A model generated the notes under the pieces. The model was not told the origin of the DNA. It saw nothing but the letters and a program-made list of their open reading frames with translations, and did no database searches. A stretch of 56,740 bases of DNA from positions 1 to 56,740 of the forward strand of contig JALTXX010000006.1 in NCBI GenBank assembly GCA_027046625.1, read 5' to 3'. Origin of the DNA: Candidatus Micrarchaeota archaeon (GTDB taxonomy: Archaea > Iainarchaeota > Iainarchaeia > JAADDC01). The translations under genes were made by a program, and so were the position numbers. Shown in pieces: positions 1-56,740 of this stretch; positions within the stretch are counted from its first letter, which is position 1, and each line of letters opens with the position of its first letter.

Positions 1-92
1 ATCACATACCACCCCTTCCTCCACACTCCAATCAAACCCATCGGGGTATATATAACTTTCCTTTGGGTATTTGGTATTTAGGGCTTCGATGA
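1..92. repeat. Copy A of a 92-nt perfect direct repeat (partner 5474..5565); may extend beyond the window edge
   Basis: Base-by-base comparison: atcacatacc...gggcttcgatga is identical in both places. The copies diverge at position 93 (a) versus 5566 (g). Confidence 0.95.
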
Positions 93-102
93 ATAAACCA
101 AA
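1..102 (-). pseudogene. Orphan cassette 3 (partial): start-less copy of the junction region of the giant protein. The frame opens after TAG at 103-105 and runs out of the window.
   Basis: The minus-strand frame reads FGLFIEALNTKYPKESYIYPDGFDWSVEEGVVCD..., matching giant-protein residues just upstream of CDNRLNV. There is no ATG/GTG/TTG between the upstream stop and the homology. Nt 1-92 are identical to 5474-5565. Confidence 0.6.
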
Positions 103-234
103 CTAGGTTTAGAAGAATACAAGAAAGAAAGTGTCAATAGGGAGCCACGCCTTCATATGTGTAGGAATCGTCCGGGTTTATGTCTGGCATATTAAAATAT
201 TACCTTTTCATCTATTTAAACCTTGTCTATGTAA

Positions 235-1518
235 CTAGCCTTTTACTGTCCTCACTCTCGCCTCTCCAAGCTTTTTTAGTACATGCCAGTGTCTTTCATA
301 TGATATCTTCCCCTCTTTAGCATGTTGTAAGGTTTCTTTCAATAGGTTAGTAACCTCATCATGGTCTTTTAGATATTCTCTAACTCTTGGAGGACGTAAG
401 TAAAATGTATAGGGTAAGCTATGTGGTAAATACGCATGTTCAAACCTAAGCTCTTCCCCATCTTTTGTCTTAAAGTGGAAGTACCTCTTCTTCACAGCCT
501 CGTACAATGACTTTGCCCCTTTATGAATCTGATCCTTCAACTCAGGCCTTCTCTTCTCCAACATCTTCAGATACAGCGGATAAATCATTTCATTTATTAT
601 ATCATAGTGTGCACCAAGTTCCTCATCCAAATGTAGCATCCTCTCCTCTAGCTCTTTATGTCCCTTAGCATATGAAGCCCTACGAGGAAGAATTCTCGAC
701 GTTTCTGACAACATATCAGGGAAGAACACATCATCCTTAGCTTCTCCCTTCTCATGCTTCTCAATCCTCTCTAGAATTTTATCCACTAACTCTCCTAGCC
801 TATCCCCTACATACCAATGACTTTTTGCCATCTCACTAAGAATCTTCTTATACCTACTCTCCTCTACAGCCTTGAACACTTTATCCTCAAAAGGTTCAAT
901 GAACCTTATGAACTCATGATGTGAGTATACGTTGAGTTCTGGGTTTCTAATAATGTTCTCCAGGTCCTTCCACAACCCTATAACCAACGCCTTCTTTTGC
1001 TTTGTATCCATGTTCTCCAACACAGAAACATCAAAGATATCTGGCAACGCAGCCCTGTACTTCTCCCAATGCTTTTCCACGTGCTCAGCCACCTTCTTAG
1101 CAGCCTCTGCAATTTCCTCGCTAGTAAACTCTTCTTTCTTCAACGTCCTATAAGCATCCTCTGGCAACGGATACACCTTATGATAAATATCAGCCAACTC
1201 CTCCCATATCATTTTGTTAGCACCCCTCTCTCTATACTCCAAAAACCTATCAATTAACGGCTTAGCAGCCCTGCTGTGCATGGGGGATTTGTATATCTTT
1301 AGCACATGCTCATATACTTCCTTCGGAATGTTACCCTCCTTATCCTTTGTTAACTCCCCCAACAGATAGAGAATATAATAGGCCTTCAGTTTAGGAAACG
1401 GATAGTAAGTTTCATAGTATCTCCTTGGCTCTTTTTCCTCCTCCCTCTCCTTCCTTTCCTTCCTACCAAATAACCTCTTCAACAACTTCCACGTATCCTC
1501 AGGTGTGAAGATAACCAC
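235..1518 (-). CDS. Uncharacterised 427-aa soluble, highly charged protein; paralog of 2885..4252; cassette partner gene
   Basis: Full ORF with a GTG start 2 nt after the stop of the upstream ORF (1521). It shares blocks with the 455-aa protein: YY..YP.PK.KAYY, HVEK.W, IEPFEDKV.EAV..SRY. No TM segment and no motif I recognise. Confidence 0.8.
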   Translation of the reverse strand: MVIFTPEDTWKLLKRLFGRKERKEREEEKEPRRYYETYYPFPKLKAYYILYLLGELTKDKEGNIPKEVYEHVLKIYKSPMHSRAAKPLIDRFLEYRERGANKMIWEELADIYHKVYPLPEDAYRTLKKEEFTSEEIAEAAKKVAEHVEKHWEKYRAALPDIFDVSVLENMDTKQKKALVIGLWKDLENIIRNPELNVYSHHEFIRFIEPFEDKVFKAVEESRYKKILSEMAKSHWYVGDRLGELVDKILERIEKHEKGEAKDDVFFPDMLSETSRILPRRASYAKGHKELEERMLHLDEELGAHYDIINEMIYPLYLKMLEKRRPELKDQIHKGAKSLYEAVKKRYFHFKTKDGEELRFEHAYLPHSLPYTFYLRPPRVREYLKDHDEVTNLLKETLQHAKEGKISYERHWHVLKKLGEARVRTVKG

Positions 1519-1520
1519 CT

Positions 1521-1922
1521 TTAACCACCTCCACCTATGTTACCACTACTAACTACTCCCAACTCATATTTAACATTACCCTCCCCATCCTTCACCTTCA
1601 CAATATCTCCGATTCGCACCAACTCAATAACTTTACTTTTCTTTAGTTTTGAAACATCAGATTCACTTACTCCATAGGCAGCAGCAGCCCCAGCACCATA
1701 GGCAGCTGTTGTACATAGAAACTCCTTGAGTAAATTCTGTTTAGATGGCTTGGTAGCCTTAAACTTAGGAAGCCTTCTCTTAATATTCTTTATTTTGTTT
1801 AGTTTTTGTCTGTATTTGTATATAATTGGATCTATGTTTATTTTAGCTTGTTTGAACAAGCCTGATTGATTATTTCTAAATAAATTTTTTATGCTATCAA
1901 GAGACAAACCCGACATACTCAA
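1521..1922 (-). CDS. Orphan cassette 2, downstream part (133-aa ORF; track start is TTG, first ATG at 1916)
   Basis: Same frame as 2031-2714, with 35 sense codons between TAG and the TTG. Its C-terminal half aligns with the extreme C-terminus of the giant protein. Its stop lies 2 nt before the 427-aa gene start. Confidence 0.5.
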   Translation of the reverse strand: MSMSGLSLDSIKNLFRNNQSGLFKQAKINIDPIIYKYRQKLNKIKNIKRRLPKFKATKPSKQNLLKEFLCTTAAYGAGAAAAYGVSESDVSKLKKSKVIELVRIGDIVKVKDGEGNVKYELGVVSSGNIGGGG

Positions 1923-2027
1923 TTCAGCAGTGTCAACCTGTGACTTACCATCCTTTATAATCTCGCTAAGTATTTTTGCCAGCTTCTTCTTATTATTATT
2001 ATTTCCACCGATTAAAACATTCCCGTA

Positions 2028-2714
2028 CTACTTCACAATCTCTCCCATAGCTTCCAGCACTACCACACCTTCCTCGCCCTCGGGTACCTTCTTAACCAAA
2101 CTTATGGCCAACTTTTCCCAATCATCTCCAGCCACTTCCTTCAACTCATCCCACCCTCCGCCCATCACACCTCTCAAAAACTTACTCGCCTCATCCGCTA
2201 TCGCTTTTTTCTTCTTACCTATAAACAACACCCGATCTAACCCACCTATTTTATTTTTGTTAATAACATTCTTCAGTGTATTTAACCTACTTACCGCATC
2301 GCCCACCAAAAAGATCCTGGCAGATATTGATACCGCCATTGGTACCACCCCAAACGCTATAATCAGCTTCTTTTCTCCGATCTCTCCAACCCCGGCCATC
2401 TCCTTAAACTTATTCAGTATTCCTTCTCTGTCAGCAGCTATCAAAGCAGTAGGAGCAGCACACTGAACCGCTCCAGATATTGCCCCCATAATGCCTCCCA
2501 CACCTAGTGTGGTAATTGTTTTACATAACATATATGCACCCCAGCAGGCACCAGTAAATGCCCCAAGAGACTTGTTGCTCAACCTCTTCTCTAGCACACC
2601 AATCTCAGCCTTACCATAAGATTCCCCATCGAACTTCACTGTAATAAACTCGCTCTCCCCAACCTTCTCCTTCAACAACTTCTTCAGCCTAACATTGTCA
2701 ATGTTAATCCACAC
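2028..2714 (-). CDS. Orphan cassette 2, upstream part (228-aa ORF if translated from GTG 2714); Gly/Ala/Cys-rich hydrophobic helices
   Basis: ORF track. The GTG start lies inside the CDNRLNV junction codons. Contains the glycine-zipper-like segment GGIMGAISG. Ends at TAG 2028-2030, in frame with the next ORF. Confidence 0.55.
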   Translation of the reverse strand: MWINIDNVRLKKLLKEKVGESEFITVKFDGESYGKAEIGVLEKRLSNKSLGAFTGACWGAYMLCKTITTLGVGGIMGAISGAVQCAAPTALIAADREGILNKFKEMAGVGEIGEKKLIIAFGVVPMAVSISARIFLVGDAVSRLNTLKNVINKNKIGGLDRVLFIGKKKKAIADEASKFLRGVMGGGWDELKEVAGDDWEKLAISLVKKVPEGEEGVVVLEAMGEIVK

Positions 2715-2884
2715 ATTTAACCTATTATCACAAATAGCTTCATCCCACTCGATGAAGTTTTAAGAAAAAGGAACAACAAGAAATTAACCACCAGAGTAGG
2801 ATACCTCCCCATCGTCAAATACCTCTGGCATATTAATATAGGGTCATTCCTTGTATTTATACCTTATTATAGTTTTCTGTGTAT

Positions 2885-4252
2885 CTATGGTTTGAATTTA
2901 TACCTTACCTTCCTGTGTTCAGCAGATGCCAGCTCATCCATGAACATCTCATGGTGCATCTTCAATATCCTCCCTCCCTTGGCCTTGTTTATCATCCCCT
3001 CAAGCTTTCCAAGTGTCTCCTCAAAGTCCTTCAAATACTCCCTATACATAGCCTTGTACTTTTCTCTGTTTAGATACCCCTCAGACAATTGTTGCAACAG
3101 AGCCCCATGCTCATACCTTTCCAGCTTTCCATCCGTTGTTTTATAGTGCAACAGCTCCCTCTTTGCAATGTTCCACAGATGCTCCCTCTCCACCTCCTCT
3201 CCAAATTCCTCCACGAGCTTCTGTCTCACCTCAGGATACTTATGCTTCGCCTCTTCAAGCTTCTGAATATAGTAGGGATAGAACATCATGGAGAGTACAG
3301 AGTCCTTCCTCCTATAGTCTGCCCACTCCTTTTCATCCCCTGCAAGGTGCTCAATCTGTTCAGGCGGTACTATACCACGCGGATCCGGAGTGAGTATATT
3401 ACCATACGTATCCTCAAAAATCCTGAGTATTTCATCCTTATCCTCAAGGTTCCGCTTGGCTCTTCGCACCCACTCCTTTAGCCTTTCACTCCTCTCCCTG
3501 CTAACGGTATCCTCCAATGCCTTCATATACCTACTATCCTTCACCGCTTCCAACACCTTATCCTCAAAGGGTTCAATGAGCCTCATAAGTTCCTGGTACG
3601 TCTTACCATATTGGGAAAAGTAGTACCGTCTCCTGTGAAGGTATATATCATGCACCAAGCCTACCACAGCCCTCCTCTTCTGATCCTCACTCATCCTGTT
3701 AACATGCTCTTCATCGTAAATGAGATGCAAAATCTGCTCATAGTCCTTCCAGTTCTTCTCCACATGCTCTATAATCTTCTTAAGAGTCTCTTCCGCCTTT
3801 GGGTCCTCCTCGAAAAATACAGAGCTTCCTACTTGATACTTCTTCATCAACCAATAAAGCCTGTCCTTATTCTCTATGGGCAGCTCAGACAGCCTGTCCA
3901 TAAACTTGAGAATTACATAGTCCGGAGGAACTCCTCCCTCCCTGTCCCACGTCCTGAACAGTACCTCATGGAAGTTCTTGTTTGCATAGAGATACCTGTG
4001 GCTCTTCAGATTCTCAAGGTACTTTTTATACAAATCCACGTTCACCCCTTCCTTATCAGAGAATAAATGCCCCAATGTGTTAAGGAAGTAATAAGCTTTC
4101 ACCTTGGGATAGGGTGTGTAGTAGACAGTAGTATAATGCCTTTCCTCCTCATCCTCCCTCTTCTTCTCCTCCCTCTTTACCTTCTTTACCTCCTTCTTCT
4201 CCCCCTTCTTTCTCAATAGCCACGCAATTAGATCACCCAAGAGCTCGGCCAT
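2885..4252 (-). CDS. Uncharacterised 455-aa soluble, highly charged protein; paralog of 235..1518; partner gene of the giant protein
   Basis: The ATG lies 6 nt after the giant gene's TGA (4259-4261). K/E-rich N-terminus followed by the conserved blocks shared with the 427-aa protein. Confidence 0.85.
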   Translation of the reverse strand: MAELLGDLIAWLLRKKGEKKEVKKVKREEKKREDEEERHYTTVYYTPYPKVKAYYFLNTLGHLFSDKEGVNVDLYKKYLENLKSHRYLYANKNFHEVLFRTWDREGGVPPDYVILKFMDRLSELPIENKDRLYWLMKKYQVGSSVFFEEDPKAEETLKKIIEHVEKNWKDYEQILHLIYDEEHVNRMSEDQKRRAVVGLVHDIYLHRRRYYFSQYGKTYQELMRLIEPFEDKVLEAVKDSRYMKALEDTVSRERSERLKEWVRRAKRNLEDKDEILRIFEDTYGNILTPDPRGIVPPEQIEHLAGDEKEWADYRRKDSVLSMMFYPYYIQKLEEAKHKYPEVRQKLVEEFGEEVEREHLWNIAKRELLHYKTTDGKLERYEHGALLQQLSEGYLNREKYKAMYREYLKDFEETLGKLEGMINKAKGGRILKMHHEMFMDELASAEHRKVRYKFKP

Positions 4253-4258
4253 TCTATA

Positions 4259-7200
4259 TCACCTCCAACTCCAACCCATTCGTCCTTTGATATGCGTATC
4301 CCCCTTATACAGCTCCCTATATTCTATCTTTATTTTCTCCTCATCCGGCTCAACACCCACGTAAACCTCCCTCAATCCTAACACCTTCTCTATCTTCCAC
4401 ATACCATCGGATACCTTATCTATCTTTATGACTGTAAGAGAGGCCCCCTTCGTTGTTTTGGCAGCTGCATACGCAGAGGTGACACCTGCAAGGTAAGCAG
4501 CAGCCAAGCACCCAGCATCCTTTATTACGTTTTTAAGCTTACCGGTCAACCCTTCTGCAACCGTAGAAACCCTGGAAGCCTCCCTTTCCGGATTAGAAAT
4601 CTTTAGATCTCCGGTTATCAAATCACTAACGGTTCTTTGGGCGTTTTTACTAGAAATACTGCCTAATTGAATTCTGGGAATTCCTTCTAAAGCACTTCTG
4701 AGATTATCTCCACTATTATTACCTTTCAGTCCCCTAAGCAGTCCATCCAATTCATAGCTTTCATTTCCTACCCTAACAACATACGTTCCATTTTTTCCCT
4801 TCTCAGCCCTACTCAGCAGCAGCTTCAAATATGCCAGCGGCTCAAATCCATTATCTATATCTTTTGCAGCCTTCACAATATCAACAGGGTTAATCCCGTT
4901 CTCCAAGAGGATTTCATACCCCTTCTTACCGAAGAATCCTCTAGCAAACCTGTCATACACACTATCCATGTCCCTGTAGAATATCTTTGCAAACCTGCCA
5001 TCTTCGTTGAAGTTCTTCAACCCTTCAAAGGCCCTCTTATAATCCACTACCCACCTATGTATCGCAGCATCCGCCGCCACAATGCTGCCCCCTACAAGCA
5101 CCGCAGGCAACCACCCCTCCTTCACCGCTTCTGTAACCTCACCCCTCTCCACAGATATAATGGCATTCTTTAACTGATCTTTGTAATTATAGACCGCTGC
5201 TCCACTAGGTGCACACATAAATACTCCCTGAGCGACAGAGCTCAGGAAACCACCCTTCCACACCTTCCAAGCACCACATGCAGCATAGACAGCCGTACAT
5301 GTAGCTACAAAGGTAGCAACGGTGGTTTTGTTCACCAAAGCCTCTGCAAACTTCACATCTGCCGTTCCGTAGGAACTTCCATCATAGAGAATGACAATGT
5401 TCTGAGGATCGATCTTACTTAGCTCACCTCTCAGTCCAGCATCACCAATATCAGCACTAACGTTTAACCTATTATCACATACCACCCCTTCCTCCACACT
5501 CCAATCAAACCCATCGGGGTATATATAACTTTCCTTTGGGTATTTGGTATTTAGGGCTTCGATGAGTTTTGGAATGAGCTCGTTGATGGATTTGATCTCT
5601 CCCAGTGCAGTGGCAAGGTCTGTCTCATTGATGTTGGCCTCCATAAACTTTAGTTTCACCTCAGAGTACACTAATCTCCCGCCGATGATGTAGTACACAA
5701 GCAGAGGTAACTCCCATTTCTTATCAAACGTCAAGCTCTTATCTCCAGCCGAAATCTCCACTTGTGTACCATTCTTCCAAACAATGGTTAGGGTGGTACC
5801 GTTACCAATGGTAATACCATCGGTGGCTTTTGTCCCCTCTTTTGCAAGGATGCACATACCAGAGGAGCAGATAGAGGAACCTTCAATGCTCCAGCTCCAC
5901 TGCTTCAGGTTGCCGTTGCAGCTTTTCATGTAGGGGATGAGCAGCACAAACTCTTTCTTCTTTATTTCTCCAGTCGGTGGATAAACGTAGTAGGTAATAC
6001 CACCGTTGCTATTCTCTTTCTCGTAAACTACTTGGGTTGGATCCGCTATGAAGGTTTTGAAGGTTTCCTCTAGCTTGGAAGGTTCCACACCTTCGTTGAA
6101 GGTTACCGTGAAGGAGTTAGATGTCTCTTCTACCTTGAAGTGGGCCTGGTTGTTAAGGGAGCCTAACTTGAAGGTGATGGAGCTTTCGCTGGAGATGGTG
6201 GCGCCGGAGTTGTTTATTATGTTACTGAGGATATCGGGGACGGCGCCGCTTGACTCTACTTTTACCTCTACCTTATCGGGTAGATTGCCGGGATTCTTGG
6301 GGTTTATGAACCAGTAGAGGGGGAGCTTTACGTCGGGGAGCGAAGCGTTGGGGATAGTTTTGGCACATAGATAGGTTAGGCCTCCCTCCTTTTTGAGGGT
6401 GAAGGTGACAGAACCAGGTCCTATATCCATGGCAGCGACAGGGTTGGATTCACACTTGAGGAGGATGGGGGGATCTATGAAGTGATTGGCTGTGAGGGTC
6501 ATTTTTCTTGTGTAGAGAGTGAAGCTTACCTCCTTTTCTTTCATTGTTTCTGCAGTCTCTGTAATTCTTTGAACAACGTCAGAGAGGAAGAGGTATCTGC
6601 TGGATGGTACAGTTAATTGTTCCCCATCGATGGTGGTTACCTCTGTGTTGGGTTTTTCTTCAATGGTGATGGACAGATAACCCTCTGCGTTAGAGAGGTA
6701 AAGGATACCATCTTCTACCGTTTTAGGTATGGTTATGGATAGGAAGATTTTGTTATCTGAACCTGAAGAGGGTGGTAGTCTGATCGTTTTTGCTTCATTT
6801 GGTCTGAAAGTTACGCTGTTGACGGTAATGGGATAGTTGCAGCTGTTTGTGATAAATATTTGTGTGGTTCCGGGAGGAACAGATGATTGATAAATTATAC
6901 AATCTGTGGAGAAGGGTATAAGATGAATGGGTAGCTCCACTCTTCCCCTGTCGGTACCTATCACAATACGATACTCAGAGGAGGAAGCGGGAACCTCCTT
7001 TACCTCTATTGAAAGGGTTGCCGAGGTGGAACTTTTCTTGTTTATGGTGATGGGGAGAGCATCAAAGGATAGGGAGGCAGAAATGCGGTCGCTCAATACA
7101 TTTTTTATTCCATTTATAGTAGCACTTACCTCGTTAGAGGCAATGGTAACTTTATTGCTAAACTCTCCCGTGGAAGATGCTATCACATAAACCCTGTTGA

Positions 7201-10200
7201 AGGTCTGCTCATTATACTTGAATGTGAGGAGATATTGGGATGGGATGACGGTAACTTCCTTATCAATATTTACCTTCTTTCTGAGGGAGCCAATGGAGTA
7301 GGAAAGGAGAAGGGTGGCATTCCAGGTTGTAGGTTTGTCAACCTCCTCTCCTTTATAGGAGAGGGAGATGGAAATGCTTCCATCGGAGGGATCATCGTCT
7401 GAAAGACTTGCGGTGAAGAGGGAGGAGGGAGAGATGGAAACTCCCCCTATATCAAGGAAGGAAAGAACAGATCCGTCGTTTATGGTAATTGGTATCTCTG
7501 TCTCCCTATCTTCCACAAGGATGATAGGCTCCTCAACATCGAAGGACAGTCCTATACTCCCTTTCACTACGGTGAATGTTGTGGTAAAGTATCTCATCTC
7601 TCCTCCAAACTCATAACCCCATACTAGTGTTGCCTCACAGGAAGCTTCCCTACTTTCTGAAGTAAGGGTTACATCCATTTCCTCCTCTGAGGAAGAAGGT
7701 ATGGAGGTTGGAATGGATAGGGTTAGCTCCCCATTTTCACACACCTTCTCCATGCTTCCGTTCTCTGGATAGGCTAAGAATATGGTGTAGGGTGAGGTAT
7801 TCCTTATGGGAATGGATACCGAGTTAAATCTGCTTCCTTCGGGGAAGGGAATGGTAATAGTTTCTGGGATGTCAAGGAGAGGTTGCCCTGGAGGAATGTA
7901 GACAGTAACTACCTCAGGAACAACACTGCATACATAATCCAAACCTTCTTTGCAGATTACCTGCAGATCTCCTTTCATACCTGGAAGGGTTAGGATGCAC
8001 CTTCCGTTCTCAAAGGTGGCTGTTATACCTCCTCCGGCAGAACAGCTATCCCTCCCTACAATGACGTCAAAGGGCTGCATATCTCCAAGGGCAGGCCCGC
8101 TCAATGTGAGAGCTATGCTATCTATGCCCTTTGGAAGTGATACCTCAATGGGAAGTTCTTCTTTAAAAAGGAAGGAGAACCCCTCATTTACACGGACAAA
8201 TACCGTTCTATCACCAAGAACGGTAATATTTCTCGTGTTGGTGTAAAGTACTGCTCCATCCTTAGAAAATATTTGTAGTTTAGCCGCGTAAGAACCCTCC
8301 TTAACATTTTTTACCCTTAGCGTTACCTCCTTTACATCAAAGGGTTTTAGCGTGATACTTATGTCCTTCTTCTTGTCTCCGAAGCTGAGGGTAAGCTTTG
8401 CAGAGGAAGATTCTAGAGAGCATCTTATTACATAGGCTCTAACCTCTAGATTATCCCCCTCCAGTGCGGAGGCAACGTCTGTATACGTCTTTCCATCCCT
8501 TTCTACGTCAAAGGATAGGAGGCTGCCATACCCGTTGGTACATCTTGCCTCTCCTAGAGCTGGAATGACGGCAGTATCCGTATAGGAGGCGCCCTTATCT
8601 GTTTCAAGGGTGTAGCTTATTCTTGCATATCCATCCACATCGTACAGAGGTACAACAACCTCTACCTCTCCTGACAGATCATTCACCTTAACAGTTTTTA
8701 CCTCTGAGGAGCCATCGGGCTTGAATGCTTCTACTATGAGGGTGGCGCCGGTACTGTCAGGAGTGAGAGCATAGTCAAAGAGTAGGGTATACTGCTTTCC
8801 ACTCTCTATGGATGCATATAGCTCCCCCTTCTTTTTTACTCCCTTCAGGATGGCCTTCGGCGCCTCGTTTATGGGAGTAAGGTAAATATCTACCCGGGAG
8901 TATGTTGGTACTGCTACATCCTTCTTGGATGGCACATATCCTTCTGCGGACACATTTATGGTGTATTCACCCTTTGGAAGCATTACAATACCACAGCCAT
9001 TAATGTTTGTCCTCTTTGTAAGTTCTTTTCCTCCTGCTGTAACCCCTTCAATGGAAAGAGAGACATTATTTACATTTTCTACAGTATCCTCCCTTCTCCA
9101 AAGGATGCACACCTCAAGGGAGTACTCTCTCTCAGTTGCCCTTAGGGATCTTTCCATGATGGTTGTTTCGAAGGTGTCTGTTTTCCATACAAGGGTTGCC
9201 TTTACCTCTCCGTGAAGTTCTACCTTCTTTTCCTTTACCTGGGGTTCATTCTTCAACGAGAGGGAAATTGTTTCGTTGTTCAGGGTTAGCTCAAGAGAGC
9301 CGTGGCCAAACCCTCCCAGGGAAACCACACTCTCTGATGAGATGGTATCCTCCTCACCTTCCCACTTTACATAGTACCACAACTCCGTTCCATCGTAGTT
9401 CTGGAAGGGAATAGAGGTTGCGTAGAAGGTACCCTCCCCTGTAAACTCCTCTCTGGTATTATCCTTGTAGTGTAGGGTTGCAACGATCTTTATATCTACA
9501 TCTTTTATATCCCCTGTGAAGCTGAATCCCCTAAATGTAAAGTCTACATATTCCTTATCTGCGGCGTCCTTTGAAATTTCTTGGGAGAATGTCTTGAAGA
9601 GAGGGGATGATACACCAGCCTGTACCCTAACCTCTACGCTCTTTGCTTCGTTGTTTGTATAAACTCTTACATGTAGTTTACCTCCATTTATTAGTACCCT
9701 TCCGCTGGGCACCCCATTCTTGGTGAAATACCATTCTATGGTGCCGGTGGGCTTTTTCTCCCTGTACACAAGGGTTATGGCCTCGGTAGCAACAATCCTT
9801 TCATCTTTTAGAACCTCTACTCTGAGGGGTTGGGTTCTGTCCACCGTAAAATCGATACTTCCATAGGCAAATCCTTCCACAGGTATTTCCTTTTTATCCT
9901 TTATGATAAATCTGAGGGTGGCATTCCCCACTACTATGTATGTTATCGTAGCCTTTCCGTTTATGGCATCCACCTCTTCTGTGGGAGTTATAAGGTATAG
10001 GATACCTTCTGCTTCCTTTAGAGGGGCAGATATAAGCGTTACTTCCTGTTCAAAGCTCCCCTCTTCCTCACCGTTCTTCAATACCTTTACACGAAGTGTA
10101 TATTTTCCATCCTCTAAGGAGGGGGTTGGTATCTTAAGGGAGAGGGACGGAGGAGAGGGAGAGACCCTCTTGTTAAGAAGGGTTTTGCCGCCCATCTCTA

Positions 10201-11929
10201 CCAGAATGGTTCTCCCCTCATCGGAGGGGAAGTTTATAAGAATGGAGAGGTAGCCTCCTTTTAGAAGAACGGGCACCTCTTTTCCTTTGAAGAGTATTCC
10301 TATAGAGGCTGACAATTTATCTGGATAGGAATCTCTCATCACATCCTTAGGTATGACAATATCGCTTCCTGGCTCGATGCTTCCCGTGGAAAGCACCTTG
10401 TTGCCTACCTTGTATTCGTAGGTGTATTCATCGCCCAGTTCAAGTTTAAAGGTACATGTTTCTTTGCACTCCTTCCTATCGTAAAGCTCTCCATTCTTCT
10501 TTACCTCTACTATTCCGGGCAGAGGAACGCTAACCTTTGTATTTACAACAAGAGTGCCAAAATCCATGGTAACCTCCATGTCATCTGTTAGTTCTACTTT
10601 CCTCTCAACAGATCTGCCATATGCATACGCTGTAAGGGTATAGTTACCCTTTGGAAGGTAGGTTACCACTTTTCCGTTGTTCGTGGATAGTTTCCTATCC
10701 ACCTCTTTTATATGGACGGAAAATACCTTGACGGGTCCCTTTCTATGTTTTGCCTGTATGGTTAGCTTGTAAAGAGGTATAGAAGAGCTATTGGTCAGAG
10801 GAATGAGAGCGTAACCCTCCTCATCGGTGGTAACCTCAAGGTTTCCAACCTTCACAGTTTTGTTCTTTACGGGCTTTCCGTTATCTACAATTTGTTTTTT
10901 AAGATAAAACTGGCCTGTTCCAATATCTGCAACAATAATACTATCCTCGTTTGCAAAGAAAAAGTCAGAGACCCTATCTTTTACCTTTATCTGGTAATCT
11001 CCGGCACACACCTTAAAACTTACAGATCCATCTTTCCCTGTAACCTTTCGGTATGTTCCTCCCTGGGGGGAGAAGAGCTCAACTTGAACATCCTCTTGAG
11101 GCACCCCATCCTTTGCTACAAACACCACCACATTAACCCTTCTGCACTCTTCGTTACCTGCGAGGAACTTTAGATCCTCAAGGGGTTCTAGCTTTACCAT
11201 TCGTGTGTCGGAATTGGTGGTTAGGGTGACATTGAACTTCTTCTCCTTATAACCGACAGCTTTTACCGTAATAGTGTAGAGAACATTTTGCTTCAACTTC
11301 AGGGAGAGCTTGCCATCGTTTGCTTCATATGTAGAAACGGTATCTCCTTCCACTAGCACAAATGCGTGTAGAGCCTTCCCATCTGTATCCGTGATAAACA
11401 GCTCAAGGGTACCCCACCCTTCCTCTGGGGCGGAAGATTGTTTTAGAGTAATGGAAATACTTTCATCGCCTCCCACAAAGAAGGTTCTGCCAGTTCTTTC
11501 AAAGGCCGGATGATCCACTTCAATCCTTATCTCCCCTTCAGGAATGGGTTTAAGCTCTGCATATCCGAAATCATCCGTGTATGCTTCTGCTACAACTTCT
11601 CCGTTGAGAAACGCCTTTACAGTGGCACCTTTTACAGGATTCCCCTCCTCATCCTCCACATAGATAGATAGTATGTACTGGTTTTGAGGGATGGTAAGGA
11701 ATATGAACCCTCCTATTAGAAGTAGAACCACCCCAAGGAATAGAGGGAAGGGAGGGATACCCCTCTCATCTAAAAAATCATGCAATCTGTATACTGGCAA
11801 CCCCCTCTCATCTAAAAAGTCCAGCATTCTGTAGAAGGCATCTTCTAGAGAGGTGTAGAGGTTTCTCAGGATGGTGGCTACCATGTTGTAGTATAAGAGG
11901 CTTGGGAAGGTTTTAAACGTTGGGGTCAT
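4259..11929 (-). CDS. Giant (2556 aa) membrane-anchored cell-surface protein: N-terminal TM anchor, many Ig-like / CarboxypepD_reg-like beta-sandwich repeats, and a roughly 406-aa variable CT domain after CDNRLNV (Cys2151)
   Basis: Uninterrupted 7.67-kb ORF. TM segment FPLFLGVVLLLIGGFIFLTI near residue 60-80. Repeated segments such as VEDEEGNPVKGATVKAFLNGEVVAEAYTDDFGYAEL and TNINGCGIVMLPKGEYTINVSAEGY. The CT domain has 4 small-residue-rich hydrophobic helices. An alternative start at M16 (11884) is possible. Confidence 0.9.
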   Translation of the reverse strand: MTPTFKTFPSLLYYNMVATILRNLYTSLEDAFYRMLDFLDERGLPVYRLHDFLDERGIPPFPLFLGVVLLLIGGFIFLTIPQNQYILSIYVEDEEGNPVKGATVKAFLNGEVVAEAYTDDFGYAELKPIPEGEIRIEVDHPAFERTGRTFFVGGDESISITLKQSSAPEEGWGTLELFITDTDGKALHAFVLVEGDTVSTYEANDGKLSLKLKQNVLYTITVKAVGYKEKKFNVTLTTNSDTRMVKLEPLEDLKFLAGNEECRRVNVVVFVAKDGVPQEDVQVELFSPQGGTYRKVTGKDGSVSFKVCAGDYQIKVKDRVSDFFFANEDSIIVADIGTGQFYLKKQIVDNGKPVKNKTVKVGNLEVTTDEEGYALIPLTNSSSIPLYKLTIQAKHRKGPVKVFSVHIKEVDRKLSTNNGKVVTYLPKGNYTLTAYAYGRSVERKVELTDDMEVTMDFGTLVVNTKVSVPLPGIVEVKKNGELYDRKECKETCTFKLELGDEYTYEYKVGNKVLSTGSIEPGSDIVIPKDVMRDSYPDKLSASIGILFKGKEVPVLLKGGYLSILINFPSDEGRTILVEMGGKTLLNKRVSPSPPSLSLKIPTPSLEDGKYTLRVKVLKNGEEEGSFEQEVTLISAPLKEAEGILYLITPTEEVDAINGKATITYIVVGNATLRFIIKDKKEIPVEGFAYGSIDFTVDRTQPLRVEVLKDERIVATEAITLVYREKKPTGTIEWYFTKNGVPSGRVLINGGKLHVRVYTNNEAKSVEVRVQAGVSSPLFKTFSQEISKDAADKEYVDFTFRGFSFTGDIKDVDIKIVATLHYKDNTREEFTGEGTFYATSIPFQNYDGTELWYYVKWEGEEDTISSESVVSLGGFGHGSLELTLNNETISLSLKNEPQVKEKKVELHGEVKATLVWKTDTFETTIMERSLRATEREYSLEVCILWRREDTVENVNNVSLSIEGVTAGGKELTKRTNINGCGIVMLPKGEYTINVSAEGYVPSKKDVAVPTYSRVDIYLTPINEAPKAILKGVKKKGELYASIESGKQYTLLFDYALTPDSTGATLIVEAFKPDGSSEVKTVKVNDLSGEVEVVVPLYDVDGYARISYTLETDKGASYTDTAVIPALGEARCTNGYGSLLSFDVERDGKTYTDVASALEGDNLEVRAYVIRCSLESSSAKLTLSFGDKKKDISITLKPFDVKEVTLRVKNVKEGSYAAKLQIFSKDGAVLYTNTRNITVLGDRTVFVRVNEGFSFLFKEELPIEVSLPKGIDSIALTLSGPALGDMQPFDVIVGRDSCSAGGGITATFENGRCILTLPGMKGDLQVICKEGLDYVCSVVPEVVTVYIPPGQPLLDIPETITIPFPEGSRFNSVSIPIRNTSPYTIFLAYPENGSMEKVCENGELTLSIPTSIPSSSEEEMDVTLTSESREASCEATLVWGYEFGGEMRYFTTTFTVVKGSIGLSFDVEEPIILVEDRETEIPITINDGSVLSFLDIGGVSISPSSLFTASLSDDDPSDGSISISLSYKGEEVDKPTTWNATLLLSYSIGSLRKKVNIDKEVTVIPSQYLLTFKYNEQTFNRVYVIASSTGEFSNKVTIASNEVSATINGIKNVLSDRISASLSFDALPITINKKSSTSATLSIEVKEVPASSSEYRIVIGTDRGRVELPIHLIPFSTDCIIYQSSVPPGTTQIFITNSCNYPITVNSVTFRPNEAKTIRLPPSSGSDNKIFLSITIPKTVEDGILYLSNAEGYLSITIEEKPNTEVTTIDGEQLTVPSSRYLFLSDVVQRITETAETMKEKEVSFTLYTRKMTLTANHFIDPPILLKCESNPVAAMDIGPGSVTFTLKKEGGLTYLCAKTIPNASLPDVKLPLYWFINPKNPGNLPDKVEVKVESSGAVPDILSNIINNSGATISSESSITFKLGSLNNQAHFKVEETSNSFTVTFNEGVEPSKLEETFKTFIADPTQVVYEKENSNGGITYYVYPPTGEIKKKEFVLLIPYMKSCNGNLKQWSWSIEGSSICSSGMCILAKEGTKATDGITIGNGTTLTIVWKNGTQVEISAGDKSLTFDKKWELPLLVYYIIGGRLVYSEVKLKFMEANINETDLATALGEIKSINELIPKLIEALNTKYPKESYIYPDGFDWSVEEGVVCDNRLNVSADIGDAGLRGELSKIDPQNIVILYDGSSYGTADVKFAEALVNKTTVATFVATCTAVYAACGAWKVWKGGFLSSVAQGVFMCAPSGAAVYNYKDQLKNAIISVERGEVTEAVKEGWLPAVLVGGSIVAADAAIHRWVVDYKRAFEGLKNFNEDGRFAKIFYRDMDSVYDRFARGFFGKKGYEILLENGINPVDIVKAAKDIDNGFEPLAYLKLLLSRAEKGKNGTYVVRVGNESYELDGLLRGLKGNNSGDNLRSALEGIPRIQLGSISSKNAQRTVSDLITGDLKISNPEREASRVSTVAEGLTGKLKNVIKDAGCLAAAYLAGVTSAYAAAKTTKGASLTVIKIDKVSDGMWKIEKVLGLREVYVGVEPDEEKIKIEYRELYKGDTHIKGRMGWSWR
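5474..5565. repeat. Copy B of the 92-nt perfect direct repeat, inside the giant gene just upstream of its CT domain
   Basis: Identical to window positions 1-92. Encodes IEALNTKYPKESYIYPDGFDWSVEEGVVCD. Confidence 0.95.
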
Positions 11930-11941
11930 AAAAATATTTCC
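11930..11941. promoter_or_regulatory. AT-rich TATA-like element in the 28-nt divergent spacer between the giant gene and gatD
   Basis: ataaaaatattt sits about 24 nt upstream of the gatD ATG (11958), which is compatible with a leaderless gatD mRNA. On the other strand it would favour the M16 start of the giant gene. Confidence 0.4.
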
Positions 11942-11957
11942 CCCTCATCTCATTAGG

Positions 11958-13229
11958 ATGGAACCGGGGGATGAGGTAGAATTCTACTGGAGAGGAGCAC
12001 GGAAGAAAGGGGTTTTCATAAAGGAAGAAGGGAAATACCTTATCTTTAAGCTTGAAAATGGTTACAATGTAGGTTTTCCTAAGGACGAGATAGAGAACAT
12101 AAAAATTATCTCTAAAAGGCATGTAGGAAAGCCAAAATTTCATTACAAACCGGAATTTAGGGAGGATCTGCCCCTTGTGGGGCTGGCAGCTACGGGGGGA
12201 ACCATCTCAGCAAGGGTGGACTACATAACAGGAGCGGTCACATCGGAATTTACGGTAGAGGATCTGGTAAACACCTTTCCAGAGATGAGGGAGGTGGCGC
12301 GCCCGAAGCTAAAGCAGATCTCCAATATATTTTCTGAAAACATGGTACCATCGCTGTGGAAAGATATTGCAAGAGAGATTTATGATCTTCTAAAGGAAAC
12401 AGAGGGAGTAGTGGTCACACACGGAACGGATACCATGCACTACACATCTTCATACCTTTCTTTTGCTATAGAAACGGGCAAACCAGTTGTACTAACCGGA
12501 GCCCAGCGCTCCTCAGACAGACCCTCCTCAGATGCAGCTTACAACCTCATCTCCTCCCTTTATGTGGCAGGACACTCCCCTCTAGGAGGAGTATTCGTCT
12601 GTATGCATGCATCTTCCTCAGATGGGAGGAATGCGGTCCATCTTGGGACAAGGGTGAGGAAGATGCATACCAGCAGAAGGGATACCTTCCAGAGCATAGG
12701 AAGGGATCCTGTCGCCTTTGTGGATCTGGAGATGAGGAAAGGAAAGATAGATCGTATCGATCTCGAGGTGCTGGACCCCTCCTTTAGTAGGGGAGATAAA
12801 CTTAACTTGAGAAATTACGTGAATGAAAATGTGGGACTCGTAAAATATTATCCTGGCATGAAAAGGGAGATATTCGAACGCTTCCTCTTCTCCCACGAGG
12901 GAGTTATCATAGAAGGAACAGGATTTGGACACATAAGGGAGGAGCTCATACCCATAATAGAGCAGGCAACACACTCCAACGTATTTGTTGGTATTACGTC
13001 CCAAACCATATGGGGCAGAACACATCCCCATGTATACTCAACAGCTGTAAGGATGGCAGAGGCAGGCGCTGTGTTCCTTGAGGATATGTTGCCCGAAACA
13101 GCCTTTGCAAAGCTTGTTTGGGTGATGGGGTTTGAAAAGGACCTAGAAAAGATAAAGGAGCATATGCTAACAAACTATGCGGGAGAGATTACAGAGAGGA
13201 GTGGGATAACATGGATCTCATCCTTATAA
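11958..13229 (+). CDS. gatD: Glutamyl-tRNA(Gln) amidotransferase subunit D (GatD)
   Basis: Asparaginase-like motifs ATGGTISARVDY and HGTDTM, with a typical GatD N-terminal domain. Overlaps gatE by 19 nt. Confidence 0.9.
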   Translation: MEPGDEVEFYWRGARKKGVFIKEEGKYLIFKLENGYNVGFPKDEIENIKIISKRHVGKPKFHYKPEFREDLPLVGLAATGGTISARVDYITGAVTSEFTVEDLVNTFPEMREVARPKLKQISNIFSENMVPSLWKDIAREIYDLLKETEGVVVTHGTDTMHYTSSYLSFAIETGKPVVLTGAQRSSDRPSSDAAYNLISSLYVAGHSPLGGVFVCMHASSSDGRNAVHLGTRVRKMHTSRRDTFQSIGRDPVAFVDLEMRKGKIDRIDLEVLDPSFSRGDKLNLRNYVNENVGLVKYYPGMKREIFERFLFSHEGVIIEGTGFGHIREELIPIIEQATHSNVFVGITSQTIWGRTHPHVYSTAVRMAEAGAVFLEDMLPETAFAKLVWVMGFEKDLEKIKEHMLTNYAGEITERSGITWISSL

Positions 13230-15505
13230 CAGGTCCCCCAGGTGCAGGAAAGGATACGGTAGCGGATATAATATCAAAGAAGGGGTGGAAACACCTTTCC
13301 ATGTCCCACTTTCTGAAGGAGGAGTATAGAGAGAGGTATGGAAACTACCCTACAGAGGAAGAACTAATCTCCTTTGCAAAGGAAGTTAGAAAGGAGGGAA
13401 GAGATGCGGTTGCCAAACTTCTGAGGCCCCGTCTCTCAGAGAAGACGGTAATTTCTGGCATCCGATCCAAAGAGGAGATAGATTTCTTCAGAAGGGAAGG
13501 GAGAGTTGTGGTGATAAACGTTACAGCTCCTGAGGAAGAAAGGGAGAAGAGACGCCCAGGAGCTCTAAGGAGAGAGGAGAAAGAGAAGGAGTTAGGATTA
13601 TATGAAGCAATGGAAGAGGCAGATGTTACAATAGAAAATGACGGAACTCTTGAAGAACTAAAGGAGAGGGTGGAGTTCATCGTGGATAACATTGAGTGGT
13701 ACTTTCTGGGTTTAAAGGCCGGTTTGGAGATACATCAACAGCTGAATACAAAAAAGCTGTTTTGTTCGTGTCCCTCTGAACTGAGGGAAGAATTCTCCCT
13801 GGAAATAGGGAGGTTTTTGAGGCCAGTAGCCTCGGAACTGGGGGAATTTGACAGAGCTGCTCTTACAGAGTTCAACAAGGGACTGAAGTATGTTTACAGG
13901 GTAAACAAAGATGTGTGCTGTCTTGTGGAGATGGATGAGGAACCTCCCCATCCCCCCACCAGAGAAGCACTGGAAGCTTCTATTATGATGGCCCTGTATA
14001 CAAACTCTAACATTGTTCCTCTCGTTCAGGTAATGAGAAAAATCGTAATAGACGGATCCAATACTACGGGGTTCCAGCGAACCATGCTTATTGCAATGGA
14101 TGGTAAACTAAAAACGCCTCATACAAGTGTAAAAATACCAACTATTTGCTTGGAGGAGGATGCTGCCAGACCTGTGGAAAGAGATGAAGAAAAGGTAGTA
14201 TATATGCTAGATAGATTAGGAATACCCCTTATAGAGATATCCACATCCCCAGATCTGCACTCCCCTCTTGAGGTGAAAGAGGCAGCAGAGCGTATAGGGA
14301 TGCTCTTGCGCTCTACAGGGCTGGTAAAAAGAGGCCTTGGTACCATAAGGCAGGATATAAATATTTCTATAAGAGGCGGCGCCCGCGTGGAGATAAAGGG
14401 TGTCCAGAATCTTGATATGATAGACAAGTACGTTGAGTTTGAAGCGGTGAGGCAGAAAAGGCTCATAGAGCTTATTCCTCTCATAAAAAAGGTTAAGGTT
14501 CATCCTCCCAAGGATATAACGCATGTTTTCTCTTCTACAAAGAGCAAACTGCTGAAAAAAGCATTAGAAAAGGGAGAACGAGTGTTTGGGATAAGACTGG
14601 AAAAGGGAAGGGGTATTATGGGGTATGAGCTGGGACCAAACAGAAGATTTGGAAGCGAAGTAGCAGACTATGTGAGAGTACATGCAGGACTCGGAGGAAT
14701 ATTACATAGTGATGAGCTGCCCGCCTATGGGATAACGGAGGATGAGGTAAGAAAAGTAAAGGAAACACTTTCGTGTAAAGAGGAAGACGGCTTTATACTG
14801 TTTACTTCTAAGGATCCATCTCCTTACAACATTATAAAGGAACGTATAGAGCTGGCAAAGGAAAGGGTGCCCGAGGAGACGAGGAGCCCACGCCCCGATG
14901 GTACTACCTCCTATGCCAGACCTCTTCCCGGAGCTGCAAGGATGTATCCAGAAACGGATCTTCCCCCTATGGAGACAGAACTCCTAGTAGAAGAGGTAAG
15001 GAAAAAGTTACCTCCCCTCCCAGAGGAGAGAAAGGAGAAACTACTTTCTCTAGGTTTGAAAGTAGAAATGGTAGAAAAGCTCATCAAATCCAGGTACCTG
15101 TTTCTTTTTGAGTATCTTGTGGAAAGAGGTGTTGATCCCAGATTTGCCTCAAATATTATACTAAACAAGTTTCCCTACTGGAGAAGGGAGGGAATAGATA
15201 TAGAAAGCATAGGAGAGGAACGATGGGAAGAGCTACTGAAGGGATACGAGGCTATATATCCAAAGAATGCTATGGATGATATAGTAAAGCTTCTCTTGGA
15301 AGGATACTCATTGAAGGAGGCTGTGGACAAGCTTGGTGTGAGGATGCTATCGGAGGAGGAAACAGAAAAGCTAGTAAAGGAGGTAATAAGGGAACTTGGG
15401 CCTGAAGCAAACGAGGGTAAAATTATAGGGGAGGTAATAAAGAGGAGCAGGGGAAGGGCCAGTGGTAGGGTAGTATCCTCCATCCTTAAAAGGTTGAGAG
15501 CATGA
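13211..15505 (+). CDS. gatE: Glutamyl-tRNA(Gln) amidotransferase subunit E (GatE) with an N-terminal P-loop nucleotide-kinase-like domain of about 157 aa, fused in frame
   Basis: The GatE core starts at FLGLKAGLEIHQQLNTKKLFCSCPSE. The N-terminal part has Walker A GPPGAGKD and a UPF0200/CoaE-like layout (ISGIRSKEEIDFFRREG...). No stop separates the two parts. An in-frame GTG at 13682 could be an internal start. Confidence 0.85.
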   Translation: MDLILITGPPGAGKDTVADIISKKGWKHLSMSHFLKEEYRERYGNYPTEEELISFAKEVRKEGRDAVAKLLRPRLSEKTVISGIRSKEEIDFFRREGRVVVINVTAPEEEREKRRPGALRREEKEKELGLYEAMEEADVTIENDGTLEELKERVEFIVDNIEWYFLGLKAGLEIHQQLNTKKLFCSCPSELREEFSLEIGRFLRPVASELGEFDRAALTEFNKGLKYVYRVNKDVCCLVEMDEEPPHPPTREALEASIMMALYTNSNIVPLVQVMRKIVIDGSNTTGFQRTMLIAMDGKLKTPHTSVKIPTICLEEDAARPVERDEEKVVYMLDRLGIPLIEISTSPDLHSPLEVKEAAERIGMLLRSTGLVKRGLGTIRQDINISIRGGARVEIKGVQNLDMIDKYVEFEAVRQKRLIELIPLIKKVKVHPPKDITHVFSSTKSKLLKKALEKGERVFGIRLEKGRGIMGYELGPNRRFGSEVADYVRVHAGLGGILHSDELPAYGITEDEVRKVKETLSCKEEDGFILFTSKDPSPYNIIKERIELAKERVPEETRSPRPDGTTSYARPLPGAARMYPETDLPPMETELLVEEVRKKLPPLPEERKEKLLSLGLKVEMVEKLIKSRYLFLFEYLVERGVDPRFASNIILNKFPYWRREGIDIESIGEERWEELLKGYEAIYPKNAMDDIVKLLLEGYSLKEAVDKLGVRMLSEEETEKLVKEVIRELGPEANEGKIIGEVIKRSRGRASGRVVSSILKRLRA

Positions 15506-16176
15506 TTGTTGCCCTCTCTTCCTTTGTACACGGTAGTGGGAGGAGTACCATAGCAAAAGAGATTGCAAGAAGGTTAGATGCGATTCATATATCTTCAGGA
15601 GATATATTTAGAGAGATTGCGAGGGAGTATGGGTTTGATGATGTAAAGATGTTTGGGGAATATCTAATGAATAACAAGAGGCTAATGATACAAGTGGAAA
15701 CAGCCATAGATGTGGAGATGCAGGAACGTATCAGAACGCTCTACAGAAGTGGTAAAACAATAGTATTGGATTCAAACCTACATTCCCACCCTGCTCTTCT
15801 TCAAGGGATGGAACATGTAAGTTTCTATGTGTATGCATCACCCTCCATTATAAGAGAGCGGCTTTTGAGGTTTCCTAGAAGGGATGAAAAGTACGGGGAA
15901 GATCCTCTCAGATATGAGCTGGAGAGAACAAGAAAGGATATAAACAGGTATAGACTGTTATCACTTCTTACTCCAAACCCTCTGAGCTATCTGTACAGCT
16001 ACGGCTCTCAGGTATTATCCAAGCTTTACCATCTTTATAAACTTCACATGAGAGGTGCTCCCCTTCTCTGGCTAAGACAGGCCGCCACTTCCGAGGGGGC
16101 ACACTTTCTGGACAACTCTGGACCGTTAGAGAGGAGTGTCAACACTGCTATGGAGCTCATTCTTCAAGGAAGGTGA
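15502..16176 (+). CDS. Cytidylate-kinase-like P-loop protein with a degenerate Walker A motif
   Basis: HGSGRSTIAKEIARRLDAIHISSGDIFREIA resembles archaeal Cmk (GSGK[ST]T...SAG.iFRe.A), but Lys is replaced by Arg. ATGA overlap with the gatE stop. Confidence 0.55.
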   Translation: MIVALSSFVHGSGRSTIAKEIARRLDAIHISSGDIFREIAREYGFDDVKMFGEYLMNNKRLMIQVETAIDVEMQERIRTLYRSGKTIVLDSNLHSHPALLQGMEHVSFYVYASPSIIRERLLRFPRRDEKYGEDPLRYELERTRKDINRYRLLSLLTPNPLSYLYSYGSQVLSKLYHLYKLHMRGAPLLWLRQAATSEGAHFLDNSGPLERSVNTAMELILQGR

Positions 16177-17371
16177 TGGGCCTGGTAAAGTGGAAATTTT
16201 CGTATTTGCTGTACTTATTTAAATGATCCTTTATAAGGTACCCCAGAATGTCTCTGATTCTGAGTTTGGTGGTAACTAACTTTTTCTGCATCTTTGAGTG
16301 CCTCTTGCGCAGTATATTATCCTCTGCATATTTTCTTATGGCTTCTGCTACATCCCTTACAAGCTGCTCATAGAGAGGTCTGGTGGTACGTATCTTCATC
16401 GGACCTTTATACTCTTTTCTAACCTTTGCATGGGAGAAGAGTTCCTTCTTAAACTCTTTCAACACCTCCGGATCGGAAAGGATATCTCTGGCATGCATTA
16501 GGGCTTCTAGGTAGAACCCCATACCCTTTATTCCAGTATCTTTCGAAGCTTCCACTATTCTGTCAAGTTCTGCTGCCACGTCAGAGAAGAAGGCATCTAT
16601 ATGGTAATCTTCCTTTTTGTGGCTGGGATCCGCCTCCTTTATCTGTTCCAGGGATGCTCTAAACCCTTGGGCAACTGCAGACTCTTCGCGTGTGGTTAGC
16701 ATATTGTTCTTCTTTAGCATCTTGTAAAGTGTGGCCAGCTCCTTTCCGTAGAGGTGCTCCTTCCCCTCCTTCACAGCAAGGTATATTTCATCGATAGGGA
16801 CGTTCTTTCCATTTACATTCACACTATCTATTTTCAACCTTCTTGCAGCGGTAATCATTTCAAGAAGTTTATCTCTGGGAGCCAATACTATTTTTGGTAT
16901 CTTCTTGGGCTTTTCAGCTGATCTTAATAACTCTGGATGCCTCTTATCTATTTCTTTATAAACTTTCTCTGCGGCTTCGTTGACAAGTTTCTGTTTGAGC
17001 TCCTTTAGCTTTTCCTTCTTCTGCTCTTTCTTCTTTATGTAGTTCTCCACCCTATCAAGCAGCTCGAATATCTTCTTCTGTTGTATTCTATTCAAAATCA
17101 GCTGTTGTATGCCCTCTTCTGTAGAATACGGACTCATAGGAGATTTGTTAACCTCTTTTAAAACATCTACCAGGTTTATACCTCTCCTTTTTAATGATCT
17201 AAGCCTGCTATAAAGTTTTGAAAGCTCTTCTTCAGAATACTTTGTCAATCCCCATGGACGAGATGTTATGCCATGCTCCCTCAAAGCAGATCTAACGTTG
17301 TTTCTAAGCAGCTCATGGTTGTGGGTAAGCTGTCTCCTCACCCTTCTAAAACCTTCTATTACCCTCTTCAT
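16157..17371 (-). CDS. Hypothetical K/E-rich 404-aa protein
   Basis: Long ORF with no motif I recognise. Confidence 0.6.
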   Translation of the reverse strand: MKRVIEGFRRVRRQLTHNHELLRNNVRSALREHGITSRPWGLTKYSEEELSKLYSRLRSLKRRGINLVDVLKEVNKSPMSPYSTEEGIQQLILNRIQQKKIFELLDRVENYIKKKEQKKEKLKELKQKLVNEAAEKVYKEIDKRHPELLRSAEKPKKIPKIVLAPRDKLLEMITAARRLKIDSVNVNGKNVPIDEIYLAVKEGKEHLYGKELATLYKMLKKNNMLTTREESAVAQGFRASLEQIKEADPSHKKEDYHIDAFFSDVAAELDRIVEASKDTGIKGMGFYLEALMHARDILSDPEVLKEFKKELFSHAKVRKEYKGPMKIRTTRPLYEQLVRDVAEAIRKYAEDNILRKRHSKMQKKLVTTKLRIRDILGYLIKDHLNKYSKYENFHFTRPITFLEE

Positions 17372-17413
17372 GTAAGGGTAATACCAACCCTATATTTAAA
17401 GGTTGGTGATAGG

Positions 17414-18025
17414 ATGATACTCGTTCTTGCGGAAGCCCCCCTTATGTTGGTGCCGAAAAGGTTTAGGAAAAGAAGGAGCGTGAAAGCGTTTAGGGAGCGT
17501 TTTAGAGTGAAGTATCCGGTGCTTGATATTAACTACATGCCCGATGTCTGTAGAGAGTTGGGAGTTAGCGGAAGACCAGACATTCTTCACTTATCTCTCC
17601 TCCTAGCACTGGAAAGTCCGTTGGCCAGAAAAGGGTTGTTGGATGTCTACTTTACTACAATAGAAGGGAAGATTTTTCACATAAAGAGGGGCACTCGCCT
17701 CCCAAGGGGGTATAGCAGATTCCTTGGCCTTATAGGGCAAACACTAGCTGAGGGATCTCCCTTTATAGAGGAGGTCACGGAGTTGCCCTTGAAAAAACCG
17801 ATAATATTGATGGATGAGAGAGGTGAAAGCAAACAGGTTTCATACTCCGATGCAACTGTTATAGTAGGTGCGTTTTCCCGAGGAACCTTCAGGAAAAATT
17901 ATAACGAAGATTTTAGGATATCTATCTATGAAGAACCCTTAAACACATGGGATGTGGTAGGAAGGGTGATAGCGTTTGCAGAGTTGGAGAAAAATATACT
18001 GGAGAGCGCCCCGGCCGGGATTTGA
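17414..18025 (+). CDS. nep1: Ribosomal RNA small subunit methyltransferase Nep1 (Emg1)
   Basis: MILVLAEAPLMLVPK..., then HLSLLLALESPLARKGLLDVYFTT and RLPRGYSRFLGLIGQ, are typical of Nep1. Start moved from 17273 to the ATG at 17414. Confidence 0.8.
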   Translation: MILVLAEAPLMLVPKRFRKRRSVKAFRERFRVKYPVLDINYMPDVCRELGVSGRPDILHLSLLLALESPLARKGLLDVYFTTIEGKIFHIKRGTRLPRGYSRFLGLIGQTLAEGSPFIEEVTELPLKKPIILMDERGESKQVSYSDATVIVGAFSRGTFRKNYNEDFRISIYEEPLNTWDVVGRVIAFAELEKNILESAPAGI

Positions 18026-18080
18026 ACCCGGGTCACGGGCTCGACAGGCCCGCATGCTAGCCGGACTACACCACCGGGGC
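18007..18080 (-). tRNA. tRNA-Asp (GUC)
   Basis: Manual cloverleaf. Acceptor GCCCCGG/CCGGGGC, anticodon stem CGGGC/GCCCG, loop CUGUCGA, T-loop UUCAAAU, discriminator G. No encoded CCA. Confidence 0.9.
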
Positions 18081-18115
18081 TCTAAGGAAGATGGGAAAAG
18101 GAAAGTTTAAAAAAT

Positions 18116-18937
18116 TCAATCCTTCTTCTTCTCCTCCTCTTTCTTTGATTCCATCCAACTCTCTATAACTTCTAAGGGTATGAAAAAGTGGAGCTTCTGG
18201 CTGGGATCTTTAGATATGTCGTTGATGGTCTGGAGCGTTCTGAGAGTCAGTCCTCCCGGTACTGAGGCAAGAATCTTAGCTGCCTTGGCGTAGGTTTCTG
18301 CAGCCTTTAGCTCACCTTCAGCCTTTATAATAACTGCTCTTCTCTCCCTTTCAGCCTCCGCCTGAACCGCCATAGCTCTCTTCATATTCTCCGGTAGTAC
18401 AATATCCTGTATTCTGATTTCTGTAATATCTACACCCCACTCATCTGCCTTCTCATCAACGATTGATCTAACCTCTTTGGCTATCTCCTCTCTTCTCTCT
18501 AACAGCTCATCTAATTGCTTACCTCCGATCACATCCCTTAGGGTTGTCTGTGCAAGAGCCGCGGTAGCTTTGGTGTAGTCTTTAACCTGAAGAACTGCCT
18601 TGGTAGGATCTATTACACGGAAGAACACTACACCGTTAACGTTGACTGATACATTATCCTTGGTAATAACCTCCTGGGGAGGAATGTCAACAGTTCTCAC
18701 ACGCAGATCCACCTTTACAACGTATTGAACAACGGGGAATATGATTACAAGCCCAGGGCCAACTACTCCCCTATATCTTCCCAGGGTAAACAGTACTCCC
18801 CTCTCATATTCGTTGAAGATCTTTATACCTCCTATAAGGTATAGGATGGATAGCGTTATACCAAGGGTTAATCCTCCAAGGAGGGTACCAACACTAAAAG
18901 CCACTATAAGCCCCACAATACCAAGAGTGGTCTGCAT
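18116..18937 (-). CDS. SPFH/Band 7 (stomatin/prohibitin-like) membrane protein
   Basis: N-terminal TM segment followed by IKIFNEYERGVLFTLGRY...VDLRVRTVDIPPQEVITKDNV, typical of stomatin. Confidence 0.85.
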   Translation of the reverse strand: MQTTLGIVGLIVAFSVGTLLGGLTLGITLSILYLIGGIKIFNEYERGVLFTLGRYRGVVGPGLVIIFPVVQYVVKVDLRVRTVDIPPQEVITKDNVSVNVNGVVFFRVIDPTKAVLQVKDYTKATAALAQTTLRDVIGGKQLDELLERREEIAKEVRSIVDEKADEWGVDITEIRIQDIVLPENMKRAMAVQAEAERERRAVIIKAEGELKAAETYAKAAKILASVPGGLTLRTLQTINDISKDPSQKLHFFIPLEVIESWMESKKEEEKKKD

Positions 18938-18973
18938 GAATTGATATGGTTGCTCTAAGATTTTTAAAGGGTA

Positions 18974-19783
18974 GTGGAGAATATCTTGGATGTGAAGTGG
19001 ATTAGAGAAGCTTGGAACGTTTATAGAGAACGCTTCAAAGACATAGTAACGGTATCGGTCTCATTCTTGGTGGCTGCCGTCCTCCTTGGATTAATAATAG
19101 GTTTGATATCTTTAGCTCCTGGCTCACTGTTATATACACTACTATTCTTGGCTCTCGTTATAGCAATAATCGCAGTTGGCACCATTCTTACGTTGACATA
19201 CTATGGAATAGCAGAAGGATTATCTGTATCTGACGCCGTAAATAGGGCTAAGGAGAGGCTTCTGCCTACCTTGGTAGGTGTGATTGTTTCAACTATTTTG
19301 ACAGTAGTAATATCGGCGGTTATTACAATTCTGCTAGCCATACTTTTCAGTGTAGCATATGCGGCAGAACCCTTCCCTCAACCAACTTATACACTCGGTA
19401 GCGCGCTTGGACCAGCAGGTATACTGGAGATGATCCTTATGATGGTCCTATTTGCAGCCTTCTTTGCTATAGTAATGTTCTTGGTGGGGATAAAGTTCAT
19501 CCCAGTAACGGTACTAACCTATCATGGAAAGGGAGGGATAGAGGCTGTTAAGGTAGCCTGGAAGATACCCTATCTACAGTCGCTAAAGGTTGCATTAGTA
19601 ACCCTAGTACTTGTAATCCTCTTCTTAATTCTGGAAACCGTTGTGTTCATACCGCTCTCCGCAGTACTTCCGAGCTACGTACTTGACATCATTTCTACAC
19701 TTATCTCCTTCCTTATCGTGACACCTCTCACCACACTTACGATGTACATAGGTGTGAAGGATATTGCCAAGGAATACCTCTAA
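18974..19783 (+). CDS. Polytopic membrane protein, unknown function
   Basis: About 6 hydrophobic segments. GTG start. Confidence 0.6.
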   Translation: MENILDVKWIREAWNVYRERFKDIVTVSVSFLVAAVLLGLIIGLISLAPGSLLYTLLFLALVIAIIAVGTILTLTYYGIAEGLSVSDAVNRAKERLLPTLVGVIVSTILTVVISAVITILLAILFSVAYAAEPFPQPTYTLGSALGPAGILEMILMMVLFAAFFAIVMFLVGIKFIPVTVLTYHGKGGIEAVKVAWKIPYLQSLKVALVTLVLVILFLILETVVFIPLSAVLPSYVLDIISTLISFLIVTPLTTLTMYIGVKDIAKEYL

Positions 19784-19819
19784 TCTTTTAGATGTTTCAA
19801 CATCACAAACATATGGGGA

Positions 19820-19892
19820 GCGCCGGTGGTGTAGCCTGGCAGCACGTGGGCCCCCCAAGCCCACAGCCCGGGTTCAAATCCCGGCCGGCGCA
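19820..19892 (+). tRNA. tRNA-Gly (CCC), with C rather than U at position 33
   Basis: Acceptor GCGCCGG/CCGGCGC, discriminator A, anticodon stem UGGGC/GCCCA, loop CCCCCAA, T-loop UUCAAAU. No encoded CCA. Confidence 0.85.
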
Positions 19893-19894
19893 CT

Positions 19895-20560
19895 TCAATA
19901 AACAGGCTTAACCTCCCCCTCCTCCAACATATGTTTTAGCTCATCTAAATCCTTTTCACAAGGCTTTAGCCTCTTTAACTGCTCTATAACGTTCTCAGGA
20001 AATCTATACTTTTTGCCTTTGTGGGATACTACTGTGTAAGCTTCAACCTCCTCCCTCACTACGTAGCCAGCTCCTATGACAGCCCCATCCCCTATCCTAC
20101 TTCCAGAGGTTACAATTACCCTATCCCCTATCCACACGCAGTTACCTATGATGGTATCTCCCTTTACAAGGGAAGGATCTGGTAGGTGAAGCAATCTACT
20201 TACCCTGCCGGACATAATAAGATGTTTATAGTTATGCTCTTGTGCATGTACCAAGAAATCCCTCCCTATGGCACAATACTTTCCGATAACAACTCTACCC
20301 TTTGTTGCATGAACGCGGGCGTTATCGCCTATGCCTGTATAGGAGCCAATATGTATGTTCCCCACAAAATATCCTCCTCTTCCAATGGACACCCCATCCT
20401 CGAGCACAACGTTACCATACAACAAGGTACCCCATCCTATGTAAACGTTCTTTCCTAGTTTAACTCCCAAGAGAGGCGACAATACCCTCAAAAGGAGTGT
20501 CCAGAGTTTATCTTTAATGCTCCTAATTACTAATGCTATACCCTTCATACTCTCCTCCAT
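19895..20560 (-). CDS. Hexapeptide-repeat (left-handed beta-helix) acyl/acetyltransferase
   Basis: Repeated [LIV]G motifs: VYIGWGTLLYGNVVLEDGVSIGRGGYFVGNIHIGSYTGIGDNARV. Confidence 0.75.
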   Translation of the reverse strand: MEESMKGIALVIRSIKDKLWTLLLRVLSPLLGVKLGKNVYIGWGTLLYGNVVLEDGVSIGRGGYFVGNIHIGSYTGIGDNARVHATKGRVVIGKYCAIGRDFLVHAQEHNYKHLIMSGRVSRLLHLPDPSLVKGDTIIGNCVWIGDRVIVTSGSRIGDGAVIGAGYVVREEVEAYTVVSHKGKKYRFPENVIEQLKRLKPCEKDLDELKHMLEEGEVKPVY

Positions 20561-20634
20561 GGGCCCGCCGGGATTTGAACCCGGGTCGCGGCCGCCCGAA
20601 GGCCGTATGCTAGGCCAGGCTACACCACGGGCCC
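20560..20634 (-). tRNA. tRNA-Pro (CGG)
   Basis: Acceptor GGGCCCG/CGGGCCC, anticodon stem CGGCC/GGCCG, loop UUCGGGC, T-loop UUCAAAU, discriminator A. Confidence 0.9.
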
Positions 20635-20639
20635 ATTTA

Positions 20640-20713
20640 CGGGCCCGGGGGGATTCGAACCCCCGACACCCCGGTTAAAAGCCGGGTGCTCTACCTGGCT
20701 GAGCTACGGGCCC
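20640..20713 (-). tRNA. tRNA-Lys (UUU)
   Basis: Acceptor GGGCCCG/CGGGCCC, anticodon stem CCCGG/CCGGG, loop CUUUUAA, T-loop UUCGAAU, discriminator G. Lies 5 nt from tRNA-Pro. Confidence 0.9.
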
Positions 20714-20784
20714 AATTCCTCATTTCTCATAGGACATGGCAACATTTAAATAGGGGGAGCGTGATTATACCATGGGTGGTTTAT

Positions 20785-21576
20785 ATGGGTGGAGGAAGAC
20801 CAAGGGAGCATCCTGCTTTTAAGGCCAAAGACCCGGAGCTGAGAGAGTTGTACAACAAGGTTATAGGACTAAAAAAGCAGAGAGGAAGAGAAGGATTGTT
20901 CTACATATTTAAAGCCTTGAAAAGAAACCATGTATGGAATATCATCAAAGATAATCACCCGGAGCACGAGAAACTTAAGGGTAATCCAAAAGAATTTCTG
21001 AAACGTCTTCTGAAGCTATCTCTGTTTAGAAGAAACACAAAGGTTATCATACCTTCTATATCTGCAGCACGTGGGTATGGATCTAAAGTGGAGCATGCTG
21101 AGGTACCCCTTGGAGACATAATCGATACACTCCATTACTATGCCTGGAGCCGTATACACAAAGGAGCAAGAAATGTGCCAGTGGTTATATATGATCTAAT
21201 AAAGCATATGGCAGAGGGTTATGACAAGAAGAGGAATGTTATAGATCTTAGGGATAAGTTTATCATCCTTCTAAAGGGTGCTGCTGCAGAGGATAAAGGT
21301 TATCCACCCATTCCAAAAGGCCCCCGTTGGGGAACAGGCTACTCATTCCTGCATATTCCCTCCCATGTGCTGGAGGATATAGCAAAGCAAAAGGGAGCGA
21401 GAACACCTATAGAGTTTCTGAGAAAGGTATGGCTAGAAGTTGCTAATGAGGTAGAGAAGAAGCGAGATTATTATGAAAGAATGGGCTATTCGACGGATGT
21501 GAGCATTCACAGGGTTGCCTCGAGGATAGAAAAGTATGCAAAAGGGCCCAGAAAGAGGGGGAGGAAAGAGGAGTGA
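20785..21576 (+). CDS. Hypothetical protein (263 aa from ATG 20785)
   Basis: The track ORF start (20686) overlaps tRNA-Lys. A TATA-like tttaaata at about 20744 favours the ATG at 20785. No motif I recognise. Confidence 0.55.
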   Translation: MGGGRPREHPAFKAKDPELRELYNKVIGLKKQRGREGLFYIFKALKRNHVWNIIKDNHPEHEKLKGNPKEFLKRLLKLSLFRRNTKVIIPSISAARGYGSKVEHAEVPLGDIIDTLHYYAWSRIHKGARNVPVVIYDLIKHMAEGYDKKRNVIDLRDKFIILLKGAAAEDKGYPPIPKGPRWGTGYSFLHIPSHVLEDIAKQKGARTPIEFLRKVWLEVANEVEKKRDYYERMGYSTDVSIHRVASRIEKYAKGPRKRGRKEE

Positions 21577-22073
21577 CCCTGTATACAAGAAAGGGAGACA
21601 GGGGGGAAACCTTCTGCTATGCCATGGGAAGAAGGATAAGGAAGGATCACCCCCTAATTGAGTTGCTGGGTGGGCTGGACGAAGCCAACTCCTTCATAGG
21701 GCTGGCAAGAAGCTACGCAGAGGAGGAGAACCTTAGAAGAGATTTGCGATGGATACAGCTGCTACTCTTTAGAGCAGGCTTCCATATATCAGGCAAACCT
21801 TCCATAGAAGAGAAGGATGTTAAACGGCTGGAAGAGATGTCCGACCATTACTTTAGGGTAAAACTAAACAGGTTCATTCTTCCCGGAGGGGGGCCGCTGT
21901 CCTCTCATCTCCATGTTGCAAGGAGTGTGGTGAGAAGAGTGGAGAGGTATGCAGTAAAGGCTTATAGACTATCTTATCTGAAAGACCCTCTGGTAATAAA
22001 AGTACTTAACAGGCTAAGCGATGCATTATTTGCTATGGCTATTTATTCTGCGGAAGAGTTGGAAACAGTGTAG
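21573..22073 (+). CDS. ATP:cob(I)alamin adenosyltransferase, PduO type
   Basis: YTRKGDRGET...LIELLGGLDEANSFIGLAR is the typical PduO/MMAB N-terminus. Confidence 0.8.
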   Translation: MTLYTRKGDRGETFCYAMGRRIRKDHPLIELLGGLDEANSFIGLARSYAEEENLRRDLRWIQLLLFRAGFHISGKPSIEEKDVKRLEEMSDHYFRVKLNRFILPGGGPLSSHLHVARSVVRRVERYAVKAYRLSYLKDPLVIKVLNRLSDALFAMAIYSAEELETV

Positions 22074-23071
22074 ATATCCAGCACCACCTTCCACACTCGA
22101 GGTGCGTAATCCGCCACTCTTCTCCATTCTATCCTCTTTATGGCGAACCCCCATTCCTCAGCCTTTCTCTCTATTAGAGGAAGTTTTTCAAGAGGATTGG
22201 AGGAGGGAGCAAAGGTATAATAGTGTATAATTCCTCCTTCCCTCCTCAGGGCCATGAAGGCTTCATCGAGGAAGTGATGACTGTCTTTAGGTAGAGGCAT
22301 CACCACTCTGTGAGCAAATCCAGGAAACATACGGGGCACAACATCCTTCACATCCCCTCTGATAGGAATAATCTTTCTTTCCATTCTGTTCATCTCCACA
22401 TTCTCTACCATATATTTCCACGCTACTGGATTTAGCTCTATGGCATAAACCCACCTTGCCGGGCTGTGTTTGGCAAACACCAAAGGATATGGGCCCACGC
22501 CTGCGAAGAAAACACCTACGATTTCATCTTTTCCTATCATCCTTGCTATACGTATCCTTTCGTAGGAATGTCTCACAGAAAAGTAAACCTTTGATGGATC
22601 CAGCTTCATTCTTACTCCATGTTCCCTGTAAATAGTCTCAAGGTTCTCATCTCCCCATACCACCTTTAGCTCCGGCACTCGGTAAGTTCCTCCAAAAGGG
22701 CCTACTTCCACCGCTACAGAACGCACATGGGGATGGATTCGATGTAATACCTCCCCTATCTTTTCTGCCTTATCCATGAGAGAAGGAGGCAAGCGAATAA
22801 TAATGACATCTCCCACAATATCAAAAGACGTTACCACCTCTTTCATCTCATCCTCTGTAAGAAAGGATCGTAGCTCCTCTTTTAGATTGGTAGCCCTTCT
22901 TCTTGCAGGAAGTTCTACATCCACTACCTCATAACCCTCTGGCGGAGTTTTTACAGGGATGTATACCCATCCATTCTTCTGAAGGATACGAAACTCCTTG
23001 TTTATAAGGGGGGAAAGGCTCCTTATGGTATCTTCTGCATTCTTCTTGGGAATCTTCACGGCAAGCACCAT
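22043..23071 (-). CDS. trm5: tRNA (guanine37-N1)-methyltransferase Trm5 family (Met-10+ like)
   Basis: FDIVGDVIIIRLP, the SAM-binding block VGVFFAGVGPYPLVFA, and YAIELNPVAWKYMVENVEMN. Confidence 0.8.
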   Translation of the reverse strand: MVLAVKIPKKNAEDTIRSLSPLINKEFRILQKNGWVYIPVKTPPEGYEVVDVELPARRRATNLKEELRSFLTEDEMKEVVTSFDIVGDVIIIRLPPSLMDKAEKIGEVLHRIHPHVRSVAVEVGPFGGTYRVPELKVVWGDENLETIYREHGVRMKLDPSKVYFSVRHSYERIRIARMIGKDEIVGVFFAGVGPYPLVFAKHSPARWVYAIELNPVAWKYMVENVEMNRMERKIIPIRGDVKDVVPRMFPGFAHRVVMPLPKDSHHFLDEAFMALRREGGIIHYYTFAPSSNPLEKLPLIERKAEEWGFAIKRIEWRRVADYAPRVWKVVLDIYTVSNSSAE

Positions 23072-23104
23072 GTATTTTTAACGATTGTAAACGTTAATTA
23101 ACAC

Positions 23105-23851
23105 ATGCTATACATTGTAGGGCTAGGGCTCATTCCCAAACATCTCACCAAAGAAGCGGTAGAGACCCTAAACAATGCAGACAGGGTGTATCTAGATACA
23201 TACACTGTTCCTCGTTCCAGCTTCTGGGCTGATGTGCTGAGAGGGATGGTAAAGGAGCTCGTGATTGCGGAAAGACATATACTGGAGGACAACGCTTCTA
23301 ACATCATAGTAGAAGCTAAGGAGAAGGAGATTGTGGTTGCCGTGCCTGGAGATCCCTTTGTAGCTACCACGCATATATCTCTCTATCTTGAGTCTTTGAG
23401 GAGGGGTGTGGAGGTAAGGTACATTCCAGGCATCTCGATACTAACAGTTGCGCCCTCCCTTTCTGGGCTGCAGCATTACAGATTCGGAAGGGTAGTTACT
23501 CTCCCTCTCAGATGGAGAGAATCCCCATCCATATATGAGAAGATCCTAAGAAACAAGGAGCAGAACCTTCATACTCTTATTCTTGTAGAGGAGGGCCTCA
23601 ATATGGAGGAGGCATTGGAAGCCCTTCTTGAGATGGAGAGACGGTATAGAAAAGGTGTGGTAACCCTTTCGGATCTTTTGGTGGGTGTTGCACGAGCAGG
23701 GTTTGAGGATTGTAAGCGTGTGGTGGGAACGGTGGAAGAACTCCTGGAGGTAGAGTGGGGAGAACCCCCCTACACTATTATTCTCCCCGTTCCTGACAGA
23801 ATTGAGGAGGAGATCTTGTATGAGCTCTACAGAAATAGAGAGTGTGTATGA
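23105..23851 (+). CDS. dphB: Diphthine synthase
   Basis: MLYIVGLGL...ADRVYLDTYT and VPGDPFVATTH, a tetrapyrrole-methylase fold typical of Dph5/DphB. Confidence 0.85.
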   Translation: MLYIVGLGLIPKHLTKEAVETLNNADRVYLDTYTVPRSSFWADVLRGMVKELVIAERHILEDNASNIIVEAKEKEIVVAVPGDPFVATTHISLYLESLRRGVEVRYIPGISILTVAPSLSGLQHYRFGRVVTLPLRWRESPSIYEKILRNKEQNLHTLILVEEGLNMEEALEALLEMERRYRKGVVTLSDLLVGVARAGFEDCKRVVGTVEELLEVEWGEPPYTIILPVPDRIEEEILYELYRNRECV

Positions 23852-24110
23852 GCGGTATAGAAAACTTACAAGGGAGGCAATAAACAGGATAGAAATAGTT
23901 ATTCCGGAGGATACCTGGCTCTATAATGTGGCTAGGCACCTTTTAGATATGGCAGAGAGGTATCTAGTAGATTCTGAATACTTTTTTGAGAAGGGAGATG
24001 CTATAAGAGCATTAATAGCTGTTGTATACGCCCATGCGTGGTTAGATGTAGGTGTGAGGATGGGTATATTAAAGGGGAATGACCCAAAACTATTCATGGT
24101 GGAACCATGA
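23820..24110 (+). CDS. DUF357-like small protein
   Basis: AERYLVDSEYFFEKGDAIRALIAVVYAHAWLDVGVRMG resembles archaeal DUF357. Start set at ATG 23820. Confidence 0.5.
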   Translation: MSSTEIESVYERYRKLTREAINRIEIVIPEDTWLYNVARHLLDMAERYLVDSEYFFEKGDAIRALIAVVYAHAWLDVGVRMGILKGNDPKLFMVEP

Positions 24111-24679
24111 TGAGCGGCCTCTTCAGGAAGGAGGTAGAGCCTTATGTAAGGAAAATTGCGGTATACTTCTCGGGCCTTTCCCCTAACACTATTACCTTTA
24201 TATCTCTTGTAATTGCGATAGTAGCCGCATATTTCTTCTCGAAACAGGATTGGTTTGTAGGTGGTATGTTTGCGTTGCTTGCGGCGTTCCTTGACGCTAT
24301 AGACGGTGCGGTTGCAAGAATAAGAAGAAAGGAAACAAAAAAAGGAGCGTACCTTGATGCTGTAATGGACAGGTATGTAGAAGGGGTCCTGCTCTTTGGT
24401 ATAGGAATGGGAACAGGACTGTGGCATCTTGTGTTTTTGGCCATGTGGGGAGCCATACTTATCCCCTATACAAAGGCAAGAGCCTCTATGGAGAAGAAGA
24501 TAGATAATATAAACTGGCCAGACCTCATGGAAAGAGCGGAAAGGCTCGTGTTTATATCCATTATATTTCCTATTGCCGCCTTCTTTGGATACGCAGAGCT
24601 CGCCCTTGTGGTTATGGTAATTCTATTCCATTTAACAGCCATACAACGTATAAGAAGGGCTTTGAAGATGCTGGGGTGA
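24107..24679 (+). CDS. CDP-alcohol phosphatidyltransferase family (archaeal polar-lipid head-group synthase)
   Basis: Signature D-x2-DG-x2-AR...G-x3-D-x3-D is present (LDAIDGAVARIRRKETKKGAYLDAVMDR). Multiple TM segments. Confidence 0.8.
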   Translation: MMSGLFRKEVEPYVRKIAVYFSGLSPNTITFISLVIAIVAAYFFSKQDWFVGGMFALLAAFLDAIDGAVARIRRKETKKGAYLDAVMDRYVEGVLLFGIGMGTGLWHLVFLAMWGAILIPYTKARASMEKKIDNINWPDLMERAERLVFISIIFPIAAFFGYAELALVVMVILFHLTAIQRIRRALKMLG

Positions 24680-24683
24680 GCTA

Positions 24684-25070
24684 ATGGGCATATACGACAC
24701 CTCCCTTCCGCTAAAGCCTATCATAATAGGCATCCTTCTTATTATATCCATTATTCTATCTCTGCCACCCTCCTATTATCTTCAAACACACCTTTCAAAA
24801 TCTCCTCTATCCCCCGGAGAGGAAGGCATACTATGGATAAGGGTAAAGAACAACGGACCTACCCCTCTTAGTGGAGTTTCTATCTCCCTTGACAGCGATC
24901 TATACCTGGATAAGAATATGGTATTCCTGCCAGATATTGCACCATACGGAGAGATATCGGTAGATGTGAAGGTTAGGGGAGAGGAGCCTCCTGGAGATCA
25001 CCTAGTAAGGGTGTTCTTCTCTACTCCAGGAAGAACAGAGGTTGTGTATGTGGGGGTGAGGGTAGGTTGA
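24684..25070 (+). CDS. Small membrane-anchored protein with a beta-rich ectodomain
   Basis: N-terminal TM segment IIIGILLIISIILSL followed by a beta-sandwich-like sequence. Confidence 0.5.
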   Translation: MGIYDTSLPLKPIIIGILLIISIILSLPPSYYLQTHLSKSPLSPGEEGILWIRVKNNGPTPLSGVSISLDSDLYLDKNMVFLPDIAPYGEISVDVKVRGEEPPGDHLVRVFFSTPGRTEVVYVGVRVG

Positions 25071-25555
25071 GCGTCCCCTTTACGGAGATAATAAACACAT
25101 GGGGGTATGCAGGCCTATTTCTTGCAGTGCTCATTACAAGCCTCTCTATGTTTGTGGGTATACCTACCTTTACCTATGTAGCCATAGGAACGGCTCTTGG
25201 TATGGATCCTATACTGGCCTCTCTTGTGGCAGCGGTGGCTGGTGCCCTGGGGGAGAGCCCCGCCTACATTATAGGGTTGGGTTCTAAGAAGGTAATAGAG
25301 AGAAAGTACGGAGAAGTGCTGACCTACTGGGAAGAACTGTTTAAAAATTGGGGATTCTTTGCAGTAGTAATGGTAGCAGCCATACCGGTGGCTCCCGATG
25401 AGGTAGCGGGCCTGCTATCTGGGCTCTCAAGATATAGTTATTTGAAGTTTCTACTTGCAACAGCTATAGGTAAGTTCATAAAGTACATTATAGCTGCCTA
25501 CGGAGGTGTGTACGGCGTTTCGTTATTTGAAAGCATCCTTTCCTCTATTTCCTGA
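25067..25555 (+). CDS. DedA / VTT-domain membrane protein
   Basis: YAGLFLAVLITSLSMFVGIPTFTYV...PVAPDEVAGLLSG resembles the DedA/SNARE-associated family. Confidence 0.6.
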   Translation: MSVPFTEIINTWGYAGLFLAVLITSLSMFVGIPTFTYVAIGTALGMDPILASLVAAVAGALGESPAYIIGLGSKKVIERKYGEVLTYWEELFKNWGFFAVVMVAAIPVAPDEVAGLLSGLSRYSYLKFLLATAIGKFIKYIIAAYGGVYGVSLFESILSSIS

Positions 25556-27335
25556 AAAAGTGAGTGATGTATTTGGTAGGATCCGTAGTTGTTATAGCGT
25601 CCCTTGGTAGAAATCTTTTGTAATTTTCCCAAGTATACCTTTCATCCATGAGAATGATGACTCCTCTATCATCCTCGCTCCTTATGAGCCTTCCCATAGA
25701 CTGTAATACCTTTACCATGGCAGGGTAAATATATCCGTATGTCCAACCTCTTCCCATCTTCTTTTCGTAATACTCTATAAGAGCAGCCGTTTCTACGTTC
25801 ATCTCGGATAGGGGTACTCCCACAAGAATAACACCCACAAGTTCCTTTCCGGGATAGTCAACTCCTTCAGAGAGGGATCCTCCTGCCACCCCAAGCAGTA
25901 AGGCCCCCCTATCCTTCATGCTTTTGAAGGAGGCAAGCAGTTCTTCGAGCTGAGAAGGTTTCATGCCCTCCTCCTGTACGAAAATAGGTTTATTAGTATG
26001 GATAAAGGGTAAAACAGACTTTAGAACGTCATAGGATGGAAAGAACGTCGCCACATTTCCCGGGATAGCATCAACTACCTCCGTAATCATCTCACCGTAC
26101 CTTCTAAACTCCTCCTCCTTTCTCTTGCTATATCTAGTTGTAAGGGTTGGAACCACAAGTACAAGCCTGTTCTCCCGGGGGAAGGGACTAGGATACTCTC
26201 TTATGACAGTTCTTTCTTCTTCCAATCCCAACAGATCTCTGTACATCTCGGGAGGAGTCAGCGTGCCACTCATGAGGATGGAGGCATGCACCTCCTCAAA
26301 GATGAGTTTAGCCTCCACAGCAGGATCTAAATTACGCTTTATGAGCTTTCCATCCTCTGTCATGTACCTTACGTATCCCTCCTCTCCCTCAAACCACCTT
26401 TTCAAAAACCTGCCCACTGTCAACATGGCTGACCTTGATCTGTTTGTAATATCAAGGAACTCCTTCCCCCTTTCTATGAGACTTTCCCAGAGATCTTCGT
26501 CTTGAAAATCACCTAATATATCTGAAGGCAGTAGTTTCTCCCTTTCTACATCTTCCATCGTGTTTCTTAGACTATGTAAGGTTTCTTCCAGCTCTTTATC
26601 TACTCGAGAGGCTTCCTTTATAGCTCTTTCAACTGTTCTTATACTGAGTGAGGCAGAGAGAACACTTCTTATTCTGTCTGGAAGATTATGTGCCTCGTCT
26701 ATTATGAGAATAACGTCTTTCATCTCCCTTCCTATCTTTTTTAGGAAGATATCCCTTACCCTTGGAGAAAAGAGATGATAGTAATCGGCAATAATGATGG
26801 GAGATCGTTTGAGCCTGTTAAAGGCAACTTCATGAGGACATAGCTCTTCCGTTCTTCCAAACTTGAGAGAGGCATTCCTATCAAGGATGGCAGCCTCCGG
26901 ATACCGAGGATTGAGTATAAAGTTTTTGTAGAAGGGACACTCTTCCCTTTCTTTAAGTTTTTTGCACACCTCGTAGAAATCCTCACCCTCTACCCTTGAG
27001 GCTAGGGGATGAATGCACAGGTATCTCTTTCCGATCACTTCGGTGGTGTGGGGGAGTACTCCGTACTTTTTATAAATACCTTTTAGCACCTTCAACGCCA
27101 TATCGTGCTGAGAAATTTTAGGAGAGAGGAAAAGGAGTACCTTCTTATGCTCTATAATGTATGGAATAGTAGCAGCAAAAGCAGCATCTGTTTTTCCTAT
27201 GCCGGTGGGTGCGTTTGCAAGCAAATGCTTTCCCTCGGATATGGTCTGGAGAATATCCCCAATAAGTTTGTCCTGATAGGGCCTAGGGGATGAAAATCTT
27301 AGGAACACCTCCACAACTTCATTTGATGGCGCCAA
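25545..27335 (-). CDS. xpd: XPD/Rad3-type Fe-S DNA helicase
   Basis: Walker A ANAPTGIGKTDA, DEAH box IIDEAHNL, and a four-Cys cluster region (CIHP...C..L....CPFY...CPHE). Confidence 0.85.
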   Translation of the reverse strand: MAPSNEVVEVFLRFSSPRPYQDKLIGDILQTISEGKHLLANAPTGIGKTDAAFAATIPYIIEHKKVLLFLSPKISQHDMALKVLKGIYKKYGVLPHTTEVIGKRYLCIHPLASRVEGEDFYEVCKKLKEREECPFYKNFILNPRYPEAAILDRNASLKFGRTEELCPHEVAFNRLKRSPIIIADYYHLFSPRVRDIFLKKIGREMKDVILIIDEAHNLPDRIRSVLSASLSIRTVERAIKEASRVDKELEETLHSLRNTMEDVEREKLLPSDILGDFQDEDLWESLIERGKEFLDITNRSRSAMLTVGRFLKRWFEGEEGYVRYMTEDGKLIKRNLDPAVEAKLIFEEVHASILMSGTLTPPEMYRDLLGLEEERTVIREYPSPFPRENRLVLVVPTLTTRYSKRKEEEFRRYGEMITEVVDAIPGNVATFFPSYDVLKSVLPFIHTNKPIFVQEEGMKPSQLEELLASFKSMKDRGALLLGVAGGSLSEGVDYPGKELVGVILVGVPLSEMNVETAALIEYYEKKMGRGWTYGYIYPAMVKVLQSMGRLIRSEDDRGVIILMDERYTWENYKRFLPRDAITTTDPTKYITHFFRK

Positions 27336-27367
27336 TCTTTAAACTGTACCACACTCATACACTTTTA

Positions 27368-27871
27368 ATGAAAAGGGTAAAGCTGGGAGGCAAGGAATAT
27401 CTGGAGATACCTGACGATATAAGGGGAAAACGGTACCTTATCATCCGGCTAGAGGACGGTCTGTACCTTGTAGGGTTGGAGGAAAAGGTTAGCAACCTTC
27501 TAAAGCGCCAGATAAGCTATCTATCTTCCAAGAGAAGGAAGGGTGAGTACAAACCTATAAAGAGCTACTGGATATTAGAAAGCGAGCAGGAAGCTGTGGA
27601 GTTTTCAAGGAGACACGGAGATGAGATTCAAAGGGGAGAAATAGTGGGCGTGAGGGCATTTGATGGAAAGTTTTATGCTGTAAAAAGGGAGACTTATACC
27701 TATATCCTTAGAAAGATCATAGACAGTCTGAAACGATCCCCCAAAACACTAGAAGAACTATCGGGAGCTATAAATGAGCCCAGGGATCTTGTAAAGGCTG
27801 TGCTGGAGATTGCAAGGGAAGAAGGTGTAATACTGGAGAGGGGGGATGGTACCTATGCCTACGCGGGGTAA
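27368..27871 (+). CDS. Hypothetical protein, possible C-terminal winged helix
   Basis: Start moved to ATG 27368 (MKRVKLGGKEY) to avoid overlap with xpd. No catalytic motif. Confidence 0.5.
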   Translation: MKRVKLGGKEYLEIPDDIRGKRYLIIRLEDGLYLVGLEEKVSNLLKRQISYLSSKRRKGEYKPIKSYWILESEQEAVEFSRRHGDEIQRGEIVGVRAFDGKFYAVKRETYTYILRKIIDSLKRSPKTLEELSGAINEPRDLVKAVLEIAREEGVILERGDGTYAYAG

Positions 27872-28349
27872 GGTATTAGACAATAGGGTGTTGGTAGAGG
27901 AGGGATATGAACATTTAAAAGAGAAGGGCTTTGGGGAGGAAAGGGAGGAAGGACTTGTATTATCCCTCTATGAAGCCTTTTATCTTCTACAAAAGGGAAA
28001 ACTGGTGCTTGATATGGGTGAGGAAGCATTTTTACGCCATGCTTCTTCTGTAGAGGAACAATTTCTTGCAAGATATGCTGTATTCAAGGATATAAGGGAC
28101 AGAGGATATGTTGTGAGGACAGGTTTTAAGTTTGGGACACATTTTAGGGTGTATCCTAGGGGGAAGAAACCAGGGGAGGCTCATACTCAGTATGTGGTCT
28201 ATGTATTGAGTGAGGAGCAGCGGTTTGAACCGGCAGACATTGCACGTCTTGTGAGGGTAGCTACTGGTATAAGAACAAAGCTACTGTTTGCCATGGTGGA
28301 CAGCGAGAACGATGTGGTATATTATAAAATAGAAAGGGTAGGGCTTTAG
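27846..28349 (+). CDS. endA: tRNA-splicing endonuclease
   Basis: YEAFYLLQKGKL, then RDRGYVVRTGFKFGTHFRVYPRG...HTQYVV, match the EndA catalytic domain. Confidence 0.85.
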   Translation: MVPMPTRGKVLDNRVLVEEGYEHLKEKGFGEEREEGLVLSLYEAFYLLQKGKLVLDMGEEAFLRHASSVEEQFLARYAVFKDIRDRGYVVRTGFKFGTHFRVYPRGKKPGEAHTQYVVYVLSEEQRFEPADIARLVRVATGIRTKLLFAMVDSENDVVYYKIERVGL

Positions 28350-29782
28350 TCCTTCTTTGTAAGCTCCTCGAACTCCATGGCTGCCTCCTCTGCTTGCTTG
28401 CCCTTTCTGATTAGGTAGGCAATTGCAAGTATTACTATTGCTGCCAATATCAGTAGTACTACGTTTGAAGCAGCTGGGGAAGCCGTTACATACCCTGTAA
28501 GAGCTGATTTGGAAAGATTTATGGTTCTCTGAGCTATTACTGTTCCATCTGGCGCTACTAACCTTACAATGGCAGGTCCGTCTTCTGCGTTGGCTTCTGG
28601 TGTGAAGGACACATTGACCGAGACGGTTTCGTAGGGTGCTATGTCAAGCAGGGAAGGCTCTGCTACGTACTTCCATCCCTTGGGGGCCTTTACCTCAACT
28701 TTAACGTTTTCTTGTCTCTTTGCACCATTCTCTATGTTTATGGTTACTGTGTATGCCGTTGGGTTTACGTTTTCTTCTGTTTTTACAACCTTTCTATCAG
28801 GAATCTCAACGATTACATAGGTACAATCCAGGTCAGAGCCATACTTGTCTGTTACACAGACTCTTGGTGTAAACACCCCCGTTCTCTTGAGATTATCGAA
28901 CCTCAGCAACAAAGGCACCTGTACACTTTCCCCTCCTCCCACCTTTACATCATCTGAGAGGAGAGCAGTACCTTTAGGTAGGTTATCTGCCCTGAATCGT
29001 ACTACAACGTCGAAGTCAGAGTTGTTATTCACCCTTACATATAGCCTTTCTACCAGGTTATTCACCACAAGGGATTCAGGTGCCTCTAGGGTAATATCAG
29101 CCTTTCTAATGCTTGGTAACTTTACTACCACATTTTTCTCCACGTTGCCAATCTTTGCAAAGAACTTTATGTACTCTGGCAGTGTTGGAGTGATCGGGAT
29201 CTCTGCCACCACTTCTTTCTCCCCATAGGGACCCACAGTAACGGGGTTCTCCCTAAACTGGACATTTCCGTAGTCTGAAAAGAGTTCTGCATATACGACG
29301 AGGGAGCTCTCGTTTCTCACAAACAGGGTAACCTCTACTTTATCATTCGTGAGAGATACTCCCTTCTGCCCAAAAATAACATCCGATACTGGTTGAGTTG
29401 TGTAACCGCTGAATACCCTAAAACAATACTGCCTGCTATCTACCAGCTGATTGTTTGCAGTGTTGTATACATCGATGGTAAGTGTGTAGTACGCATCAAA
29501 CACCGTTCCGGGTGCTCTCACCTCAATAAGCCTGTTCTCTGTTACATTGGCTTGTAAATCAAGAAGCATCTCCTTGGGGTAGACATAGAGTCCATTACTT
29601 GACAATACTACGCTATAGGTACCGTCGGCATCCACTTTAAGGGATAGTGTGAATATCTGAGTTTCTCCCGGGGATAATACGTTACATGTGTCCGATGCCT
29701 CCACTAAGAATAATGCACTGGCAAATGGAATGAGTAATAACATCCATATCCATCTCATGTTACCACCCCACAGTTGTTTCAT
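28346..29782 (-). CDS. Secreted, C-terminally membrane-anchored surface protein (478 aa)
   Basis: Signal peptide WIWMLLLIPFASA, a beta-rich body, and a C-terminal TM segment VVLLILAAIVILAIAYLIRKGK. Confidence 0.7.
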   Translation of the reverse strand: MKQLWGGNMRWIWMLLLIPFASALFLVEASDTCNVLSPGETQIFTLSLKVDADGTYSVVLSSNGLYVYPKEMLLDLQANVTENRLIEVRAPGTVFDAYYTLTIDVYNTANNQLVDSRQYCFRVFSGYTTQPVSDVIFGQKGVSLTNDKVEVTLFVRNESSLVVYAELFSDYGNVQFRENPVTVGPYGEKEVVAEIPITPTLPEYIKFFAKIGNVEKNVVVKLPSIRKADITLEAPESLVVNNLVERLYVRVNNNSDFDVVVRFRADNLPKGTALLSDDVKVGGGESVQVPLLLRFDNLKRTGVFTPRVCVTDKYGSDLDCTYVIVEIPDRKVVKTEENVNPTAYTVTINIENGAKRQENVKVEVKAPKGWKYVAEPSLLDIAPYETVSVNVSFTPEANAEDGPAIVRLVAPDGTVIAQRTINLSKSALTGYVTASPAASNVVLLILAAIVILAIAYLIRKGKQAEEAAMEFEELTKKD

Positions 29783-29844
29783 GTCATGTATTATGGACGC
29801 GTAAGTATTAAATATGCAGTACCCTTAGTTTAGTGGTGGTGGTT

Positions 29845-30579
29845 ATGGAGTACTTTGAAGAGACGGTATCCCTCCTCCGCAGCTTGGGACTCAACCAGTA
29901 TGAGGCAAGAACCTATGCATCTCTTCTACTCTACGGGGATTTGACAGCGGGTGAGCTTTCTAACAGGGCTGGTCTGCCCAGACCAAGGGTATATGATATA
30001 GTAAACAACCTCGTTAAAAAGGGATTCGTGCTGGTACAGCCCGGCAGGCCTGTAAGGTACAGGGCGGTCCCACCCAAAGACGCAATTGCCAACTATATAA
30101 AGCTAAAGAGGGAAGAGTTTGAGAAGGAAGTGGATAAGATAAGAAAGATTGGGGAAGAGTTGGAGGAGAAAGGACAGAAAAAACGAATAGATAAGGAATC
30201 TCACGGATTCTGGGTATTAAACACAGATAACCTGTTAAGAATGCACCTTCAGTCCCTTTTAAGGTCTAGTATGAGCGAGGTTGTGATGGCAATGCCTGCA
30301 GATTTCCTTCTAGAGTATTATAATGTGCTCATACCCTATATAGAAGAAATATCTAACAGGGGGGTTAGGGTGAAGCTTATTGTTCCAAAGGGAGTTTCTG
30401 GCACGGTAATGGTACCGGAGGATGTGGATGTAATAGAGACAGATAGCGATGTCCCCCCTGTTATTCTAGTGGATTCCAAGAAGGCATTTGTGGGCATGGG
30501 AAGCGATGGAAAGGGTGTTCTCATAGAACATCCAGAGTTTTCCAAGTCATTTAAACGTATGCTAGATTCCATTATATGA
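29845..30579 (+). CDS. TrmB-family transcriptional regulator
   Basis: LGLNQYEARTYASLLLYGDLTAGELSNRAGLPRPRVYDIVNNLVKKGFV is a typical TrmB wHTH. Confidence 0.8.
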   Translation: MEYFEETVSLLRSLGLNQYEARTYASLLLYGDLTAGELSNRAGLPRPRVYDIVNNLVKKGFVLVQPGRPVRYRAVPPKDAIANYIKLKREEFEKEVDKIRKIGEELEEKGQKKRIDKESHGFWVLNTDNLLRMHLQSLLRSSMSEVVMAMPADFLLEYYNVLIPYIEEISNRGVRVKLIVPKGVSGTVMVPEDVDVIETDSDVPPVILVDSKKAFVGMGSDGKGVLIEHPEFSKSFKRMLDSII

Positions 30580-31511
30580 TGCATACATTTGTGGATCTAT
30601 TCGCAGGGGGAGGAGGATTTACAAGGGGTTTAGTAGCTGCAGGGCTGAAACCATTGGTGTTATTGGAGAAAGGACATTGGGAAGCGGAAACACTTAGAAA
30701 AAACTTCCCTTCAGCTGTTGTTATGGAGAGAGATATCAGAGATGTCCATAGTGAAGATATTCTTAGGTATGGAAAACCTTCTATTGTGGTGGGAGGGCCT
30801 CCGTGTGAGGCATATACTGCTGCAAATGCATCCCGTATGAAAGAACCCCATATGAGACTTTATGAGGATCCTAGGGGTAGGCTAACCCTTCATTTCATTA
30901 GAATGGTAGGAGATATGCAACCAGAGGTTTTTATCATGGAGAATGTTCCATCCATTCTTGCTGTAAAGGAGTTCCTAAGGTACGAGTTTGGAAGAGTAGG
31001 ATATGAAGTACACTTCAACGTAATTGAGGCATCGGAGCAAGGGGTTCCCTCCCAGAGAAGGAGGGTGTTCATATCAAACATTCGTCTTCGTCTCCCAAGG
31101 GAGAGACCACCCACCGTATTGGAAGCCATTGGGGATATAATGGAGCTTGATGAGAGCACTCCCAACCACAAACCATCCTCTCTTACAAAGAAGTTGGAGG
31201 AGAAGGCATGGAAGTTGAGGTGGAATAGCAGCCTTACTAAATTTAAGGGGGCAGGCGGTATATACAAAAGCCACATAAAGCTGCATCCGTTCAGGATTGC
31301 GCCCACCATTATGGGCAGCTCAAGGTTTATCCATCCCCTTGAGGGGCGACTCCTCACACCCAGAGAACATGCCAGGCTTATGTCATTTCCAGACTACCAT
31401 GTCTTCTACGGACCGTTGGAATCCCAGTACAATATGGCAGGTGAGGCTGTGCCTCCTCGCCTTTCCTACCTTATGGGAAGGAACCTAATTAAGGTTTTGC
31501 CAGCAGAATAG
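30576..31511 (+). CDS. DNA (cytosine-5)-methyltransferase
   Basis: Motif I DLFAGGGGF, IV GGPPCEAYT, VI ENV, VIII QRRRVF, IX TPREHARLMSFPD, X GEAVPP. ATGA overlap with the TrmB gene. Confidence 0.85.
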   Translation: MMHTFVDLFAGGGGFTRGLVAAGLKPLVLLEKGHWEAETLRKNFPSAVVMERDIRDVHSEDILRYGKPSIVVGGPPCEAYTAANASRMKEPHMRLYEDPRGRLTLHFIRMVGDMQPEVFIMENVPSILAVKEFLRYEFGRVGYEVHFNVIEASEQGVPSQRRRVFISNIRLRLPRERPPTVLEAIGDIMELDESTPNHKPSSLTKKLEEKAWKLRWNSSLTKFKGAGGIYKSHIKLHPFRIAPTIMGSSRFIHPLEGRLLTPREHARLMSFPDYHVFYGPLESQYNMAGEAVPPRLSYLMGRNLIKVLPAE

Positions 31512-31516
31512 TAAAC

Positions 31517-31945
31517 ATGATAGTTGTGTACCATGATGTTCACTCGGTGGCGAAGCTCACAGAGATTTACAAAGTAGTAAAGGCTTTTGATGTGGATCTC
31601 TTTGTAATCTCAAGGGCTCAAGGAGGTGCGGCTCAAAGTGGAATACCAGAGATAAACGTGAGAGCCTTTATGGATGGTATAAAACTGCTTGTGGTTCCGG
31701 ATCTGAAGGATGCTATTGAGTTACTAAAGCCAGAGAGGGTGATTATCCTTTCTTCCCGGGCAGAAAAGCCTTTGGAAAGATTAGAAAAGGGCGACATGTT
31801 GGTTGTTACTGGAACAGAGCCAGATGTTTCTAAGTATGATAGCATTGGAGAGTTAAGGTATGTGGAACCAAAGGAACTGGGAGACATAGGGAGGCTTACT
31901 GTGGCCCTTTGTAGGGGGATGATGAGGCCGACATCGAATGAGTGA
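31517..31945 (+). CDS. Small conserved archaeal protein (DUF531-like, tentative)
   Basis: VVYHDVHSVAKLTEIYKVVKAFDVDLFVISRAQGGAAQSGIPE resembles DUF531 from memory only. Confidence 0.35.
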   Translation: MIVVYHDVHSVAKLTEIYKVVKAFDVDLFVISRAQGGAAQSGIPEINVRAFMDGIKLLVVPDLKDAIELLKPERVIILSSRAEKPLERLEKGDMLVVTGTEPDVSKYDSIGELRYVEPKELGDIGRLTVALCRGMMRPTSNE

Positions 31946-31948
31946 TGA

Positions 31949-32359
31949 TTAGGTACCTGGCTCTCTGACCCTGAGCCTAATCCTTTTCCCCTCTGTGTTG
32001 AAGGCAGCTACGTTTTCTAATGAGAAGGGAGGAAATGCAATAAGATGTACATAACCCAGGAACGGGAATACTGTTTTATCTTGTGGGGAGGGGAAGGAAG
32101 AGGTAGGATGGGAGTGAAAGGACCCCATTATATGAAGAGGAACGTGGTTTATGTCTATGATGGCATGGGTGTACCCTTCTTTCCATGGAATATAATAGAA
32201 CTCCTCAAGATACACAATGTTATTCTCCTTTCTACCGCCAAGAAGGGCGAAGAATTCGAAAGGATACTTTCTTCTCGCAGATGCAAGCAACCCTTCTAAC
32301 AAGTCTTTCCTAATAATGGCTATCAAATCCGTATTTCCCCTTGAGCGGAACAAATACAA
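31949..32359 (-). CDS. JAB1/MPN/Mov34 (JAMM) metalloprotease
   Basis: JAMM motif HSHPTSSFPSPQD. The start is uncertain because of a 50-nt overlap with pcm. Confidence 0.7.
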   Translation of the reverse strand: MYLFRSRGNTDLIAIIRKDLLEGLLASARRKYPFEFFALLGGRKENNIVYLEEFYYIPWKEGYTHAIIDINHVPLHIMGSFHSHPTSSFPSPQDKTVFPFLGYVHLIAFPPFSLENVAAFNTEGKRIRLRVREPGT

Positions 32360-32969
32360 ATCCCTCCTTTCTTTCTACTTCTACTAATCTACTTCCCTCT
32401 CTTTTTAGAGCTACAAGATCCTGAGAGTAGAGGGAGCCTAGGGGTAAAACTAGGATGCCACCCTCCTTTAGTTGATGGTGTATAGGGGGGACTGTAGGTG
32501 TGGCTGCGTGGAATATAATCCTATCAAAGGGCGCGTACTCCTTTAGTCCTACACTGCCGTCTCTTACAAAGATATTTATGTCTGTATCTCCCCTGTTGAG
32601 GGAAACGTTGTACCCCAATTTTTTAAGGGTGTTAGCAGCCCTCTCTGCAAGGGAATAGATAATCTCTGTAGAATACACAGGATGTTTGGTTATTTCGTAT
32701 ATGAGAGCCGCAGTATAGCCGGAACCTGTACCTATTTCCAGCACCTTTAGCCCCTTCTTTAGCTTTAGCATTTCTAGCATTATCCCTATGGTATAGGGTT
32801 GGGAAATGGTTTGTCCATACCCTATCTCAAGGGCCGTGTCTTCATATGCCATATCCTGGAGGTGTGGAGGCACAAAGGCTTCCCTTGGAACCTTTAGAAA
32901 CGCTTTGAGGACATTTTCATCCTTTATACCTCTTTTCCTCAGGGATTCAACGAGAGAATGCCTATTCAT
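32310..32969 (-). CDS. pcm: Protein-L-isoaspartate O-methyltransferase
   Basis: QTISQPYTIGIMLEML...VLEIGTGSGYTAA. Confidence 0.9.
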   Translation of the reverse strand: MNRHSLVESLRKRGIKDENVLKAFLKVPREAFVPPHLQDMAYEDTALEIGYGQTISQPYTIGIMLEMLKLKKGLKVLEIGTGSGYTAALIYEITKHPVYSTEIIYSLAERAANTLKKLGYNVSLNRGDTDINIFVRDGSVGLKEYAPFDRIIFHAATPTVPPIHHQLKEGGILVLPLGSLYSQDLVALKREGSRLVEVERKEGFVFVPLKGKYGFDSHY

Positions 32970-33831
32970 TACGCTCCCTCGCTATTTCTTCTATCTCTGA
33001 AAAATTCTCCGCTTCCATAATTTCTTTCTCCTCAATGTAAGGTAGCTCCTTTTTCTTCCCTATTATCAAATAATAGCTGAATAGCTTTCCTCGCATGCGG
33101 TTTATCTGCTCAATTTTTCTTCTAGAAACTTCTTTTTCTCTCAGAAAGGATATGAACACATTCCCTCTTGCCATGGCACTCCAAGGAAGCCTTTCGAACT
33201 GCCTTACTTCGGAGCCCAACCTCTTTAGCTGGGAGAAAGGCATAGTCAGTTTGTCTTTGAATTCCCTGAAGGAGAGGGGAGCGGGGTGTCTTGGGATGCT
33301 CCCTAAAACACTTTCCAACCGCTGTGCTGTTTCTTCCGTTGTGGGATAACCCCTTTCGTACCTGTAAATGGTTTCCTTTGAGGTACCCACTCTTTTTGCA
33401 AGCTCCTGTAGAGACAGACCCAAACGCTCTCGCCTCTTCCTTAACTCCTCCGGATCGAGGAAAACAACCTCTCTCCCCTTTATGTATGTTATTGTGGGGG
33501 ATTCTCCTTTCAGCATGTTCCTGAAGGTTTCAAGGTTTATGAATGGAATACCATGTCTATAGTATATAACACCGTTCCTTAACCTGTTAGCTCTACCCCT
33601 TTCTCCAATGCCTATAACTTTCCCCTTTAGGAGCTTTGCCAATCGTATAGCATCCTTCGCATGGGAAACCTTAAGGCTATCCATGTTGGACAGAAGAATT
33701 ATTACAAAAATGCCTTCCCTTCCCTTGGCTATAATGTCTACAGAGGACTTACCTCCTAGCTCAATGCATTCGTATCCTTCCTCCCTGAGTAATCTCACTA
33801 CTTCCTCCTTCATGTTATACACCTGCCGCAA
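32962..33831 (-). CDS. Archaeal transcriptional regulator with a central XRE-type HTH (COG1395-like)
   Basis: RKRRERLGLSLQELAKRVGTSKETIYRYERG, with an N-terminal endonuclease-like domain. Confidence 0.65.
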   Translation of the reverse strand: MRQVYNMKEEVVRLLREEGYECIELGGKSSVDIIAKGREGIFVIILLSNMDSLKVSHAKDAIRLAKLLKGKVIGIGERGRANRLRNGVIYYRHGIPFINLETFRNMLKGESPTITYIKGREVVFLDPEELRKRRERLGLSLQELAKRVGTSKETIYRYERGYPTTEETAQRLESVLGSIPRHPAPLSFREFKDKLTMPFSQLKRLGSEVRQFERLPWSAMARGNVFISFLREKEVSRRKIEQINRMRGKLFSYYLIIGKKKELPYIEEKEIMEAENFSEIEEIARERNE

Positions 33832-34690
33832 ATGCTATGATTCCCACTAGCATGGCAGCCTTTATGGGATTGTGGTAAGGTCTCATCTCGCTTAGCATCT
33901 TGGCTATAAACCAGAGTGTGAAAAGAGAAACCACTCCCATAATAACGATGTATCCTTCCCCTAGAAGGTTTAGCACATATGGAATAGGAACGAGCAAAAC
34001 CCCCATAGCTATGAGATATGAGCCTATTAGAATGGCATCTTTTCCTATAAGATGATAGAGGGTAGTTTTGTATCCCTTGTCGGCGTCGCCATCCTCCACA
34101 TCCTTCAATATCTCCCTTCCCCAGTTTACGAGAAACACTATAAATGCAGGTAAGACCGTTCTGGTGATATTGCCCAGAAGCCCTCCGTAAATAATGGATA
34201 GAGCTGTAAGAAGGGATACCACTATATTTCCAAGGAACTTCCACCTTTGAAGTTTATATGAATAAAATATTGCCAGAAGCGAAGCTAAAACAGCTATTAT
34301 TCCGTGATATACAGAGAGAAGAAAGCCCAATACTACACCAGAGAGAAAGTAGAAGGCTATTGCTAATTTTGCATCATCCGGTGATACCTTTCCAGAGGGA
34401 AGGGGCTTATGGGGGCGCTTTCTTTTGTCTACTTCTATATCTACGTAATCATTTATAGCCTGTGCTCCCATGGAGATGAGAGCTGCAGAAAGAGCCGCCC
34501 ATACAGCGATAGAGACAGGGACATCTGCTATATATCCTCCTACCATGGCGGCGAAAAATACCATAAGGGCATTGATGGGTCTTCCAAGGGAGAGGAGATA
34601 CTTTAACTTCACACTATCATATATGAAAAAGGGGTTTATATTTTCTCTGCCCTTTTCTTCCTTAAACGTTTGGATTTGCACCTTCTGCAC
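33815..34690 (-). CDS. UbiA-family prenyltransferase, probably digeranylgeranylglyceryl phosphate synthase
   Basis: GRPINALMV...NDYVDIEVDKRKRPHKPLPSG and 8-9 TM segments. GTG start. Confidence 0.75.
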   Translation of the reverse strand: MQKVQIQTFKEEKGRENINPFFIYDSVKLKYLLSLGRPINALMVFFAAMVGGYIADVPVSIAVWAALSAALISMGAQAINDYVDIEVDKRKRPHKPLPSGKVSPDDAKLAIAFYFLSGVVLGFLLSVYHGIIAVLASLLAIFYSYKLQRWKFLGNIVVSLLTALSIIYGGLLGNITRTVLPAFIVFLVNWGREILKDVEDGDADKGYKTTLYHLIGKDAILIGSYLIAMGVLLVPIPYVLNLLGEGYIVIMGVVSLFTLWFIAKMLSEMRPYHNPIKAAMLVGIIAFAAGV

Positions 34691-34838
34691 CTTTCAGGTG
34701 GCTTCCCGCCGCTACCCCTGTTGCGCGCGTTGCATTTCATGCATATGTATACGTTTTCGAACAGCCTTTTTTCTGCCTCCGGGAAACCCATGGTGAAAAG
34801 GATGCCTAAAGGTTCTTTAAAAGTTTATTCCTTTTTCA

Positions 34839-34898
34839 GTGTGTGATGAGCCCGCGCAGGGCTGAGGCAACGATGATGACGATCTTGAGTGCTGATTA
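34839..34898 (+). ncRNA. C/D box sRNA 1 (2'-O-methylation guide)
   Basis: C GUGAUGA (34843-49), 12 nt, D' CUGA (34862-65), C' AUGAUGA (34873-79), 12 nt, D CUGA (34892-95). TATA-like TTTAAAAG at 34816-23. Confidence 0.85.
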
Positions 34899-34922
34899 AA
34901 AATTCTAAGTTTCCTATTCTAT

Positions 34923-34980
34923 GGGCAATGATGAAGCCGTCCCAGACTGACGGTGATGATAAGGGGTAACTGCTGAGCCT
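34923..34980 (+). ncRNA. C/D box sRNA 2 (2'-O-methylation guide)
   Basis: C AUGAUGA (34928-34), 12 nt, D' CUGA (34947-50), C' GUGAUGA (34953-59), 13 nt, D CUGA (34973-76). Terminal GGC/GCC pairing. TATA-like TTAAAAAT at 34896-903. Confidence 0.8.
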
Positions 34981-35926
34981 ATATCAATAGTTTTCCATTT
35001 ACCATAATAGGTTTAGCGTCAACTTCTATAGTTGGTTCTATAATGATGATTTCTTCATGTACAGTAGCGTCGTTTTCCCCTCCGATGTCTACATTTCTTC
35101 CAAAGGCTAAAAACACAGATCCTAAAGATTTTTCATCCTCCAGAGTAATGCCTGTCACCTTTGCATTGGGATTGGTGCCTATACCAAAGGCTCCCACTGT
35201 GAGGGCCTTTTCCCCATAGGGATGAAGCACCCCTTTGAGTTTCTCCCCAAGATCTCCCTTAAATTCTGTTATCTTTCCTCCCTTGATGGTTATGGTACCC
35301 TCTCCTATCCCTCTAAAAGAATGAAATACAACCCTTCCTTCTACGTTCATCTCCTTAGGAGCTATATAGACGCTTCCTGCAGGGAGGTTTCCAAAGCTGC
35401 CAGGTTTAGAATAGTCCCCGTCGTCCAGTATCCATGTTCTGTCAGATACATCCAATCTTAAAAGGGTGCCAAATCTGTTGGTTATCTTTATGATATGGGC
35501 ATTCTTAACCGCCTTGTACACCCTTTCTGTAATGCTCTTTAGTTCCTTATAGTCTACATCTACAGCTCTCCTTATGATATCCTCCGTTATCATGGGGAGA
35601 GTTGCACCTCTGGCTCCCTCCTTAGTGGCTTCCTCTCTAGCCTTTGTGTGGGTAAGAGAATATGTAGTAGGAGCAATAAATACATCCGCACTTGCCATAG
35701 CCTTTGAAACCACTCTAGGAGGTTCATCTCCGTGAAACCTAGTGGGTTTCATTACAAGGAAAGTTACAATACCTCCCACAGCTTCAGCAGCTAGGGCAAA
35801 GGCTTTACCTATTTCTTCTTTGTTGTGATCTGTTATGATCACAACCTCTTCCCCAGGCTTGATTTTGAGGGATTCGTTTACAGCTCTAAATACACCTCTC
35901 ATGATGCCTATCATGGTAATATACAA
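34979..35926 (-). CDS. Aminopeptidase, M29 (AmpS/aminopeptidase T)-like
   Basis: N-terminus RAVNESLKIKPGEEVVIITD...EIGKAFALAAEAVGG and the overall length resemble short archaeal COG2309 proteins. Confidence 0.5.
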   Translation of the reverse strand: MYITMIGIMRGVFRAVNESLKIKPGEEVVIITDHNKEEIGKAFALAAEAVGGIVTFLVMKPTRFHGDEPPRVVSKAMASADVFIAPTTYSLTHTKAREEATKEGARGATLPMITEDIIRRAVDVDYKELKSITERVYKAVKNAHIIKITNRFGTLLRLDVSDRTWILDDGDYSKPGSFGNLPAGSVYIAPKEMNVEGRVVFHSFRGIGEGTITIKGGKITEFKGDLGEKLKGVLHPYGEKALTVGAFGIGTNPNAKVTGITLEDEKSLGSVFLAFGRNVDIGGENDATVHEEIIIIEPTIEVDAKPIMVNGKLLI

Positions 35927-35969
35927 TCTACGTAATCACTTAAAATAGACAGTTCTATACATTATCCCG

Positions 35970-37418
35970 ATGGATGTAAAGCGTCTAGCAAGCTTTTGCC
36001 AGAAAGTGGGTATAGCATACAAAACAGCAGAAGAATACGGAGGTTTGGCAGGCTTCTACGACTGGGGTGTGAGGGGGGCCCAGATAAAGAAGAATGTGAA
36101 GGATGTGTGGTGGAGCTACTTTGTGGAGAGAAACGAGCTTATAGGCGGTATGGACGGCTCCATCATAACTCATCCAAAAGTTTGGGAGGCATCCGGACAT
36201 GTTGGGGAATTCCATGACCCTATTGTAAAGTGTACAAAGTGCGGAAATGTGTATAGAGCAGATCATTTGGTGGAAGATGTGAAGGGAGTAAACGCAGAGG
36301 GCTTATCCCTTGAAGAGCTAGCTAAAATACTAAAAGATGTGAAGTGTCCCTCCTGTGGTGGTGAGCTGGGAGATGTAAGCTACTTTAACCTTATGTTTTC
36401 CACAAAGGTTGGTCCATATGAAGGAACTGTTTCATATCTCAGACCAGAGACCGCTCAATTGATCTTTGTAGATTTCCCTGAACACTATATTCACATGAGA
36501 AAGCGTCTGCCCTTTGGGATTGCCCAGATGGGGAAAGCCTATAGAAATGAAATCAGTCCAAGAGGATTTCTCTTTAGATTAAGAGAGTTTGAGCAGATGG
36601 AAATAGAGTTCTTCTTTGATCCTGAAAATGATGAGTCACCCTTTTACAGGGAGATAAAGCATACAAAGGTGCGCGCAAAGCCCTGGAAGGGAGAGGAAGA
36701 CGTTTATATGCTGGATGACATCATCGATGATTACAAGGGTAGAGAGTGGATGATATACTGGATATACCATTCTTTGAAATTTTTCGAGCTGGTGGGTGTG
36801 GACATGGATAGGGTTAGGATAAGGCAACAATCTCCAGAGGAGAGAGCCCATTATTCCATGGATACGTGGGATGTAGAGTTCTACTTTGACGATATGGGGT
36901 GGAAAGAGATTGAAGGCATAGCCCACCGTTCAGACTATGATCTTAGCAGGCATAGAACGTTTTCAAAGAGTGATAAGTATGTAGTTAGGATGGGTGGTAG
37001 AAGTTTTGTGCCGTGGGTGGTAGAACCCTCATGGGGTGTGGAGAGAACGATACTAGCCATTCTTTACTCTTCCTATAGAGAGGATGAAGAGAGGGTATGG
37101 CTGGATCTAAAACCATGGATAGCCCCTGTTCAGGTGGCGGTATTCCCCCTTCTTTCTAGAGATAATCTTCCAGAGGAGGCAAGAAGGATATACTATACTC
37201 TTCGAGCACTTTTCAGAACCGAGTATGACGAAGGTGGTAGCATAGGAAAAAGATATAGGAGATATGATGAAATAGGCACACCCTATGCAGTAACAGTAGA
37301 TTATCAGACACTGGAAGACAAAACTGTAACTGTCAGAGAAAGAAATACAATGAAACAGGAAAGGGTGGGCATAGATGAACTTTTGCCCTATTTGGGGGAG
37401 AGAATGAGATGGACCTGA
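35970..37418 (+). CDS. glyS: Glycyl-tRNA synthetase (archaeal/eukaryotic type), compact at 482 aa
   Basis: EEYGGLAGFYDWGVRG, SGHVGEFHDPIV.C..CG..YRADHL, YRNEISPRGFLFRLREFEQME, and a C-terminal anticodon-binding domain. Confidence 0.85.
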   Translation: MDVKRLASFCQKVGIAYKTAEEYGGLAGFYDWGVRGAQIKKNVKDVWWSYFVERNELIGGMDGSIITHPKVWEASGHVGEFHDPIVKCTKCGNVYRADHLVEDVKGVNAEGLSLEELAKILKDVKCPSCGGELGDVSYFNLMFSTKVGPYEGTVSYLRPETAQLIFVDFPEHYIHMRKRLPFGIAQMGKAYRNEISPRGFLFRLREFEQMEIEFFFDPENDESPFYREIKHTKVRAKPWKGEEDVYMLDDIIDDYKGREWMIYWIYHSLKFFELVGVDMDRVRIRQQSPEERAHYSMDTWDVEFYFDDMGWKEIEGIAHRSDYDLSRHRTFSKSDKYVVRMGGRSFVPWVVEPSWGVERTILAILYSSYREDEERVWLDLKPWIAPVQVAVFPLLSRDNLPEEARRIYYTLRALFRTEYDEGGSIGKRYRRYDEIGTPYAVTVDYQTLEDKTVTVRERNTMKQERVGIDELLPYLGERMRWT

Positions 37419-38023
37419 AGAAATTAGAAGAGCTCATAAGATCCTGTAGAAAATGCCCTCTCCACAAGAACAGAACTAATGCCGTCCCAGGAGAGGGTGG
37501 GTTTAAGAAAAGGATTCTCCTTGTGGGAGAGGCTCCCGGGAGAAACGAAGATATACAAGGAAGACCCTTTGTGGGAGCTGCCGGGAAGTTACTGGATTCC
37601 CTGCTGGGGGAAGTAGGATTGAGTAGGGAGGATGTGTACATCACAAACATCATAAAGTGTCGCCCTCCCAATAACAGGGACCCCACTGATGAGGAGATAC
37701 ATGCATGCACCCCATATCTCAATCAACAAGTAGAGCTGTTGAATCCTCGTATAATTATGACGCTGGGGAGGTTTTCCTGGGCGTGGGCAGCGGAACGGTT
37801 TGGGTTGGAGTACAGAAAGCTTACAGATGTAAGAGGAAAAGTATTTAGGGTTTCCACACTTCTGGGAAGATTTAGTGTTATACCAACATTTCATCCGGCT
37901 GCTGCTCTCCGAAGAAGAGAGCTAACAGACCTTATTAGGGATGATTTTTTAACTCTGAGGGAGGAGTTAAGTTATTATGAAGGAGCTTCTTCAGAAGAGG
38001 GAAGAGATCCTAAAACCTCTTAG
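37409..38023 (+). CDS. udg: Uracil-DNA glycosylase, family 4
   Basis: CRKCPL...ILLVGEAPGRNEDIQGRPFVGAAGKLLD and HPAAALR. Confidence 0.85.
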   Translation: MDLKKLEELIRSCRKCPLHKNRTNAVPGEGGFKKRILLVGEAPGRNEDIQGRPFVGAAGKLLDSLLGEVGLSREDVYITNIIKCRPPNNRDPTDEEIHACTPYLNQQVELLNPRIIMTLGRFSWAWAAERFGLEYRKLTDVRGKVFRVSTLLGRFSVIPTFHPAAALRRRELTDLIRDDFLTLREELSYYEGASSEEGRDPKTS

Positions 38024-38960
38024 AACGGCAAAAAGACTTCTAATTATAGGAGACGACGATGCTGATGGTATTATAGCGGCTCATCTTCTTTCCAAGTACG
38101 TTAGTAGGCTAAATCCCTATGTAAGCATTCTTATTTCCTTTCCTCCAAGAGAGGATATTGACAGAGAGGTGGAGCAGCATAAAAATTATACGCCAGTATT
38201 CCTTGATACCAGACCAAAGAAATTCCCAGAGGGGTCCATATTTATAGACCACCATCCCGTTGATGCGCCAGAAAATGTATACGCATTTAACCCCCATCTT
38301 CTCGGGATAAAAGATGCTTCTAGATATAACACGGGCTTTCTTGTGTACCTTCTTTTTAGGGATGAAATAGAGAAGGGGGGAGATCTGTGGAAGGTAGCCG
38401 TATCTTCCTACCATGACGCATCCTACGACTTTCTAAGAAACTTCTTCAAAGAGTTTGACATGGAGAAGATCAAAAAGGCGGACAACTATATTAGTGCAGC
38501 CGTTCCAAATGAAATTCCCCATCTTCTATCCCTTCTGGAGAGGAGTAAAACACTTGATGAGTTTCTTTCTGACGAAAAGCTGAAAGAGATAGCAGAAGAA
38601 AGAGAGCGCATATTTAAGGAGCTTCTAAATAACTATGAGAAGTACTGTGTACACTGTGAAGGTAGGAGGATCATTCTACTCCTTCCGGAGGAGTATAGCA
38701 TCTTTAAGAACTCCTTATCCACAGCTCTGTCCTTTAGAAACCCAGAAAAAATAATAGCTGTGGGTACAAAGAAAGGACAAATGTATGACTTCTCTCTTAG
38801 GTTTCAGGGGGCAGAAAAGGAAGAGATACACCTTGGAAAAATGGCTAGGGAATTATCCCAGAAGTGGGGAGGGAGCGGAGGCGGACACGCGCCGGCAGCG
38901 GGCATTAAATTTAAGGAGGAGCATCTAAAGGAGTTTCTTGAGCTGCTCAAGCAGCTTTAG
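37977..38960 (+). CDS. DHH/DHHA1 phosphoesterase (RecJ/NrnA-like)
   Basis: IIGDDDADGIIAAHL, IDHHP, GGSGGGHAPAAG. Confidence 0.65.
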   Translation: MKELLQKREEILKPLRTAKRLLIIGDDDADGIIAAHLLSKYVSRLNPYVSILISFPPREDIDREVEQHKNYTPVFLDTRPKKFPEGSIFIDHHPVDAPENVYAFNPHLLGIKDASRYNTGFLVYLLFRDEIEKGGDLWKVAVSSYHDASYDFLRNFFKEFDMEKIKKADNYISAAVPNEIPHLLSLLERSKTLDEFLSDEKLKEIAEERERIFKELLNNYEKYCVHCEGRRIILLLPEEYSIFKNSLSTALSFRNPEKIIAVGTKKGQMYDFSLRFQGAEKEEIHLGKMARELSQKWGGSGGGHAPAAGIKFKEEHLKEFLELLKQL

Positions 38961-41495
38961 CGGATCGTCCACCGTAAAGTATGCTCTATCTCCTTTTCCT
39001 CCACCCTTTGCTCCAAGCCTCTTTAGAGTGTCTATGATATCTTTTTTGCCAAATATCATTATGTTAGGTTTGCCCTCTTTGGAGACCACAATTAGAGGCT
39101 TACCGTATGCTTCGTACACATAGTTTGCAGTTTCTACATCAATAGAATTCACTATTAACATACCACTACCTATTTTTTCCTTTAGAAGCTCTGCTATCTG
39201 CCTTTTTAGCCTGCTTTTCTCCTTTTCACCCTCCTTTACCTCTTCTAACAATCTTTTTGTAGAAGAGGGTAGTTGATCTATCCCCACCCTAAGGTTTTGC
39301 GAAGTCTCCCTCAAGATATCTGTAATGTGCTGTACATACTCAATGGATGCCTCTCCAGCCTTGTATGTCAATCTTTCCACTCCATCAGCTATGCTCTTCC
39401 TTGATACTATCTTTATGAATCCTATTTCTCCGGTCTTTTTTACGTGGGTACCTCCACAAGCCTCTACGTCGACACCCTCAATTTCTACAATCCTTAGGGT
39501 TCCTCCGGGAACGGCACCGCCCTGGTATATAGTAATTCCATAATGTTTCTCAGCCTCTGCTCGCTTCATCCATTTTATAATAACATTTCTGTTCTCCATC
39601 ACAATTCTGTTGGCTTCTCTCTCTATTTCTTTTACCTCTTCTGGAGAGAGGGGCCGGTAAAAGGAGATATCTATATGAGCCTCATCCTCCCCTTTATGGG
39701 CTCCTTCCTGCCACACCATGTGCTTTAGAACCCTTCTTGTAGCAGCAAGTACAATATGGGTTGCTGTGTGGTGTTTCATAAGTCTGTACCTTCTTTTCCA
39801 GTCAATTTTACCTCTTATGATCTCTCCTACCTTTGGTGGATTTTCTTCCACTTTGTGTAGTATAACACCGTTCTTTTTCTGCACATCTGTTACTTTGCTA
39901 TTGTTTATCCACCCTCTATCAGATTCTTGGCCTCCACCTTCAGGATAGAAAGCTGTTTTATCCAGTATTACCCATCCATCTCTAATATCTAGTACTTTTG
40001 CCTGAAATTCTACCATGTACGGATCCTTATAGTACAATGGCTCTGTCTTTGGGAGATCTGACACGTCTGGAAGTGTATCCTTCTTTTTCTTTGGTCTAGG
40101 CGTTTCTAGTTCCTCGTAAAACGATATTTCCTCCATCGGAACATTTGTTATACTTTTCGCATCTTCTGGTGTAATGCCATAGCTTTCGTAGAGAAGCTTT
40201 AGATCGTCTTTGGTTAGATAGCCCTTTTTTGCTAGCACAAGCACCTTCTTAGCACCTCTTTCCTTACTCTCCTCATATCTCTTTCTCTCCAGTGAGATAA
40301 TCTCCAAGAGGGTGTTAACACTCTCATACAGTTCTGGAAAGAGGCTGTCCTCCGAAAGTAGAGAAAGGATTCTTCCATAATCTAGCTCTGTCTCCATCTT
40401 CTTCTCAAAAGAAAACACCCTTCTTAGGAGAATCCTAAGGTTGTGCCCGCCTCTTACGTTAGAGGGGTATGCTCCATCGTGTGCCGCAAGGAGAAGGGTA
40501 TAGAGATGATCCGAAATGGCATATACCATAGATAGTTTTAGATAGTCCTTCCAAAGCTCTGGGAAGCGGCTCTCTAGTTCCTTAATACTGTTGGGATCCT
40601 CTTCTACATCCACAAACCCTGCAACCTTTACGATTTCTTTAAGTCCTTCCTTAGAGATGTGAATATCCACCATCCTTTCGAGGTAGTCCGTGGTCTTAGG
40701 GAATACCACCCTGTATGATACAGGTTCCCCACTCCTTATCCACGCAAACCTAGAGAGTCCTATACCATGATCGAGAACCTTTATGGGTAGTTCTTTATAC
40801 CCACCGCCTGAAAACTCGTATTGCATAAACACAATGTTTCCGAGCTCCAACCCTTCTACAAAATACTCTAATGATGGTCCGAAGTTTCCACCGCCCATCC
40901 ACACATCTTCGTGGAATACAATTTTATCCTCAGGTATTCCTACCTCCTTTGTCATGTACTCAAAGATTTGTCTTACCGCTTCGTCCTTCCACACAGTGGT
41001 TTTCTCCTTGTTAAACGCATGCTGGCCCACCATTACGAAGCTTGTGAAATGCCTACCTGTAATTCCCACGTTTTGTATATCCTTGAAGCGAAGAGAAGGT
41101 TGTGGGATAAGTAGAGGGTTTGCTGGAGGATCCGCCTCACCTCTAACCACATATGGCTGAAATACAGCTATAGATGCTATGGTAAAGAAGAGGTCATCCC
41201 TCCAACGGGCGACGACGGGGTATCTGTCCAAGATTTCGTGATTGTATTTCCGATAAAAATCTGCCATCTCCCTCCATGTTTCCTTGTAGGAAAGGAATTT
41301 TCCGATAGGTTCCCCTACGAATGTGTACCCACTATGATGAGGCTCGCCACATTCTGTTCTTTCCTCATCCAGTGTCCAAAAGGTCTTTCCACAGGAACAC
41401 TTTTTTCTTTTGAAGTCATATTCTTCGAAGAAAGGTATCTTGTAATGTTTTTCCCACTCTTTTGAGAATAGGGCTTGCAGTTCCTTCTTATCCAT
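38925..41495 (-). CDS. alaS: Alanyl-tRNA synthetase
   Basis: Archaeal AlaRS N-terminus (CSCGK.FWT), editing-domain motifs HHTATHIV and CGGTHV. Confidence 0.9.
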   Translation of the reverse strand: MDKKELQALFSKEWEKHYKIPFFEEYDFKRKKCSCGKTFWTLDEERTECGEPHHSGYTFVGEPIGKFLSYKETWREMADFYRKYNHEILDRYPVVARWRDDLFFTIASIAVFQPYVVRGEADPPANPLLIPQPSLRFKDIQNVGITGRHFTSFVMVGQHAFNKEKTTVWKDEAVRQIFEYMTKEVGIPEDKIVFHEDVWMGGGNFGPSLEYFVEGLELGNIVFMQYEFSGGGYKELPIKVLDHGIGLSRFAWIRSGEPVSYRVVFPKTTDYLERMVDIHISKEGLKEIVKVAGFVDVEEDPNSIKELESRFPELWKDYLKLSMVYAISDHLYTLLLAAHDGAYPSNVRGGHNLRILLRRVFSFEKKMETELDYGRILSLLSEDSLFPELYESVNTLLEIISLERKRYEESKERGAKKVLVLAKKGYLTKDDLKLLYESYGITPEDAKSITNVPMEEISFYEELETPRPKKKKDTLPDVSDLPKTEPLYYKDPYMVEFQAKVLDIRDGWVILDKTAFYPEGGGQESDRGWINNSKVTDVQKKNGVILHKVEENPPKVGEIIRGKIDWKRRYRLMKHHTATHIVLAATRRVLKHMVWQEGAHKGEDEAHIDISFYRPLSPEEVKEIEREANRIVMENRNVIIKWMKRAEAEKHYGITIYQGGAVPGGTLRIVEIEGVDVEACGGTHVKKTGEIGFIKIVSRKSIADGVERLTYKAGEASIEYVQHITDILRETSQNLRVGIDQLPSSTKRLLEEVKEGEKEKSRLKRQIAELLKEKIGSGMLIVNSIDVETANYVYEAYGKPLIVVSKEGKPNIMIFGKKDIIDTLKRLGAKGGGKGDRAYFTVDDPLKLLEQLKKLL

Positions 41496-41519
41496 CTTTA
41501 TAAGTGTTGTGGCAAGGAT

Positions 41520-44500
41520 TTAAAAGTAGTCTTCTATGGTTATCTGTCGTCTTTTCTCAACAGGCTGTTCTACTTTCTCCTCAAAGAAACTGTCAAGTGT
41601 TCTGCTTGTACTCTCTATGTACTTTAGGAACTTGGAGGGATTGATACTTCTGTCGAAAACGTACAATATCTTGTCATATCGGCCTGTAATCTCTTCCACG
41701 TACGGCATGGGATAGATTTTGAGCCCTTTTCTCATTACATGGGACACAGTTCTTGCATACATAGATTTTGTTGCCTTTTTCCTTCCCATAACCTCGGGAT
41801 CCATGGCATACACCCATGCGATCCTATCCCCTCTCACATACCTAACATCAGGAAACTCCTTCATCTCAGCCTCTGCTGCATACACTCCAGCAGACCCCTT
41901 AGATTCATACTCATCAAGGTTTTTGCTGAGCTCTGTAAATCTTACAAACTGCTCTATAGGATACTTTCCATCAAGAATGTCTGTTATAATACGCCTTAGT
42001 CTATCTTCCAGAAATTGTATGAGGGTCCTTACAAATCCATCCCAGTCTTTTACATCCCTTAGCATGGTTCTTAGTTCTCCGTATTTGTCTGGTATAAGGG
42101 AGGGATCCGGAGAGCCTCTCTTAAGTGATTCAAAATAATCAAAAAGATCAAACATGAGCTCCAAAAGGTACATCTGCTCATCCCTTGAAATTCTGGAAAA
42201 GTTTCTTTTCTTTGCTTCGAGACCCTTCAGCTGGATCTTTTCTCCCTTTACTGATGCATAGTTCTTTGCCATAAGAAAGAGTGCCTTGTCAAAGTACTTG
42301 TCAAACTCCAGCACGAAGTTAAAGGGTTTGTATAGATGGCTTGTACAAAATTCACCCAACCAACCTGCCAGCTTGTCGAGACCTACCTGTTTATACATAG
42401 ACTCTAGGTCCTCTGCTGGTTCTATACCATCCTCTCTTAGCTTCTCCTGAAGGTAAGATTTCCAAAGGGGTATTAGGTCATCTACCGGCTGAAATATGTT
42501 GTAATGTTTAGCATAATTTGGTAGATGTTTTTGTATATACTGCTTCGCCTCTTCATATTCCTTTATGTATCTTTCTCTGGTCTTTCTTGCATCCTCTGAA
42601 GGACGGGACCATAGAATATTATCCTTAAGCGTAATCATAACAGAATCTGTATCTCCGGAGATAACCTTGAATCCTGCCTTCTCCATGAACTCTCTCGTTC
42701 TCATAATGAGCCAGCGTCCAAAAGCCGTTATGGACTCGGCGGACCGCCTCTCATACCATCTAAACCTTGTGTATCCCAACACACCGTAGGTGGAGTTTAT
42801 GAGGAATTTGAAGGCAGTTTGCTTGGTATCCATAATCTCTGCTTGTGAAAGAAGCTCTTTCAGGAACCTTTCATCTTCATACTGCTCTATTCTATCTATT
42901 ATGTCTTTTACCATCTTTTTTACCTCTTCTTTTAGCTGTTCATTCTCTAAGGTTTTTCTAACCGTCTCTTTGGGATTAGGAGACTCCTTCGCCTTTTCAT
43001 AGAGTTTAAAGAGCACTTTTGCAGCCTTCTTCATATGTATTCTATTGGACAGCATCGATCTTACTACCTTACTCACGAAGGACTCTTTTATGTGTTGGGA
43101 CACAAAACCGTGGTATACAAAGGGAGCAAGATTCACCTCTTCACCCTTTATTCCCCTTTCCAGTCCATCTCTCTCAAAGATAAGGTTTTTACCATCCTCT
43201 CTTACAAAGGTTCCAATCAGAGAATCCGTTCCTATGTTGAAGTTTACAATAATATTAGGATAGAGAGACTGGAAATCAAGGATAGCAACTCCTTTTACGA
43301 TGGATGGATCCGGATGGATTACAAATGCTCCTCTGTATTTTTCCTCCTCCTCTTTGTTTTCCTCCCCGGGGGAGGGAGGAATAAGGATACCTTCCCTCAT
43401 GGCTTCTCTTCCGAATAGCACAGTGAGGATCTTTGAGTTAGGCCACTTTACAATAAATTGGATGGGTATGTTTGTAATATTAGATAAAATAAGCATTTGG
43501 GGGAGGAAAGAGAATGTAAGTTTTAGGGTAGCATAAGCATCATCCATGTTGTACCTTATTACCCTCTCTCTGTCTTTTTTCCACTCTGTTTCCATATCTG
43601 TAGATGAAAGATCTATGATAACCCGCTCCTCGGAGGGTAAGATGCCCAATTCTGCTGCCACATTTTTGAGGGTAAGGGGAGTGATGTTGCCCACAAGGGG
43701 CTTAAACATGGGTAGCTTTATAAGCTGGAAAATGTCCACATTCAACCTTCCTGGAACAAAAACCGTCTTCTCTTTTACGGAGCTGGGAGTTATCATGCTA
43801 AATGAAGGATCTTTATCTCCCATTTCTATAATTCTAAGCTCTTCGTCGTCAAAGGCTGCAGATATTAGCCTTACAAGGTCATGGTAAACACCTAGGTGTT
43901 TAGCTCTCTCTAAGAGGAAAGGCCAATCGAAAGAATCGGAGTTATAGCCGGATATAATGAAGATCTTGTTCTCTGCTATGATCTTGCCAAATTCCAGTAT
44001 CATTTGAGACTCGCTGTTGAAATATCTTACTTCTACAGGCCTTTCTCTATAGGGAAGCTCTTTTATCTCCTCACTATTGTCAAGGAAGGCGGACTTGTTT
44101 ACAAGTACTATGAACTTCAGTTCATCCCCTTTTGCTATGGCCAGTGATATAAGGAATATAGGATGCTCCCTTGGCTTGGGAAACATATCTCTTGGATGGG
44201 CAACCTCTATATCAAATGATGCTACAGGAAGAGAGGAAAGGTTTAGCTCCTCTTCCAGAGGCTCCAAATACACCACATCTCCTATAAGAAGCTCCCCTCT
44301 AACATCTTCCCTCCTTTCTACATTTGAAAGAATTACTCTAAGGGGTTTTGCGGGTACGGAACCGTCTATCATAACTCTCATAAGATATTTGATATCGTCC
44401 TCGTAGGTTTGTATACCTCTACTTCCAAGGATAACCCTTAATTTTCTTATAAGGGTAGGAGCTTTGACGTAGATCCTTGTATATCCTCTTGGATCGGGGG

Positions 44501-44714
44501 AAAATGTTATTACACCGTCAAAGTTGGCCTCCTTAATAGCCTTTTTTGCCAATCCTTCCTTGTCTCTGTCTATTAGGAGGAAAGGTCTATGTCTTCTATA
44601 GTATGCAGAGATGAAGCGGTGTTCATCTATGTCAAATAGGTATATCTTTAGCTTTGTTGATCCATCCGGGTCGTCCTTTATTTTATAGTATATGGGGTAT
44701 GCCCGTACCTCCAC
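41520..44714 (-). CDS. polB: Family B DNA polymerase (long, 1064 aa)
   Basis: Exo I FDIEV, Exo II YNSDSFDWPFL, Exo III YNMDDA, Pol A DFQSLYPNII, Pol B INSTYGVLGY, Pol C SGDTDSVM. Confidence 0.9.
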   Translation of the reverse strand: MEVRAYPIYYKIKDDPDGSTKLKIYLFDIDEHRFISAYYRRHRPFLLIDRDKEGLAKKAIKEANFDGVITFSPDPRGYTRIYVKAPTLIRKLRVILGSRGIQTYEDDIKYLMRVMIDGSVPAKPLRVILSNVERREDVRGELLIGDVVYLEPLEEELNLSSLPVASFDIEVAHPRDMFPKPREHPIFLISLAIAKGDELKFIVLVNKSAFLDNSEEIKELPYRERPVEVRYFNSESQMILEFGKIIAENKIFIISGYNSDSFDWPFLLERAKHLGVYHDLVRLISAAFDDEELRIIEMGDKDPSFSMITPSSVKEKTVFVPGRLNVDIFQLIKLPMFKPLVGNITPLTLKNVAAELGILPSEERVIIDLSSTDMETEWKKDRERVIRYNMDDAYATLKLTFSFLPQMLILSNITNIPIQFIVKWPNSKILTVLFGREAMREGILIPPSPGEENKEEEEKYRGAFVIHPDPSIVKGVAILDFQSLYPNIIVNFNIGTDSLIGTFVREDGKNLIFERDGLERGIKGEEVNLAPFVYHGFVSQHIKESFVSKVVRSMLSNRIHMKKAAKVLFKLYEKAKESPNPKETVRKTLENEQLKEEVKKMVKDIIDRIEQYEDERFLKELLSQAEIMDTKQTAFKFLINSTYGVLGYTRFRWYERRSAESITAFGRWLIMRTREFMEKAGFKVISGDTDSVMITLKDNILWSRPSEDARKTRERYIKEYEEAKQYIQKHLPNYAKHYNIFQPVDDLIPLWKSYLQEKLREDGIEPAEDLESMYKQVGLDKLAGWLGEFCTSHLYKPFNFVLEFDKYFDKALFLMAKNYASVKGEKIQLKGLEAKKRNFSRISRDEQMYLLELMFDLFDYFESLKRGSPDPSLIPDKYGELRTMLRDVKDWDGFVRTLIQFLEDRLRRIITDILDGKYPIEQFVRFTELSKNLDEYESKGSAGVYAAEAEMKEFPDVRYVRGDRIAWVYAMDPEVMGRKKATKSMYARTVSHVMRKGLKIYPMPYVEEITGRYDKILYVFDRSINPSKFLKYIESTSRTLDSFFEEKVEQPVEKRRQITIEDYF

Positions 44715-44737
44715 ACTATAGAGATGGTAGGAAGTAA

Positions 44738-45892
44738 CTAAAACTCCCTACCCCACTCTTTTATCCTTCTCCTCTCATCCTCCCTAAAGGAAAAAGATTC
44801 AACCACATCCTCCAAATCCCTTCTTAGGAGCTTTTCCTTCCTTTTTTGGTGGGCCTCTAAGAAATCTGCTATTTTCTTTGCAGCATAATCCTTCAACTCT
44901 CCTGTTAAAAGCTCCCCGGATCTGTACCCTTCCTCTATTTCCCTGATCTTTCTATCATCTTCCTCAAAGAAGTAGTAGAGATAAAGGAACGAAACATCAA
45001 TTTCCGGTCTTCCTCCATACTTTCTATGCTCTTCAACGGTGGGTTGGCCTCCAGAGAAAGCATACTTCATGATTTTTCTCCTTATGGTATCTCTATCGTC
45101 CGTTAACCATATTACCTTCTCCTCCCCTCCATCACTTGTACTCATCTTCCCAGAGGGACTTTCCAGACTTGGCATGAACTTCGAGAGCAGGCCCGCAGTT
45201 TTTACCAGCCCTATACTCTCGGCTACATCTCTAGCCACTCTTATGTAGGGATCTTGATCAATGGCTACAGGAACTAGAACCCTATGGGGGCCGTAGAGTA
45301 TTTGGGGAATGTACAGATGCACCATTTGCATGGCTGGGTAAAACACCCAACCTACATTGGATTCCTGAGTAAGTCCAAAGAGGGCTCTCATGGTAGAGAA
45401 GGTGACCCGCTTGGATACCACCACAGCAGGTCTATATAGCTCGGTATCTTTCATGTCTATGGCTATTCTGGTCTTTTCTGGATTAAACCCCACAGATAGG
45501 ATGTCTAATACATTGTTTAACGCAAATGATTCAACGTCCTTTACTTTTAGCTTTCTCTTCACGAGATATTTCTCATCATCCGAGATGGGAATAAATACAA
45601 AGGCGTCCATTTTATCCTGAAACCATTTTGCTGTGTAAAAAGGCAGTATATGGCCTAAATGCATGGGACCTGACGGACCTCTTCCCGTTACTATGGAAAC
45701 TCTTTTCCCCTCTCTCCAATCTTCTACGAACTTGTCAAAATCTCTGTGCGCATAGAAGTACCCCCTTCTTAGAGGGAGAAGTACGGGTTTTGGAAGCTCC
45801 ATACCTCTTATATCAAGGGGAGCAGCTCCAAACTCTCTCAACAGTCTTTCATAGTCTACCTCACCTTCCACTTCCCATGGTGTAACCTTCAT
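44738..45892 (-). CDS. trpS: Tryptophanyl-tRNA synthetase
   Basis: GRGPSGPMHLGHILPF (HIGH-like), KMSTS, and the archaeal TrpRS N-terminus VTPWEVEG.VDYERL. Confidence 0.9.
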   Translation of the reverse strand: MKVTPWEVEGEVDYERLLREFGAAPLDIRGMELPKPVLLPLRRGYFYAHRDFDKFVEDWREGKRVSIVTGRGPSGPMHLGHILPFYTAKWFQDKMDAFVFIPISDDEKYLVKRKLKVKDVESFALNNVLDILSVGFNPEKTRIAIDMKDTELYRPAVVVSKRVTFSTMRALFGLTQESNVGWVFYPAMQMVHLYIPQILYGPHRVLVPVAIDQDPYIRVARDVAESIGLVKTAGLLSKFMPSLESPSGKMSTSDGGEEKVIWLTDDRDTIRRKIMKYAFSGGQPTVEEHRKYGGRPEIDVSFLYLYYFFEEDDRKIREIEEGYRSGELLTGELKDYAAKKIADFLEAHQKRKEKLLRRDLEDVVESFSFREDERRRIKEWGREF

Positions 45893-45916
45893 GGATGTAT
45901 TGGGAGGTGAGAAGGT

Positions 45917-46978
45917 TTAAAAGTGATCTCTTAGGAGGATAGTAGCCAAGGCAGGAAGTGAGAATATAGCGATTCCTTGATAACCTATGTTTTCTACCAA
46001 TATACCTGCTAAAGTAGACCCGAGAAGTATGGACAGTCCTAGAGATAGCTGTACAATCCCTATGTTTAAACCAATATGGTCCATTACCCTATCTCCCACC
46101 CTTGCAAAAATAGTAGGAAGTACAATACCAAAGGCTGCTCCATAGAGGAGGAATGCCAAAGAAAGGAGGAGCGTGTTGTTCACCCATATGAGGAGATGGG
46201 AAAGCGCTATCAATACCATTCCGCACAACAGGAGAGTTCTCCTTCCTATGGCATCACTCCTTGTGGATATAAGAAGGGCTGAGGCTGCATAAACTATGTT
46301 AAACCCCGCATAGGGGATGAGGGCTGAAGTTCCGGTTATTTCTGCAGCCCTTTCTATGTATATGGCAGGAGAAATAAGGGATAAACCCACCAGAGCAGGC
46401 ACCAAAGAGAGAGACAACTTAAATTTGATGCCCTTCTCCCTTTTATGTTCTCCTACCCTAAGAAATACGAGAGGTACAAGGGTAAGGAAACCAATACCAG
46501 CAAGAATAAAGAGAGACATTTTTATAGGAAAAGTGCTTATCAAAAAATACGCTAGTATTACCCCTATAATAGCTCCTGTGGTGTCCATAGCCCTATGAAG
46601 ACCAAAAGCCCAACCCCTTTTCTCATACTCGGTAAGGATAACATCTCTTGGTGTATCCCTTATACCCTTTCCTATCCTATCTAATGCCACAAAGAGGGGA
46701 ATGAAGGACTTTTCTACTGCGGAGATAAATAACTTTGAAATGGCTGAAAGAAGGTACCCTCCTACCACAAAACCCTTTATCTTGCCAGTAACGTCGCTGA
46801 TATAGCCTGATATGGGCTTTATTATATATGCTAAACCGTTGAACAGTCCTCCCACAAACCCTACCAATATAGGATCCTTTAGATAGAGAGGTAGAATGGC
46901 GTATATACCTTCACTTGAAACATCGTTTAGAAGGGATGCAACACCTAACTTGTATACCTCTCTCTTCTCAACCTTCAT
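45917..46978 (-). CDS. MFS transporter
   Basis: About 11-12 TM segments. Start moved to M43 (ATG 46978) because the longer ORF runs into the structured RNA. Confidence 0.7.
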   Translation of the reverse strand: MKVEKREVYKLGVASLLNDVSSEGIYAILPLYLKDPILVGFVGGLFNGLAYIIKPISGYISDVTGKIKGFVVGGYLLSAISKLFISAVEKSFIPLFVALDRIGKGIRDTPRDVILTEYEKRGWAFGLHRAMDTTGAIIGVILAYFLISTFPIKMSLFILAGIGFLTLVPLVFLRVGEHKREKGIKFKLSLSLVPALVGLSLISPAIYIERAAEITGTSALIPYAGFNIVYAASALLISTRSDAIGRRTLLLCGMVLIALSHLLIWVNNTLLLSLAFLLYGAAFGIVLPTIFARVGDRVMDHIGLNIGIVQLSLGLSILLGSTLAGILVENIGYQGIAIFSLPALATILLRDHF

Positions 46979-46985
46979 GAATAGG

Positions 46986-47316
46986 AAAAAGTTGGTCTGG
47001 GCCCGGAGGAGAGGTTCCCCCCACTCCGTATCCGAGCAACGGTCCGACGCCTTTATTACCTCCTCCTTCGGGGTTAGATGCCTGCCCGGCGCAAGGACAG
47101 GCACATCCCCGATAGAGGAGGTTGCGCCCGTCGGACCTTCGGCCCTATACGGAGGCAGGGTTACCCCTCGACCCTTGGAGGGTCCCCGTTGCTTCGGAGC
47201 CGATTGAGAGCTTGTTTATTTTTCTCCCAGATGCTCTCAATCGGCCTCTGGGCCTCGGGGTTTATCCTCCAGGGCCACCGCCTCTTAGGCGGCCATCCGG
47301 TTTGCCCCCAACCACC
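46986..47316 (-). ncRNA. Unclassified structured RNA of about 330 nt, GC-rich. RNase P RNA and SRP RNA are the expected housekeeping RNAs of this size, but neither could be confirmed.
   Basis: GC-rich island between two minus-strand genes. TATA TTTATATA (plus 47337-44) lies about 24 nt upstream of the 5' end on the minus strand, and a T5 run (46986-90) marks the 3' end. End-to-end pairing GUUGGGGGC/GCCC-AGA-CCAAC and GGCCCUGGAGGA/UCCUCCGGGCC. Several hairpins, including a GUAA tetraloop. Confidence 0.7.
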
Positions 47317-47336
47317 TTTTCTAATAGCATAAGTGA

Positions 47337-47344
47337 TATATAAA
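47337..47344 (-). promoter_or_regulatory. TATA box for the structured RNA
   Basis: The minus strand reads aaaggTTTATATAtc, about 24 nt upstream of GGUGGUUGGGGG. Confidence 0.55.
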
Positions 47345-47361
47345 CCTTTCGGTTTGGTATG

Positions 47362-47739
47362 CTATGTGTTACCACTTTCCAGTAATTGGCTCCTATCTGC
47401 ATAGTTCACTGTGTACTTTGCTGGTTTTAGAGAGGAAAGAATGTATTCCCATGCCTTCCAGGGATCTGTATGTTCTCCGCACGTGTATATATCCACCGTG
47501 GCATACCTGTACTCCTTCCACGTATGAACTGCCAGATGGCTTTCTTCTACTAGTATGATGGCAGATACACCACCCTTTTCTCCTGGGATAAACCAGGATT
47601 TAGATTCTATAGGAGTAGCATTGGCCCTTTTAGCTGCTTCAAGTAGGAGAGATTCTAACCACTCTTTATCTGTGTAGGCTCGCTCCTCTCCTAGATTATA
47701 GAGGCTGCCAAACACGTGCTTTCCTATAATGGCGTCCAT
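47362..47739 (-). CDS. speH: S-adenosylmethionine decarboxylase proenzyme (pyruvoyl type, archaeal/bacterial class 1)
   Basis: GKHVFGSLY..., self-cleavage region VEESHLAVHTW, and DIYTCG. Confidence 0.85.
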   Translation of the reverse strand: MDAIIGKHVFGSLYNLGEERAYTDKEWLESLLLEAAKRANATPIESKSWFIPGEKGGVSAIILVEESHLAVHTWKEYRYATVDIYTCGEHTDPWKAWEYILSSLKPAKYTVNYADRSQLLESGNT

Positions 47740-47815
47740 ACGGAAATTCTTTCTACCTTCTTTTTAAAGAAGCAACGTATATATAGAGGAGATACATTCT
47801 CTTATAGGTGGTAAC

Positions 47816-48385
47816 ATGGCAACAACTAAGTGGGAGAAGCACAGAGACTATGTACTTTACATCTTAAGGAAAGCTAAGGAGACCATGGAGGAACACAAGA
47901 ATGCGCTGGGCGAGTATTACAGCAAAAGGATGGAAGAAATTATAAAGAATATTGAAGAGGGTAAGTTCAGACCATTTCTGGTTGAATTGGGCCCTAGAAC
48001 TATAATAAAATGGCACAGACTTCCGGGATCCCCAGTAACTCATATATCGACAGGTATAGTGCGTCATATAGGAAAGTTAGACGCGTACAGAAGTGTTCGA
48101 CTTTATGCTAGACACGGCTTTCATATACTGGGAAGATTTCCAGACCCAACAAAGGAGGGAGAATACTTAGTGGGGTATCTGGCGGTAGACTTAACATCTG
48201 ATAAGCCAAAACTTGTACAAGGTAGCCTAGGAAACATTCTAAGGGTCATAGATAGACAGGGATGGTATAACAGTGCAATATCAAGGATTCATGGCATATT
48301 GGCACCCCATCCAGAGAAAGAAAACAGGGTGATATACATTCACCTTGGTAAGAACCTCCCCAGAATTATAAAGAAGATCCTCTAA
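47816..48385 (+). CDS. Hypothetical protein (189 aa)
   Basis: ORF preceded by a tatatata box at about 47780. No motif I recognise. Confidence 0.5.
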   Translation: MATTKWEKHRDYVLYILRKAKETMEEHKNALGEYYSKRMEEIIKNIEEGKFRPFLVELGPRTIIKWHRLPGSPVTHISTGIVRHIGKLDAYRSVRLYARHGFHILGRFPDPTKEGEYLVGYLAVDLTSDKPKLVQGSLGNILRVIDRQGWYNSAISRIHGILAPHPEKENRVIYIHLGKNLPRIIKKIL

Positions 48386-51167
48386 CTATAATGGCAGGCT
48401 TAAAGGGAAGAGATGTCTTTCCCTCCACAGGGGCATCTAGAATATCCAGCGGAACACCTACACTCTCCTCTATGTAATCTTTTACTTCCTTGAGAAACTG
48501 TTTCTCCTCCTCTCTACTTCCTATAACCTCCGGTATTCTTGAAGGATCCTTCCAACCCCTCTTTATGAGGGGAACCATATCCTTTCTGTACTCCTCCGGT
48601 ACGGATCTTATGACTTCTTCCATAGGTTTTTTCCTAATAAGGGTTCTTACATTCTTTACAATGTCATACTTCCAAGGCTCCGCAATGTAGATTTCCACCT
48701 TTGTAGGCTCTTCTATTCTTGAGAGTTTTACGGCATGCCTTATATCTTCTATGAGATTTTCTACATACTCCATAAACTTCACCAGCCTTTCATCTGCTGA
48801 TACCGGAGCGGGCCAATCTGAAAGGCCTACAAAGGGCTCCTTTCCTATTCTTTCCCAGGCCTCCTCTGCAAAGTGGGGTGTTATAGGCTGTAGTATCTTT
48901 ATCCAGCTCTCTAATGTCCACGAAATAACCTCTTTATTGGGATTGTTTCTTGTTATTTGTAGATATTTTCTTACTATCCTCCACATAGTATACCATGCAT
49001 CGATAGCTGCATCCCTCAGCCTAAGCTCCTCGTATGCAGCACCTACATCTCTTATAATCTTACTAACCTCCGATTCTATCCAGCCATCCACCATAAGCTT
49101 ATTCTCCCTTCCCTTTCCATACCACTCCTCCACAAAAGACAACCACCTTGGCAACTCCTCCCGAAGTTCCTCCATCACCTCTGTTTCTATGTTCGCATCA
49201 TCCAGTACTGTATTTCCTGCAAGCGCTACCGCCATTCTAACAGGATCTGCTCCGTACTTGTCTATGGCTTCCCTTAGAAGGAGGAAGTTTCCTTTGCTTT
49301 TGCTCATCTTCTCTCCATTGAGGAGGACGTGACCAGCAGCAGACCACCTCCTTGGGTGCTTTTCTGGAAATATAAGGGCATGGTGAAATATAGTAAAAGT
49401 AACGTGATTTTGAAGGAGATCTTTTCCCACAAATCTCACATCCGTGGGGTACCAGTAGAGGAACTCCTCTCTCATGCGATTCAAAATTTCTTCCTCTATA
49501 CCTGTTCTCTCTGATATCTCTTTAATGTCTCCCTCCCCGTAGAATACCCACCTGAAGAACGCTCTGTCAAGTCGTTTGGCTATGGAATCATCCATCTGGT
49601 TAAAGTATTTAGAAAGCGTATAAAATGCCATATAAATGGTAGAATCTGATAGAGATTCGATGTATTGGTCTTTATCCCAGGGCAGTCTTGTCCCTAAGGA
49701 GGTTCTTACATCCCTTGTGAGGGGCCACTCCTTTAGCCATTCTATGGTATGAAGTACCGCATTCTTTGCCTCCTCTGGGGTGAAGTCGGTCTTCAAGGCC
49801 GCCTCCCTAGCTAGCGCTTTCCATCTTTCATCTGAGTACTTAAGGAACCATTGTTCAACAATTTTTACCACACCTTCAGCTCCACACCTACAAACTACTC
49901 GCCTTGGTAGTATCCAAATAGTTGTGGCTATACCCCTTCTCTTAAAATCCTTTATTAGTTTATCCTTTGCCTCATTTACCTTTAACCCGGCGTATGGGCC
50001 GAATATCTCTTTTAGAACACCACTATAAAACTCCTTCTTGTATACCTCTGCCGTAGCCGCATCTAACTTTTCCTTTTCTTCCTGAGAAGTGATGCCATAC
50101 TTCTCCACCACATCTTTGGCAGGAAATTCTGAATATCCTTCTAGGTCTATGAGTGATCTGGGTGGGAGGACATAATACTTCTCCTTTATCTCCTGATATG
50201 CTACCCAATCATAGGGAGCATGGGCCGGAACGCTCATAACCACACCCGTTCCGAAGGATGGATCCACAAAAGAAGCTGGTAATATAGGGACTGCCTCTCC
50301 TGTAACCGGATTTTGCACTATTTTACCTATAAGTTCTTCTCCTTTTATTTCCTCCACTATCTCAAGGGGGAGTTGGTGAGAGATGCTCTCAGACGCTTCC
50401 TTCGAGATAATCCACTCCTCATTATTTACTGAAGCTTTAACGTAGATAGCTTCTGGGTTTATCCAAAGGTTTGTAACACCGTACACAGTTTCTGGTCTAT
50501 AGGTGGCTACTGGAAAAACAACATCCCCCTTAAACTTGATCACAATAATTTCCTCCGGGTTTACACCCTCTCCTTCGGATCTATCGTGGTCAGCAATGGG
50601 TATCTCTTCCTTGGGACACCACACAACTGGGTGTTTACCCCTCTCTATAACTCCCTTATCTCTCAACTCTTCGTACTGCCAGCGTATGAATGCATCGTAG
50701 AATGGATTGAACTCGGTGGTATGGAATGTCCTCCTCCAGTCTATGGAGCTGCCGGACAGCTTCAAATCTTCTATCCATAGATTCATAAAATATGTTATCC
50801 AGTACTTAGGATCCTTGAATTTGTCTAGTTCTTCTTCCTTTACGCCCATGGATAGTAGTATGTCCCTCTGTTTTTTGTCCCCCTCTCGTAATCTTCTTGC
50901 AGCTGCAGCTATGGGTTGCCCAGTGGCATGAAATCCTTGAGGGTAGAGTACGTTAAAACCCCTCATGCGTTTGTAGCGCGCATACACATCAGGTCTTAGG
51001 AATGTGGAAAAGTAGTGGCCTATGTGGGGCCTGCCATTTACGTAGGGGTATGCTCCATTTATGAAAATCTTTGGACGGTTATCAGGATCTGCCTCAAAGA
51101 CCCTTGCTTCTTCCCAGCGTTTTTGCCATTTTCTATAAATATCCCAGAAGTGCATCACCTGCCACAA
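48366..51167 (-). CDS. leuS: Leucyl-tRNA synthetase (archaeal type)
   Basis: HIGHYFS (HIGH), KMSKSKGN (KMSKS), CP1 editing insertion. Confidence 0.9.
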   Translation of the reverse strand: MWQVMHFWDIYRKWQKRWEEARVFEADPDNRPKIFINGAYPYVNGRPHIGHYFSTFLRPDVYARYKRMRGFNVLYPQGFHATGQPIAAAARRLREGDKKQRDILLSMGVKEEELDKFKDPKYWITYFMNLWIEDLKLSGSSIDWRRTFHTTEFNPFYDAFIRWQYEELRDKGVIERGKHPVVWCPKEEIPIADHDRSEGEGVNPEEIIVIKFKGDVVFPVATYRPETVYGVTNLWINPEAIYVKASVNNEEWIISKEASESISHQLPLEIVEEIKGEELIGKIVQNPVTGEAVPILPASFVDPSFGTGVVMSVPAHAPYDWVAYQEIKEKYYVLPPRSLIDLEGYSEFPAKDVVEKYGITSQEEKEKLDAATAEVYKKEFYSGVLKEIFGPYAGLKVNEAKDKLIKDFKRRGIATTIWILPRRVVCRCGAEGVVKIVEQWFLKYSDERWKALAREAALKTDFTPEEAKNAVLHTIEWLKEWPLTRDVRTSLGTRLPWDKDQYIESLSDSTIYMAFYTLSKYFNQMDDSIAKRLDRAFFRWVFYGEGDIKEISERTGIEEEILNRMREEFLYWYPTDVRFVGKDLLQNHVTFTIFHHALIFPEKHPRRWSAAGHVLLNGEKMSKSKGNFLLLREAIDKYGADPVRMAVALAGNTVLDDANIETEVMEELREELPRWLSFVEEWYGKGRENKLMVDGWIESEVSKIIRDVGAAYEELRLRDAAIDAWYTMWRIVRKYLQITRNNPNKEVISWTLESWIKILQPITPHFAEEAWERIGKEPFVGLSDWPAPVSADERLVKFMEYVENLIEDIRHAVKLSRIEEPTKVEIYIAEPWKYDIVKNVRTLIRKKPMEEVIRSVPEEYRKDMVPLIKRGWKDPSRIPEVIGSREEEKQFLKEVKDYIEESVGVPLDILDAPVEGKTSLPFKPAIIVRGSSL

Positions 51168-51188
51168 TATTCATATCCTCCGAAACCT

Positions 51189-51950
51189 TTATAGACGCTT
51201 CAATACCTTCTTTCTCTTCTCAGCATCTATCAAAGCCTCCAACAAGTCCCCTATAGCATGTAACCTAGCATCTTCTACCTCTTCTAAATCTACAGGCCTC
51301 ATATGAACTCCCAAACTTAGCAGAGCTCTGTAGGATGATTGCTCTTTTGAGGACATTAAGCCCAAACTAGCCGATATATCTTTACCCTCGGTTAGCTCTC
51401 TCAAGAGCTTACTTAGCTTTGCTGCTTCATCAGCTTTAGCAAGTTTCTCTTGTGGGATGGCGTGTGTTATATTGAACGGTTTGTGGTAAGTAGATCTATC
51501 CTTTCTGATACTTATAGTGATAAGCTGACCCTCCCTGTACCATGGCGCGTGCTCTTCTTGGAAGAGATCTCTAAGCCATCTTTTTGATGCTCTGAGATGT
51601 CCCATGGATAGTTCTCCAAACTCATCAAGCGTAGTGCATGTAATACCCTTGGACTTTTCATCCTTGTATGGTGTACATATGGAGGCAAAATAATGTGGCT
51701 CATTTCCATAGGCTATTATGTAATTTTCCAGCCCAAAATGCTTTTTTGCCTTGGATAAATCCTGAAAGTCTACATTAAGGTCTGTATCTGTCTTCCAGTC
51801 ACCCGTAAGGGCTCCCTTAACATGATGTACATAGGTTAGGGGCAACGTTTTCTCTACGTCGCTATCCAAGATAATTCTCTTTTTCCTGAAAGTCTTCTGT
51901 CTCGCATAGAATAGAAGCCTTTCTAACTTGTCTATCATAGGATATTTCAT
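51189..51950 (-). CDS. Hypothetical 253-aa protein, last gene of the nop5-flpA operon
   Basis: ATGA-type overlap with the flpA stop. No motif I recognise. Confidence 0.55.
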   Translation of the reverse strand: MKYPMIDKLERLLFYARQKTFRKKRIILDSDVEKTLPLTYVHHVKGALTGDWKTDTDLNVDFQDLSKAKKHFGLENYIIAYGNEPHYFASICTPYKDEKSKGITCTTLDEFGELSMGHLRASKRWLRDLFQEEHAPWYREGQLITISIRKDRSTYHKPFNITHAIPQEKLAKADEAAKLSKLLRELTEGKDISASLGLMSSKEQSSYRALLSLGVHMRPVDLEEVEDARLHAIGDLLEALIDAEKRKKVLKRL

Positions 51951-52615
51951 ACCTGTCCCACCACCATGAGGTGGTCCTTCTCATAGGGTTCAAGAGGTAT
52001 TTTTTCTATCACATCAATACCATCCCTTTCCAGCTTTTTTATCTCCTCTCTAAAAACAGTGGCTGGGCTCTTTGTAACGTCTATGCTCCTTGCCTTTATG
52101 GCATAGTATACAAATCCCTTCTCAAGAAACTGTTCCACATTTTTCAGAAGGATCTTTGTTTGATCGGGGTGGGCAATATCCTGATATATGATATCTATTC
52201 TTCCAACCTCTTCCACAACATCCTTATACTCCTCTGGTTTGCCAGCATCTGCAAGCACAGGCAGTATAATGTTCCACCACTGGGATACCTCCATAAGCTT
52301 TGGCATTACCCTTGGTGCTATATCAACCCCTATTATTATCCCCTCTCTTACCACATCGGCTATATGGGATGCAGTAGTTCCCTCTGCAACTCCAAGGTAA
52401 AGAATGTTTATACCCTTTCTGAAGGCCCACGTTTTTAGTCCGTTCTTTATGGCAGCCCCTAACTTAGATCTATAAGGGTTCCATACCCTGTACTCTTTCC
52501 CTTCGATCCTTAATACCTTTTCTCCGTATACTCTTTTTCCCGGTGCCAGGCTGAGGGTAAGAATATCCTCTCCGAGACCCCACACCCCATAAAGAAGAGG
52601 CCTTAACGCCTCCAT
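51947..52615 (-). CDS. flpA: Fibrillarin (rRNA/tRNA 2'-O-methyltransferase)
   Basis: VWNPYRSKLGAAI.NGL, ILYLGVAEGTTASHIADV, IIYQDIAHPDQ. Confidence 0.9.
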   Translation of the reverse strand: MEALRPLLYGVWGLGEDILTLSLAPGKRVYGEKVLRIEGKEYRVWNPYRSKLGAAIKNGLKTWAFRKGINILYLGVAEGTTASHIADVVREGIIIGVDIAPRVMPKLMEVSQWWNIILPVLADAGKPEEYKDVVEEVGRIDIIYQDIAHPDQTKILLKNVEQFLEKGFVYYAIKARSIDVTKSPATVFREEIKKLERDGIDVIEKIPLEPYEKDHLMVVGQV

Positions 52616-53430
52616 TTCCTTCCACCCTTTTTCCCTTTGGGAGGCTCTGGATATTTTTCCTTTATCTCTCTTATTCTTTCTTCCATCTCTTTCTTTAGCT
52701 CATCTCCTATATATTTTCCACCAAAGTAATCTTCCCTTGCAGCTATAGCTAGTTTTGCAGCCAGTGTTCGTGCTATTTTACCCCTTTGCCATTTCTTGGC
52801 GTTTCTTACCCAGGGATGCTGAAAGAGAATTCCATGTTTGGGTGGCCTAGTTCCCTTGGTTAGATGTCTGAATAATGCCTTCTCTGCACCCAAAACCTGA
52901 ATGGTAGATGCAGGAAGGGATGCAAGCTTCTTTAGCCCTCCTGCCTTTGCTATAAGTTTAGCTCCTAGTATTGGGCCCGCCAAAGCCTTTACATTAGGAG
53001 CAAGCCTTTCCATTTCATTTTCTACATACTTAGAAAGCTCTTCTCTGTATTTCTTTATTCTAAGAGCTATGTCTGCCAGCTCTTTAATCTGCGCATAATC
53101 CTCCTCCCTCATAGGACTACCAGATGAGCTGGATGCTAATGTAGCTATTTCTCCTGTAGCCTTCTCCTTAAATCCTACCTCAGAGACAAACCTCAGAAAT
53201 TCTATATGATCCTTTAGCTTTGTGTTCAGCTCTGGGAAGTGTATAGAGTACCACTCTCTGACTCGGGCAACAAGAAGGTTAAAAACATTGTCAAGGTCTT
53301 CAAGGGTTTCTACAGCCTGTATAAGGTACCTGTCCTTCTCCGTAAGGGCTTCCGTAAGCCTCTTCTTTGTTTTTTCCAGCACCTTTTTCCTCAATGCTTC
53401 TATGCTTGCCATAAAGGTATTTTGGATCAT
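52603..53430 (-). CDS. nop5: Nop5 (Nop56/58) C/D RNP core protein, short form (275 aa) without the N-terminal fibrillarin-binding domain
   Basis: LLVARVREWYSIHFPEL, APNVKALAGPILGAKLIAKAGGL, IQVLGAEKALFRHL..G.RPPKHG and a K-rich tail. WYSIHFPEL is at residue 60-68 here, versus about 165 as I recall in Pyrococcus Nop5. Confidence 0.85.
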   Translation of the reverse strand: MIQNTFMASIEALRKKVLEKTKKRLTEALTEKDRYLIQAVETLEDLDNVFNLLVARVREWYSIHFPELNTKLKDHIEFLRFVSEVGFKEKATGEIATLASSSSGSPMREEDYAQIKELADIALRIKKYREELSKYVENEMERLAPNVKALAGPILGAKLIAKAGGLKKLASLPASTIQVLGAEKALFRHLTKGTRPPKHGILFQHPWVRNAKKWQRGKIARTLAAKLAIAAREDYFGGKYIGDELKKEMEERIREIKEKYPEPPKGKKGGRKWRR

Positions 53431-53435
53431 TAGCT

Positions 53436-54554
53436 TTAAATGATCCTATCTCTGAAACGCTCCCATACCCTAAAAGCATGGGATAGTTGAGGATATTTGC
53501 GAGGATATAGTATATTTCCATTTTTAACAAGGAGTTTTAGCCTGAATAAATGTGGTGCAAAGATAAATGTGTTTATAAGATGCTTTCCTCTCTCTCTAAT
53601 AGGATAAAGAGGCTCCCATACAGCCCAACCATCATCAAAAACCCTGTCTATTATGTCTATATGGAAAGGTTCTGCATCCCAGTACCTATCTCTTGCAGAG
53701 AGTAGGGCAAACCTGATATCATCCCTAATGCTTTGTCCATCGTTTGTTACGGGAGAATCCGTTCCTATGTATACGGGGATACTTCTTTCCAACGCCTCCT
53801 TCCACGGGAAGAATCCGTGTGTAGCAAGCTTATGGTTAGATACTGGTGTGTGTACAAGAGATCCGCCTTCCATGGAGATCAGATCAAGCTCTCCCTTAGT
53901 TATCCATCCTGCATGAACCAACATTGTGTTATCCCTTAGTAGCCCCCATCTGTGCAAAACCCTCACCGGATAGTCTCCGTACATCTCTTTTACCCGTAGA
54001 ACCTCTTCCTTCGTCTCTGATACGTGCACCTGAAGAGGAAGCCTGAGTTCCCTCATCTCAAGGAACCGCTCCTTTGGAATGGTGTACAGGGAGTGTGCGT
54101 AAAGGGTTGGTTCCACATCGGATGGTTTACGTTTCATAAATCTCTCGAGAAGGGAAATAACATCCTTATCTGACTCCTCCTGTGATACAGGTCCAAGATG
54201 AAGTGTGGTTCCTAGCGTATCCTCTACGAGCCAGTACTTTTTGTACATGGAATAGATGCGAGTGTTGCCCATTAGGATATTTTCGTATATACCTAACGTG
54301 TAGCCTGCTCGTATCTCTTTTCTCCTCATGAGAGATTCTATTTCTTGAATTTCTCTTAGCCAATCCCAGAAGTTTCTGGCTTCCACTATTCCTCTAAGAA
54401 GGATCATGGGGAGATGGGTATGAGCATTCACAAAAGAGGGTGTAAGTATGAACCTTCCCTCAAGCTCCATATCATCCCCTTCGATCAGTACTTCCTTTAC
54501 TTCCCTTATATCTTCATTCCAGACGGTTATATCCCCTTTAATGCTTATCAACAA
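53436..54554 (-). CDS. Amidohydrolase-superfamily deaminase (MTA/SAH/5'-deoxyadenosine deaminase-like)
   Basis: FVNAHTHLPM, HVSET, and the metal-ligand pattern of the TRZ/ATZ family. Confidence 0.65.
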   Translation of the reverse strand: MLISIKGDITVWNEDIREVKEVLIEGDDMELEGRFILTPSFVNAHTHLPMILLRGIVEARNFWDWLREIQEIESLMRRKEIRAGYTLGIYENILMGNTRIYSMYKKYWLVEDTLGTTLHLGPVSQEESDKDVISLLERFMKRKPSDVEPTLYAHSLYTIPKERFLEMRELRLPLQVHVSETKEEVLRVKEMYGDYPVRVLHRWGLLRDNTMLVHAGWITKGELDLISMEGGSLVHTPVSNHKLATHGFFPWKEALERSIPVYIGTDSPVTNDGQSIRDDIRFALLSARDRYWDAEPFHIDIIDRVFDDGWAVWEPLYPIRERGKHLINTFIFAPHLFRLKLLVKNGNILYPRKYPQLSHAFRVWERFRDRII

Positions 54555-55170
54555 GTTTCACCTCCTCTATCAAATAGTCTTTTCCTTGTATTTTTCCCTT
54601 TACGGATAGTCTATATCTGTATAGAGGTGAATCCACCACAAAACTCTCATACTCTCCACCCTCCCCTGCAGGATGGGCACCTATCTCTTCAAGATCGCCC
54701 AAGAAGGTTTCCACATTATTTGGGTTTATCTCCTTCCCTAACCAGCGCTCCATACCCTCTGCTCCCACGGAGGTAACTATAAATCGGAACCCGTCCTCTA
54801 CCATCTTCCTTACATACCTCTCCGGCCTAAGGTGCCAGAGTGGGCTGTAAACTCTGAGACCATTCTTGCTGGCTGCCCATACAAACCTAAGACGCTGATA
54901 GTCTGAAGCAAGAGCGCCCACAGAAATCCATTCCACACCTTTTGCTAATTCACCTATCCTCTCGATTTCACCTCGTAATATCTTAACTTGCATGTTCATA
55001 GCCTTTCCAATGTAGTTTACCCACCTTACGTTGGGAATGTGGAGCAACATACTGTCCTCTGGGGGTAGGAGAGCCCCTAAAAATTTTATATGAAAAGAAT
55101 GTAAGTAGGACAGAAATACCGCATAGAGGGAATCCTTCCCTCCTGATATGAGACCCATAAGGGTACGCAT
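54538..55170 (-). CDS. PP-loop ATP pyrophosphatase, MJ0570/Dph6 (diphthine-ammonia ligase)-like
   Basis: LISGGKDS PP-loop at the N-terminus, about 210 aa. Confidence 0.65.
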   Translation of the reverse strand: MRTLMGLISGGKDSLYAVFLSYLHSFHIKFLGALLPPEDSMLLHIPNVRWVNYIGKAMNMQVKILRGEIERIGELAKGVEWISVGALASDYQRLRFVWAASKNGLRVYSPLWHLRPERYVRKMVEDGFRFIVTSVGAEGMERWLGKEINPNNVETFLGDLEEIGAHPAGEGGEYESFVVDSPLYRYRLSVKGKIQGKDYLIEEVKLVDKH

Positions 55171-55219
55171 GATAGAAGGTGGATGAGTGTTTATTTAGAT
55201 TTTCCTTCTCAAGCATAGC

Positions 55220-56473
55220 ATGGATACCCTGAGAGGATGGGTGTACATTGTAAGGGATATCGGGAAACTAAAGTTTGTTTTGGTAAGAATATTTCCAGAA
55301 AATAGGGTTGTCCAGACAGTTTTTAAGGAAGGAGAAACAGAGAAAAGTAGTATGAAACTTGTAGAGTCCCTATATCCTGAAACTTTGCTAGAATTGAAGG
55401 GAGAGTGGCGCTCTTCTGAGAAAGCTCCTGGAGGTAGAGAGTTTGTTGTTAAGGAGGCTTCTATGATTTCTCCCTCCAAGCCTTTGCCCATAGACATTAG
55501 CGGAAAAACCCCCGTTGAGTATGCCAACAGGATAAAATACCGCTGGCTAGATGTTAGAAGGCCCGAAGTGTCAGCTGTCTTGAGACTAAAGAGCATTATT
55601 TTAAAGGCAGCGAGAGACTATCTACTTTCCGAGGGGTTTGTAGAAACTACTTATCCTGTAATTATATCTACCGCATCCGAGGGAGGGGCGGAGCTTTTCC
55701 CAGTAGTGTATTTTGACAAGGAGGCTTTTCTTGCTCAGAGCGGACAGCTCTACAAACAGGCGCTTGTTCCTTCCCTTGGGAAGGTATTCTCCATAAGTGC
55801 AAGCTTTAGAGCAGAGAAGAGCAGAACCAGAAAGCATCTGACAGAGTTTTGGCAGATAGATGTAGAGGCTGGCTTTGTAACAGAAAGAGATTTGATGGAT
55901 ATTGAATTTGGCATCTACAGGAGCGTTACAGAGGAACTAAACAAATATCCAGAGCTCTTTGAGATATTAGGAAGGGAGCCACCCGAGATCCCCAGAACCT
56001 ATGAGGACATAACCTACGACGAAGCACTGGAAATATTAAGGGGAGACGGGGTAGATATTGCCTGGGGTGACGATTTTGGAGCCCCTGAAGAGAGAAAATT
56101 ATGTTCCCACTTCGATACTCCCTTCTTTATAAGAAGGTTCCCCCTTGAACAGTCTCCCTTCTATGCAAAGGTAGTCAGAGAAGATCCGAAATATTCCTAT
56201 AAGATGGACTTTATGGCTCCCGGAGAAAATGGTATGGAGCTTTCCTCGGGTGGGCTGAGGGAAGAAAATCCAGAAATGCTGAGAAAGAGGATGAAAGAGC
56301 TTGGTCTAAAACCAGAAAGTTTTGAGTGGTATGTAGAAATGTTTGAATACGGCTTTCCACCACACGGTGGGTTTGGTATCGGGATAGAAAGGCTTACAAC
56401 TGTGATGTTAGGTTTGGAGAAGGTGACGGATGCCACAGCCTTTCCACGCACACCAGATATCCTCTATCCTTAA
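55220..56473 (+). CDS. asnS: Asparaginyl-tRNA synthetase (class IIb)
   Basis: FRAEKSRTRKHLTEFWQIDVE, GGFGIGIERL and the C-terminal FPRTPDILYP closely resemble archaeal AsnRS as I recall it, rather than archaeal AspRS. N-terminal OB fold. Confidence 0.75.
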   Translation: MDTLRGWVYIVRDIGKLKFVLVRIFPENRVVQTVFKEGETEKSSMKLVESLYPETLLELKGEWRSSEKAPGGREFVVKEASMISPSKPLPIDISGKTPVEYANRIKYRWLDVRRPEVSAVLRLKSIILKAARDYLLSEGFVETTYPVIISTASEGGAELFPVVYFDKEAFLAQSGQLYKQALVPSLGKVFSISASFRAEKSRTRKHLTEFWQIDVEAGFVTERDLMDIEFGIYRSVTEELNKYPELFEILGREPPEIPRTYEDITYDEALEILRGDGVDIAWGDDFGAPEERKLCSHFDTPFFIRRFPLEQSPFYAKVVREDPKYSYKMDFMAPGENGMELSSGGLREENPEMLRKRMKELGLKPESFEWYVEMFEYGFPPHGGFGIGIERLTTVMLGLEKVTDATAFPRTPDILYP

Positions 56474-56499
56474 AAGGTTACCACTGAACATTATGTTGG

Positions 56500-56740
56500 A
56501 TGGACAAGGAAACCTTTCTCCACGTTACAAAGATAGCTCGTATAGCATTATCGGAAGAAGAAGTTAAAGAGTTTCTACGTCAGTTTGAAGAAATAGAGAG
56601 GCTAACTTCTGAGATAAAAAATATTGAGCTAGGAGAAGAATGTAAAGATGTTACTTTCAACCCCTTAAGAGATGATAGCCCATCAGATAGCGAGGATATT
56701 ACCTCTTCCTTTATAAAGAAAAGAGATGGATATCTGGAGG
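56500..56740 (+). CDS. gatC: Asp/Glu-tRNA amidotransferase subunit C (GatC), 3' end cut by the window
   Basis: Own translation: MDKETFLHVTKIARIALSEEEVKEFLRQFEEIERLTSEIKNIELGEE...NPLRDDSP..., a typical GatC. Absent from the ORF track because no stop lies within the window. Confidence 0.75.
   Translation, partial: MDKETFLHVTKIARIALSEEEVKEFLRQFEEIERLTSEIKNIELGEECKDVTFNPLRDDSPSDSEDITSSFIKKRDGYLE

Follow-up and report, generated by a model that had tools for sequence, protein, structure and literature searches.

Several families of giant surface proteins are organized around a constant body and an exchangeable C-terminal tip. In CDI systems of the type found in E. coli EC93 and EC869, where the VENN motif marks the junction of CdiA, orphan cdiA-CT/cdiI modules lack start codons and carry homology to the sequence before the junction. 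Among Rhs/YD-repeat toxins, recombination between main and orphan copies switches on an orphan toxin in evolved Salmonella.

In archaea, polymorphic toxin systems are in silico predictions that are uncharacterized (PMC8416519, PMC6393860); these predictions come from Makarova et al. 2019, as represented in the same two papers. A further archaeal case is VARTIG of the Thermococcales, which has a PTS-like organization and for which no counterpart was found beyond that order (PMC8416519). Here we describe a locus with a comparable layout at one end of a 56,740-nucleotide contig assigned to Candidatus Micrarchaeota (JALTXX010000006.1), the whole of which is the window that we analyzed.

Results

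Our analysis bears out, at the coordinates given, every element of a preliminary description of this DNA, which had reported a 2556-aa gene on the minus strand with a CDNRLNV junction and a tail of 399 codons, followed by a coupled 455-aa gene (Table 1). Although the open reading frame reads 2556 aa, Met16 at 11884 is probably the true start, because a TATA-like TTTAAAAC is found 26 nt upstream of its ATG and because homologues in the alignment begin 8-12 residues ahead of a conserved Tyr. Pfam places CarboxypepD_reg in four stretches of the protein (E 1.6e-24), along with CarbopepD_reg_2 and further Ig-like matches. There is only one strong transmembrane (TM) helix, at residues 56-83, and this N-terminal anchor looks uncleaved. 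It is preceded by the cytoplasmic motif Y..hED.(F/Y)Y..hD.LD..GhPVY...D.hE..GhP.FP, and the resulting N-terminal module is common to other archaeal giant proteins of 2.5-2.9 kaa. Four of these (P0004-P0007) match the N-terminus of the main protein with E values from 1.7e-12 to 1e-7, a relationship also seen by BLASTP and in an alignment. Such relatives are confined to the N-terminal module and the first carboxypeptidase-regulatory-like repeat, or approximately the first 230-250 residues, a region that extends beyond 11681..11929. The carrier of the gene is a DPANN archaeon from a vent that is related to Iainarchaeota; members of DPANN are mostly ectosymbionts (PMC8407392).

Table 1. Features of the cassette locus, in the order in which they are read on the minus strand
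Feature	Coordinates	Strand	Details
Main gene, giant surface protein	4259..11929	-	ORF reads 2556 aa
N-terminal module	11681..11929	-	Cytoplasmic motif, then TM anchor
Pre-junction homology block of main gene	5474..5565	-	Codes IEALNTKYPKESYIYPDGFDWSVEEGVVCD; copy 1 of 92-nt repeat
Junction 1	5459..5479	-	CDNRLNV, residues 2151-2157; TGTGATAATAGGTTAAACGTT
CT1	4262..5458	-	399-aa C-terminal module of main protein
Partner 1	2885..4252	-	ORF, 455 aa
Leader of cassette 2	2760..2884	-	GC 34%
Junction 2	2712..2732	-	CDNRLNV; FIEWDEAICDNRLNV / TGTGATAATAGGTTAAATGTG
CT2, orphan C-terminal module	1521..2711	-	396 codons; TAA stop at 1521-1523
Partner 2	235..1518	-	ORF, intact 427-aa paralog of partner 1
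Leader of cassette 3	93..234	-	Homologous to leader 2 (repeat family D8)
Junction 3	1..92	-	Copy 2 of 92-nt perfect repeat

The C-terminal module CT1 contains marginally hydrophobic helices rich in Ala, Gly, and Cys (residues 2202-2220, 2228-2246, 2272-2290, and 2472-2490), with a soluble stretch of about 180 aa separating the third from the fourth, and it ends in a beta-rich stretch of about 64 aa. AlphaFold models were unusable (pLDDT 39.5 for the AF2 model of CT1). Partner 1 is translationally coupled to CT1: it starts 6 nt past the main-gene stop, and its Shine-Dalgarno sequence, GGAGGTG, sits within the final codons of the main gene. The protein is predicted to be all-helical, without a TM helix or signal peptide, and is rich in Glu, Lys, Arg, and Tyr, beginning with an amphipathic helix and then a Lys/Glu linker. 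In a strain variant of partner 1 (P0008), five of the seven substitutions cluster at residues 288-301.

Downstream, the orphan cassette opens with a leader in which a TATAAATA box (2854-2861) is followed by ATGCCAGA (2824-2831), a short ORF (MPEVFDDGEVSYSGG, then a stop), a T-rich tract, and two TAA stops (2786 and 2762), which separate an upstream ATG from junction 2. Between the stop at 2762 and the junction motif there is no ATG, GTG, or TTG, and CT2 is further interrupted by an in-frame TAG at 2028-2030. Despite the TAG, CT2 is clearly coding sequence, because its own frame holds one stop, versus 38 and 45 in the other two. GC content is 41% in CT2 versus 45% in the main gene (41-42% for cassette 2, against 45-46%). 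Partner 2 begins with GTG 2 nt past the CT2 stop, has GGAGGTG ahead of it as partner 1 does, and contains no in-frame stop, versus 26 and 53 in the other frames; its exact sequence is present in the ENA and Logan assemblies. Leader 3 repeats the order of leader 2, with a TTTAAATA box (213-220), ATGCCAGA (183-190), a short ORF (MPDINPDDSYTYEGVAPY, then a stop), and a T-rich tract. Following the stop of each partner, the two leaders thus share a TATA-like box, about 23 nt, ATGCCAGA, a short ORF, and a T-rich tract; they are homologous to each other and promoter-like. The in-frame TAG of CT2, the TAA stops of the leader, the likeness of leaders 2 and 3, and the Met16 start had escaped the preliminary description.

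The two complete units of tail and partner have diverged together. As had been noted earlier, the start-less CT2 is strongly diverged from CT1 and is followed by a coupled paralog of partner 1. Specifically, the homology of CT1 and CT2 spans the whole of both modules, at 21-26% identity (BLASTP E 9e-7; Smith-Waterman z 18.7 relative to shuffled sequences), and the partners share 29% identity (E 2e-32), each being the other's sole relative. Both units keep the junction heptapeptide, a near-equal tail length (399 and 396 codons), and the GGAGGTG coupling signal. Because their frames stay nearly or fully open despite this deep divergence, selection must have preserved CT2 and partner 2 as coding sequence until recent times. 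The two tails represent a single fold in two variants, not a pair of unrelated toxins, and comparing them brings out no conserved residues of a catalytic type. The helices of both are less hydrophobic than is usual for TM segments and could either serve as a base in the membrane or fold into a buried hairpin.

Searches of Pfam, NCBIfam, PADLOC, PHROGs, and PDB returned no relative of the tails or of the partners, in agreement with the earlier remark that they carry no recognizable motif. Domains or motifs of the toxin, immunity, pre-toxin, TPS, FHA, Rhs, YD, and delivery families were not found at the locus. The CT and partner families had no further members in 1.84 billion representatives and 5.8 billion clusters (1.8-15 billion proteins overall) and were absent from JGI metagenome contigs and IMG/VR; the locus is a singleton.

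The junctions are conserved as DNA. In junctions 1 and 2, the first 17 nt are identical, a match that extends to every synonymous position in five codons and to a rare TTA codon, and conservation at synonymous sites has a P of about 0.0125. The 17-mer TGTGATAATAGGTTAAA is confined within the window to the two full junctions, with 0.03 occurrences expected by chance. Directly before junction 2 lies the remnant NFIEWDEAI. Positions 1-92 of the window have 100% DNA identity to 5474-5565 (repeat family D1), 5473 bp away, making this perfect direct repeat of junctions 1 and 3 a ready substrate for deletion-fusion. The third junction that the preliminary description reported is therefore real, but what it took for a window edge is an assembly break within the repeat, the window being the whole contig. 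The contig stops at TGTGAT, which encodes the Cys-Asp of the motif, and the sequence past junction 3 could lead back into CT1 or CT2, through a tandem duplication or an assembly-graph cycle, instead of entering a third tail.

An independent k=55 assembly (ENA) has three contig boundaries at junction repeats. Scaffold_472, which carries the main body, ends exactly 55 nt into the 92-nt repeat at junction 1; scaffold_40272 runs from partner 2 through leader 3 to 55 nt into the repeat at junction 3, with a CT2 that is identical down to the TAG; and the third boundary lies 5 nt past junction 2. A second haplotype co-occurs that has 39 differences over 1879 nt, versus a background of 5 in 17.7 kb (Poisson 5e-58), so that the stretch of partner 1 and leader 2 differs 70-fold more between haplotypes than elsewhere. 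The differences cluster within 43 nt of partner 1 and in leader 2, which is the most variable stretch (28 differences over 128 nt, with indels). This concentration in the cassette region indicates localized mosaicism through recombination with diverged alleles. No recombinant joining the main body to CT2 was observed in these data.

Discussion

Our preferred reading, to which we give roughly an even chance, is that of a locus of exchangeable C-terminal cassettes belonging to a giant N-anchored surface protein, genetically like the orphan modules of CDI and Rhs. The expressed main gene would end in CT1, of about 400 aa, with its cognate cytoplasmic partner co-translated, while the downstream cassettes, each a leader, junction remnant, CT variant, and partner variant, would be silent spares. 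We infer that another CT would be fused to the constant body through homologous recombination of the direct repeats at CDNRLNV, for which the 92 perfect nt of junctions 1 and 3 or the 17 nt of junctions 1 and 2 would serve as substrates. Each exchange would leave a CT beside its own partner, as is the case for CdiA-CT/CdiI and for orphan modules of Rhs. Alternatively, arrays of cassettes may arrive, integrate at the junction, and push older tails downstream. The orphan partners stay intact and might be expressed through the conserved promoter in the leader or by means of their own Shine-Dalgarno sequence.

A rather unlikely alternative is that unequal crossing-over copied the 3' end of the giant gene and the gene downstream in tandem, that the copies are drifting into pseudogenes, and that junction conservation and repeats are leftovers without a switching function. 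Decay of this kind fits the missing start codon and internal TAG of CT2, the two leader stops, the low GC of the leaders (34%), and the rapid change of leader 2 between haplotypes, indels included. It would also account for the lack of observed recombinants and relatives, and the 92-nt repeat at the contig end could just mark the tandem duplication or an assembly-graph cycle. Yet identities of 21-29% place the duplication deep in the past, and with only one stop in CT2 and none in partner 2, both must have been selected for nearly all their history. Furthermore, the Shine-Dalgarno coupling signal is kept in both units, the synonymous sites of the junction are conserved too, and the contrast between full identity of junctions 1 and 3 and the mere 17 nt of junction 2 favors recent exchange over uniform decay. 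We give very little weight to the array, or its third junction, being a chimeric join of strain variants from the metagenome, an explanation that is largely refuted. In its favor, the contig comes from a MAG and stops within a repeat, and two haplotypes co-occur; however, the independent ENA assembly repeats the path that leads from partner 1 by way of leader 2 and junction 2 to CT2 (L086), an ENA contig with 100% identity covers CT2 through partner 2 and leader 3 to junction 3 (L001), and another, scaffold_472 (L088), covers the main body into junction 1, the ENA contigs overlapping cleanly by 55 nt. In addition, the Logan assembly repeats the end of CT2 with partner 2, and a second NCBI MAG has the same main gene and gatD.

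A different function for the tails is conceivable, if doubtful: CT would anchor the C terminus of a surface fibre in the membrane, the fibre being fixed at either end, and would have some four helices and a cytoplasmic loop, about 180 aa long, to which the partner would bind as a cytoplasmic adaptor. The spare cassettes would then give phase, antigenic, or host-range variation to the attachment organelle of an episymbiont, in the manner of pilE/pilS-type silent cassettes and not of toxin exchange. Both tails keep the same series of hydrophobic helices, whose flanking charges would fit a four-helix topology with a cytoplasmic loop, and the partners have an N-terminal amphipathic helix without a signal peptide or TM helix; the host belongs to a lineage of mostly ectosymbionts (PMC8407392). 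P0004 and P0005, which share the N-terminal module, have elements in a similar order at a comparable distance from the N terminus (about residue 2130): hydrophobic sequence containing Cys comes first, then a long soluble region and a helix rich in Ala and Gly, and last a C-terminal domain such as SLT. This likeness, however, is statistically unsupported (hhalign E 0.21; hmmsearch scores ≤0; Smith-Waterman z 0.1-1.4). Moreover, the P0004 and P0005 loci have no partner-like gene or cassettes and instead hold a pilin-like gene, a second giant gene, and a T2SSE ATPase. The subdued hydrophobicity of the helices argues against embedding, and varying a membrane or cytoplasmic base would bring no obvious antigenic benefit.

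For an exchangeable cassette locus, the most likely role would be that of an effector tip that depends on contact and has a cognate partner to protect or chaperone; it would be directed against competitors or act on the host cell of the presumed episymbiont. Several features fit this role poorly. With an uncleaved-looking TM anchor, release of the tip would require processing, and none is evident. The partners (427-455 aa, soluble, and highly charged) are atypical for immunity proteins and wrong for a membrane-acting toxin, mutually homologous tails are atypical for toxin/immunity pairs, and the helix pattern of the tails would fit a base embedded in the membrane just as well. The preliminary description had likened the locus to CDI and Rhs as a possible system of contact-dependent competition or of surface variation. 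The genetic part of that likeness (a conserved junction, a coupled and co-diverged partner, and start-less modules) holds, also in view of the synonymous conservation of the junction, the contig breaks at junction repeats, and the mosaic second haplotype, whereas toxin/immunity function and contact-dependent competition have no direct support.

Comparison with known systems

The locus resembles CDI in its constant giant surface protein, short junction peptide, variable CT, cognate gene next downstream, and start-less orphans that keep some pre-junction homology on which recombination could act. It differs in being archaeal, in its CDNRLNV junction in place of VENN, and in lacking CdiB/TpsB, the TPS domain, and FHA repeats. 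Its body consists instead of carboxypeptidase-regulatory-like and Ig-like repeats behind an N-terminal TM anchor, its partners have 427-455 aa versus about 100 aa in CDI, and its tails are homologous variants of one fold. With Rhs it shares direct-repeat homology between main and orphan copies, by which a deletion would fuse the orphan tip to the main body, and a cognate gene directly downstream of the orphan; it has neither YD/RHS repeats nor the DPxGL aspartyl-protease junction.

A further comparison is with the giant N-anchored proteins of DPANN and other uncultured archaea (P0004-P0007 and the second giants of L003 and L004), which share the motif and TM anchor. They also resemble the main protein in their carboxypeptidase-regulatory-like repeats and size (2.5-2.9 kaa), but the similarity covers only about the first 230-250 residues, and their loci hold an EpsH-like gene, a pilin-like gene, further giant genes, and a T2SSE ATPase rather than CT/partner cassettes. 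Predicted archaeal polymorphic toxins are likewise large secreted or surface proteins with a variable C terminus and downstream cassettes, their function predicted from layout only. Those predictions use recognizable toxin domains, such as colicin D and PD-DExK, or signature genes such as DUF4157 proteases (PMC6393860), none of which are detectable here; the present CT and partner families also differ in being singletons. Finally, VARTIG is similar in combining a large Ig-like archaeal protein with a recombining variable C terminus and variable downstream genes (PMC8416519). Variation in VARTIG affects a C-terminal Ig domain, and its downstream genes are of diverse kinds (PMC8416519), whereas the locus described here, which lies in a DPANN genome, varies a non-Ig helical module of 400 aa that is paired with a single family of paralogous partners.

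Results

The preliminary description had set out a 2,556-aa surface-protein gene with a CDNRLNV junction and a coupled 455-aa gene, a strongly diverged second copy of its tail lacking a canonical start, a tightly coupled 427-aa paralog of the 455-aa gene, and a third junction copy at the sequence edge. That description was correct, because the ORFs, motifs, tail lengths, partners, and the third junction copy are all as stated (see the table of features). The tail of the main protein (CT1) runs for 399 codons past the motif and the orphan tail (CT2) for 396 codons, down to a TAA at 1521-1523, and GGAGGTG lies within the last codons of both. The heptapeptide occurs at only two reading positions in the whole window. 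The third junction copy covers the 30 codons that precede the motif and its Cys-Asp; there, 6 nt into the motif, the contig stops.

Features of the cassette locus and matching contigs from an independent assembly (window coordinates)
Feature	Position	Strand	Description
Main gene	4259..11929	-	ORF, 2,556 aa
N-terminal cytoplasmic motif Y..hED.(F/Y)Y..hD.LD..GhPVY...D.hE..GhP.FP, then TM helix	11681-11929	-	7-protein alignment
Junction 1, CDNRLNV	5459-5479	-	Motif search; main-protein residues 2151-2157
Partner 1, 455 aa	2885..4252	-	Begins 6 nt after CT1
Junction 2, CDNRLNV	2712-2732	-	Motif search; NFIEWDEAI just before
Partner 2, 427 aa	235..1518	-	GTG start; begins 2 nt after CT2
Junction 3	1-92	-	100% DNA copy of 5474-5565
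L088 (ENA contig)	5511-23229		99.97% identical
L086 (ENA contig)	2653-4531		97.9% identical
L001 (ENA contig)	38-2707		100% identical

Cassette 2 keeps nine pre-junction residues and the motif, with no ATG, GTG, or TTG between the stop at 2762 and junction 2. Two TAA codons lie between an upstream ATG and this junction, and CT2 carries an in-frame TAG at 2028-2030 that is also present in the independent assembly. Because the stops in CT2 and its leader are of mixed type (TAA, TAA, TAG), we discarded stop-codon reassignment or readthrough as their explanation. CT2 still reads unmistakably as coding sequence in character; it has one in-frame stop versus 38 and 45 in the other two frames, and partner 2 has none versus 26 and 53.

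Each partner stop is followed by a homologous leader (leaders 2 and 3). It carries a TATA-like box, TATAAATA or TTTAAATA, and a spacer of ~23 nt to ATGCCAGA, which opens an ORF of 15 to 18 codons (MPEVFDDGEVSYSGG or MPDINPDDSYTYEGVAPY, each ending in a stop). A T-rich tract follows, and then a hydrophobic remnant, FLV..F..FIE, continues into the junction. An Rfam scan detected no noncoding RNA in the leaders; the rest of the window yielded four tRNAs and nothing more. A run of 17 nucleotides, TGTGATAATAGGTTAAA, is identical between junctions 1 and 2 and covers every synonymous position of five codons, the rare TTA included; given the genome's own codon usage, the chance of such synonymous-site identity is ~0.0125. 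This 17-mer has no further copy in the window (0.03 expected), and the 24-nt junction DNA was not found in JGI metagenome contigs or in GTDB species-representative genomes. As for base composition, GC3 is 0.60 in partner 1 (2888-4252, minus strand), 0.47 to 0.48 in the main gene, partner 2, and the rest of the window, and 0.42 to 0.45 in CT1 and CT2; overall GC is lower in cassette 2 (41 to 42%) than in the main gene (45%).

CT1 and CT2 are homologous over their full length (BLASTP, 21% identity, E = 9e-7; MAFFT, 26%; Smith-Waterman z = 18.7 versus shuffles), and the two partners are paralogs (29% identity, E = 2e-32). Beyond each other, they have no detectable relatives in the databases that we searched. 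As the preliminary description had it, the tails and partners carry no recognizable motif: searches of all four against Pfam, NCBIfam, PADLOC, PHROGs, and PDB gave nothing above noise, including any toxin domain, signature gene (e.g., a DUF4157 protease), or known immunity family. Among 5.8 billion clusters, a word-indexed search matched partner 1 to nothing but itself and gave no hit for main-protein residues 1901-2556. Scanning all 1.84 billion representatives with a partner profile in HMMER recovered only the two window proteins, and neither JGI metagenome contigs nor IMG/VR yielded a relative of the tails or partners in pattern and tblastn scans. AlphaFold2 models built on alignments of two to three rows were unusable (pLDDT of 39.5 for CT1 and 41.6 for the partner); with them, Foldseek gave no match in PDB at E < 0.7 and TM > 0.2, that is, noise.

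The two tails nevertheless share a recognizable plan. Five cysteines and a DGxSYGxA stretch right past the junction are common to both, and each has three Ala/Gly/Cys-rich, marginally hydrophobic helices ~50 to 140 residues past the junction, followed by a soluble stretch of ~180 aa, a fourth Ala-rich helix (C..AAY.AG...AY), and a small beta-rich end. We found no support for a HINT- or intein-type self-cleaving junction at the Cys: there is no Hint/intein match, and the CT alignment conserves neither a His nor a Thr-x-x-His. The partners are predicted to be all-helical (13% Glu, 12% Lys, 8% Arg, and 7% Tyr), with an amphipathic helix at the N terminus and a Lys/Glu linker after it, and neither a TM helix nor a signal peptide is predicted in them.

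The body of the main protein is made of carboxypeptidase-regulatory-like and Ig-like repeats. Its only Pfam matches are CarboxypepD_reg, CarbopepD_reg_2, and Y_Y_Y plus weak Ig-like ones, the NCBIfam scan returned none, and there is a single strong TM helix at residues 56-83. Met16 (11884) is likely the true start, because its TATA-to-ATG geometry is the same as in the cassette leaders and the N termini of homologues agree. The N-terminal motif, an internal tandem LD..G.P repeat that no Pfam model covers, occurs together with the TM helix in at least seven proteins of 2.5 to 2.9 kaa from uncultured archaea, among them P0004 to P0007 and the second giant genes of loci L003 (12785-20695) and L004 (16782-24428). 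With its LDxLDxxGhPVY anchor motif, single TM helix, carboxypeptidase-regulatory-like repeats, and more than 2,500 aa, the main protein belongs among these giant surface proteins. Similarity of P0004 to P0007 to the main protein is limited to the first ~230 to 250 residues.

Other giant-protein loci hold an EpsH-like gene, a gene for a pilin-like protein with a class III signal peptide, additional giant genes, and a T2SSE ATPase, and we found no partner-like gene or cassettes there. Their layout is kept across L003 (1488-20695), L004 (182-25074), and L005: a 185-aa EpsH/exosortase-like membrane protein, giant 1, a protein of 498 to 591 aa with a pilin-like class III signal peptide, and giant 2. 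L004 has a third giant gene after giant 2, and the T2SSE ATPase lies upstream in L004 and L005. We considered the 498- to 591-aa genes downstream of P0004 and P0005 as partner analogues and dismissed them, as they are pilin-like, have class III signal peptides, and do not resemble the partners in BLAST. The C terminus of P0005 is an SLT lytic-transglycosylase domain, and ~10 small unannotated ORFs (66 to 235 aa) lie 3' of P0006 (locus L087, 8370-11991), with an intein-bearing PolB further on. The tail was also tried as a conserved C-terminal anchor of the giant-protein family, an idea that gained no statistical support (hhalign against P0004/P0005, E = 0.21; Smith-Waterman z ≤ 1.4).

The same population was also assembled from sample SAMN12239309, whose record name suggests a hydrothermal deposit (Reysenbach 2020). 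Two contigs of that assembly, L088 and L001, both stop exactly 55 nt inside the 92-nt repeat, as expected of two paths that meet in a single repeat node at k = 55, and L086 and L001 overlap by exactly 55 nt, beginning 5 nt past junction 2. It follows from these boundaries that the passage from partner 2 by way of leader 3 into junction 3 is reproducible and that the assembly graphs branch at the junctions. Exact-protein look-ups returned only pieces ending at the same repeats.

Over 1,879 nt, 39 positions distinguish the L086 haplotype from the window, against a background of 5 in 17.7 kb (Poisson, 5e-58). These differences are localized: 28, with indels, fall in the partner-1 stop and leader 2 (128 nt), and 8 fall in a 43-nt patch of partner 1 (3350-3392, minus strand), where residues 288-301 change from TPDPRGIVPPEQIE to APAPGGIVPPRQIK with five amino-acid replacements. 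The 3' end of CT1, junction 2, CT2, partner 2, and leader 3 show no differences. To judge from these haplotypes, the mosaicism indicates exchange with diverged alleles that are captured in no assembly. The partner-1 patch has the look of a short tract of gene conversion whose donor allele was not seen, or else of diversifying selection acting locally on a loop that aligns poorly between the two paralogs. Over the 17.7 kb, the only differences from two other assemblies are at 9348 and 9354 in the main gene and at 16916, 16930, and 16946. The first two are T-to-C changes, 6 nt apart, common to the ENA contig and the NCBI MAG GCA_015521515.1; the other three cluster in an unannotated 404-aa ORF (16157..17371).

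The window is the entire 56,740-bp contig of the NCBI MAG, and its remainder is archaeal housekeeping: gatD and gatE, several aminoacyl-tRNA synthetases, PolB, XPD, and four tRNAs. GatD shares 69 to 74% identity with that of Candidatus Iainarchaeum MAGs (DPANN, Nanobdellati) and no more than 53% with all else, and by sequence the host lineage is related to Iainarchaeota. No giant gene lies beside gatD in the closest GatD relatives (Ca. Iainarchaeum MAGs, 53 to 74% identical). DPANN members are mostly ectosymbionts (PMC8407392). Several of the housekeeping genes have features of their own. GatE (13211-15505, plus strand; 764 aa) has an extra N-terminal AAA_17/AAA_18 nucleotide-kinase-like domain of ~150 residues and is followed by a separate 224-aa AAA_17 kinase-like gene (15502-16176, plus strand), an arrangement repeated in L088. 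The 1,064-aa family-B DNA polymerase (41520-44714, minus strand) matches DNA_pol_B in three stretches, which suggests an insertion; no intein domain was detected in it at the threshold used. The tRNAs (Asp-GTC, Gly-CCC, Pro-CGG, and Lys-TTT) lie inside 2.7 kb (18006-20714), among SPFH/Band 7 and hexapeptide transferase genes.

Discussion

Our results suggest, with confidence that we would place near the halfway mark, an exchangeable C-terminal cassette locus that would be genetically like CDI and Rhs orphan modules, irrespective of function. The case for cassette exchange is made by the anatomy of the locus, the joint divergence of tail and partner, their retained coupling, and a junction conserved at silent sites. 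Added to this are an orphan whose coding history ended only very recently, an orphan partner that is still intact, a direct repeat without mismatches, and localized mosaicism. That repeat would be poised for deletion-fusion. The present structure could have arisen by a simple route, in which a circular cassette array entered the junction through a single crossover of the Campbell type, an event that would duplicate the junction perfectly on either side of the insert and push the older tail downstream. An artefact of assembly, which is contradicted by the independent assemblies, is scarcely credible. A decaying ancient duplication is an unlikely account of the locus, given open frames that have long been maintained and a 92-nt identity that is recent.

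A toxin role for the tails, with the partners as immunity proteins, is one functional reading among others, and a rather doubtful one: the partners are soluble and of great size, both tails are versions of one fold in which no catalytic residues are evident, the hydrophobic helices could be a membrane base, and the main protein looks anchored, not secreted. A rival explanation of the locus, also unlikely, makes the tail a structural base and the partner a cytoplasmic adaptor, with variation supplied by silent cassettes; the order of elements in P0004 and P0005 is qualitatively alike, without statistical support. In the most ambitious reading, which we offer tentatively and regard as improbable, the giant membrane-anchored fibre of a DPANN archaeon would be a contact-dependent delivery device. 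The ~400-aa tip and its cognate cytoplasmic partner would then belong to entirely new protein families and be exchanged by recombination from promoter-bearing silent cassettes, with CDNRLNV, conserved in its DNA, as a new junction signal; the whole would be an archaeal counterpart of CDI/Rhs of independent evolutionary origin. In an episymbiont, such a fibre may target the host cell or rival symbionts.

Polymorphic surface effectors that switch cassettes are well established in bacteria, and in archaea are known from predictions based on recognizable toxin domains of bacterial type. Here, the same genetic logic appears to be built from parts without detectable relatives, in a DPANN lineage most of whose members live in contact with other cells as ectosymbionts. 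The interest of the locus lies in a symbiont-type host and in the novelty of every functional part; its weakness is that a single such locus is known, in one population. If the tips are effectors, they would provide a first handle on how symbionts fight or manipulate their neighbours, along with a new junction/recombination signal and two new protein families. Should the tails instead be membrane bases, the locus would document an archaeal attachment organelle varied through silent cassettes. Either reading provides a concrete case that can be tested experimentally.

In CDI, CdiA has a TPS secretion domain and FHA/haemagglutinin repeats, with an adjacent CdiB (Omp85/TpsB) and a VENN (PT-VENN) junction. 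The toxicity of its CT is neutralized by the cognate protein encoded downstream and by no other, and orphan CT-immunity modules lack a start and carry pre-junction homology. In Rhs systems, an RHS/YD repeat shell is joined to an autoproteolytic DPxGL junction. Of these hallmarks, the layout of start-less orphan modules with pre-junction homology is present here, as seen in the retained residues of cassette 2 and the identical repeat of cassette 3. Several others are absent: Pfam detected no TPS, FHA, or RHS/YD repeats in the main protein, the junction peptide matches neither PT-VENN nor DPxGL, the main gene is flanked by gatD and gatE upstream and the cassettes downstream with no CdiB beside it, and the archaeal host has no outer membrane. 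By its sequence, the locus appears to work genetically like CDI/Rhs orphan-module loci while lacking the features by which membership of either system is recognized. Diversity-generating retroelements are marked by a reverse transcriptase close to a template/variable repeat pair whose differences are specific to adenines. We judged that mechanism unlikely here, as the sole long repeat is 100% identical and no reverse transcriptase occurs among the scanned ORFs.

On C-terminal polymorphism by recombination with cassettes, we observed cassettes, junction repeats, and mosaic haplotypes, all in one population; no related genome with this locus was found among the 1.84 billion HMMER representatives, the GatD relatives, or the JGI metagenome contigs. 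Predictions of polymorphic toxin systems in archaea, made in silico (Makarova 2019; Zhang 2012), relied on signature genes or on toxin domains that can be recognized, with none characterized (PMC6393860, PMC8416519), and the locus differs from them in having none of those markers. The nearest archaeal analogue in spirit is the Thermococcales-specific VARTIG, a hypervariable C-terminal Ig domain on an arCOG07710-type protein (PMC8416519). Both systems feature a large Ig-domain protein, a C terminus that recombines (as proposed for the present locus), and a layout like that of polymorphic toxin systems, whereas the present locus belongs to an Iainarchaeota-related lineage, its variable module is helical and non-Ig, and other genes lie downstream.

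Follow-up and report, generated by a model that had tools for sequence, protein, structure and literature searches.

What does a 92-nt coding segment do at the very end of an archaeal contig when the same segment lies, base for base, inside a giant surface-protein gene ~5.5 kb away? The stretch of DNA analyzed here (the window) is an entire contig of 56,740 nt, and its position 1 is the contig end. The initial annotation had claimed that positions 1-92 are identical to positions 5474-5565. We found that they are (92/92 matches), and a match of this kind cannot have arisen by chance. The two copies of this block, which we call R, are in direct orientation, and R is the sole long exact repeat in the first 13 kb of the window. 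The features of this region are as follows:

1-92, minus strand: R, copy 2; 92/92 identity to 5474-5565; candidate 5' homology arm of the third C-terminal cassette unit; encodes (F)IEALNTKYPKESYIYPDGFDWSVEEGVVCD; cut at the contig end.
93-234, minus strand: spacer 2, between P2 and the third unit; TATA-like sequence TTTAAATA (213-220); small ORF MPDINPDDSYTYEGVAPY with its stop codon (134-190); TAG at 103-105.
235-1518, minus strand: partner gene P2, 427 aa; paralog of P1 (BLASTP, 29% identity, E = 2e-32).
1521-1922, minus strand: cassette 2, distal half, 133 aa; 31% identity (E = 4e-5) to the tail of CT1 (query residues ~356-409).
2028-2759, minus strand: cassette 2, proximal half; pre-junction remnant, CDNRLNV (2712-2732), and a hydrophobic, Cys-containing module; 23% identity to CT1 (E = 1e-11).
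2760-2884, minus strand: spacer 1; TATA-like sequence TATAAATA (2854-2861); small ORF MPEVFDDGEVSYSGG with its stop codon (2784-2831).
2885-4252, minus strand: partner gene P1, 455 aa; starts 6 nt past the stop codon of the giant gene.
4259-5479, minus strand: CT1, the 406-aa C-terminal module of the giant gene; starts at CDNRLNV (5459-5479).
5474-5565, minus strand: R, copy 1; pre-junction coding region of the giant gene, aa 2120/2121-2150.
4259-11929, minus strand: giant surface-protein gene, 2,556 aa (Pfam and hydropathy); divergent from gatD.

The window is part of an archaeal chromosome. It contains gatD and gatE, archaeal AlaRS and LeuRS, PolB, and four tRNAs. Among 185,579 species genomes, the closest GatD sequences are from Candidatus Iainarchaeum (DPANN) MAGs (69-74% identity). 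Judging from these sequences, the host is an uncultured DPANN archaeon, with the Iainarchaeota as its closest kin. GatE (13211-15505) has an N-terminal extension of ~160 aa of the P-loop kinase type (AAA_17/AAA_18; PRK08356-like), and the gene after it (15502-16176) contains a similar P-loop kinase-type domain.

The giant protein has a large, surface-anchored N-terminal and central region with repeats. A cytoplasmic LDxLDERGxP repeat at the N terminus is followed by one TM helix (aa 62-80), and the Pfam domains found in the protein are CarboxypepD_reg, Y_Y_Y, and Ig-like. The tandem repeat ahead of the single TM helix, of the type LDFLDERG(L/I)PVY, is at positions 11760-11833. A syntenic giant homolog adjoins gatD in an Iainarchaeum MAG contig (JAADDC010000061.1) and is 29% identical over aa 13-1494; that contig ends short of the homolog's C terminus. 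The same homolog suggests that the true start of the giant gene is Met codon 16 (position 11884). An N-terminal module of ~90 aa is the only part common to other archaeal giants of ~2,600 aa (P0004-P0007) and the Iainarchaeum homolog (L003). Using a profile of the giant's N terminus and this homolog, we found distant archaeal giants in the protein database, all of them without CDNRLNV; the same profile found nothing in JGI metagenomes.

R occupies a defined place in the giant gene. It covers the last 30 codons preceding the CDNRLNV junction, which is at aa 2151 of the protein. The window contains the motif just twice, at 5459-5479 and 2712-2732. As the annotation had stated, the minus strands of both copies of R encode a common peptide, IEALNTKYPKESYIYPDGFDWSVEEGVVCD, and similarity ends immediately upstream of the block: position 93 is A, position 5566 is G, and nothing alike is found past there. 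The frame of the edge copy does open after the TAG at 103-105, four codons (FGLF) ahead of R, and it lacks an ATG, although R itself contains two GTG codons in that frame. At its other end, the edge copy is cut by the contig end after the 'CD' of the junction motif.

The description of R as a sharp-edged block inside otherwise diverged paralogs holds in part. The edge between positions 92 and 93 is sharp, and the opposite edge falls at the contig end. Because R abuts the contig end, the edge between 92 and 93 is the only one that can be observed, and 92 nt is the minimum length of the block as observed. If the assembler that produced the window halted at a graph branch, then R is 92 nt long exactly, its two continuations already differing at the base that follows. 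Divergence of the paralogs is seen for cassette 2 and the main gene; any C-terminal module of cassette 3 would lie outside the contig.

Cassettes 2 and 3 have the organization of orphans. Both are without a gene body and an ATG, both have kept pre-junction homology to the main gene, and the frames of both are closed just upstream, that of cassette 2 by a stop codon at 2760-2762. The pre-junction piece kept in cassette 2 consists of nine decayed codons (NFIEWDEAI, 2733-2759) plus a 17-nt core, and that in cassette 3 consists of 30 codons identical to the main gene. Homology to the main gene sets in at one common point in both orphans, TCATCGA(A)G, which encodes (L/F)IE. Such a common 5' boundary is expected if the array arose by duplication of a unit made of stub, junction, CT, partner, and spacer. 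We found that CT1 and the CT of cassette 2 are homologous, with Cys positions in common, and are therefore not from unrelated families. Two ORFs (2028-2732 and 1521-1922), with ~105 nt between them, make up the split CT of cassette 2, which is without a ~95-aa insert that CT1 has.

We found that the junction is conserved to an unusual degree between the main gene and cassette 2. The annotation had estimated that the two share about 17 identical nucleotides. The number is exactly 17 (TGTGATAATAGGTTAAA, at 2716-2732 and 5463-5479), and this core was found nowhere else in the window, even with three mismatches allowed. The two copies of the core are identical at synonymous sites, including a rare Leu codon, TTA (7% usage); the probability of this, given the amino acids, is ~0.013. 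In the 66 nt after the core, just 30 positions (30/66) are identical. The codon identity of the core, compared with the 30/66 that follows, suggests that the junction is conserved at the level of DNA. The conserved core is possibly a recombination site or a translation-initiation region.

Each CT is followed, within 2-6 nt, by a gene that has diverged along with it (P1 and P2). The products of these genes are 427-455 aa long and belong to no known family. The coupling of each CT to its partner, and the parallel divergence of the two, suggest that module and partner are cognate pairs. Such pairs could be toxin and immunity proteins, or the lock and key of an identity system.

The spacers that follow the partner genes are also homologous (183-224 and 2824-2865; 76% identity over 42 nt). 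In each spacer, a TATA-like box is located exactly 22 nt upstream of an ATG that opens an acidic micro-ORF of 15-18 aa. Such spacing is compatible with an archaeal promoter that gives a leaderless transcript, and the orphan units may be transcribed from these spacer elements. A scan for bacterial sigma-70 promoters and terminators was uninformative, the host being archaeal.

The identity of the modules was sought in several ways. The last 1,200 aa of the giant protein, searched with full HMMER against 1.84e9 representatives, matched only itself, and a word-indexed search with the last 514 aa found no homolog. A profile of the two partner paralogs, searched against 5.8e9 clusters, recovered P1 and P2 and no third partner paralog. 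The CTs and partners had no relevant sequence match in Pfam, NCBIfam, PADLOC, or the PDB. AlphaFold models of CT1 and the partner were unusable (pLDDT ~45), and Foldseek found nothing in the PDB with E <= 0.001. The ~95-aa insert of CT1 was the only part modeled with moderate confidence (pLDDT 70-89; helices followed by three short strands). From their sequence, the hydrophobic Ala/Gly/Cys-rich segments, of which CT1 has three to four of moderate hydrophobicity, fit either a membrane-active toxin or a membrane anchor.

We compared the window with an independent assembly of the same population (ENA ERZ23495399, BioSample SAMN12239309, k=55). One contig of that assembly, scaffold_472 (L084; 63.6 kb), begins at window position 5511 and matches the window at 99.97% identity. 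A second, scaffold_40272 (L001), corresponds to window positions 2707-38. The first arrives in R from the gene body and the second from the spacer, and each halts exactly 55 nt in. Two contigs that converge on one 55-mer indicate a repeat node with two in-edges in the k=55 de Bruijn graph. Both junctions, gene body to R and spacer to R, are therefore supported by reads, and the second copy of R is not a private artifact of the window contig. The spacer-R junction recurs in scaffold_40272, together with 55 nt of R.

Other searches extended the comparison to further contigs. An exact 26-mer of R had no match in genome contigs, JGI metagenome contigs, or viral contigs, and neither the giant protein nor P1 had an entry in exact-protein look-ups. 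Of the contigs recovered through P2, GatD, and the P1 variant described below (L001, L002, L083, L084, and L085), none crosses R. One of these, a k=31 Logan contig (L002, from SRR10312489), corresponds to window positions 214-1764. One of its ends falls within the TATA-like box of spacer 2 (214) and the other within the distal cassette 2 ORF (1764); neither is at a repeat of the window, and they may reflect further micro-variation or low coverage.

We estimate that there is about an even chance that R is the recombination arm of a third silent cassette, used for C-terminal switching in a manner similar to that of Rhs and CDI systems. On this model, the locus would be a tandem array of units, each with the order pre-junction stub, CDNRLNV, C-terminal module, partner gene, and spacer. 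Unit 1 would be expressed, in frame with the gene body, and units 2 and 3, which have no body and no ATG, would be silent. R would sit at the conserved 5' boundary of the third unit. Since the copies of R are direct repeats, homologous recombination between them, presumably of the RadA type, would excise 5,473 bp (CT1, P1, cassette 2, and P2) and fuse the gene body to whatever continues from the edge copy. If a distinct third module follows R, as the model predicts, the body would be joined to it in frame. Non-reciprocal gene conversion across R could keep the arm identical.

Several findings are in favor of switching. There is no integrase or transposase between the repeats, units 1 and 2 are paralogous throughout, and the start of homology is common to both orphans. 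The exact direct repeat with its abrupt edge, the convergence of two independent contigs on it, the codon identity of the 17-nt core, the raised variation at the locus (see below), and the Rhs precedent also speak for it. The initial annotation had read R as a maintained recombination handle. The architecture of the orphan array, the genuineness of the second copy, and the direct orientation of the repeats are in line with that reading; the homology of CT1 and CT2, which are not unrelated modules, is not.

Other findings are against switching. The contig stops at R, and no recombinant junction was observed. The absence of a third partner paralog from 5.8e9 clusters, and of any homolog of the last 1,200 aa from 1.84e9 representatives, also counts against it. 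A diverged module that keeps the motif should have in common with the main gene no fewer than 11 further nt (AATAGGTTAAA), which is the case for cassette 2. However, if a graph branch is where the contig ends, the two sequences part at the very next base rather than sharing AATAGGTTAAA. In addition, of the two orphans it is the one more distant from the main gene, cassette 3, that has the better-preserved arm, a pattern that simple sequential displacement does not predict. A better arm in the more distal cassette would need recent conversion.

The locus is a hot spot of variation in the population. A scaffold from the same sample (ENA scaffold_59731, L083) covers window positions 4531-2653, spanning the end of CT1, P1, the spacer, and the start of cassette 2. 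Compared with the window, it has 28 substitutions and 7 gaps (2% difference; 97.9% identity). The flanking chromosome has 5 differing sites in 17.7 kb (0.03%). The differences are patchy (window 3392-3350, 2887-2867, and 2802-2780) and hit aa 288-301 of P1, the stop codon of P1 together with the beginning of the spacer, and the distal half of the micro-ORF. P1 of this variant has seven amino-acid changes, five of them in aa 288-301, and of 11 coding changes, 9 are non-synonymous. Loss of the P1 stop codon gives a protein of 459 aa compared with 455, and the tail of the micro-ORF differs. We found no donor for the variant patches within the window. The variant scaffold overlaps scaffold_40272 by exactly 55 nt and therefore continues into that same cassette 2-P2 sequence.

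The few positions at which the window departs from the ENA and NCBI (WANZ01000044.1) contigs are clustered elsewhere too, at 9348 and 9354 (within 7 nt) and at 16916, 16930, and 16946 (within 31 nt). These clustered SNPs suggest short recombination tracts between co-occurring strains.

The existence of a 98%-identical variant means that the continuation past R could be a near-identical duplicate unit. Our results might thus also indicate that the edge copy opens a second unit 1, made by recent tandem duplication of the 5.47-kb segment from R through CT1, P1, cassette 2, P2, and the spacer, or present as a strain-level structural variant, and that the assembler stopped on re-entering sequence already used. 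We regard this as a serious possibility, if somewhat unlikely. It accounts for a variant in the same sample that leads, through a 55-nt overlap, into the same cassette 2-P2 sequence, and for the finding, in protein searches of very large scale, that neither a third partner nor a third CT family member turned up. A recent duplicate would by default be perfectly identical, and activation of Rhs orphans itself goes through duplication of the locus (PMC3967940). However, the variant is explained equally well as the allele of a co-occurring strain, the flanks also showing small clustered SNPs between assemblies, and its patches have no donor inside the window. Furthermore, were the contig end a graph branch, the duplicate would need to differ at the first base of the conserved Asn codon.

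A switch of a kind specific to DPANN archaea, with no toxin or immunity protein, would use the same array differently. The membrane-embedded CT of a giant host-contact or self-identity protein would be exchanged, along with a cognate cytoplasmic partner of 430-455 aa, by recombination at the nucleotide-conserved junction, and each silent unit would have its own promoter and leaderless micro-ORF. We consider this version unlikely.

The edge copy could instead be a dead stub, the pre-junction leftover of an old displacement or partial duplication, followed by unrelated or decayed DNA, with no functional third module and no role in switching. Decay of this type is seen in cassette 2, with its nine-codon pre-junction piece, its CT in two ORFs, and no ATG, and no third partner paralog was found in 5.8e9 clusters. 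However, an identity of 92/92 is hard to square with an old, unselected remnant when cassette 2 is only 23-31% identical in amino acids, and the edge copy has an open frame preceded by a conserved spacer with a promoter-like element. A dead stub seems to us quite improbable.

The position of R exactly at the contig end, and a length of 92 nt that is near an odd k of 91 or 93, could also point to an assembly artifact, in which the terminal 92 nt are a chimeric join or a k-mer overlap from the internal copy. We think this very unlikely, because the spacer-R junction is present in the other assembly, where the contig from the gene body breaks at the same 55-mer and so needs two in-edges supported by reads, and because a random chimera would not reproduce a junction that is at the boundary of cassette 2 as well. 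Least likely of all, and barely credible, is that the copies of R are the attL and attR of a mobile element integrated in the 3' part of the giant gene. An integrase-mediated insertion is typically flanked by perfect direct repeats that are tens to ~100 nt long, as the 5.5-kb insert here is, but the insert consists of paralogs of the flanking cassette system, and positions 93-5473 contain no integrase, transposase, or Pfam mobile-element gene on either strand.

Switching of C-terminal cassettes through R would have close parallels in bacteria, where a mechanism based on a repeat plus an orphan is well established. As in Rhs and CDI (CdiA) systems, the locus has a large exported protein, a short junction motif, a variable CT, and a gene directly downstream, and its start-less downstream cassettes keep a pre-junction piece as a direct repeat. 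Recombination across the repeat is likewise predicted to fuse the body to an orphan and delete the intervening genes. Recombination between rhs-main and an rhs-CT-orphan of Salmonella has been shown experimentally (Koskiniemi et al. 2014, PMC3967940); the common region there is 522 bp at 95% identity, and recombination follows duplication of the locus (PMC3967940). In contrast, the arm found here is 92 nt at 100% identity. The junction is CDNRLNV and not PxxxxDPxGL or VENN, and the host is a DPANN archaeon whose giant protein has no Rhs/YD or FHA/two-partner-secretion domains. Unlike Rhs and CDI modules, CT1 and CT2 are homologous and hydrophobic, with no recognizable toxin fold, and a toxin role for them is putative. 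The partners, at 427-455 aa, are far larger than typical immunity proteins, and an immunity role for them is putative as well.

Polymorphic toxin systems have reportedly been predicted in archaea too (by Makarova and colleagues, in mBio in 2019). Like those systems, this locus is defined computationally and has a large secreted protein, variable C termini, and downstream cassettes. However, the CT and partner found here match no Pfam or NCBIfam toxin or immunity family, in a comparison that covered those two collections.

Antigenic variation from silent cassettes is known from Neisseria pilE/pilS, Borrelia vlsE, and Campylobacter fetus sap. Those systems also combine one expressed gene with partial copies that lack a promoter or start and contain short conserved recombination blocks. 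They vary an exposed epitope, mostly by gene conversion, and have no partner for each cassette. In contrast, each cassette here has a partner, and the direct repeats favor deletion.

The VARTIG proteins (arCOG07710) are limited to Thermococcales; their variable part is an Ig domain in which two Cys are conserved, and they terminate in a D[ND]NxxxG[GD] motif (Makarova et al. 2021, PMC8416519). Their variation has been attributed to recombination as a proposal, and no recombination within the locus was detected (PMC8416519). Like them, the giant protein is a large surface protein of archaea with Ig domains; its C-terminal region is hypervariable, and shorter genes downstream align with that region. 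Unlike VARTIG, the variable part here is a hydrophobic, helix-rich module after CDNRLNV, and there is no DNNxxxGG motif. We rejected membership in VARTIG: the GatD relatives are from Iainarchaeum, and the C termini end in ...GRMGWSWR and ...SGNIGGGG.

DPANN archaea spend their lives attached to other cells, and it is believed that this contact depends on their giant surface proteins. To our knowledge, almost nothing is known about how these proteins vary. The mechanism suggested here is textbook for bacteria; what is new, in a polymorphic C-terminal cassette array, is the junction motif, the orphan protein families, and the DPANN lineage. The protein families are without detectable relatives in ~2 billion representative proteins. 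If the switching model is correct, a DPANN lineage uses the logic of bacterial Rhs and CDI systems, with an expressed gene, silent cassettes that have their own partners, and a short exact arm. The deletion predicted by the model is 5,473 bp long and would fuse gene body and third module, and the CT and its partner would be a defined pair of proteins for toxicity and neutralization or for recognition of identity.

What the first reader, a model, noticed from the sequence alone, without database searches (positions are those of the whole stretch)
1521..2759. Orphan CT cassette 2 is one reading frame split by a single in-frame TAG
The 228-aa ORF (2031-2714) and the 133-aa ORF (1521-1922) are in the same frame. 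Only one stop codon separates them (TAG at 2028-2030), followed by 35 sense codons (YGNVLIGGNNNNKKKLAKILSEIIKDGKSQVDTAEL) before the called TTG start.

Together the two ORFs are colinear with the whole CT domain of the giant protein, including its last hydrophobic helix (FLCTTAAYGAGAAAAYG versus AGCLAAAYLAGVTSAYA). The frame is also open upstream to TAA at 2760-2762, through the junction motif.

Three readings are possible. It may be a silenced or decaying cassette carrying one nonsense mutation. It may be a deliberately interrupted storage copy. Or it may be subject to stop-codon readthrough.
Basis: seen in the sequence. Interest (0 to 1): 0.65.

Follow-up and report, generated by a model that had tools for sequence, protein, structure and literature searches.

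The report
Stop-interrupted spare tail cassette, archaeal giant protein
A spare, start-less copy of the variable tail of a giant archaeal surface protein is one reading frame broken by a single ordinary TAG stop codon, most likely a recent knockout mutation in a silent cassette and not a special coding trick.

Summary
On the minus strand, 2759..1521 is one frame of 412 sense codons with a single internal stop (TAG, 2030-2028). The part after the TAG, taken alone, still aligns colinearly with the C-terminal module of the giant protein (4259-11929).

- The TAG is also present in a second public assembly of the same sample, which is 100% identical over window 38-2707.
- TAG is a normal stop in this genome: 14 of 42 long ORFs end in it, including both neighbour genes and conserved tRNA synthetases.
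- Neither half has a Shine-Dalgarno or TATA signal. The downstream partner gene I2 is intact and has a strong one.
- The cassette has no start codon between the upstream TAA and the junction motif (V/I)CDNRLNV.

Best reading: a displaced "orphan" tail-plus-partner module, analogous to CDI/Rhs orphan cassettes, that carries one recent nonsense mutation. It looks recent because the 168 codons after the TAG are still open (chance about 3e-7).

Caveats:
- The TAG lies in an AT-rich stretch with only about 2x k-mer depth, and Logan's assembly breaks there.
- No homologue of this cassette exists in about 1.8 billion representative proteins, so no comparative test is possible.
- Readthrough and "deliberate interruption" have no support.

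The TAG itself is ordinary. The surrounding cassette array on a DPANN-type giant protein is the more interesting object.

The parts
2031..2759 (-). N-half of orphan cassette 2. 243 sense codons, open from the TAA at 2760-2762. Holds the junction motif and a cluster of hydrophobic helices (residues about 76-109 and 127-159 of the joined frame).
   Evidence: (z 14.5 versus the giant C-terminal module)
2713..2732 (-). Junction motif TGTGATAATAGGTTAAATGT (ICDNRLNV). It is 19 of 20 nt identical to the giant gene's 5460-5479 (VCDNRLNV). The GTG 'start' called at 2714 lies inside it.
2028..2030 (-). The single in-frame TAG (context AAG TAG TAC). It falls in a 12-residue insertion relative to the giant's module.
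   Evidence: also present in ENA scaffold L027
1923..2027 (-). 35 sense codons between the TAG and the called TTG start. GC 0.35; codon-usage score is positive only in this frame.
1521..1922 (-). The called 133-aa ORF, which is the rest of the C-half. It holds the last hydrophobic helix (FLCTTAAYGAGAAAAYG) and a beta-hairpin-like KVKDGEGNVKYELGV. Its last codons (GGT GGA GGT GGT TAA) form the ribosome-binding site of the next gene. No SD or TATA lies before TTG 1922 or ATG 1916.
1526..1532 (-). GGAGGTG Shine-Dalgarno for I2, inside the cassette's last codons. The giant's tail carries the same arrangement for I1.
235..1518 (-). I2: intact 427-aa partner gene of cassette 2. It is a paralogue of I1 (29% identity over 421 aa, E 7e-33), soluble and charged, with no Pfam family.
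2824..2865 (-). Conserved 42-nt element before the cassette (31 of 42 nt shared with 183-224). A TATAAATA box lies 22 nt before an ATG, the geometry of leaderless genes in this window. The ATG opens a 15-codon mini-ORF (2831-2784, MPEVFDDGEVSYSGG*).
2885..4252 (-). I1: 455-aa partner gene of the giant protein's own C-terminal module.
4259..5482 (-). C-terminal module (CT1) of the giant protein, from the junction motif to the stop. This is the full-length template against which cassette 2 is colinear.
1..92 (-). Start of a further cassette. These 92 nt are 100% identical to 5474-5565 (the pre-junction segment of the giant gene). Both the window and scaffold L027 end inside this repeat.

Best explanation
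**What it is.** Window 2759..1521 (minus strand) is a displaced, start-less 'orphan' copy of the variable C-terminal module of the 2,556-aa giant surface protein. That module consists of a membrane-helix cluster, a helical region, a last hydrophobic helix and a short beta element. The orphan is followed by its own partner gene, I2.

**How the locus is built.** The layout is giant-CT1, I1, [promoter-like element, CT2, I2], [promoter-like element, next cassette]. It works like the orphan CT/immunity arrays of bacterial CDI and Rhs loci. Only the module fused to the giant gene is made. Spare modules can be brought in by recombination at the conserved junction ((V/I)CDNRLNV plus upstream homology).

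**The TAG.** Cassette 2 carries one genuine nonsense codon. TAG is read as stop in this organism, so the cassette as it stands cannot supply a complete module. A product would end before the last hydrophobic helix.

**Why it is tolerated.** The cassette is not translated on its own, so the mutation is neutral. It must be recent, or a strain polymorphism, because nothing else in the 412 codons is damaged. I2 stays functional because it has its own Shine-Dalgarno site. It probably also has its own transcript, from the TATA-like element upstream of the cassette.

**Shown:** the single frame, the colinearity of both halves, the lack of start signals, TAG as a normal stop, the intact partner gene, and the TAG in two assemblies.

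**Inferred:** cassette switching by recombination, silence of the cassette, neutrality and recency of the mutation, and the role of I1/I2.
For: - Single frame with one internal stop.
- Each half separately aligns colinearly with the giant's C-terminal module: N-half z 14.5; C-half score 73 versus 38.6 +/- 6.6, 0 of 1000 shuffles. Total length from the motif is 403 versus 406 residues.
- Codon usage is coding-like in this frame through the spacer and the C-half.
- The 168 post-TAG codons are open, P about 3e-7.
- No ATG lies between the TAA at 2760 and the motif. GTG 2714 lies inside the conserved motif. No SD or TATA precedes ATG 1916 or TTG 1922. I1 and I2 both have GGAGGTG 7-10 nt upstream.
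- I2 is a full-length paralogue of I1.
- TAG ends 14 of 42 long ORFs, including I1, I2, AlaRS and TrpRS, and the two synthetases end at their family-profile ends.
- The TAG is identical in ENA scaffold L027, one unbranched contig from 38 to 2707.
- A 92-nt perfect repeat of the pre-junction segment starts the next cassette.
- CDI orphans likewise lack initiation signals and keep the junction motif (PMC3150448).
Against: - The stretch 1765-2030 has only 2.2x k-mer depth or less in the one public run. Logan's contigs leave 1980-2030 uncovered. The contig carrying the N-half ends with three letters, exactly at the TAG position, that did not align to the window.
- Gene callers annotate two separate genes of 228 aa and 131 aa.
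- GC3 drops from 0.49 to 0.31 at about the TAG. The cassette could therefore be a recombinant of two sources, with the stop at a scar.
- There is no homologue of the cassette, no RNA data and no second allele, so silence, neutrality and recency are untested.
- A promoter-like element directly upstream means the cassette is probably transcribed.
Confidence: 0.6

Rival explanations
1. The TAG is not the true or majority sequence. It would be a low-coverage error or a minority variant, and the cassette is an intact 412-codon frame in most cells.
For: - Depth is 2.2 at 1787-1979 and 0 at 1980-2030, against 7.7-11.2 in the flanks and about 12 genome-wide.
- The Logan contig covering 2031-2682 has three extra terminal letters that did not align where the TAG lies.
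- No gene product matching 'N-half ending at this stop' is on record for the Logan contig.
- The sample clearly holds more than one haplotype of the array.
Against: - Two differently broken assemblies (the 56.7-kb window contig and the 2.67-kb ENA scaffold L027) carry the identical TAG, and L027 is unbranched across it.
- No branch contigs or loose ends were reported at 1764, 1787, 1979 or 2031. The low depth coincides with GC of 0.25-0.33, so it may be coverage bias.
- The three unaligned letters could not be read with these tools.
Confidence: 0.1
2. The two halves are two real, independently translated small proteins: a 228-aa membrane protein and a 131-133-aa protein. This would be a split stand-alone version of the module, expressed from the promoter-like element upstream.
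For: - Gene callers predict exactly these two genes in both the NCBI and ENA records.
- A TATA-like element with leaderless geometry lies upstream of the cassette.
- Both halves keep coding-like codon usage and open frames.
Against: - No SD or TATA lies before either putative start, whereas internal operon genes here (I1, I2) have GGAGGTG.
- GTG 2714 sits inside the conserved junction motif, which in the giant gene reads GTT.
- The 35 codons before the TTG are open, coding-like and part of the colinear alignment.
- The only full-length template, the giant gene, is continuous.
Confidence: 0.12
3. The cassette is a recombinant of two different modules. The TAG and the 12-residue insertion around it mark the scar of the join. 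This is compatible with the best explanation for what the stop does now.
For: - GC/GC3 falls from 0.45/0.49 to 0.36/0.31 close to the TAG.
- The TAG lies in an insertion relative to the giant's module.
- The population shows a recombinant stub: a second haplotype shares the junction plus 26 codons, then diverges at 2653.
Against: - The AT-rich zone (1700-2030) ends inside the C-half, not at a module boundary.
- It encodes a K/N/I-rich linker, which alone lowers GC.
- No donor sequences are known.
Confidence: 0.1
4. The stop is decoded. This would be programmed readthrough or TAG recoding (for example pyrrolysine) that yields the full module.
For: Only the intact 168-codon frame after the TAG.
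Against: - TAG terminates a third of the long ORFs in the window, including conserved synthetases at their profile ends.
- None of the 4 tRNAs in the window has a CUA anticodon.
- No Rfam element lies in 1-4400.
- The cassette has no start codon, so readthrough alone would not give a product.
Confidence: 0.03

Closest known systems
[quoted passage not shown] 2011, PMC3150448)
   Same: - C-terminal gene fragments sit downstream of the full-length gene.
- Each begins at a short conserved junction motif and generally lacks translation initiation signals.
- Each is followed by its own small partner gene.
- Fragments keep variable amounts of homology to the main gene upstream of the motif.
- Some orphans are disrupted.
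   Different: - The host is an archaeon.
- There is no CdiA/CdiB, TPS, Rhs/YD or VENN/PxxxxDPxGL feature.
- The variable module is about 400 aa with membrane helices and no recognisable toxin domain.
- The partner is a 427-455-aa soluble charged protein, not a small immunity protein.
- Toxin and immunity activity are untested.
VARTIG modules of Thermococcales (Makarova et al. 2021, PMC8416519)
   Same: An archaeal locus with a large Ig-domain surface protein, a hypervariable C-terminal region shaped by recombination, variable downstream genes and gene fragments. It is compared by its authors to polymorphic toxin systems.
   Different: - In VARTIG the variable part is an Ig domain of arCOG07710 proteins (mostly >500 aa), and these arCOGs are represented only in Thermococcales.
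- Here the variable part is helical and membrane-embedded.
- The giant protein's N-terminal module occurs in DPANN MAGs.
- GatD is only distantly like the Pyrococcus protein.
Silent donor cassettes of antigenic-variation systems (Neisseria pilS, Borrelia vls, Anaplasma msp2 pseudogenes; from general knowledge, not tested here)
   Same: Promoter-less or start-less partial copies are stored next to an expression site. Copies with stops or truncations can still donate segments by gene conversion.
   Different: No evidence here for segmental conversion. There are only two or three cassettes, and each is paired with a partner gene, which antigenic-variation stores lack.
Giant surface proteins of Ca. 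Iainarchaeum / Micrarchaeota MAGs (DPANN), found here as P0008-P0011 and loci L001-L026
   Same: - A shared N-terminal module (LEDxYYxxLDxLDxxGxPVY..G(I/L)PxFP, a membrane helix, then CarboxypepD_reg-type Ig-like domains).
- Similar size, 2,050-2,900 aa.
- A hydrophobic cluster several hundred residues before the C-terminus.
- A gene of about 480-590 aa directly downstream.
   Different: - Their downstream partner family is not detectably related to I1/I2.
- Their tails are not detectably related to CT1 or CT2.
- No junction repeats or orphan cassettes appear in the 2-3 kb of downstream sequence available.

Membership tests
Orphan C-terminal cassette of a polymorphic (toxin-type) locus, in the sense of Poole et al. 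2011 | [quoted passage not shown] | tested here: met
   Joined frame versus giant residues 2150-2519, E 3e-14. Each half is separately significant.
Orphan C-terminal cassette of a polymorphic (toxin-type) locus, in the sense of Poole et al. 2011 | A short conserved motif marks the constant/variable boundary and begins the fragment | tested here: met
   (V/I)CDNRLNV, 19 of 20 nt identical, occurs only at 2713-2732 and 5460-5479 (0.06 expected by chance). Similarity falls to 21-27% after it.
Orphan C-terminal cassette of a polymorphic (toxin-type) locus, in the sense of Poole et al. 2011 | The fragment lacks its own translation initiation signals | tested here: met
   No ATG between the TAA at 2760 and the motif. 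GTG 2714 lies inside the motif without a proper SD. I1 and I2 have GGAGGTG. Expression itself was not measured.
Orphan C-terminal cassette of a polymorphic (toxin-type) locus, in the sense of Poole et al. 2011 | Each fragment is followed by its own cognate partner (immunity) gene | tested here: inconclusive
   The arrangement is met: I2 follows CT2 as I1 follows CT1, and they are paralogues at 29% identity. An immunity function is not testable here. I1/I2 are large, soluble and match no family.
Orphan C-terminal cassette of a polymorphic (toxin-type) locus, in the sense of Poole et al. 2011 | The variable region is a toxin | not testable with these tools
   No Pfam family. No homologue in 1.84 billion representatives. 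The AlphaFold model has pLDDT 40. Only hydrophobic helices are recognisable.
Orphan C-terminal cassette of a polymorphic (toxin-type) locus, in the sense of Poole et al. 2011 | Homology to the main gene upstream of the motif, giving a substrate for recombination | tested here: inconclusive
   Cassette 2 keeps only the 20-nt motif and about 8 weakly similar residues upstream. The next cassette keeps 92 nt at 100%. No recombination event was observed directly, although a second haplotype diverges 60 nt after the motif.
CDI (CdiA/CdiB) or Rhs system proper | TPS/FHA repeats with VENN, or Rhs/YD repeats with PxxxxDPxGL | tested here: not met
   Pfam finds only CarboxypepD_reg-type and other Ig-like domains in the giant protein. 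The genome is archaeal (GatD/GatE and archaeal-type synthetases).
VARTIG (Thermococcales) | arCOG07710 Ig-domain protein with a hypervariable C-terminal Ig domain, in Thermococcales | tested here: not met
   The variable module is helical with membrane segments. GatD scores 343 bits against the P. abyssi protein and a similar 317 bits against the second solved archaeal GatD, so Pyrococcus is not a close relative. The giant's N-terminal module is found in DPANN MAGs.
Genetic-code TAG recoding (pyrrolysine or reassignment) | TAG is avoided as a stop, in-frame TAGs occur in conserved genes, and a tRNA(CUA) is present | tested here: not met
   TAG ends 14 of 42 long ORFs. AlaRS and TrpRS end at TAG at their profile ends. 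No tRNA(CUA) is among the 4 tRNAs of the window. The rest of the genome was not available.
DPANN-type giant surface protein family (found here) | N-terminal LEDxYYxxLDxLDxxGxPVY module, a membrane helix and CarboxypepD_reg domains in a protein of more than 2,000 aa | tested here: met
   BLAST E 1e-14 to 6e-16 against the N-termini of L001/L002 giants. Alignment. 23 loci in Ca. Iainarchaeum / Micrarchaeota MAGs.

The most novel reading that the evidence does not exclude
The array is a working store of alternative tail-plus-partner modules for a DPANN-type giant surface protein. Such a protein could serve host attachment or cell-cell recognition. Interrupted cassettes such as this one would still be used: segmental recombination could draw on either half, as pseudogene donors do in antigenic-variation systems. 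On that reading, the TAG is a tolerated or even selected 'off' state of a stored module, not decay. This would be the first silent-cassette switching system described in archaea of this kind.
Probability: 0.12. Interest if true: 0.75.

Novelty: new variant of a known kind. Interest (0 to 1): 0.3.

Why it matters
The TAG matters little by itself. A nonsense mutation in a silent spare cassette is what one expects in orphan-module arrays.

It is useful as a marker. It shows that cassette 2 is not under selection for its own translation, while its partner gene I2 is kept intact. That is the pattern that defines orphan toxin/immunity-like arrays in bacteria.

The context deserves attention for three reasons:
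- The cassette array has a conserved junction, paired partner genes, a perfect 92-nt recombination substrate and two haplotypes in one sample.
- It sits on a giant surface protein whose N-terminal module occurs in DPANN archaea.
- Its variable modules and partners have no relatives in public data.

If the array really switches tails, it would bear on how tiny symbiotic archaea vary the proteins that contact their hosts or competitors.

Tried and rejected
1. **Homologues of the cassette.** A word-indexed search of 5.8 billion proteins found only the window's own 228-aa ORF. A full HMMER scan of 1.84 billion representatives found only the two own halves plus two spurious tandem-repeat proteins. 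Comparative and dN/dS tests are therefore impossible.
2. **Homologues of I1/I2.** Only the window's own proteins and one 98%-identical variant turned up.
3. **Related loci.**
   - The first GTDB genome scan, with the giant's last 1,013 aa, found nothing.
   - A JGI metagenome scan with the junction motif found nothing.
   - A second genome scan with the N-terminal module found 23 DPANN loci. None shows CT, I or junction similarity.
4. **Structure.** AlphaFold models of CT1 (pLDDT 40) and I2 (pLDDT 45) were too poor for fold searches.
5. **Pfam on both halves.** No significant family. The weak Bacteriocin_IIc hit (E 0.037) was rejected as noise.
6. **Plus-strand ORF 1891-2466, which spans the TAG.** Its codon usage is antisense-like (-0.28 per codon), so it was rejected as a shadow ORF.
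7. **Rfam and terminator scans of 1-4400.** Nothing relevant. The sigma-70 promoter scan does not apply to archaea.
8. **RNA runs.** None are available.
9. **Reading the three unaligned letters of the Logan contig.** A look-up of the stop-terminated fragment found no record.
10. **A conserved 'ANAAG(M/Y)xxY' helix in DPANN giants that resembles the last helix here.** HMM E-values were 0.14-1.3, so it is kept only as a lead.
Full report
**1. The observation**

On the minus strand the frame that opens after the TAA at 2762-2760 runs for 243 sense codons (NFIEWDEAICDNRLNV...EAMGEIVK). It then meets TAG at 2030-2028 and continues for 168 sense codons to TAA at 1523-1521. The ORF finder lists the two pieces as a 228-aa ORF (GTG 2714) and a 133-aa ORF (TTG 1922), with 35 open codons between the TAG and the TTG.

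This frame has 2 stops. The other two minus-strand frames have 39 and 49. A 35-codon spacer of local composition stays open in 4.3% of shuffles. The full 168-codon post-TAG stretch stays open with P about 3e-7.

The joined 412 residues align colinearly with residues 2150-2519 of the 2,556-aa protein encoded at 11929-4259 (21% identity, E 3e-14). The decisive test is that the post-TAG half, taken alone, aligns at the expected colinear place. That alignment includes the helix FLCTTAAYGAGAAAAYG opposite AGCLAAAYLAGVTSAYA and the following KV(K/S)DG element. Its score is 73 against 38.6 +/- 6.6 for 1,000 shuffles, and none reaches it. It finds nothing in the rest of the giant protein.

From the motif to the end, the two modules are 403 and 406 residues long. 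Codon-usage scores are positive in this frame, and negative in the others, for the N-half, the spacer and the C-half.

**2. Is the TAG real?**

The only public run that holds the locus is a hydrothermal-vent metagenome.

The case for doubt comes from Logan's contigs of that run:
- They cover 214-1764 at depth 11.2, 1787-1979 at 2.2 and 2031-2682 at 7.7.
- Nothing covers 1980-2030.
- The contig carrying the N-half has three terminal letters, exactly where the TAG lies, that did not align.
- Genome-wide depth is about 12.
- The low-depth zone coincides with a zone of 25-33% GC.

The case for a real TAG:
- A separately assembled ENA scaffold from the same sample (L027, 2,670 nt) is 100% identical to window 38-2707, TAG included.
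- L027 is one unbranched contig between the two repeat or branch points of the locus.
- No branch contigs or loose ends were reported at the edges of the dip.

I take the TAG as real with about 90% confidence. The depth dip is probably AT-related coverage loss. Only read-level data can settle it.

**3. TAG is an ordinary stop here**

Of 42 non-overlapping ORFs of at least 150 aa, 14 end in TAG, 15 in TAA and 13 in TGA. Both neighbour genes I1 and I2 end in TAG. AlaRS and TrpRS end in TAG exactly where their family profiles end. None of the four tRNAs in the window reads TAG, and no Rfam element lies in 1-4400. Recoding or programmed readthrough has nothing in its favour except the intact downstream frame.

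**4. Start signals**

In this window the first genes of operons are leaderless, with a TATA box about 22 nt before the ATG. Internal genes have GGAGGTG 7-10 nt upstream.
- I1 and I2 both have that Shine-Dalgarno site. It is encoded by the last codons of the preceding module (...GWSWR* for the giant, ...NIGGGG* for cassette 2).
- Neither ATG 1916 nor TTG 1922 has any such signal.
- GTG 2714 lies inside the conserved junction motif. The giant gene has GTT at the equivalent codon.
- No ATG lies between the TAA at 2760 and the motif.

The two 'genes' of the automatic annotations are therefore most likely ORF-finder products of one interrupted, start-less frame.

**5. The locus**

On the minus strand the order is as follows:
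- the giant gene, with junction VCDNRLNV at 5479-5460 followed by module CT1;
- I1 (455 aa), 6 nt after the giant's stop;
- a 125-nt spacer;
- cassette 2 (junction ICDNRLNV, then CT2 with the TAG);
- I2 (427 aa), 2 nt after the CT2 stop;
- a 141-nt spacer;
- 92 nt that are 100% identical to the giant gene's pre-junction segment (1-92 = 5474-5565).

The window ends inside that repeat. I1 and I2 are paralogues (29% identity over 421 residues, E 7e-33).

Both spacers share a 42-nt element (31 of 42 nt identical). It has a TATA box 22 nt before an ATG that opens a 15- or 18-codon mini-ORF. This is the geometry of real leaderless genes here, so each cassette probably has its own transcript, which would serve the partner gene.

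**6. Population heterogeneity**

At 2653, 60 nt downstream of the junction motif in gene sense, Logan's graph branches. The shared junction contig has depth 16.6. It splits into the window's N-half (7.7) and another path (9.0).

A second ENA scaffold (L029) corresponds to window 4531-2653 at 97.9% identity. It carries an I1 variant of 459 aa and ends at that branch point. So the sample holds either two strains, or two copies, of the segment CT1-end / I1 / spacer / junction. The array is clearly being reshuffled.

**7. What the module is**

- CT1 and CT2 have no Pfam family and no relative in 1.84 billion representative proteins.
- Both have a cluster of hydrophobic helices just after the junction. 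A late Ala/Gly-rich helix follows in both: it passes the hydrophobicity threshold only in the giant's module, and in CT2 it is seen from the colinear alignment.
- The AlphaFold model is unreliable (pLDDT 40). It suggests an all-helical module ending in a beta hairpin.
- I1/I2 are soluble, charged, helical and unmatched.

The giant protein has an N-terminal module of about 45 aa plus a membrane helix, then Ig-like CarboxypepD_reg domains. That N-terminal module occurs in 2,050-2,900-aa proteins of Ca. Iainarchaeum and Micrarchaeota MAGs. Those proteins are usually followed by a conserved partner gene of 480-590 aa. That partner family is not detectably related to I1/I2, and no junction repeats are seen in those loci.

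The window is chromosomal archaeal DNA, carrying GatD/E, five aminoacyl-tRNA synthetases and a family B polymerase. It is not from Thermococcales and is probably from a DPANN lineage. That assignment is an inference.

**8. Mechanism, as best supported**

The locus works like the orphan CT/immunity arrays of CDI and Rhs systems. There, fragments lack initiation signals, begin at the junction motif, keep variable upstream homology and are each paired with a partner gene (PMC3150448).

Cassette 2 is a displaced module that is not translated by itself. A nonsense mutation in it is neutral and therefore unremarkable. I2 remains intact because it has its own ribosome-binding site and probably its own promoter. 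The absence of any second lesion in 412 codons says the TAG is recent or polymorphic.

If the whole cassette were recombined into the giant gene, the product would stop before the last hydrophobic helix. Partial recombination could still use either half; that is general knowledge from antigenic-variation systems and was not tested here.

The GC3 drop near the TAG and the 12-residue insertion around it leave open that the stop marks a recombination scar.

**9. Comparison and novelty**

The cassette is not a member of CDI, Rhs or VARTIG, because their defining domains are absent. It behaves like their orphan modules.

The TAG finding itself is ordinary, and I score it 0.3. The array is the more novel object. 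It has unmatched modules and partners, and it sits on a giant surface protein of a type found in DPANN MAGs. I found no description of it in the papers searched.

Noticed in passing
window 1-92 (minus strand) and 5474-5565: A 92-nt stretch is 100% identical to the giant gene's pre-junction segment and starts a further cassette at the window's left end. Both the window contig and ENA scaffold L027 end inside it, so the array continues beyond the window. In Logan's graph the only continuation of this repeat is the giant's own CT1 contig, so the next cassette may be a second copy of CT1-I1.
   Followed up: partly
window 2824-2865 and 183-224 (minus strand); mini-ORFs 2831-2784 and 190-134: A conserved 42-nt element (31 of 42 nt identical) precedes each orphan cassette. 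It has a TATA box 22 nt before an ATG, the geometry of leaderless genes in this window. The ATG opens a mini-ORF of 15 or 18 codons (MPEVFDDGEVSYSGG*, MPDINPDDSYTYEGVAPY*). The first ATG is in frame with cassette 2 but separated from it by two TAA codons.
   Followed up: partly
window 2653 (branch point); locus L029 = window 4531-2653: The sample holds a second haplotype or copy. It is 97.9% identical across the CT1 end, I1 (variant of 459 aa), the spacer and the junction. It diverges from the window 26 codons after the junction motif into sequence resembling another promoter-like element. Depths are 7.7 + 9.0 = 16.6.
   Followed up: partly
window 2888-3771 (I1): Logan depth over I1 is 27.6, about twice the genome baseline of 12. 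Logan's consensus differs from the window at 11 positions. This suggests two I1-like copies per genome, or two strains.
   Followed up: no
window 1521-1535 and 4259-4275 (minus strand): The last codons of each C-terminal module (NIGGGG*, GWSWR*) encode the GGAGGTG ribosome-binding site of the partner gene, which starts 2-6 nt after the stop. Module and partner are therefore physically coupled units.
   Followed up: yes
window 11884-11929 (minus strand): Relatives of the giant protein begin at the position of Met16 (MVATILRNLYTSLEDAFY...). A TTTAAAA box lies inside the 15 extra codons. The true start is probably 11884, not 11929.
   Followed up: partly
loci L002/L003 (protein P0009): A distant giant relative of 2,829 aa ends in a lytic transglycosylase (SLT, PF01464) domain. 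It sits next to a T2SSE-type ATPase and a second giant gene. So some members of this giant family carry a recognisable cell-wall-degrading C-terminal domain.
   Followed up: no
window 13211-15505 (plus strand): The GatE ORF is 764 aa, but the GatE profiles match only residues 160-761. Either the real start lies about 480 nt downstream of the listed ATG, or there is an unexplained N-terminal extension overlapping the end of gatD.
   Followed up: no
window 41520-44714 (minus strand): The 1,064-aa family B DNA polymerase matches its profiles only in separated pieces (about residues 21-495 and 624-716), well below the curated cut-offs. It may be divergent, or it may carry an insertion.
   Followed up: no
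window 18007-18673 and 20008-21341: Logan depth spikes (up to 856) occur at the tRNA genes, with apparent 106-108-nt 'skips' at 20585-20694. This most likely reflects cross-mapping of conserved tRNA sequences from other organisms in the metagenome.
   Followed up: no

Follow-up and report, generated by a model that had tools for sequence, protein, structure and literature searches.

The bulge-helix-bulge (BHB) motif is the substrate of the archaeal splicing endonuclease, and both its definition and circularisation by RtcB are described in PMC4731332. In Thermoproteus, the permuted SRP RNA comes from a stand-alone gene, in which a BHB formed by leader and trailer is cut by the tRNA-splicing endonuclease and the RNA is then circularised, a step that is needed for the functional fold and for which RtcB has been proposed as the ligase (PMC4731332). 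Other known substrates of this endonuclease, EndA, are tRNA introns, rRNA precursors, one intron-bearing mRNA and one 5' UTR (PMC7714728). The stable circular introns of archaeal rRNA and tRNA are BHB-bounded as well, and are excised as structured circles.

The locus analysed here lies in a stretch of 56,740 nt (the window) from a Candidatus Micrarchaeota archaeon (assembly GCA_027046625.1, contig JALTXX010000006.1, positions 1 to 56,740), and the explanation that best covers the whole of the observations is probably an undescribed conserved non-coding RNA (ncRNA), processed at a BHB to a circle of ~305 nt, a processing that we infer. The permuted SRP RNA of Thermoproteus is the closest precedent: like it, the locus is a stand-alone ncRNA gene, not an intron, with a BHB at its ends; unlike it, the RNA has no family match, shows no detectable permutation and occurs alongside a normal SRP RNA, and its processing is predicted. 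The archaeal 16S and 23S pre-rRNA stems and circular pre-rRNAs share with it a BHB geometry that is identical within this genome, the enzymes expected to act and a GC-rich, stable product, whereas the present RNA is ~305 nt long, has its own promoter and matches no rRNA model. A detached rRNA fragment was considered and rejected, as the 16S and 23S rRNAs of the genome are full length and match their models end to end, 5S rRNA is present and neither an LSU nor an SSU match falls in the region. The predicted maturation route is therefore of a known kind, while the RNA itself is without a detectable relative; in the literature on BHB motifs and DPANN archaea, and in that on ncRNAs of unknown function, we found no description of such an RNA.

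The initial annotation had proposed a structured RNA at positions 46986-47316 on the minus strand, bounded by a promoter and a T5 run, and its coordinates, strand and boundaries proved correct. The 331-nt stretch, which is the predicted primary transcript, forms a GC island (63% G+C versus 44% genome-wide), and its minimum free energy (MFE) of -193.3 kcal/mol compares with -136.0 +/- 4.7 for 100 dinucleotide shuffles (z = -12.2). When the whole assembly (652 kb, 18 contigs, 94% complete) was scanned for GC islands, those longer than 200 nt were the 16S, 23S, SRP and RNase P RNAs and the present locus only. The TATA box seen earlier upstream of the RNA belongs to an archaeal promoter (47337-47353, minus strand) that consists of a BRE-like element, CCGAAAGG (47345-47353), and a TATA box, TTTATATA (47337-47344), ~21-24 nt before position 47316, and that begins directly after the stop codon of the upstream S-adenosylmethionine decarboxylase gene; an equivalent CGAAA-N-TTTAWATA element stands at the same upstream distance in all six copies of the RNA. 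At the other end, the T5 run read in the sequence at 46986-46990 (minus strand) is a likely archaeal terminator; it recurs in the homolog from genome G003, and the remaining homologs have no clean T run.

BLAST, together with a covariance model built on the 5' half of the RNA (R1), identified homologs at 67-74% identity in five related hydrothermal-vent MAGs, which NCBI titles as Candidatus Micrarchaeota or Iainarchaeum MAGs. Of these copies, three are complete; a contig end truncates the fourth, and the fifth is divided between two contigs, so that six species-level genomes, including the present one, carry four complete and two partial copies, with a single copy per genome. The genus has five other species-level genomes, four of which carry the RNA, and in the sister genus it occurs in one genome out of eight; in the remaining member of the genus, the locus has probably not been assembled, since the match to a TrpRS/TyrRS-family synthetase gene is missing there too. 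Applied to ~150 class-level and ~150 phylum-level genomes, model R1 returned nothing beyond the six known copies, and with lax filters it gave no further copies in ten other genomes of the family and order. A pattern scan for the 3' motif over 185,579 species genomes recovered the known relatives and one chance match (in a Rhodothermales genome), a two-motif scan of JGI metagenomes recovered one known copy and three chance matches inside coding sequence, and viral contigs and a phage collection contained no copy of the RNA.

The neighbourhood varies on both sides: upstream stand speH, a glutamate dehydrogenase (GDH) gene, or an M32 peptidase or peroxiredoxin gene, and downstream an MFS gene, the TrpRS/TyrRS-family synthetase gene or apparently convergent genes. 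Synteny is partly kept: speH and GDH each occupy the upstream position in two genomes, and two have the TrpRS/TyrRS-family gene on the downstream side. At the site upstream of the latter gene in genomes that lack the RNA, the GC island of G007 is the SRP RNA, and G012 has no island. A fixed protein partner was not found, in that the neighbours differ between genomes and the small unknown ORFs nearby are mutually unrelated. No reading frame stays open in all the homologs, and the lengths predicted below for the circles, none of which is a multiple of three, also count against coding potential. Because the RNA has its own BRE/TATA in all six copies, varied neighbours, partial synteny and no conserved ORF, we read the locus as a resident, independently transcribed non-coding gene and not as a leader or a mobile cassette. 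That it encodes a genuine structured ncRNA, and a novel one, we consider very likely. The patchy occurrence of the RNA in the sister genus speaks against a housekeeping role that is essential throughout.

Comparison of the homologs gave a fold that differs in part from the one first drawn. RNAalifold, applied to an alignment of the four complete sequences, predicted 93 pairs, of which 34 show compensatory changes. In a curated set of 68 aligned pairs, including the pseudoknots, 96.7% of the cells are canonical and 23 pairs are changed on both sides, figures that are indicative and not formal probabilities, as they come from four complete and two partial sequences that are related and belong to one family. 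In the controls, sliding the 3' partner by 1-3 columns left 34-57% canonical cells and two to four pairs changed on both sides, and shuffling the partners among sequences gave 9.5 +/- 2.2 such pairs, with none of 1000 shuffles reaching the observed 23. The supported fold is, as predicted from these comparisons, a four-way junction of helices P2, P3, P4 and P8 with almost no unpaired junction bases, from which two long arms would extend, held side by side by a well-supported pseudoknot (PK1) and a weaker one (PK2).

Several of the helices proposed earlier were confirmed by covariation, namely the pairing of the 5' and 3' ends, the CCGCC hairpin (now P3), CUCCGUAU/AUACGGAG (P9), GGUCCGACG/CGUCGGACC (P10) and the long-range pseudoknot CCGAAGCAAC/GUUGCUCGG (PK1). 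Others had to be redrawn. The proposed pairing of GGCCCUGGAGGA with a 3' UCCUCCGGGCC has six broken cells, and GGCCCUGGAGGA pairs with ACCCUCCAAGGGUC instead, which removes the small GACCC-UCCAA-GGGUC hairpin: its bases are the 3' strand of P4, formed by GGCCCUGGAGGAU with ACCCUCCAAGGGUC. Similarly, the AGGG-GUAA-CCCU segment, formerly taken for a GNRA hairpin, more probably pairs over a long range with ACCUCYC, as the 5' strand of P8 (GRGGGGU/ACCUCYC plus CCC/GGG), in which column pair 178/340 covaries, being A-U in three sequences and G-C in two.

The P3 hairpin (47277-47293; this and all following features of the RNA are on the minus strand) varies in length from 4 to 13 bp among the homologs. 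The 5' arm (47170-47276) is built of P4 (47264-47276/47170-47183) and P5 (47256-47260/47184-47188), both with compensatory changes, and contains the P7 arm (47199-47245), whose lower stem keeps its length of 12-14 bp despite an unconserved sequence and is followed by an internal loop in which all six copies carry UCUGGG (47226-47231) unchanged. In the 3' arm (47009-47169), P8 (47158-47169/47009-47019) and P9 (47147-47154/47024-47031; three covarying pairs) enclose a distal arm, P10-P12 (47041-47137), which measures 97, 98, 94 and 96 nt in the four homologs with largely different sequences, apart from an invariant CGCCGGG. A hexaloop, NGCGCC (loop region 47088-47094), caps this arm, and in three of the four copies it has a self-complementary GCGC core. 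PK1 joins the 3' side of the P9-P10 internal loop to CCGnnGCAAC of the other arm, CCGAAGCAA (47189-47197) pairing with UUGCUCGG (47032-47039); its column pair 153/315 occurs as three pair types (A-U, C-G and U-A), and 154/314 switches from G-C to C-G. The candidate PK2 would pair GGCCC (47250-47254) with GGGCC on the 5' side of the same internal loop (47141-47145); a single compensatory change, C-G to U-A in G003, lends it weak support, and the alternative is a small local hairpin.

The pairing of the 5' and 3' ends reads as a canonical BHB motif (hBHBh'), which had gone unnoticed in the initial annotation. Its 5' strand (47296-47312) comprises GUUGG (47308-47312), GGGC (47304-47307), AAA (47301-47303) and the P2 strand CCGGA (47296-47300), and its 3' strand (46991-47007) the P2 strand UCCGG (47003-47007), GCCC (46999-47002), AGA (46996-46998) and CCAAC (46991-46995). 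The central helix GGGC/GCCC has exactly 4 bp, as splicing-endonuclease substrates require, and the bulges AAA and AGA are 3 nt each, on opposite strands, each lying 3' of its central-helix strand. Helices flank the motif on both sides, an outer, covarying one of 4-6 bp (~3 bp in G003) and the inner P2 of 5 bp (CCGGR/YCCGG), in which column pair 21/343 changes from A-U to G-C. Wherever they are assembled (five homologs with both strands), the central helix and the bulges are invariant, except for one change from C-G to a U-G wobble in G003. Without constraints, the MFE structure contains the BHB both in the window and, with an unchanged register, in G004; for G002 and G003, the register has to be set by hand. 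The same genome offers a comparison in its rRNA processing stems, h-GAGC-AAA-h' / h'-GCUC-CAA-h for 16S and h-GGUC-UAA-h' / h'-GACC-UAA-h for 23S, to which the strand order of the BHB described here, h-H-B-h' / h'-H-B-h, is identical in geometry.

The enzymes for such a reaction are encoded in the genome. The catalytic domain of EndA lies in the window itself (28062-28322, plus strand; PF01974, 101 bits) in an intact 172-aa frame, and EndA is the enzyme predicted to cut the BHB, in trans; RtcB is encoded on contig C11 (PF01139, 598 bits). Other clients of the pathway in the genome are a tRNA-Trp with a 59-nt intron and an insertion of ~735 nt in 23S rRNA with a LAGLIDADG ORF, which indicates that the splicing pathway is in use. 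Judged from the motif, the RNA is likely to be cut at the BHB; for a circular end product we see the chances as even. In the proposed route, EndA would cut in both bulges, AAA and AGA, and RtcB would join the ends, held together by P2, into a circle of ~305 nt (46997-47301, the ends depending on the cut position within the bulges) with the predicted junction ...CCGGGCCCAG joined to ACCGGAUGG..., a form that would resist exonucleases at high temperature. The predicted circles of the four complete copies measure 305, 305, 316 and 313 nt, and the circular MFE structure keeps the architecture in all four, leaving GCCCAG+A as an unpaired 7-nt loop that caps P2.

This loop may have a further role. 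CCCAGA, an invariant part of the BHB 3' strand, is exactly complementary to the invariant UCUGGG in the internal loop of P7, and the helix lengths fit a fold-back that would bring the two together, with P4 and P5 running ~18 bp outward, the lower stem of P7 ~13 bp back, and P2 adding 5 bp. In the precursor, the CCC of the loop would be held in the central helix of the BHB, and processing would free CCCAGA: once the 5' leader is removed, the GCCCAGA loop could dock on UCUGGG of P7 and lock the compact fold. The contact is possible but rather doubtful, both segments being invariant and so beyond the reach of covariation.

The alternative that survives best keeps the novel ncRNA and dispenses with its processing: the RNA would stay linear, and the AAA and AGA bulges would serve as tertiary (A-minor) or protein contacts and not as endonuclease sites. 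All the structural evidence suits it just as well, bulges that are A-rich and invariant often serve as tertiary elements, and the SRP and RNase P RNA genes of the same genome end in plain helices. On the other hand, the motif obeys every geometric rule of a canonical BHB and mirrors the organism's own rRNA stems, and EndA acts on structure, so that cutting would be expected at such an accessible site in a terminal stem. We therefore regard a linear RNA as unlikely and favour BHB processing of the ncRNA.

As to what the processed RNA might do, our tentative guess is a very stable, exonuclease-resistant architectural scaffold that binds protein, that is, an RNP core, possibly dimeric; a ribozyme seems improbable. 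Nearly all conserved nucleotides are used intramolecularly, the exceptions being the junction, a UAAC linker and the NGCGCC hexaloop. Complementarity to 23S rRNA is limited to matches of 9-10 nt, about the level of chance, and for neither of the C/D sRNA guides of the window (with CCCAGA and GGGGUAAC) was an exact complement found anywhere in the genome. A link between the RNA and these guides was considered and rejected, the words common to both being just a few bases and judged a matter of chance.

The main functional rival is a free-standing selfish or domesticated intron-like element, that is, a BHB-bounded stable RNA derived from an rRNA or tRNA intron and with little or no function. Archaeal introns are BHB-bounded and form stable circles, the organism's own 23S gene carries the LAGLIDADG-bearing insertion, the distribution of the RNA is patchy (one in eight sister-genus genomes) and its upstream neighbours differ between genomes, all of which such an origin could accommodate. 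Several lines of evidence speak against it: (i) the conserved BRE/TATA promoter stands before every one of the six copies; (ii) there is no host gene, the neighbours being unrelated protein genes, and the "exons" would consist of a leader of 13-15 nt and a short trailer, giving a meaningless ligation product of ~25 nt; (iii) the RNA is present in one copy per genome and, in contrast to circular introns with a homing-endonuclease ORF, contains no ORF; (iv) it shows no similarity to the 23S insertion and is absent from the viral and phage collections; (v) synteny is partly preserved, which suggests a resident gene around which the genome rearranges; and (vi) ~100 base pairs are under strong purifying selection. 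An intron-like element is thus improbable, and a resident ncRNA gene remains the preferred reading.

Far less probable still is an unusually large H/ACA-like guide RNA, in which the 9+9-nt internal loop that separates P9 from P10 would serve as the pocket for pseudouridylation. The loop is pocket-sized and lies between two stems, and the single H/ACA sRNA of Nanoarchaeum equitans also adjoins a tyrosyl-tRNA synthetase gene (PMC3491384). Yet no ACA/ANA box follows the pocket at ~14 nt on its 3' side, in the sequence or in the alignment, reading the sequence of the upper stem revealed neither a K-turn nor a K-loop, and no Rfam H/ACA model matches the region; moreover, both strands of the pocket are taken by intramolecular pseudoknots, and the topology is the reverse of that in an H/ACA-substrate complex.

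The RNase P and SRP RNAs were the identities first weighed for this locus, in the form of a very divergent member of either family, with a novel RNA as the alternative. Scanning the whole window against 4227 Rfam families at gathering thresholds gave four tRNAs only and nothing at the locus, and a scan of 46800-47500 at E <= 10 added just two junk miRNA matches (E 1.5 and 1.8). Bona fide RNase P and SRP RNAs are both present on other contigs: a canonical archaeal RNase P RNA at C3:22945-23176 (128.9 bits), with CR-I GAGGAAGGUCC and ACAGAAGG..GGCCUA visible, and a canonical archaeal SRP RNA at C4:20284-20556 (104.6 bits), with the helix-8 motif GGCCAGGCCCGAAAGGGAGCAACC. The RNA under study is therefore neither, and the existence of these genes, together with the covariation among homologs, supports the novel-RNA branch of the initial annotation and refutes the other. 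Archaeal RNase P RNA (RF00373, clan CL00002) is alike in size, in its closing 5'/3' helix and in the long-range pseudoknots that tie its domains, but the locus has no covariance-model match to it, at gathering score or at E <= 10, and neither CR-I GAGGAAAGUCC nor CR-V ACAGAA..GGCUUA (P4 pseudoknot) was seen on reading its sequence; likewise, the model of archaeal SRP RNA (RF01857) has no match in it, and the helix-8 motif GGCC..GNAR..GGGAGCAAC was not seen there on reading. A divergent or permuted RNase P or SRP RNA, to which a length of ~300 nt, a closing terminal helix and a pseudoknot would be suited, and for which the permuted SRP RNA of Thermoproteus, restored through BHB circularisation (PMC4731332), sets a precedent, is accordingly scarcely credible: canonical copies of both stand in the same 94%-complete genome, and a permuted form would be expected to leave a partial local match, of which there is none to either clan at E <= 10. 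The idea that the RNA acts in cis on the downstream MFS transporter gene, as its leader or attenuator, suggested by the T5 run that ends 8 nt ahead of its ATG, carries next to no weight, given that the downstream gene differs among the homologs (appearing convergent in G002 and G004 on reading the sequence) and that the RNA comes with a separate promoter and is closed by a BHB stem.

Among known RNAs of comparable complexity, OLE, ROOL, GOLLD and the raiA motif are long, intricate, covarying and pseudoknotted, have narrow or lineage-specific distributions and are bacterial or phage-borne. To our knowledge, they have no known catalytic role and none of them is BHB-processed; the RNA described here differs from them in being archaeal, and no Rfam model of theirs matches it. 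Apart from rRNA and the RNase P and SRP RNAs, hardly any large structured RNA is known from archaea.

To conclude, the retention of ~100 conserved base pairs and of a dedicated promoter in a reduced genome of 652 kb argues for a real function of this RNA. In its fullest form, our proposal is that of a new archaeal RNA class in hyperthermophilic DPANN symbionts, a pseudoknotted RNA of ~305 nt that may be circularised by EndA and RtcB, with a docking contact unmasked by circularisation, and that might act as a processing-gated RNP core or ribozyme; we put this forward tentatively. If the BHB is used, the permuted SRP RNA of Thermoproteus would no longer be the only stand-alone ncRNA gene whose product is known to be matured by tRNA-splicing enzymes; the locus would be the second, and the first with an unknown fold, which would widen the known substrate range of EndA and RtcB. 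It would then also provide a natural and very heat-stable circular RNA scaffold.

The locus of the new RNA, the structured noncoding RNA gene at window positions 46986 to 47316 (minus strand) with a motif of the bulge-helix-bulge (BHB) type at its ends and a predicted circle of approximately 305 nt, was followed into related genomes. The assembly breaks within this gene in two relatives: the partial copy in G006 (L005/L031:1-185) runs to a contig end right after the first P9 bases, while the copy in G001 is split (L006:1494-1710 and L009:1-35) by a break in the distal arm of the 3' arm. These breaks may reflect strain-level variation or coverage trouble in a GC-rich stretch. In a genome of the sister genus (G007, contig C13), a GC island at L038:350-640 is the SRP RNA, lying about 850 nt upstream of a gene for a synthetase of the TrpRS/TyrRS family. 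In the window and in G003, another relative, the new RNA sits in roughly the corresponding place.

Several GC-rich islands of 110 to 160 nt in the own genome are unaccounted for by tRNA, rRNA, SRP RNA, or RNase P RNA (C2:18158-18279, C3:42791-42946, C3:43901-44012, C11:38209-38349, C13:11724-11836, C16:31179-31309, and C18:1087-1233), and these could be H/ACA sRNAs, other small RNAs, or merely GC-rich coding stretches. The two tandem C/D box sRNAs first reported in the initial annotation occupy window positions 34839 to 34980; neither guide has an exact complement across the assembled genome, and their targets must either pair with mismatches or sit in unassembled sequence.

Canonical BHB motifs, the substrate of the splicing endonuclease EndA, occur in the long processing stems that 16S rRNA (C3:37328-38828; GAGC-AAA/GCUC-CAA) and 23S rRNA (GGUC-UAA/GACC-UAA) each possess; the two genes are on separate contigs. 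The 23S rRNA gene (C11:18340-22052, equivalent to L036:1501-5213) exceeds the model length by approximately 735 nt; the surplus is a low-GC insertion at about L036:3560-4200, immediately upstream of the conserved ...CUUAAGGUAGCG... sequence. This insertion encodes a 178-amino-acid LAGLIDADG homing endonuclease frame (L036:3626-4162; PF00961, 63 bits) and is probably an archaeal rRNA intron. Among the tRNA genes, a tRNA-Trp(CCA) (C4:47024-47155, minus strand) is interrupted at the canonical 37/38 position by an intron of 59 nt. A further ARAGORN call on another contig, tRNA-Ile(UAU) with an "intron" of 661 nt, is probably an artefact. The catalytic domain of EndA, the tRNA-splicing endonuclease, occupies window positions 28062 to 28322 (plus strand) within an intact 172-amino-acid frame and is the only PF01974 match in the genome, so that the enzyme must be either a homotetramer or equipped with a very divergent structural subunit.
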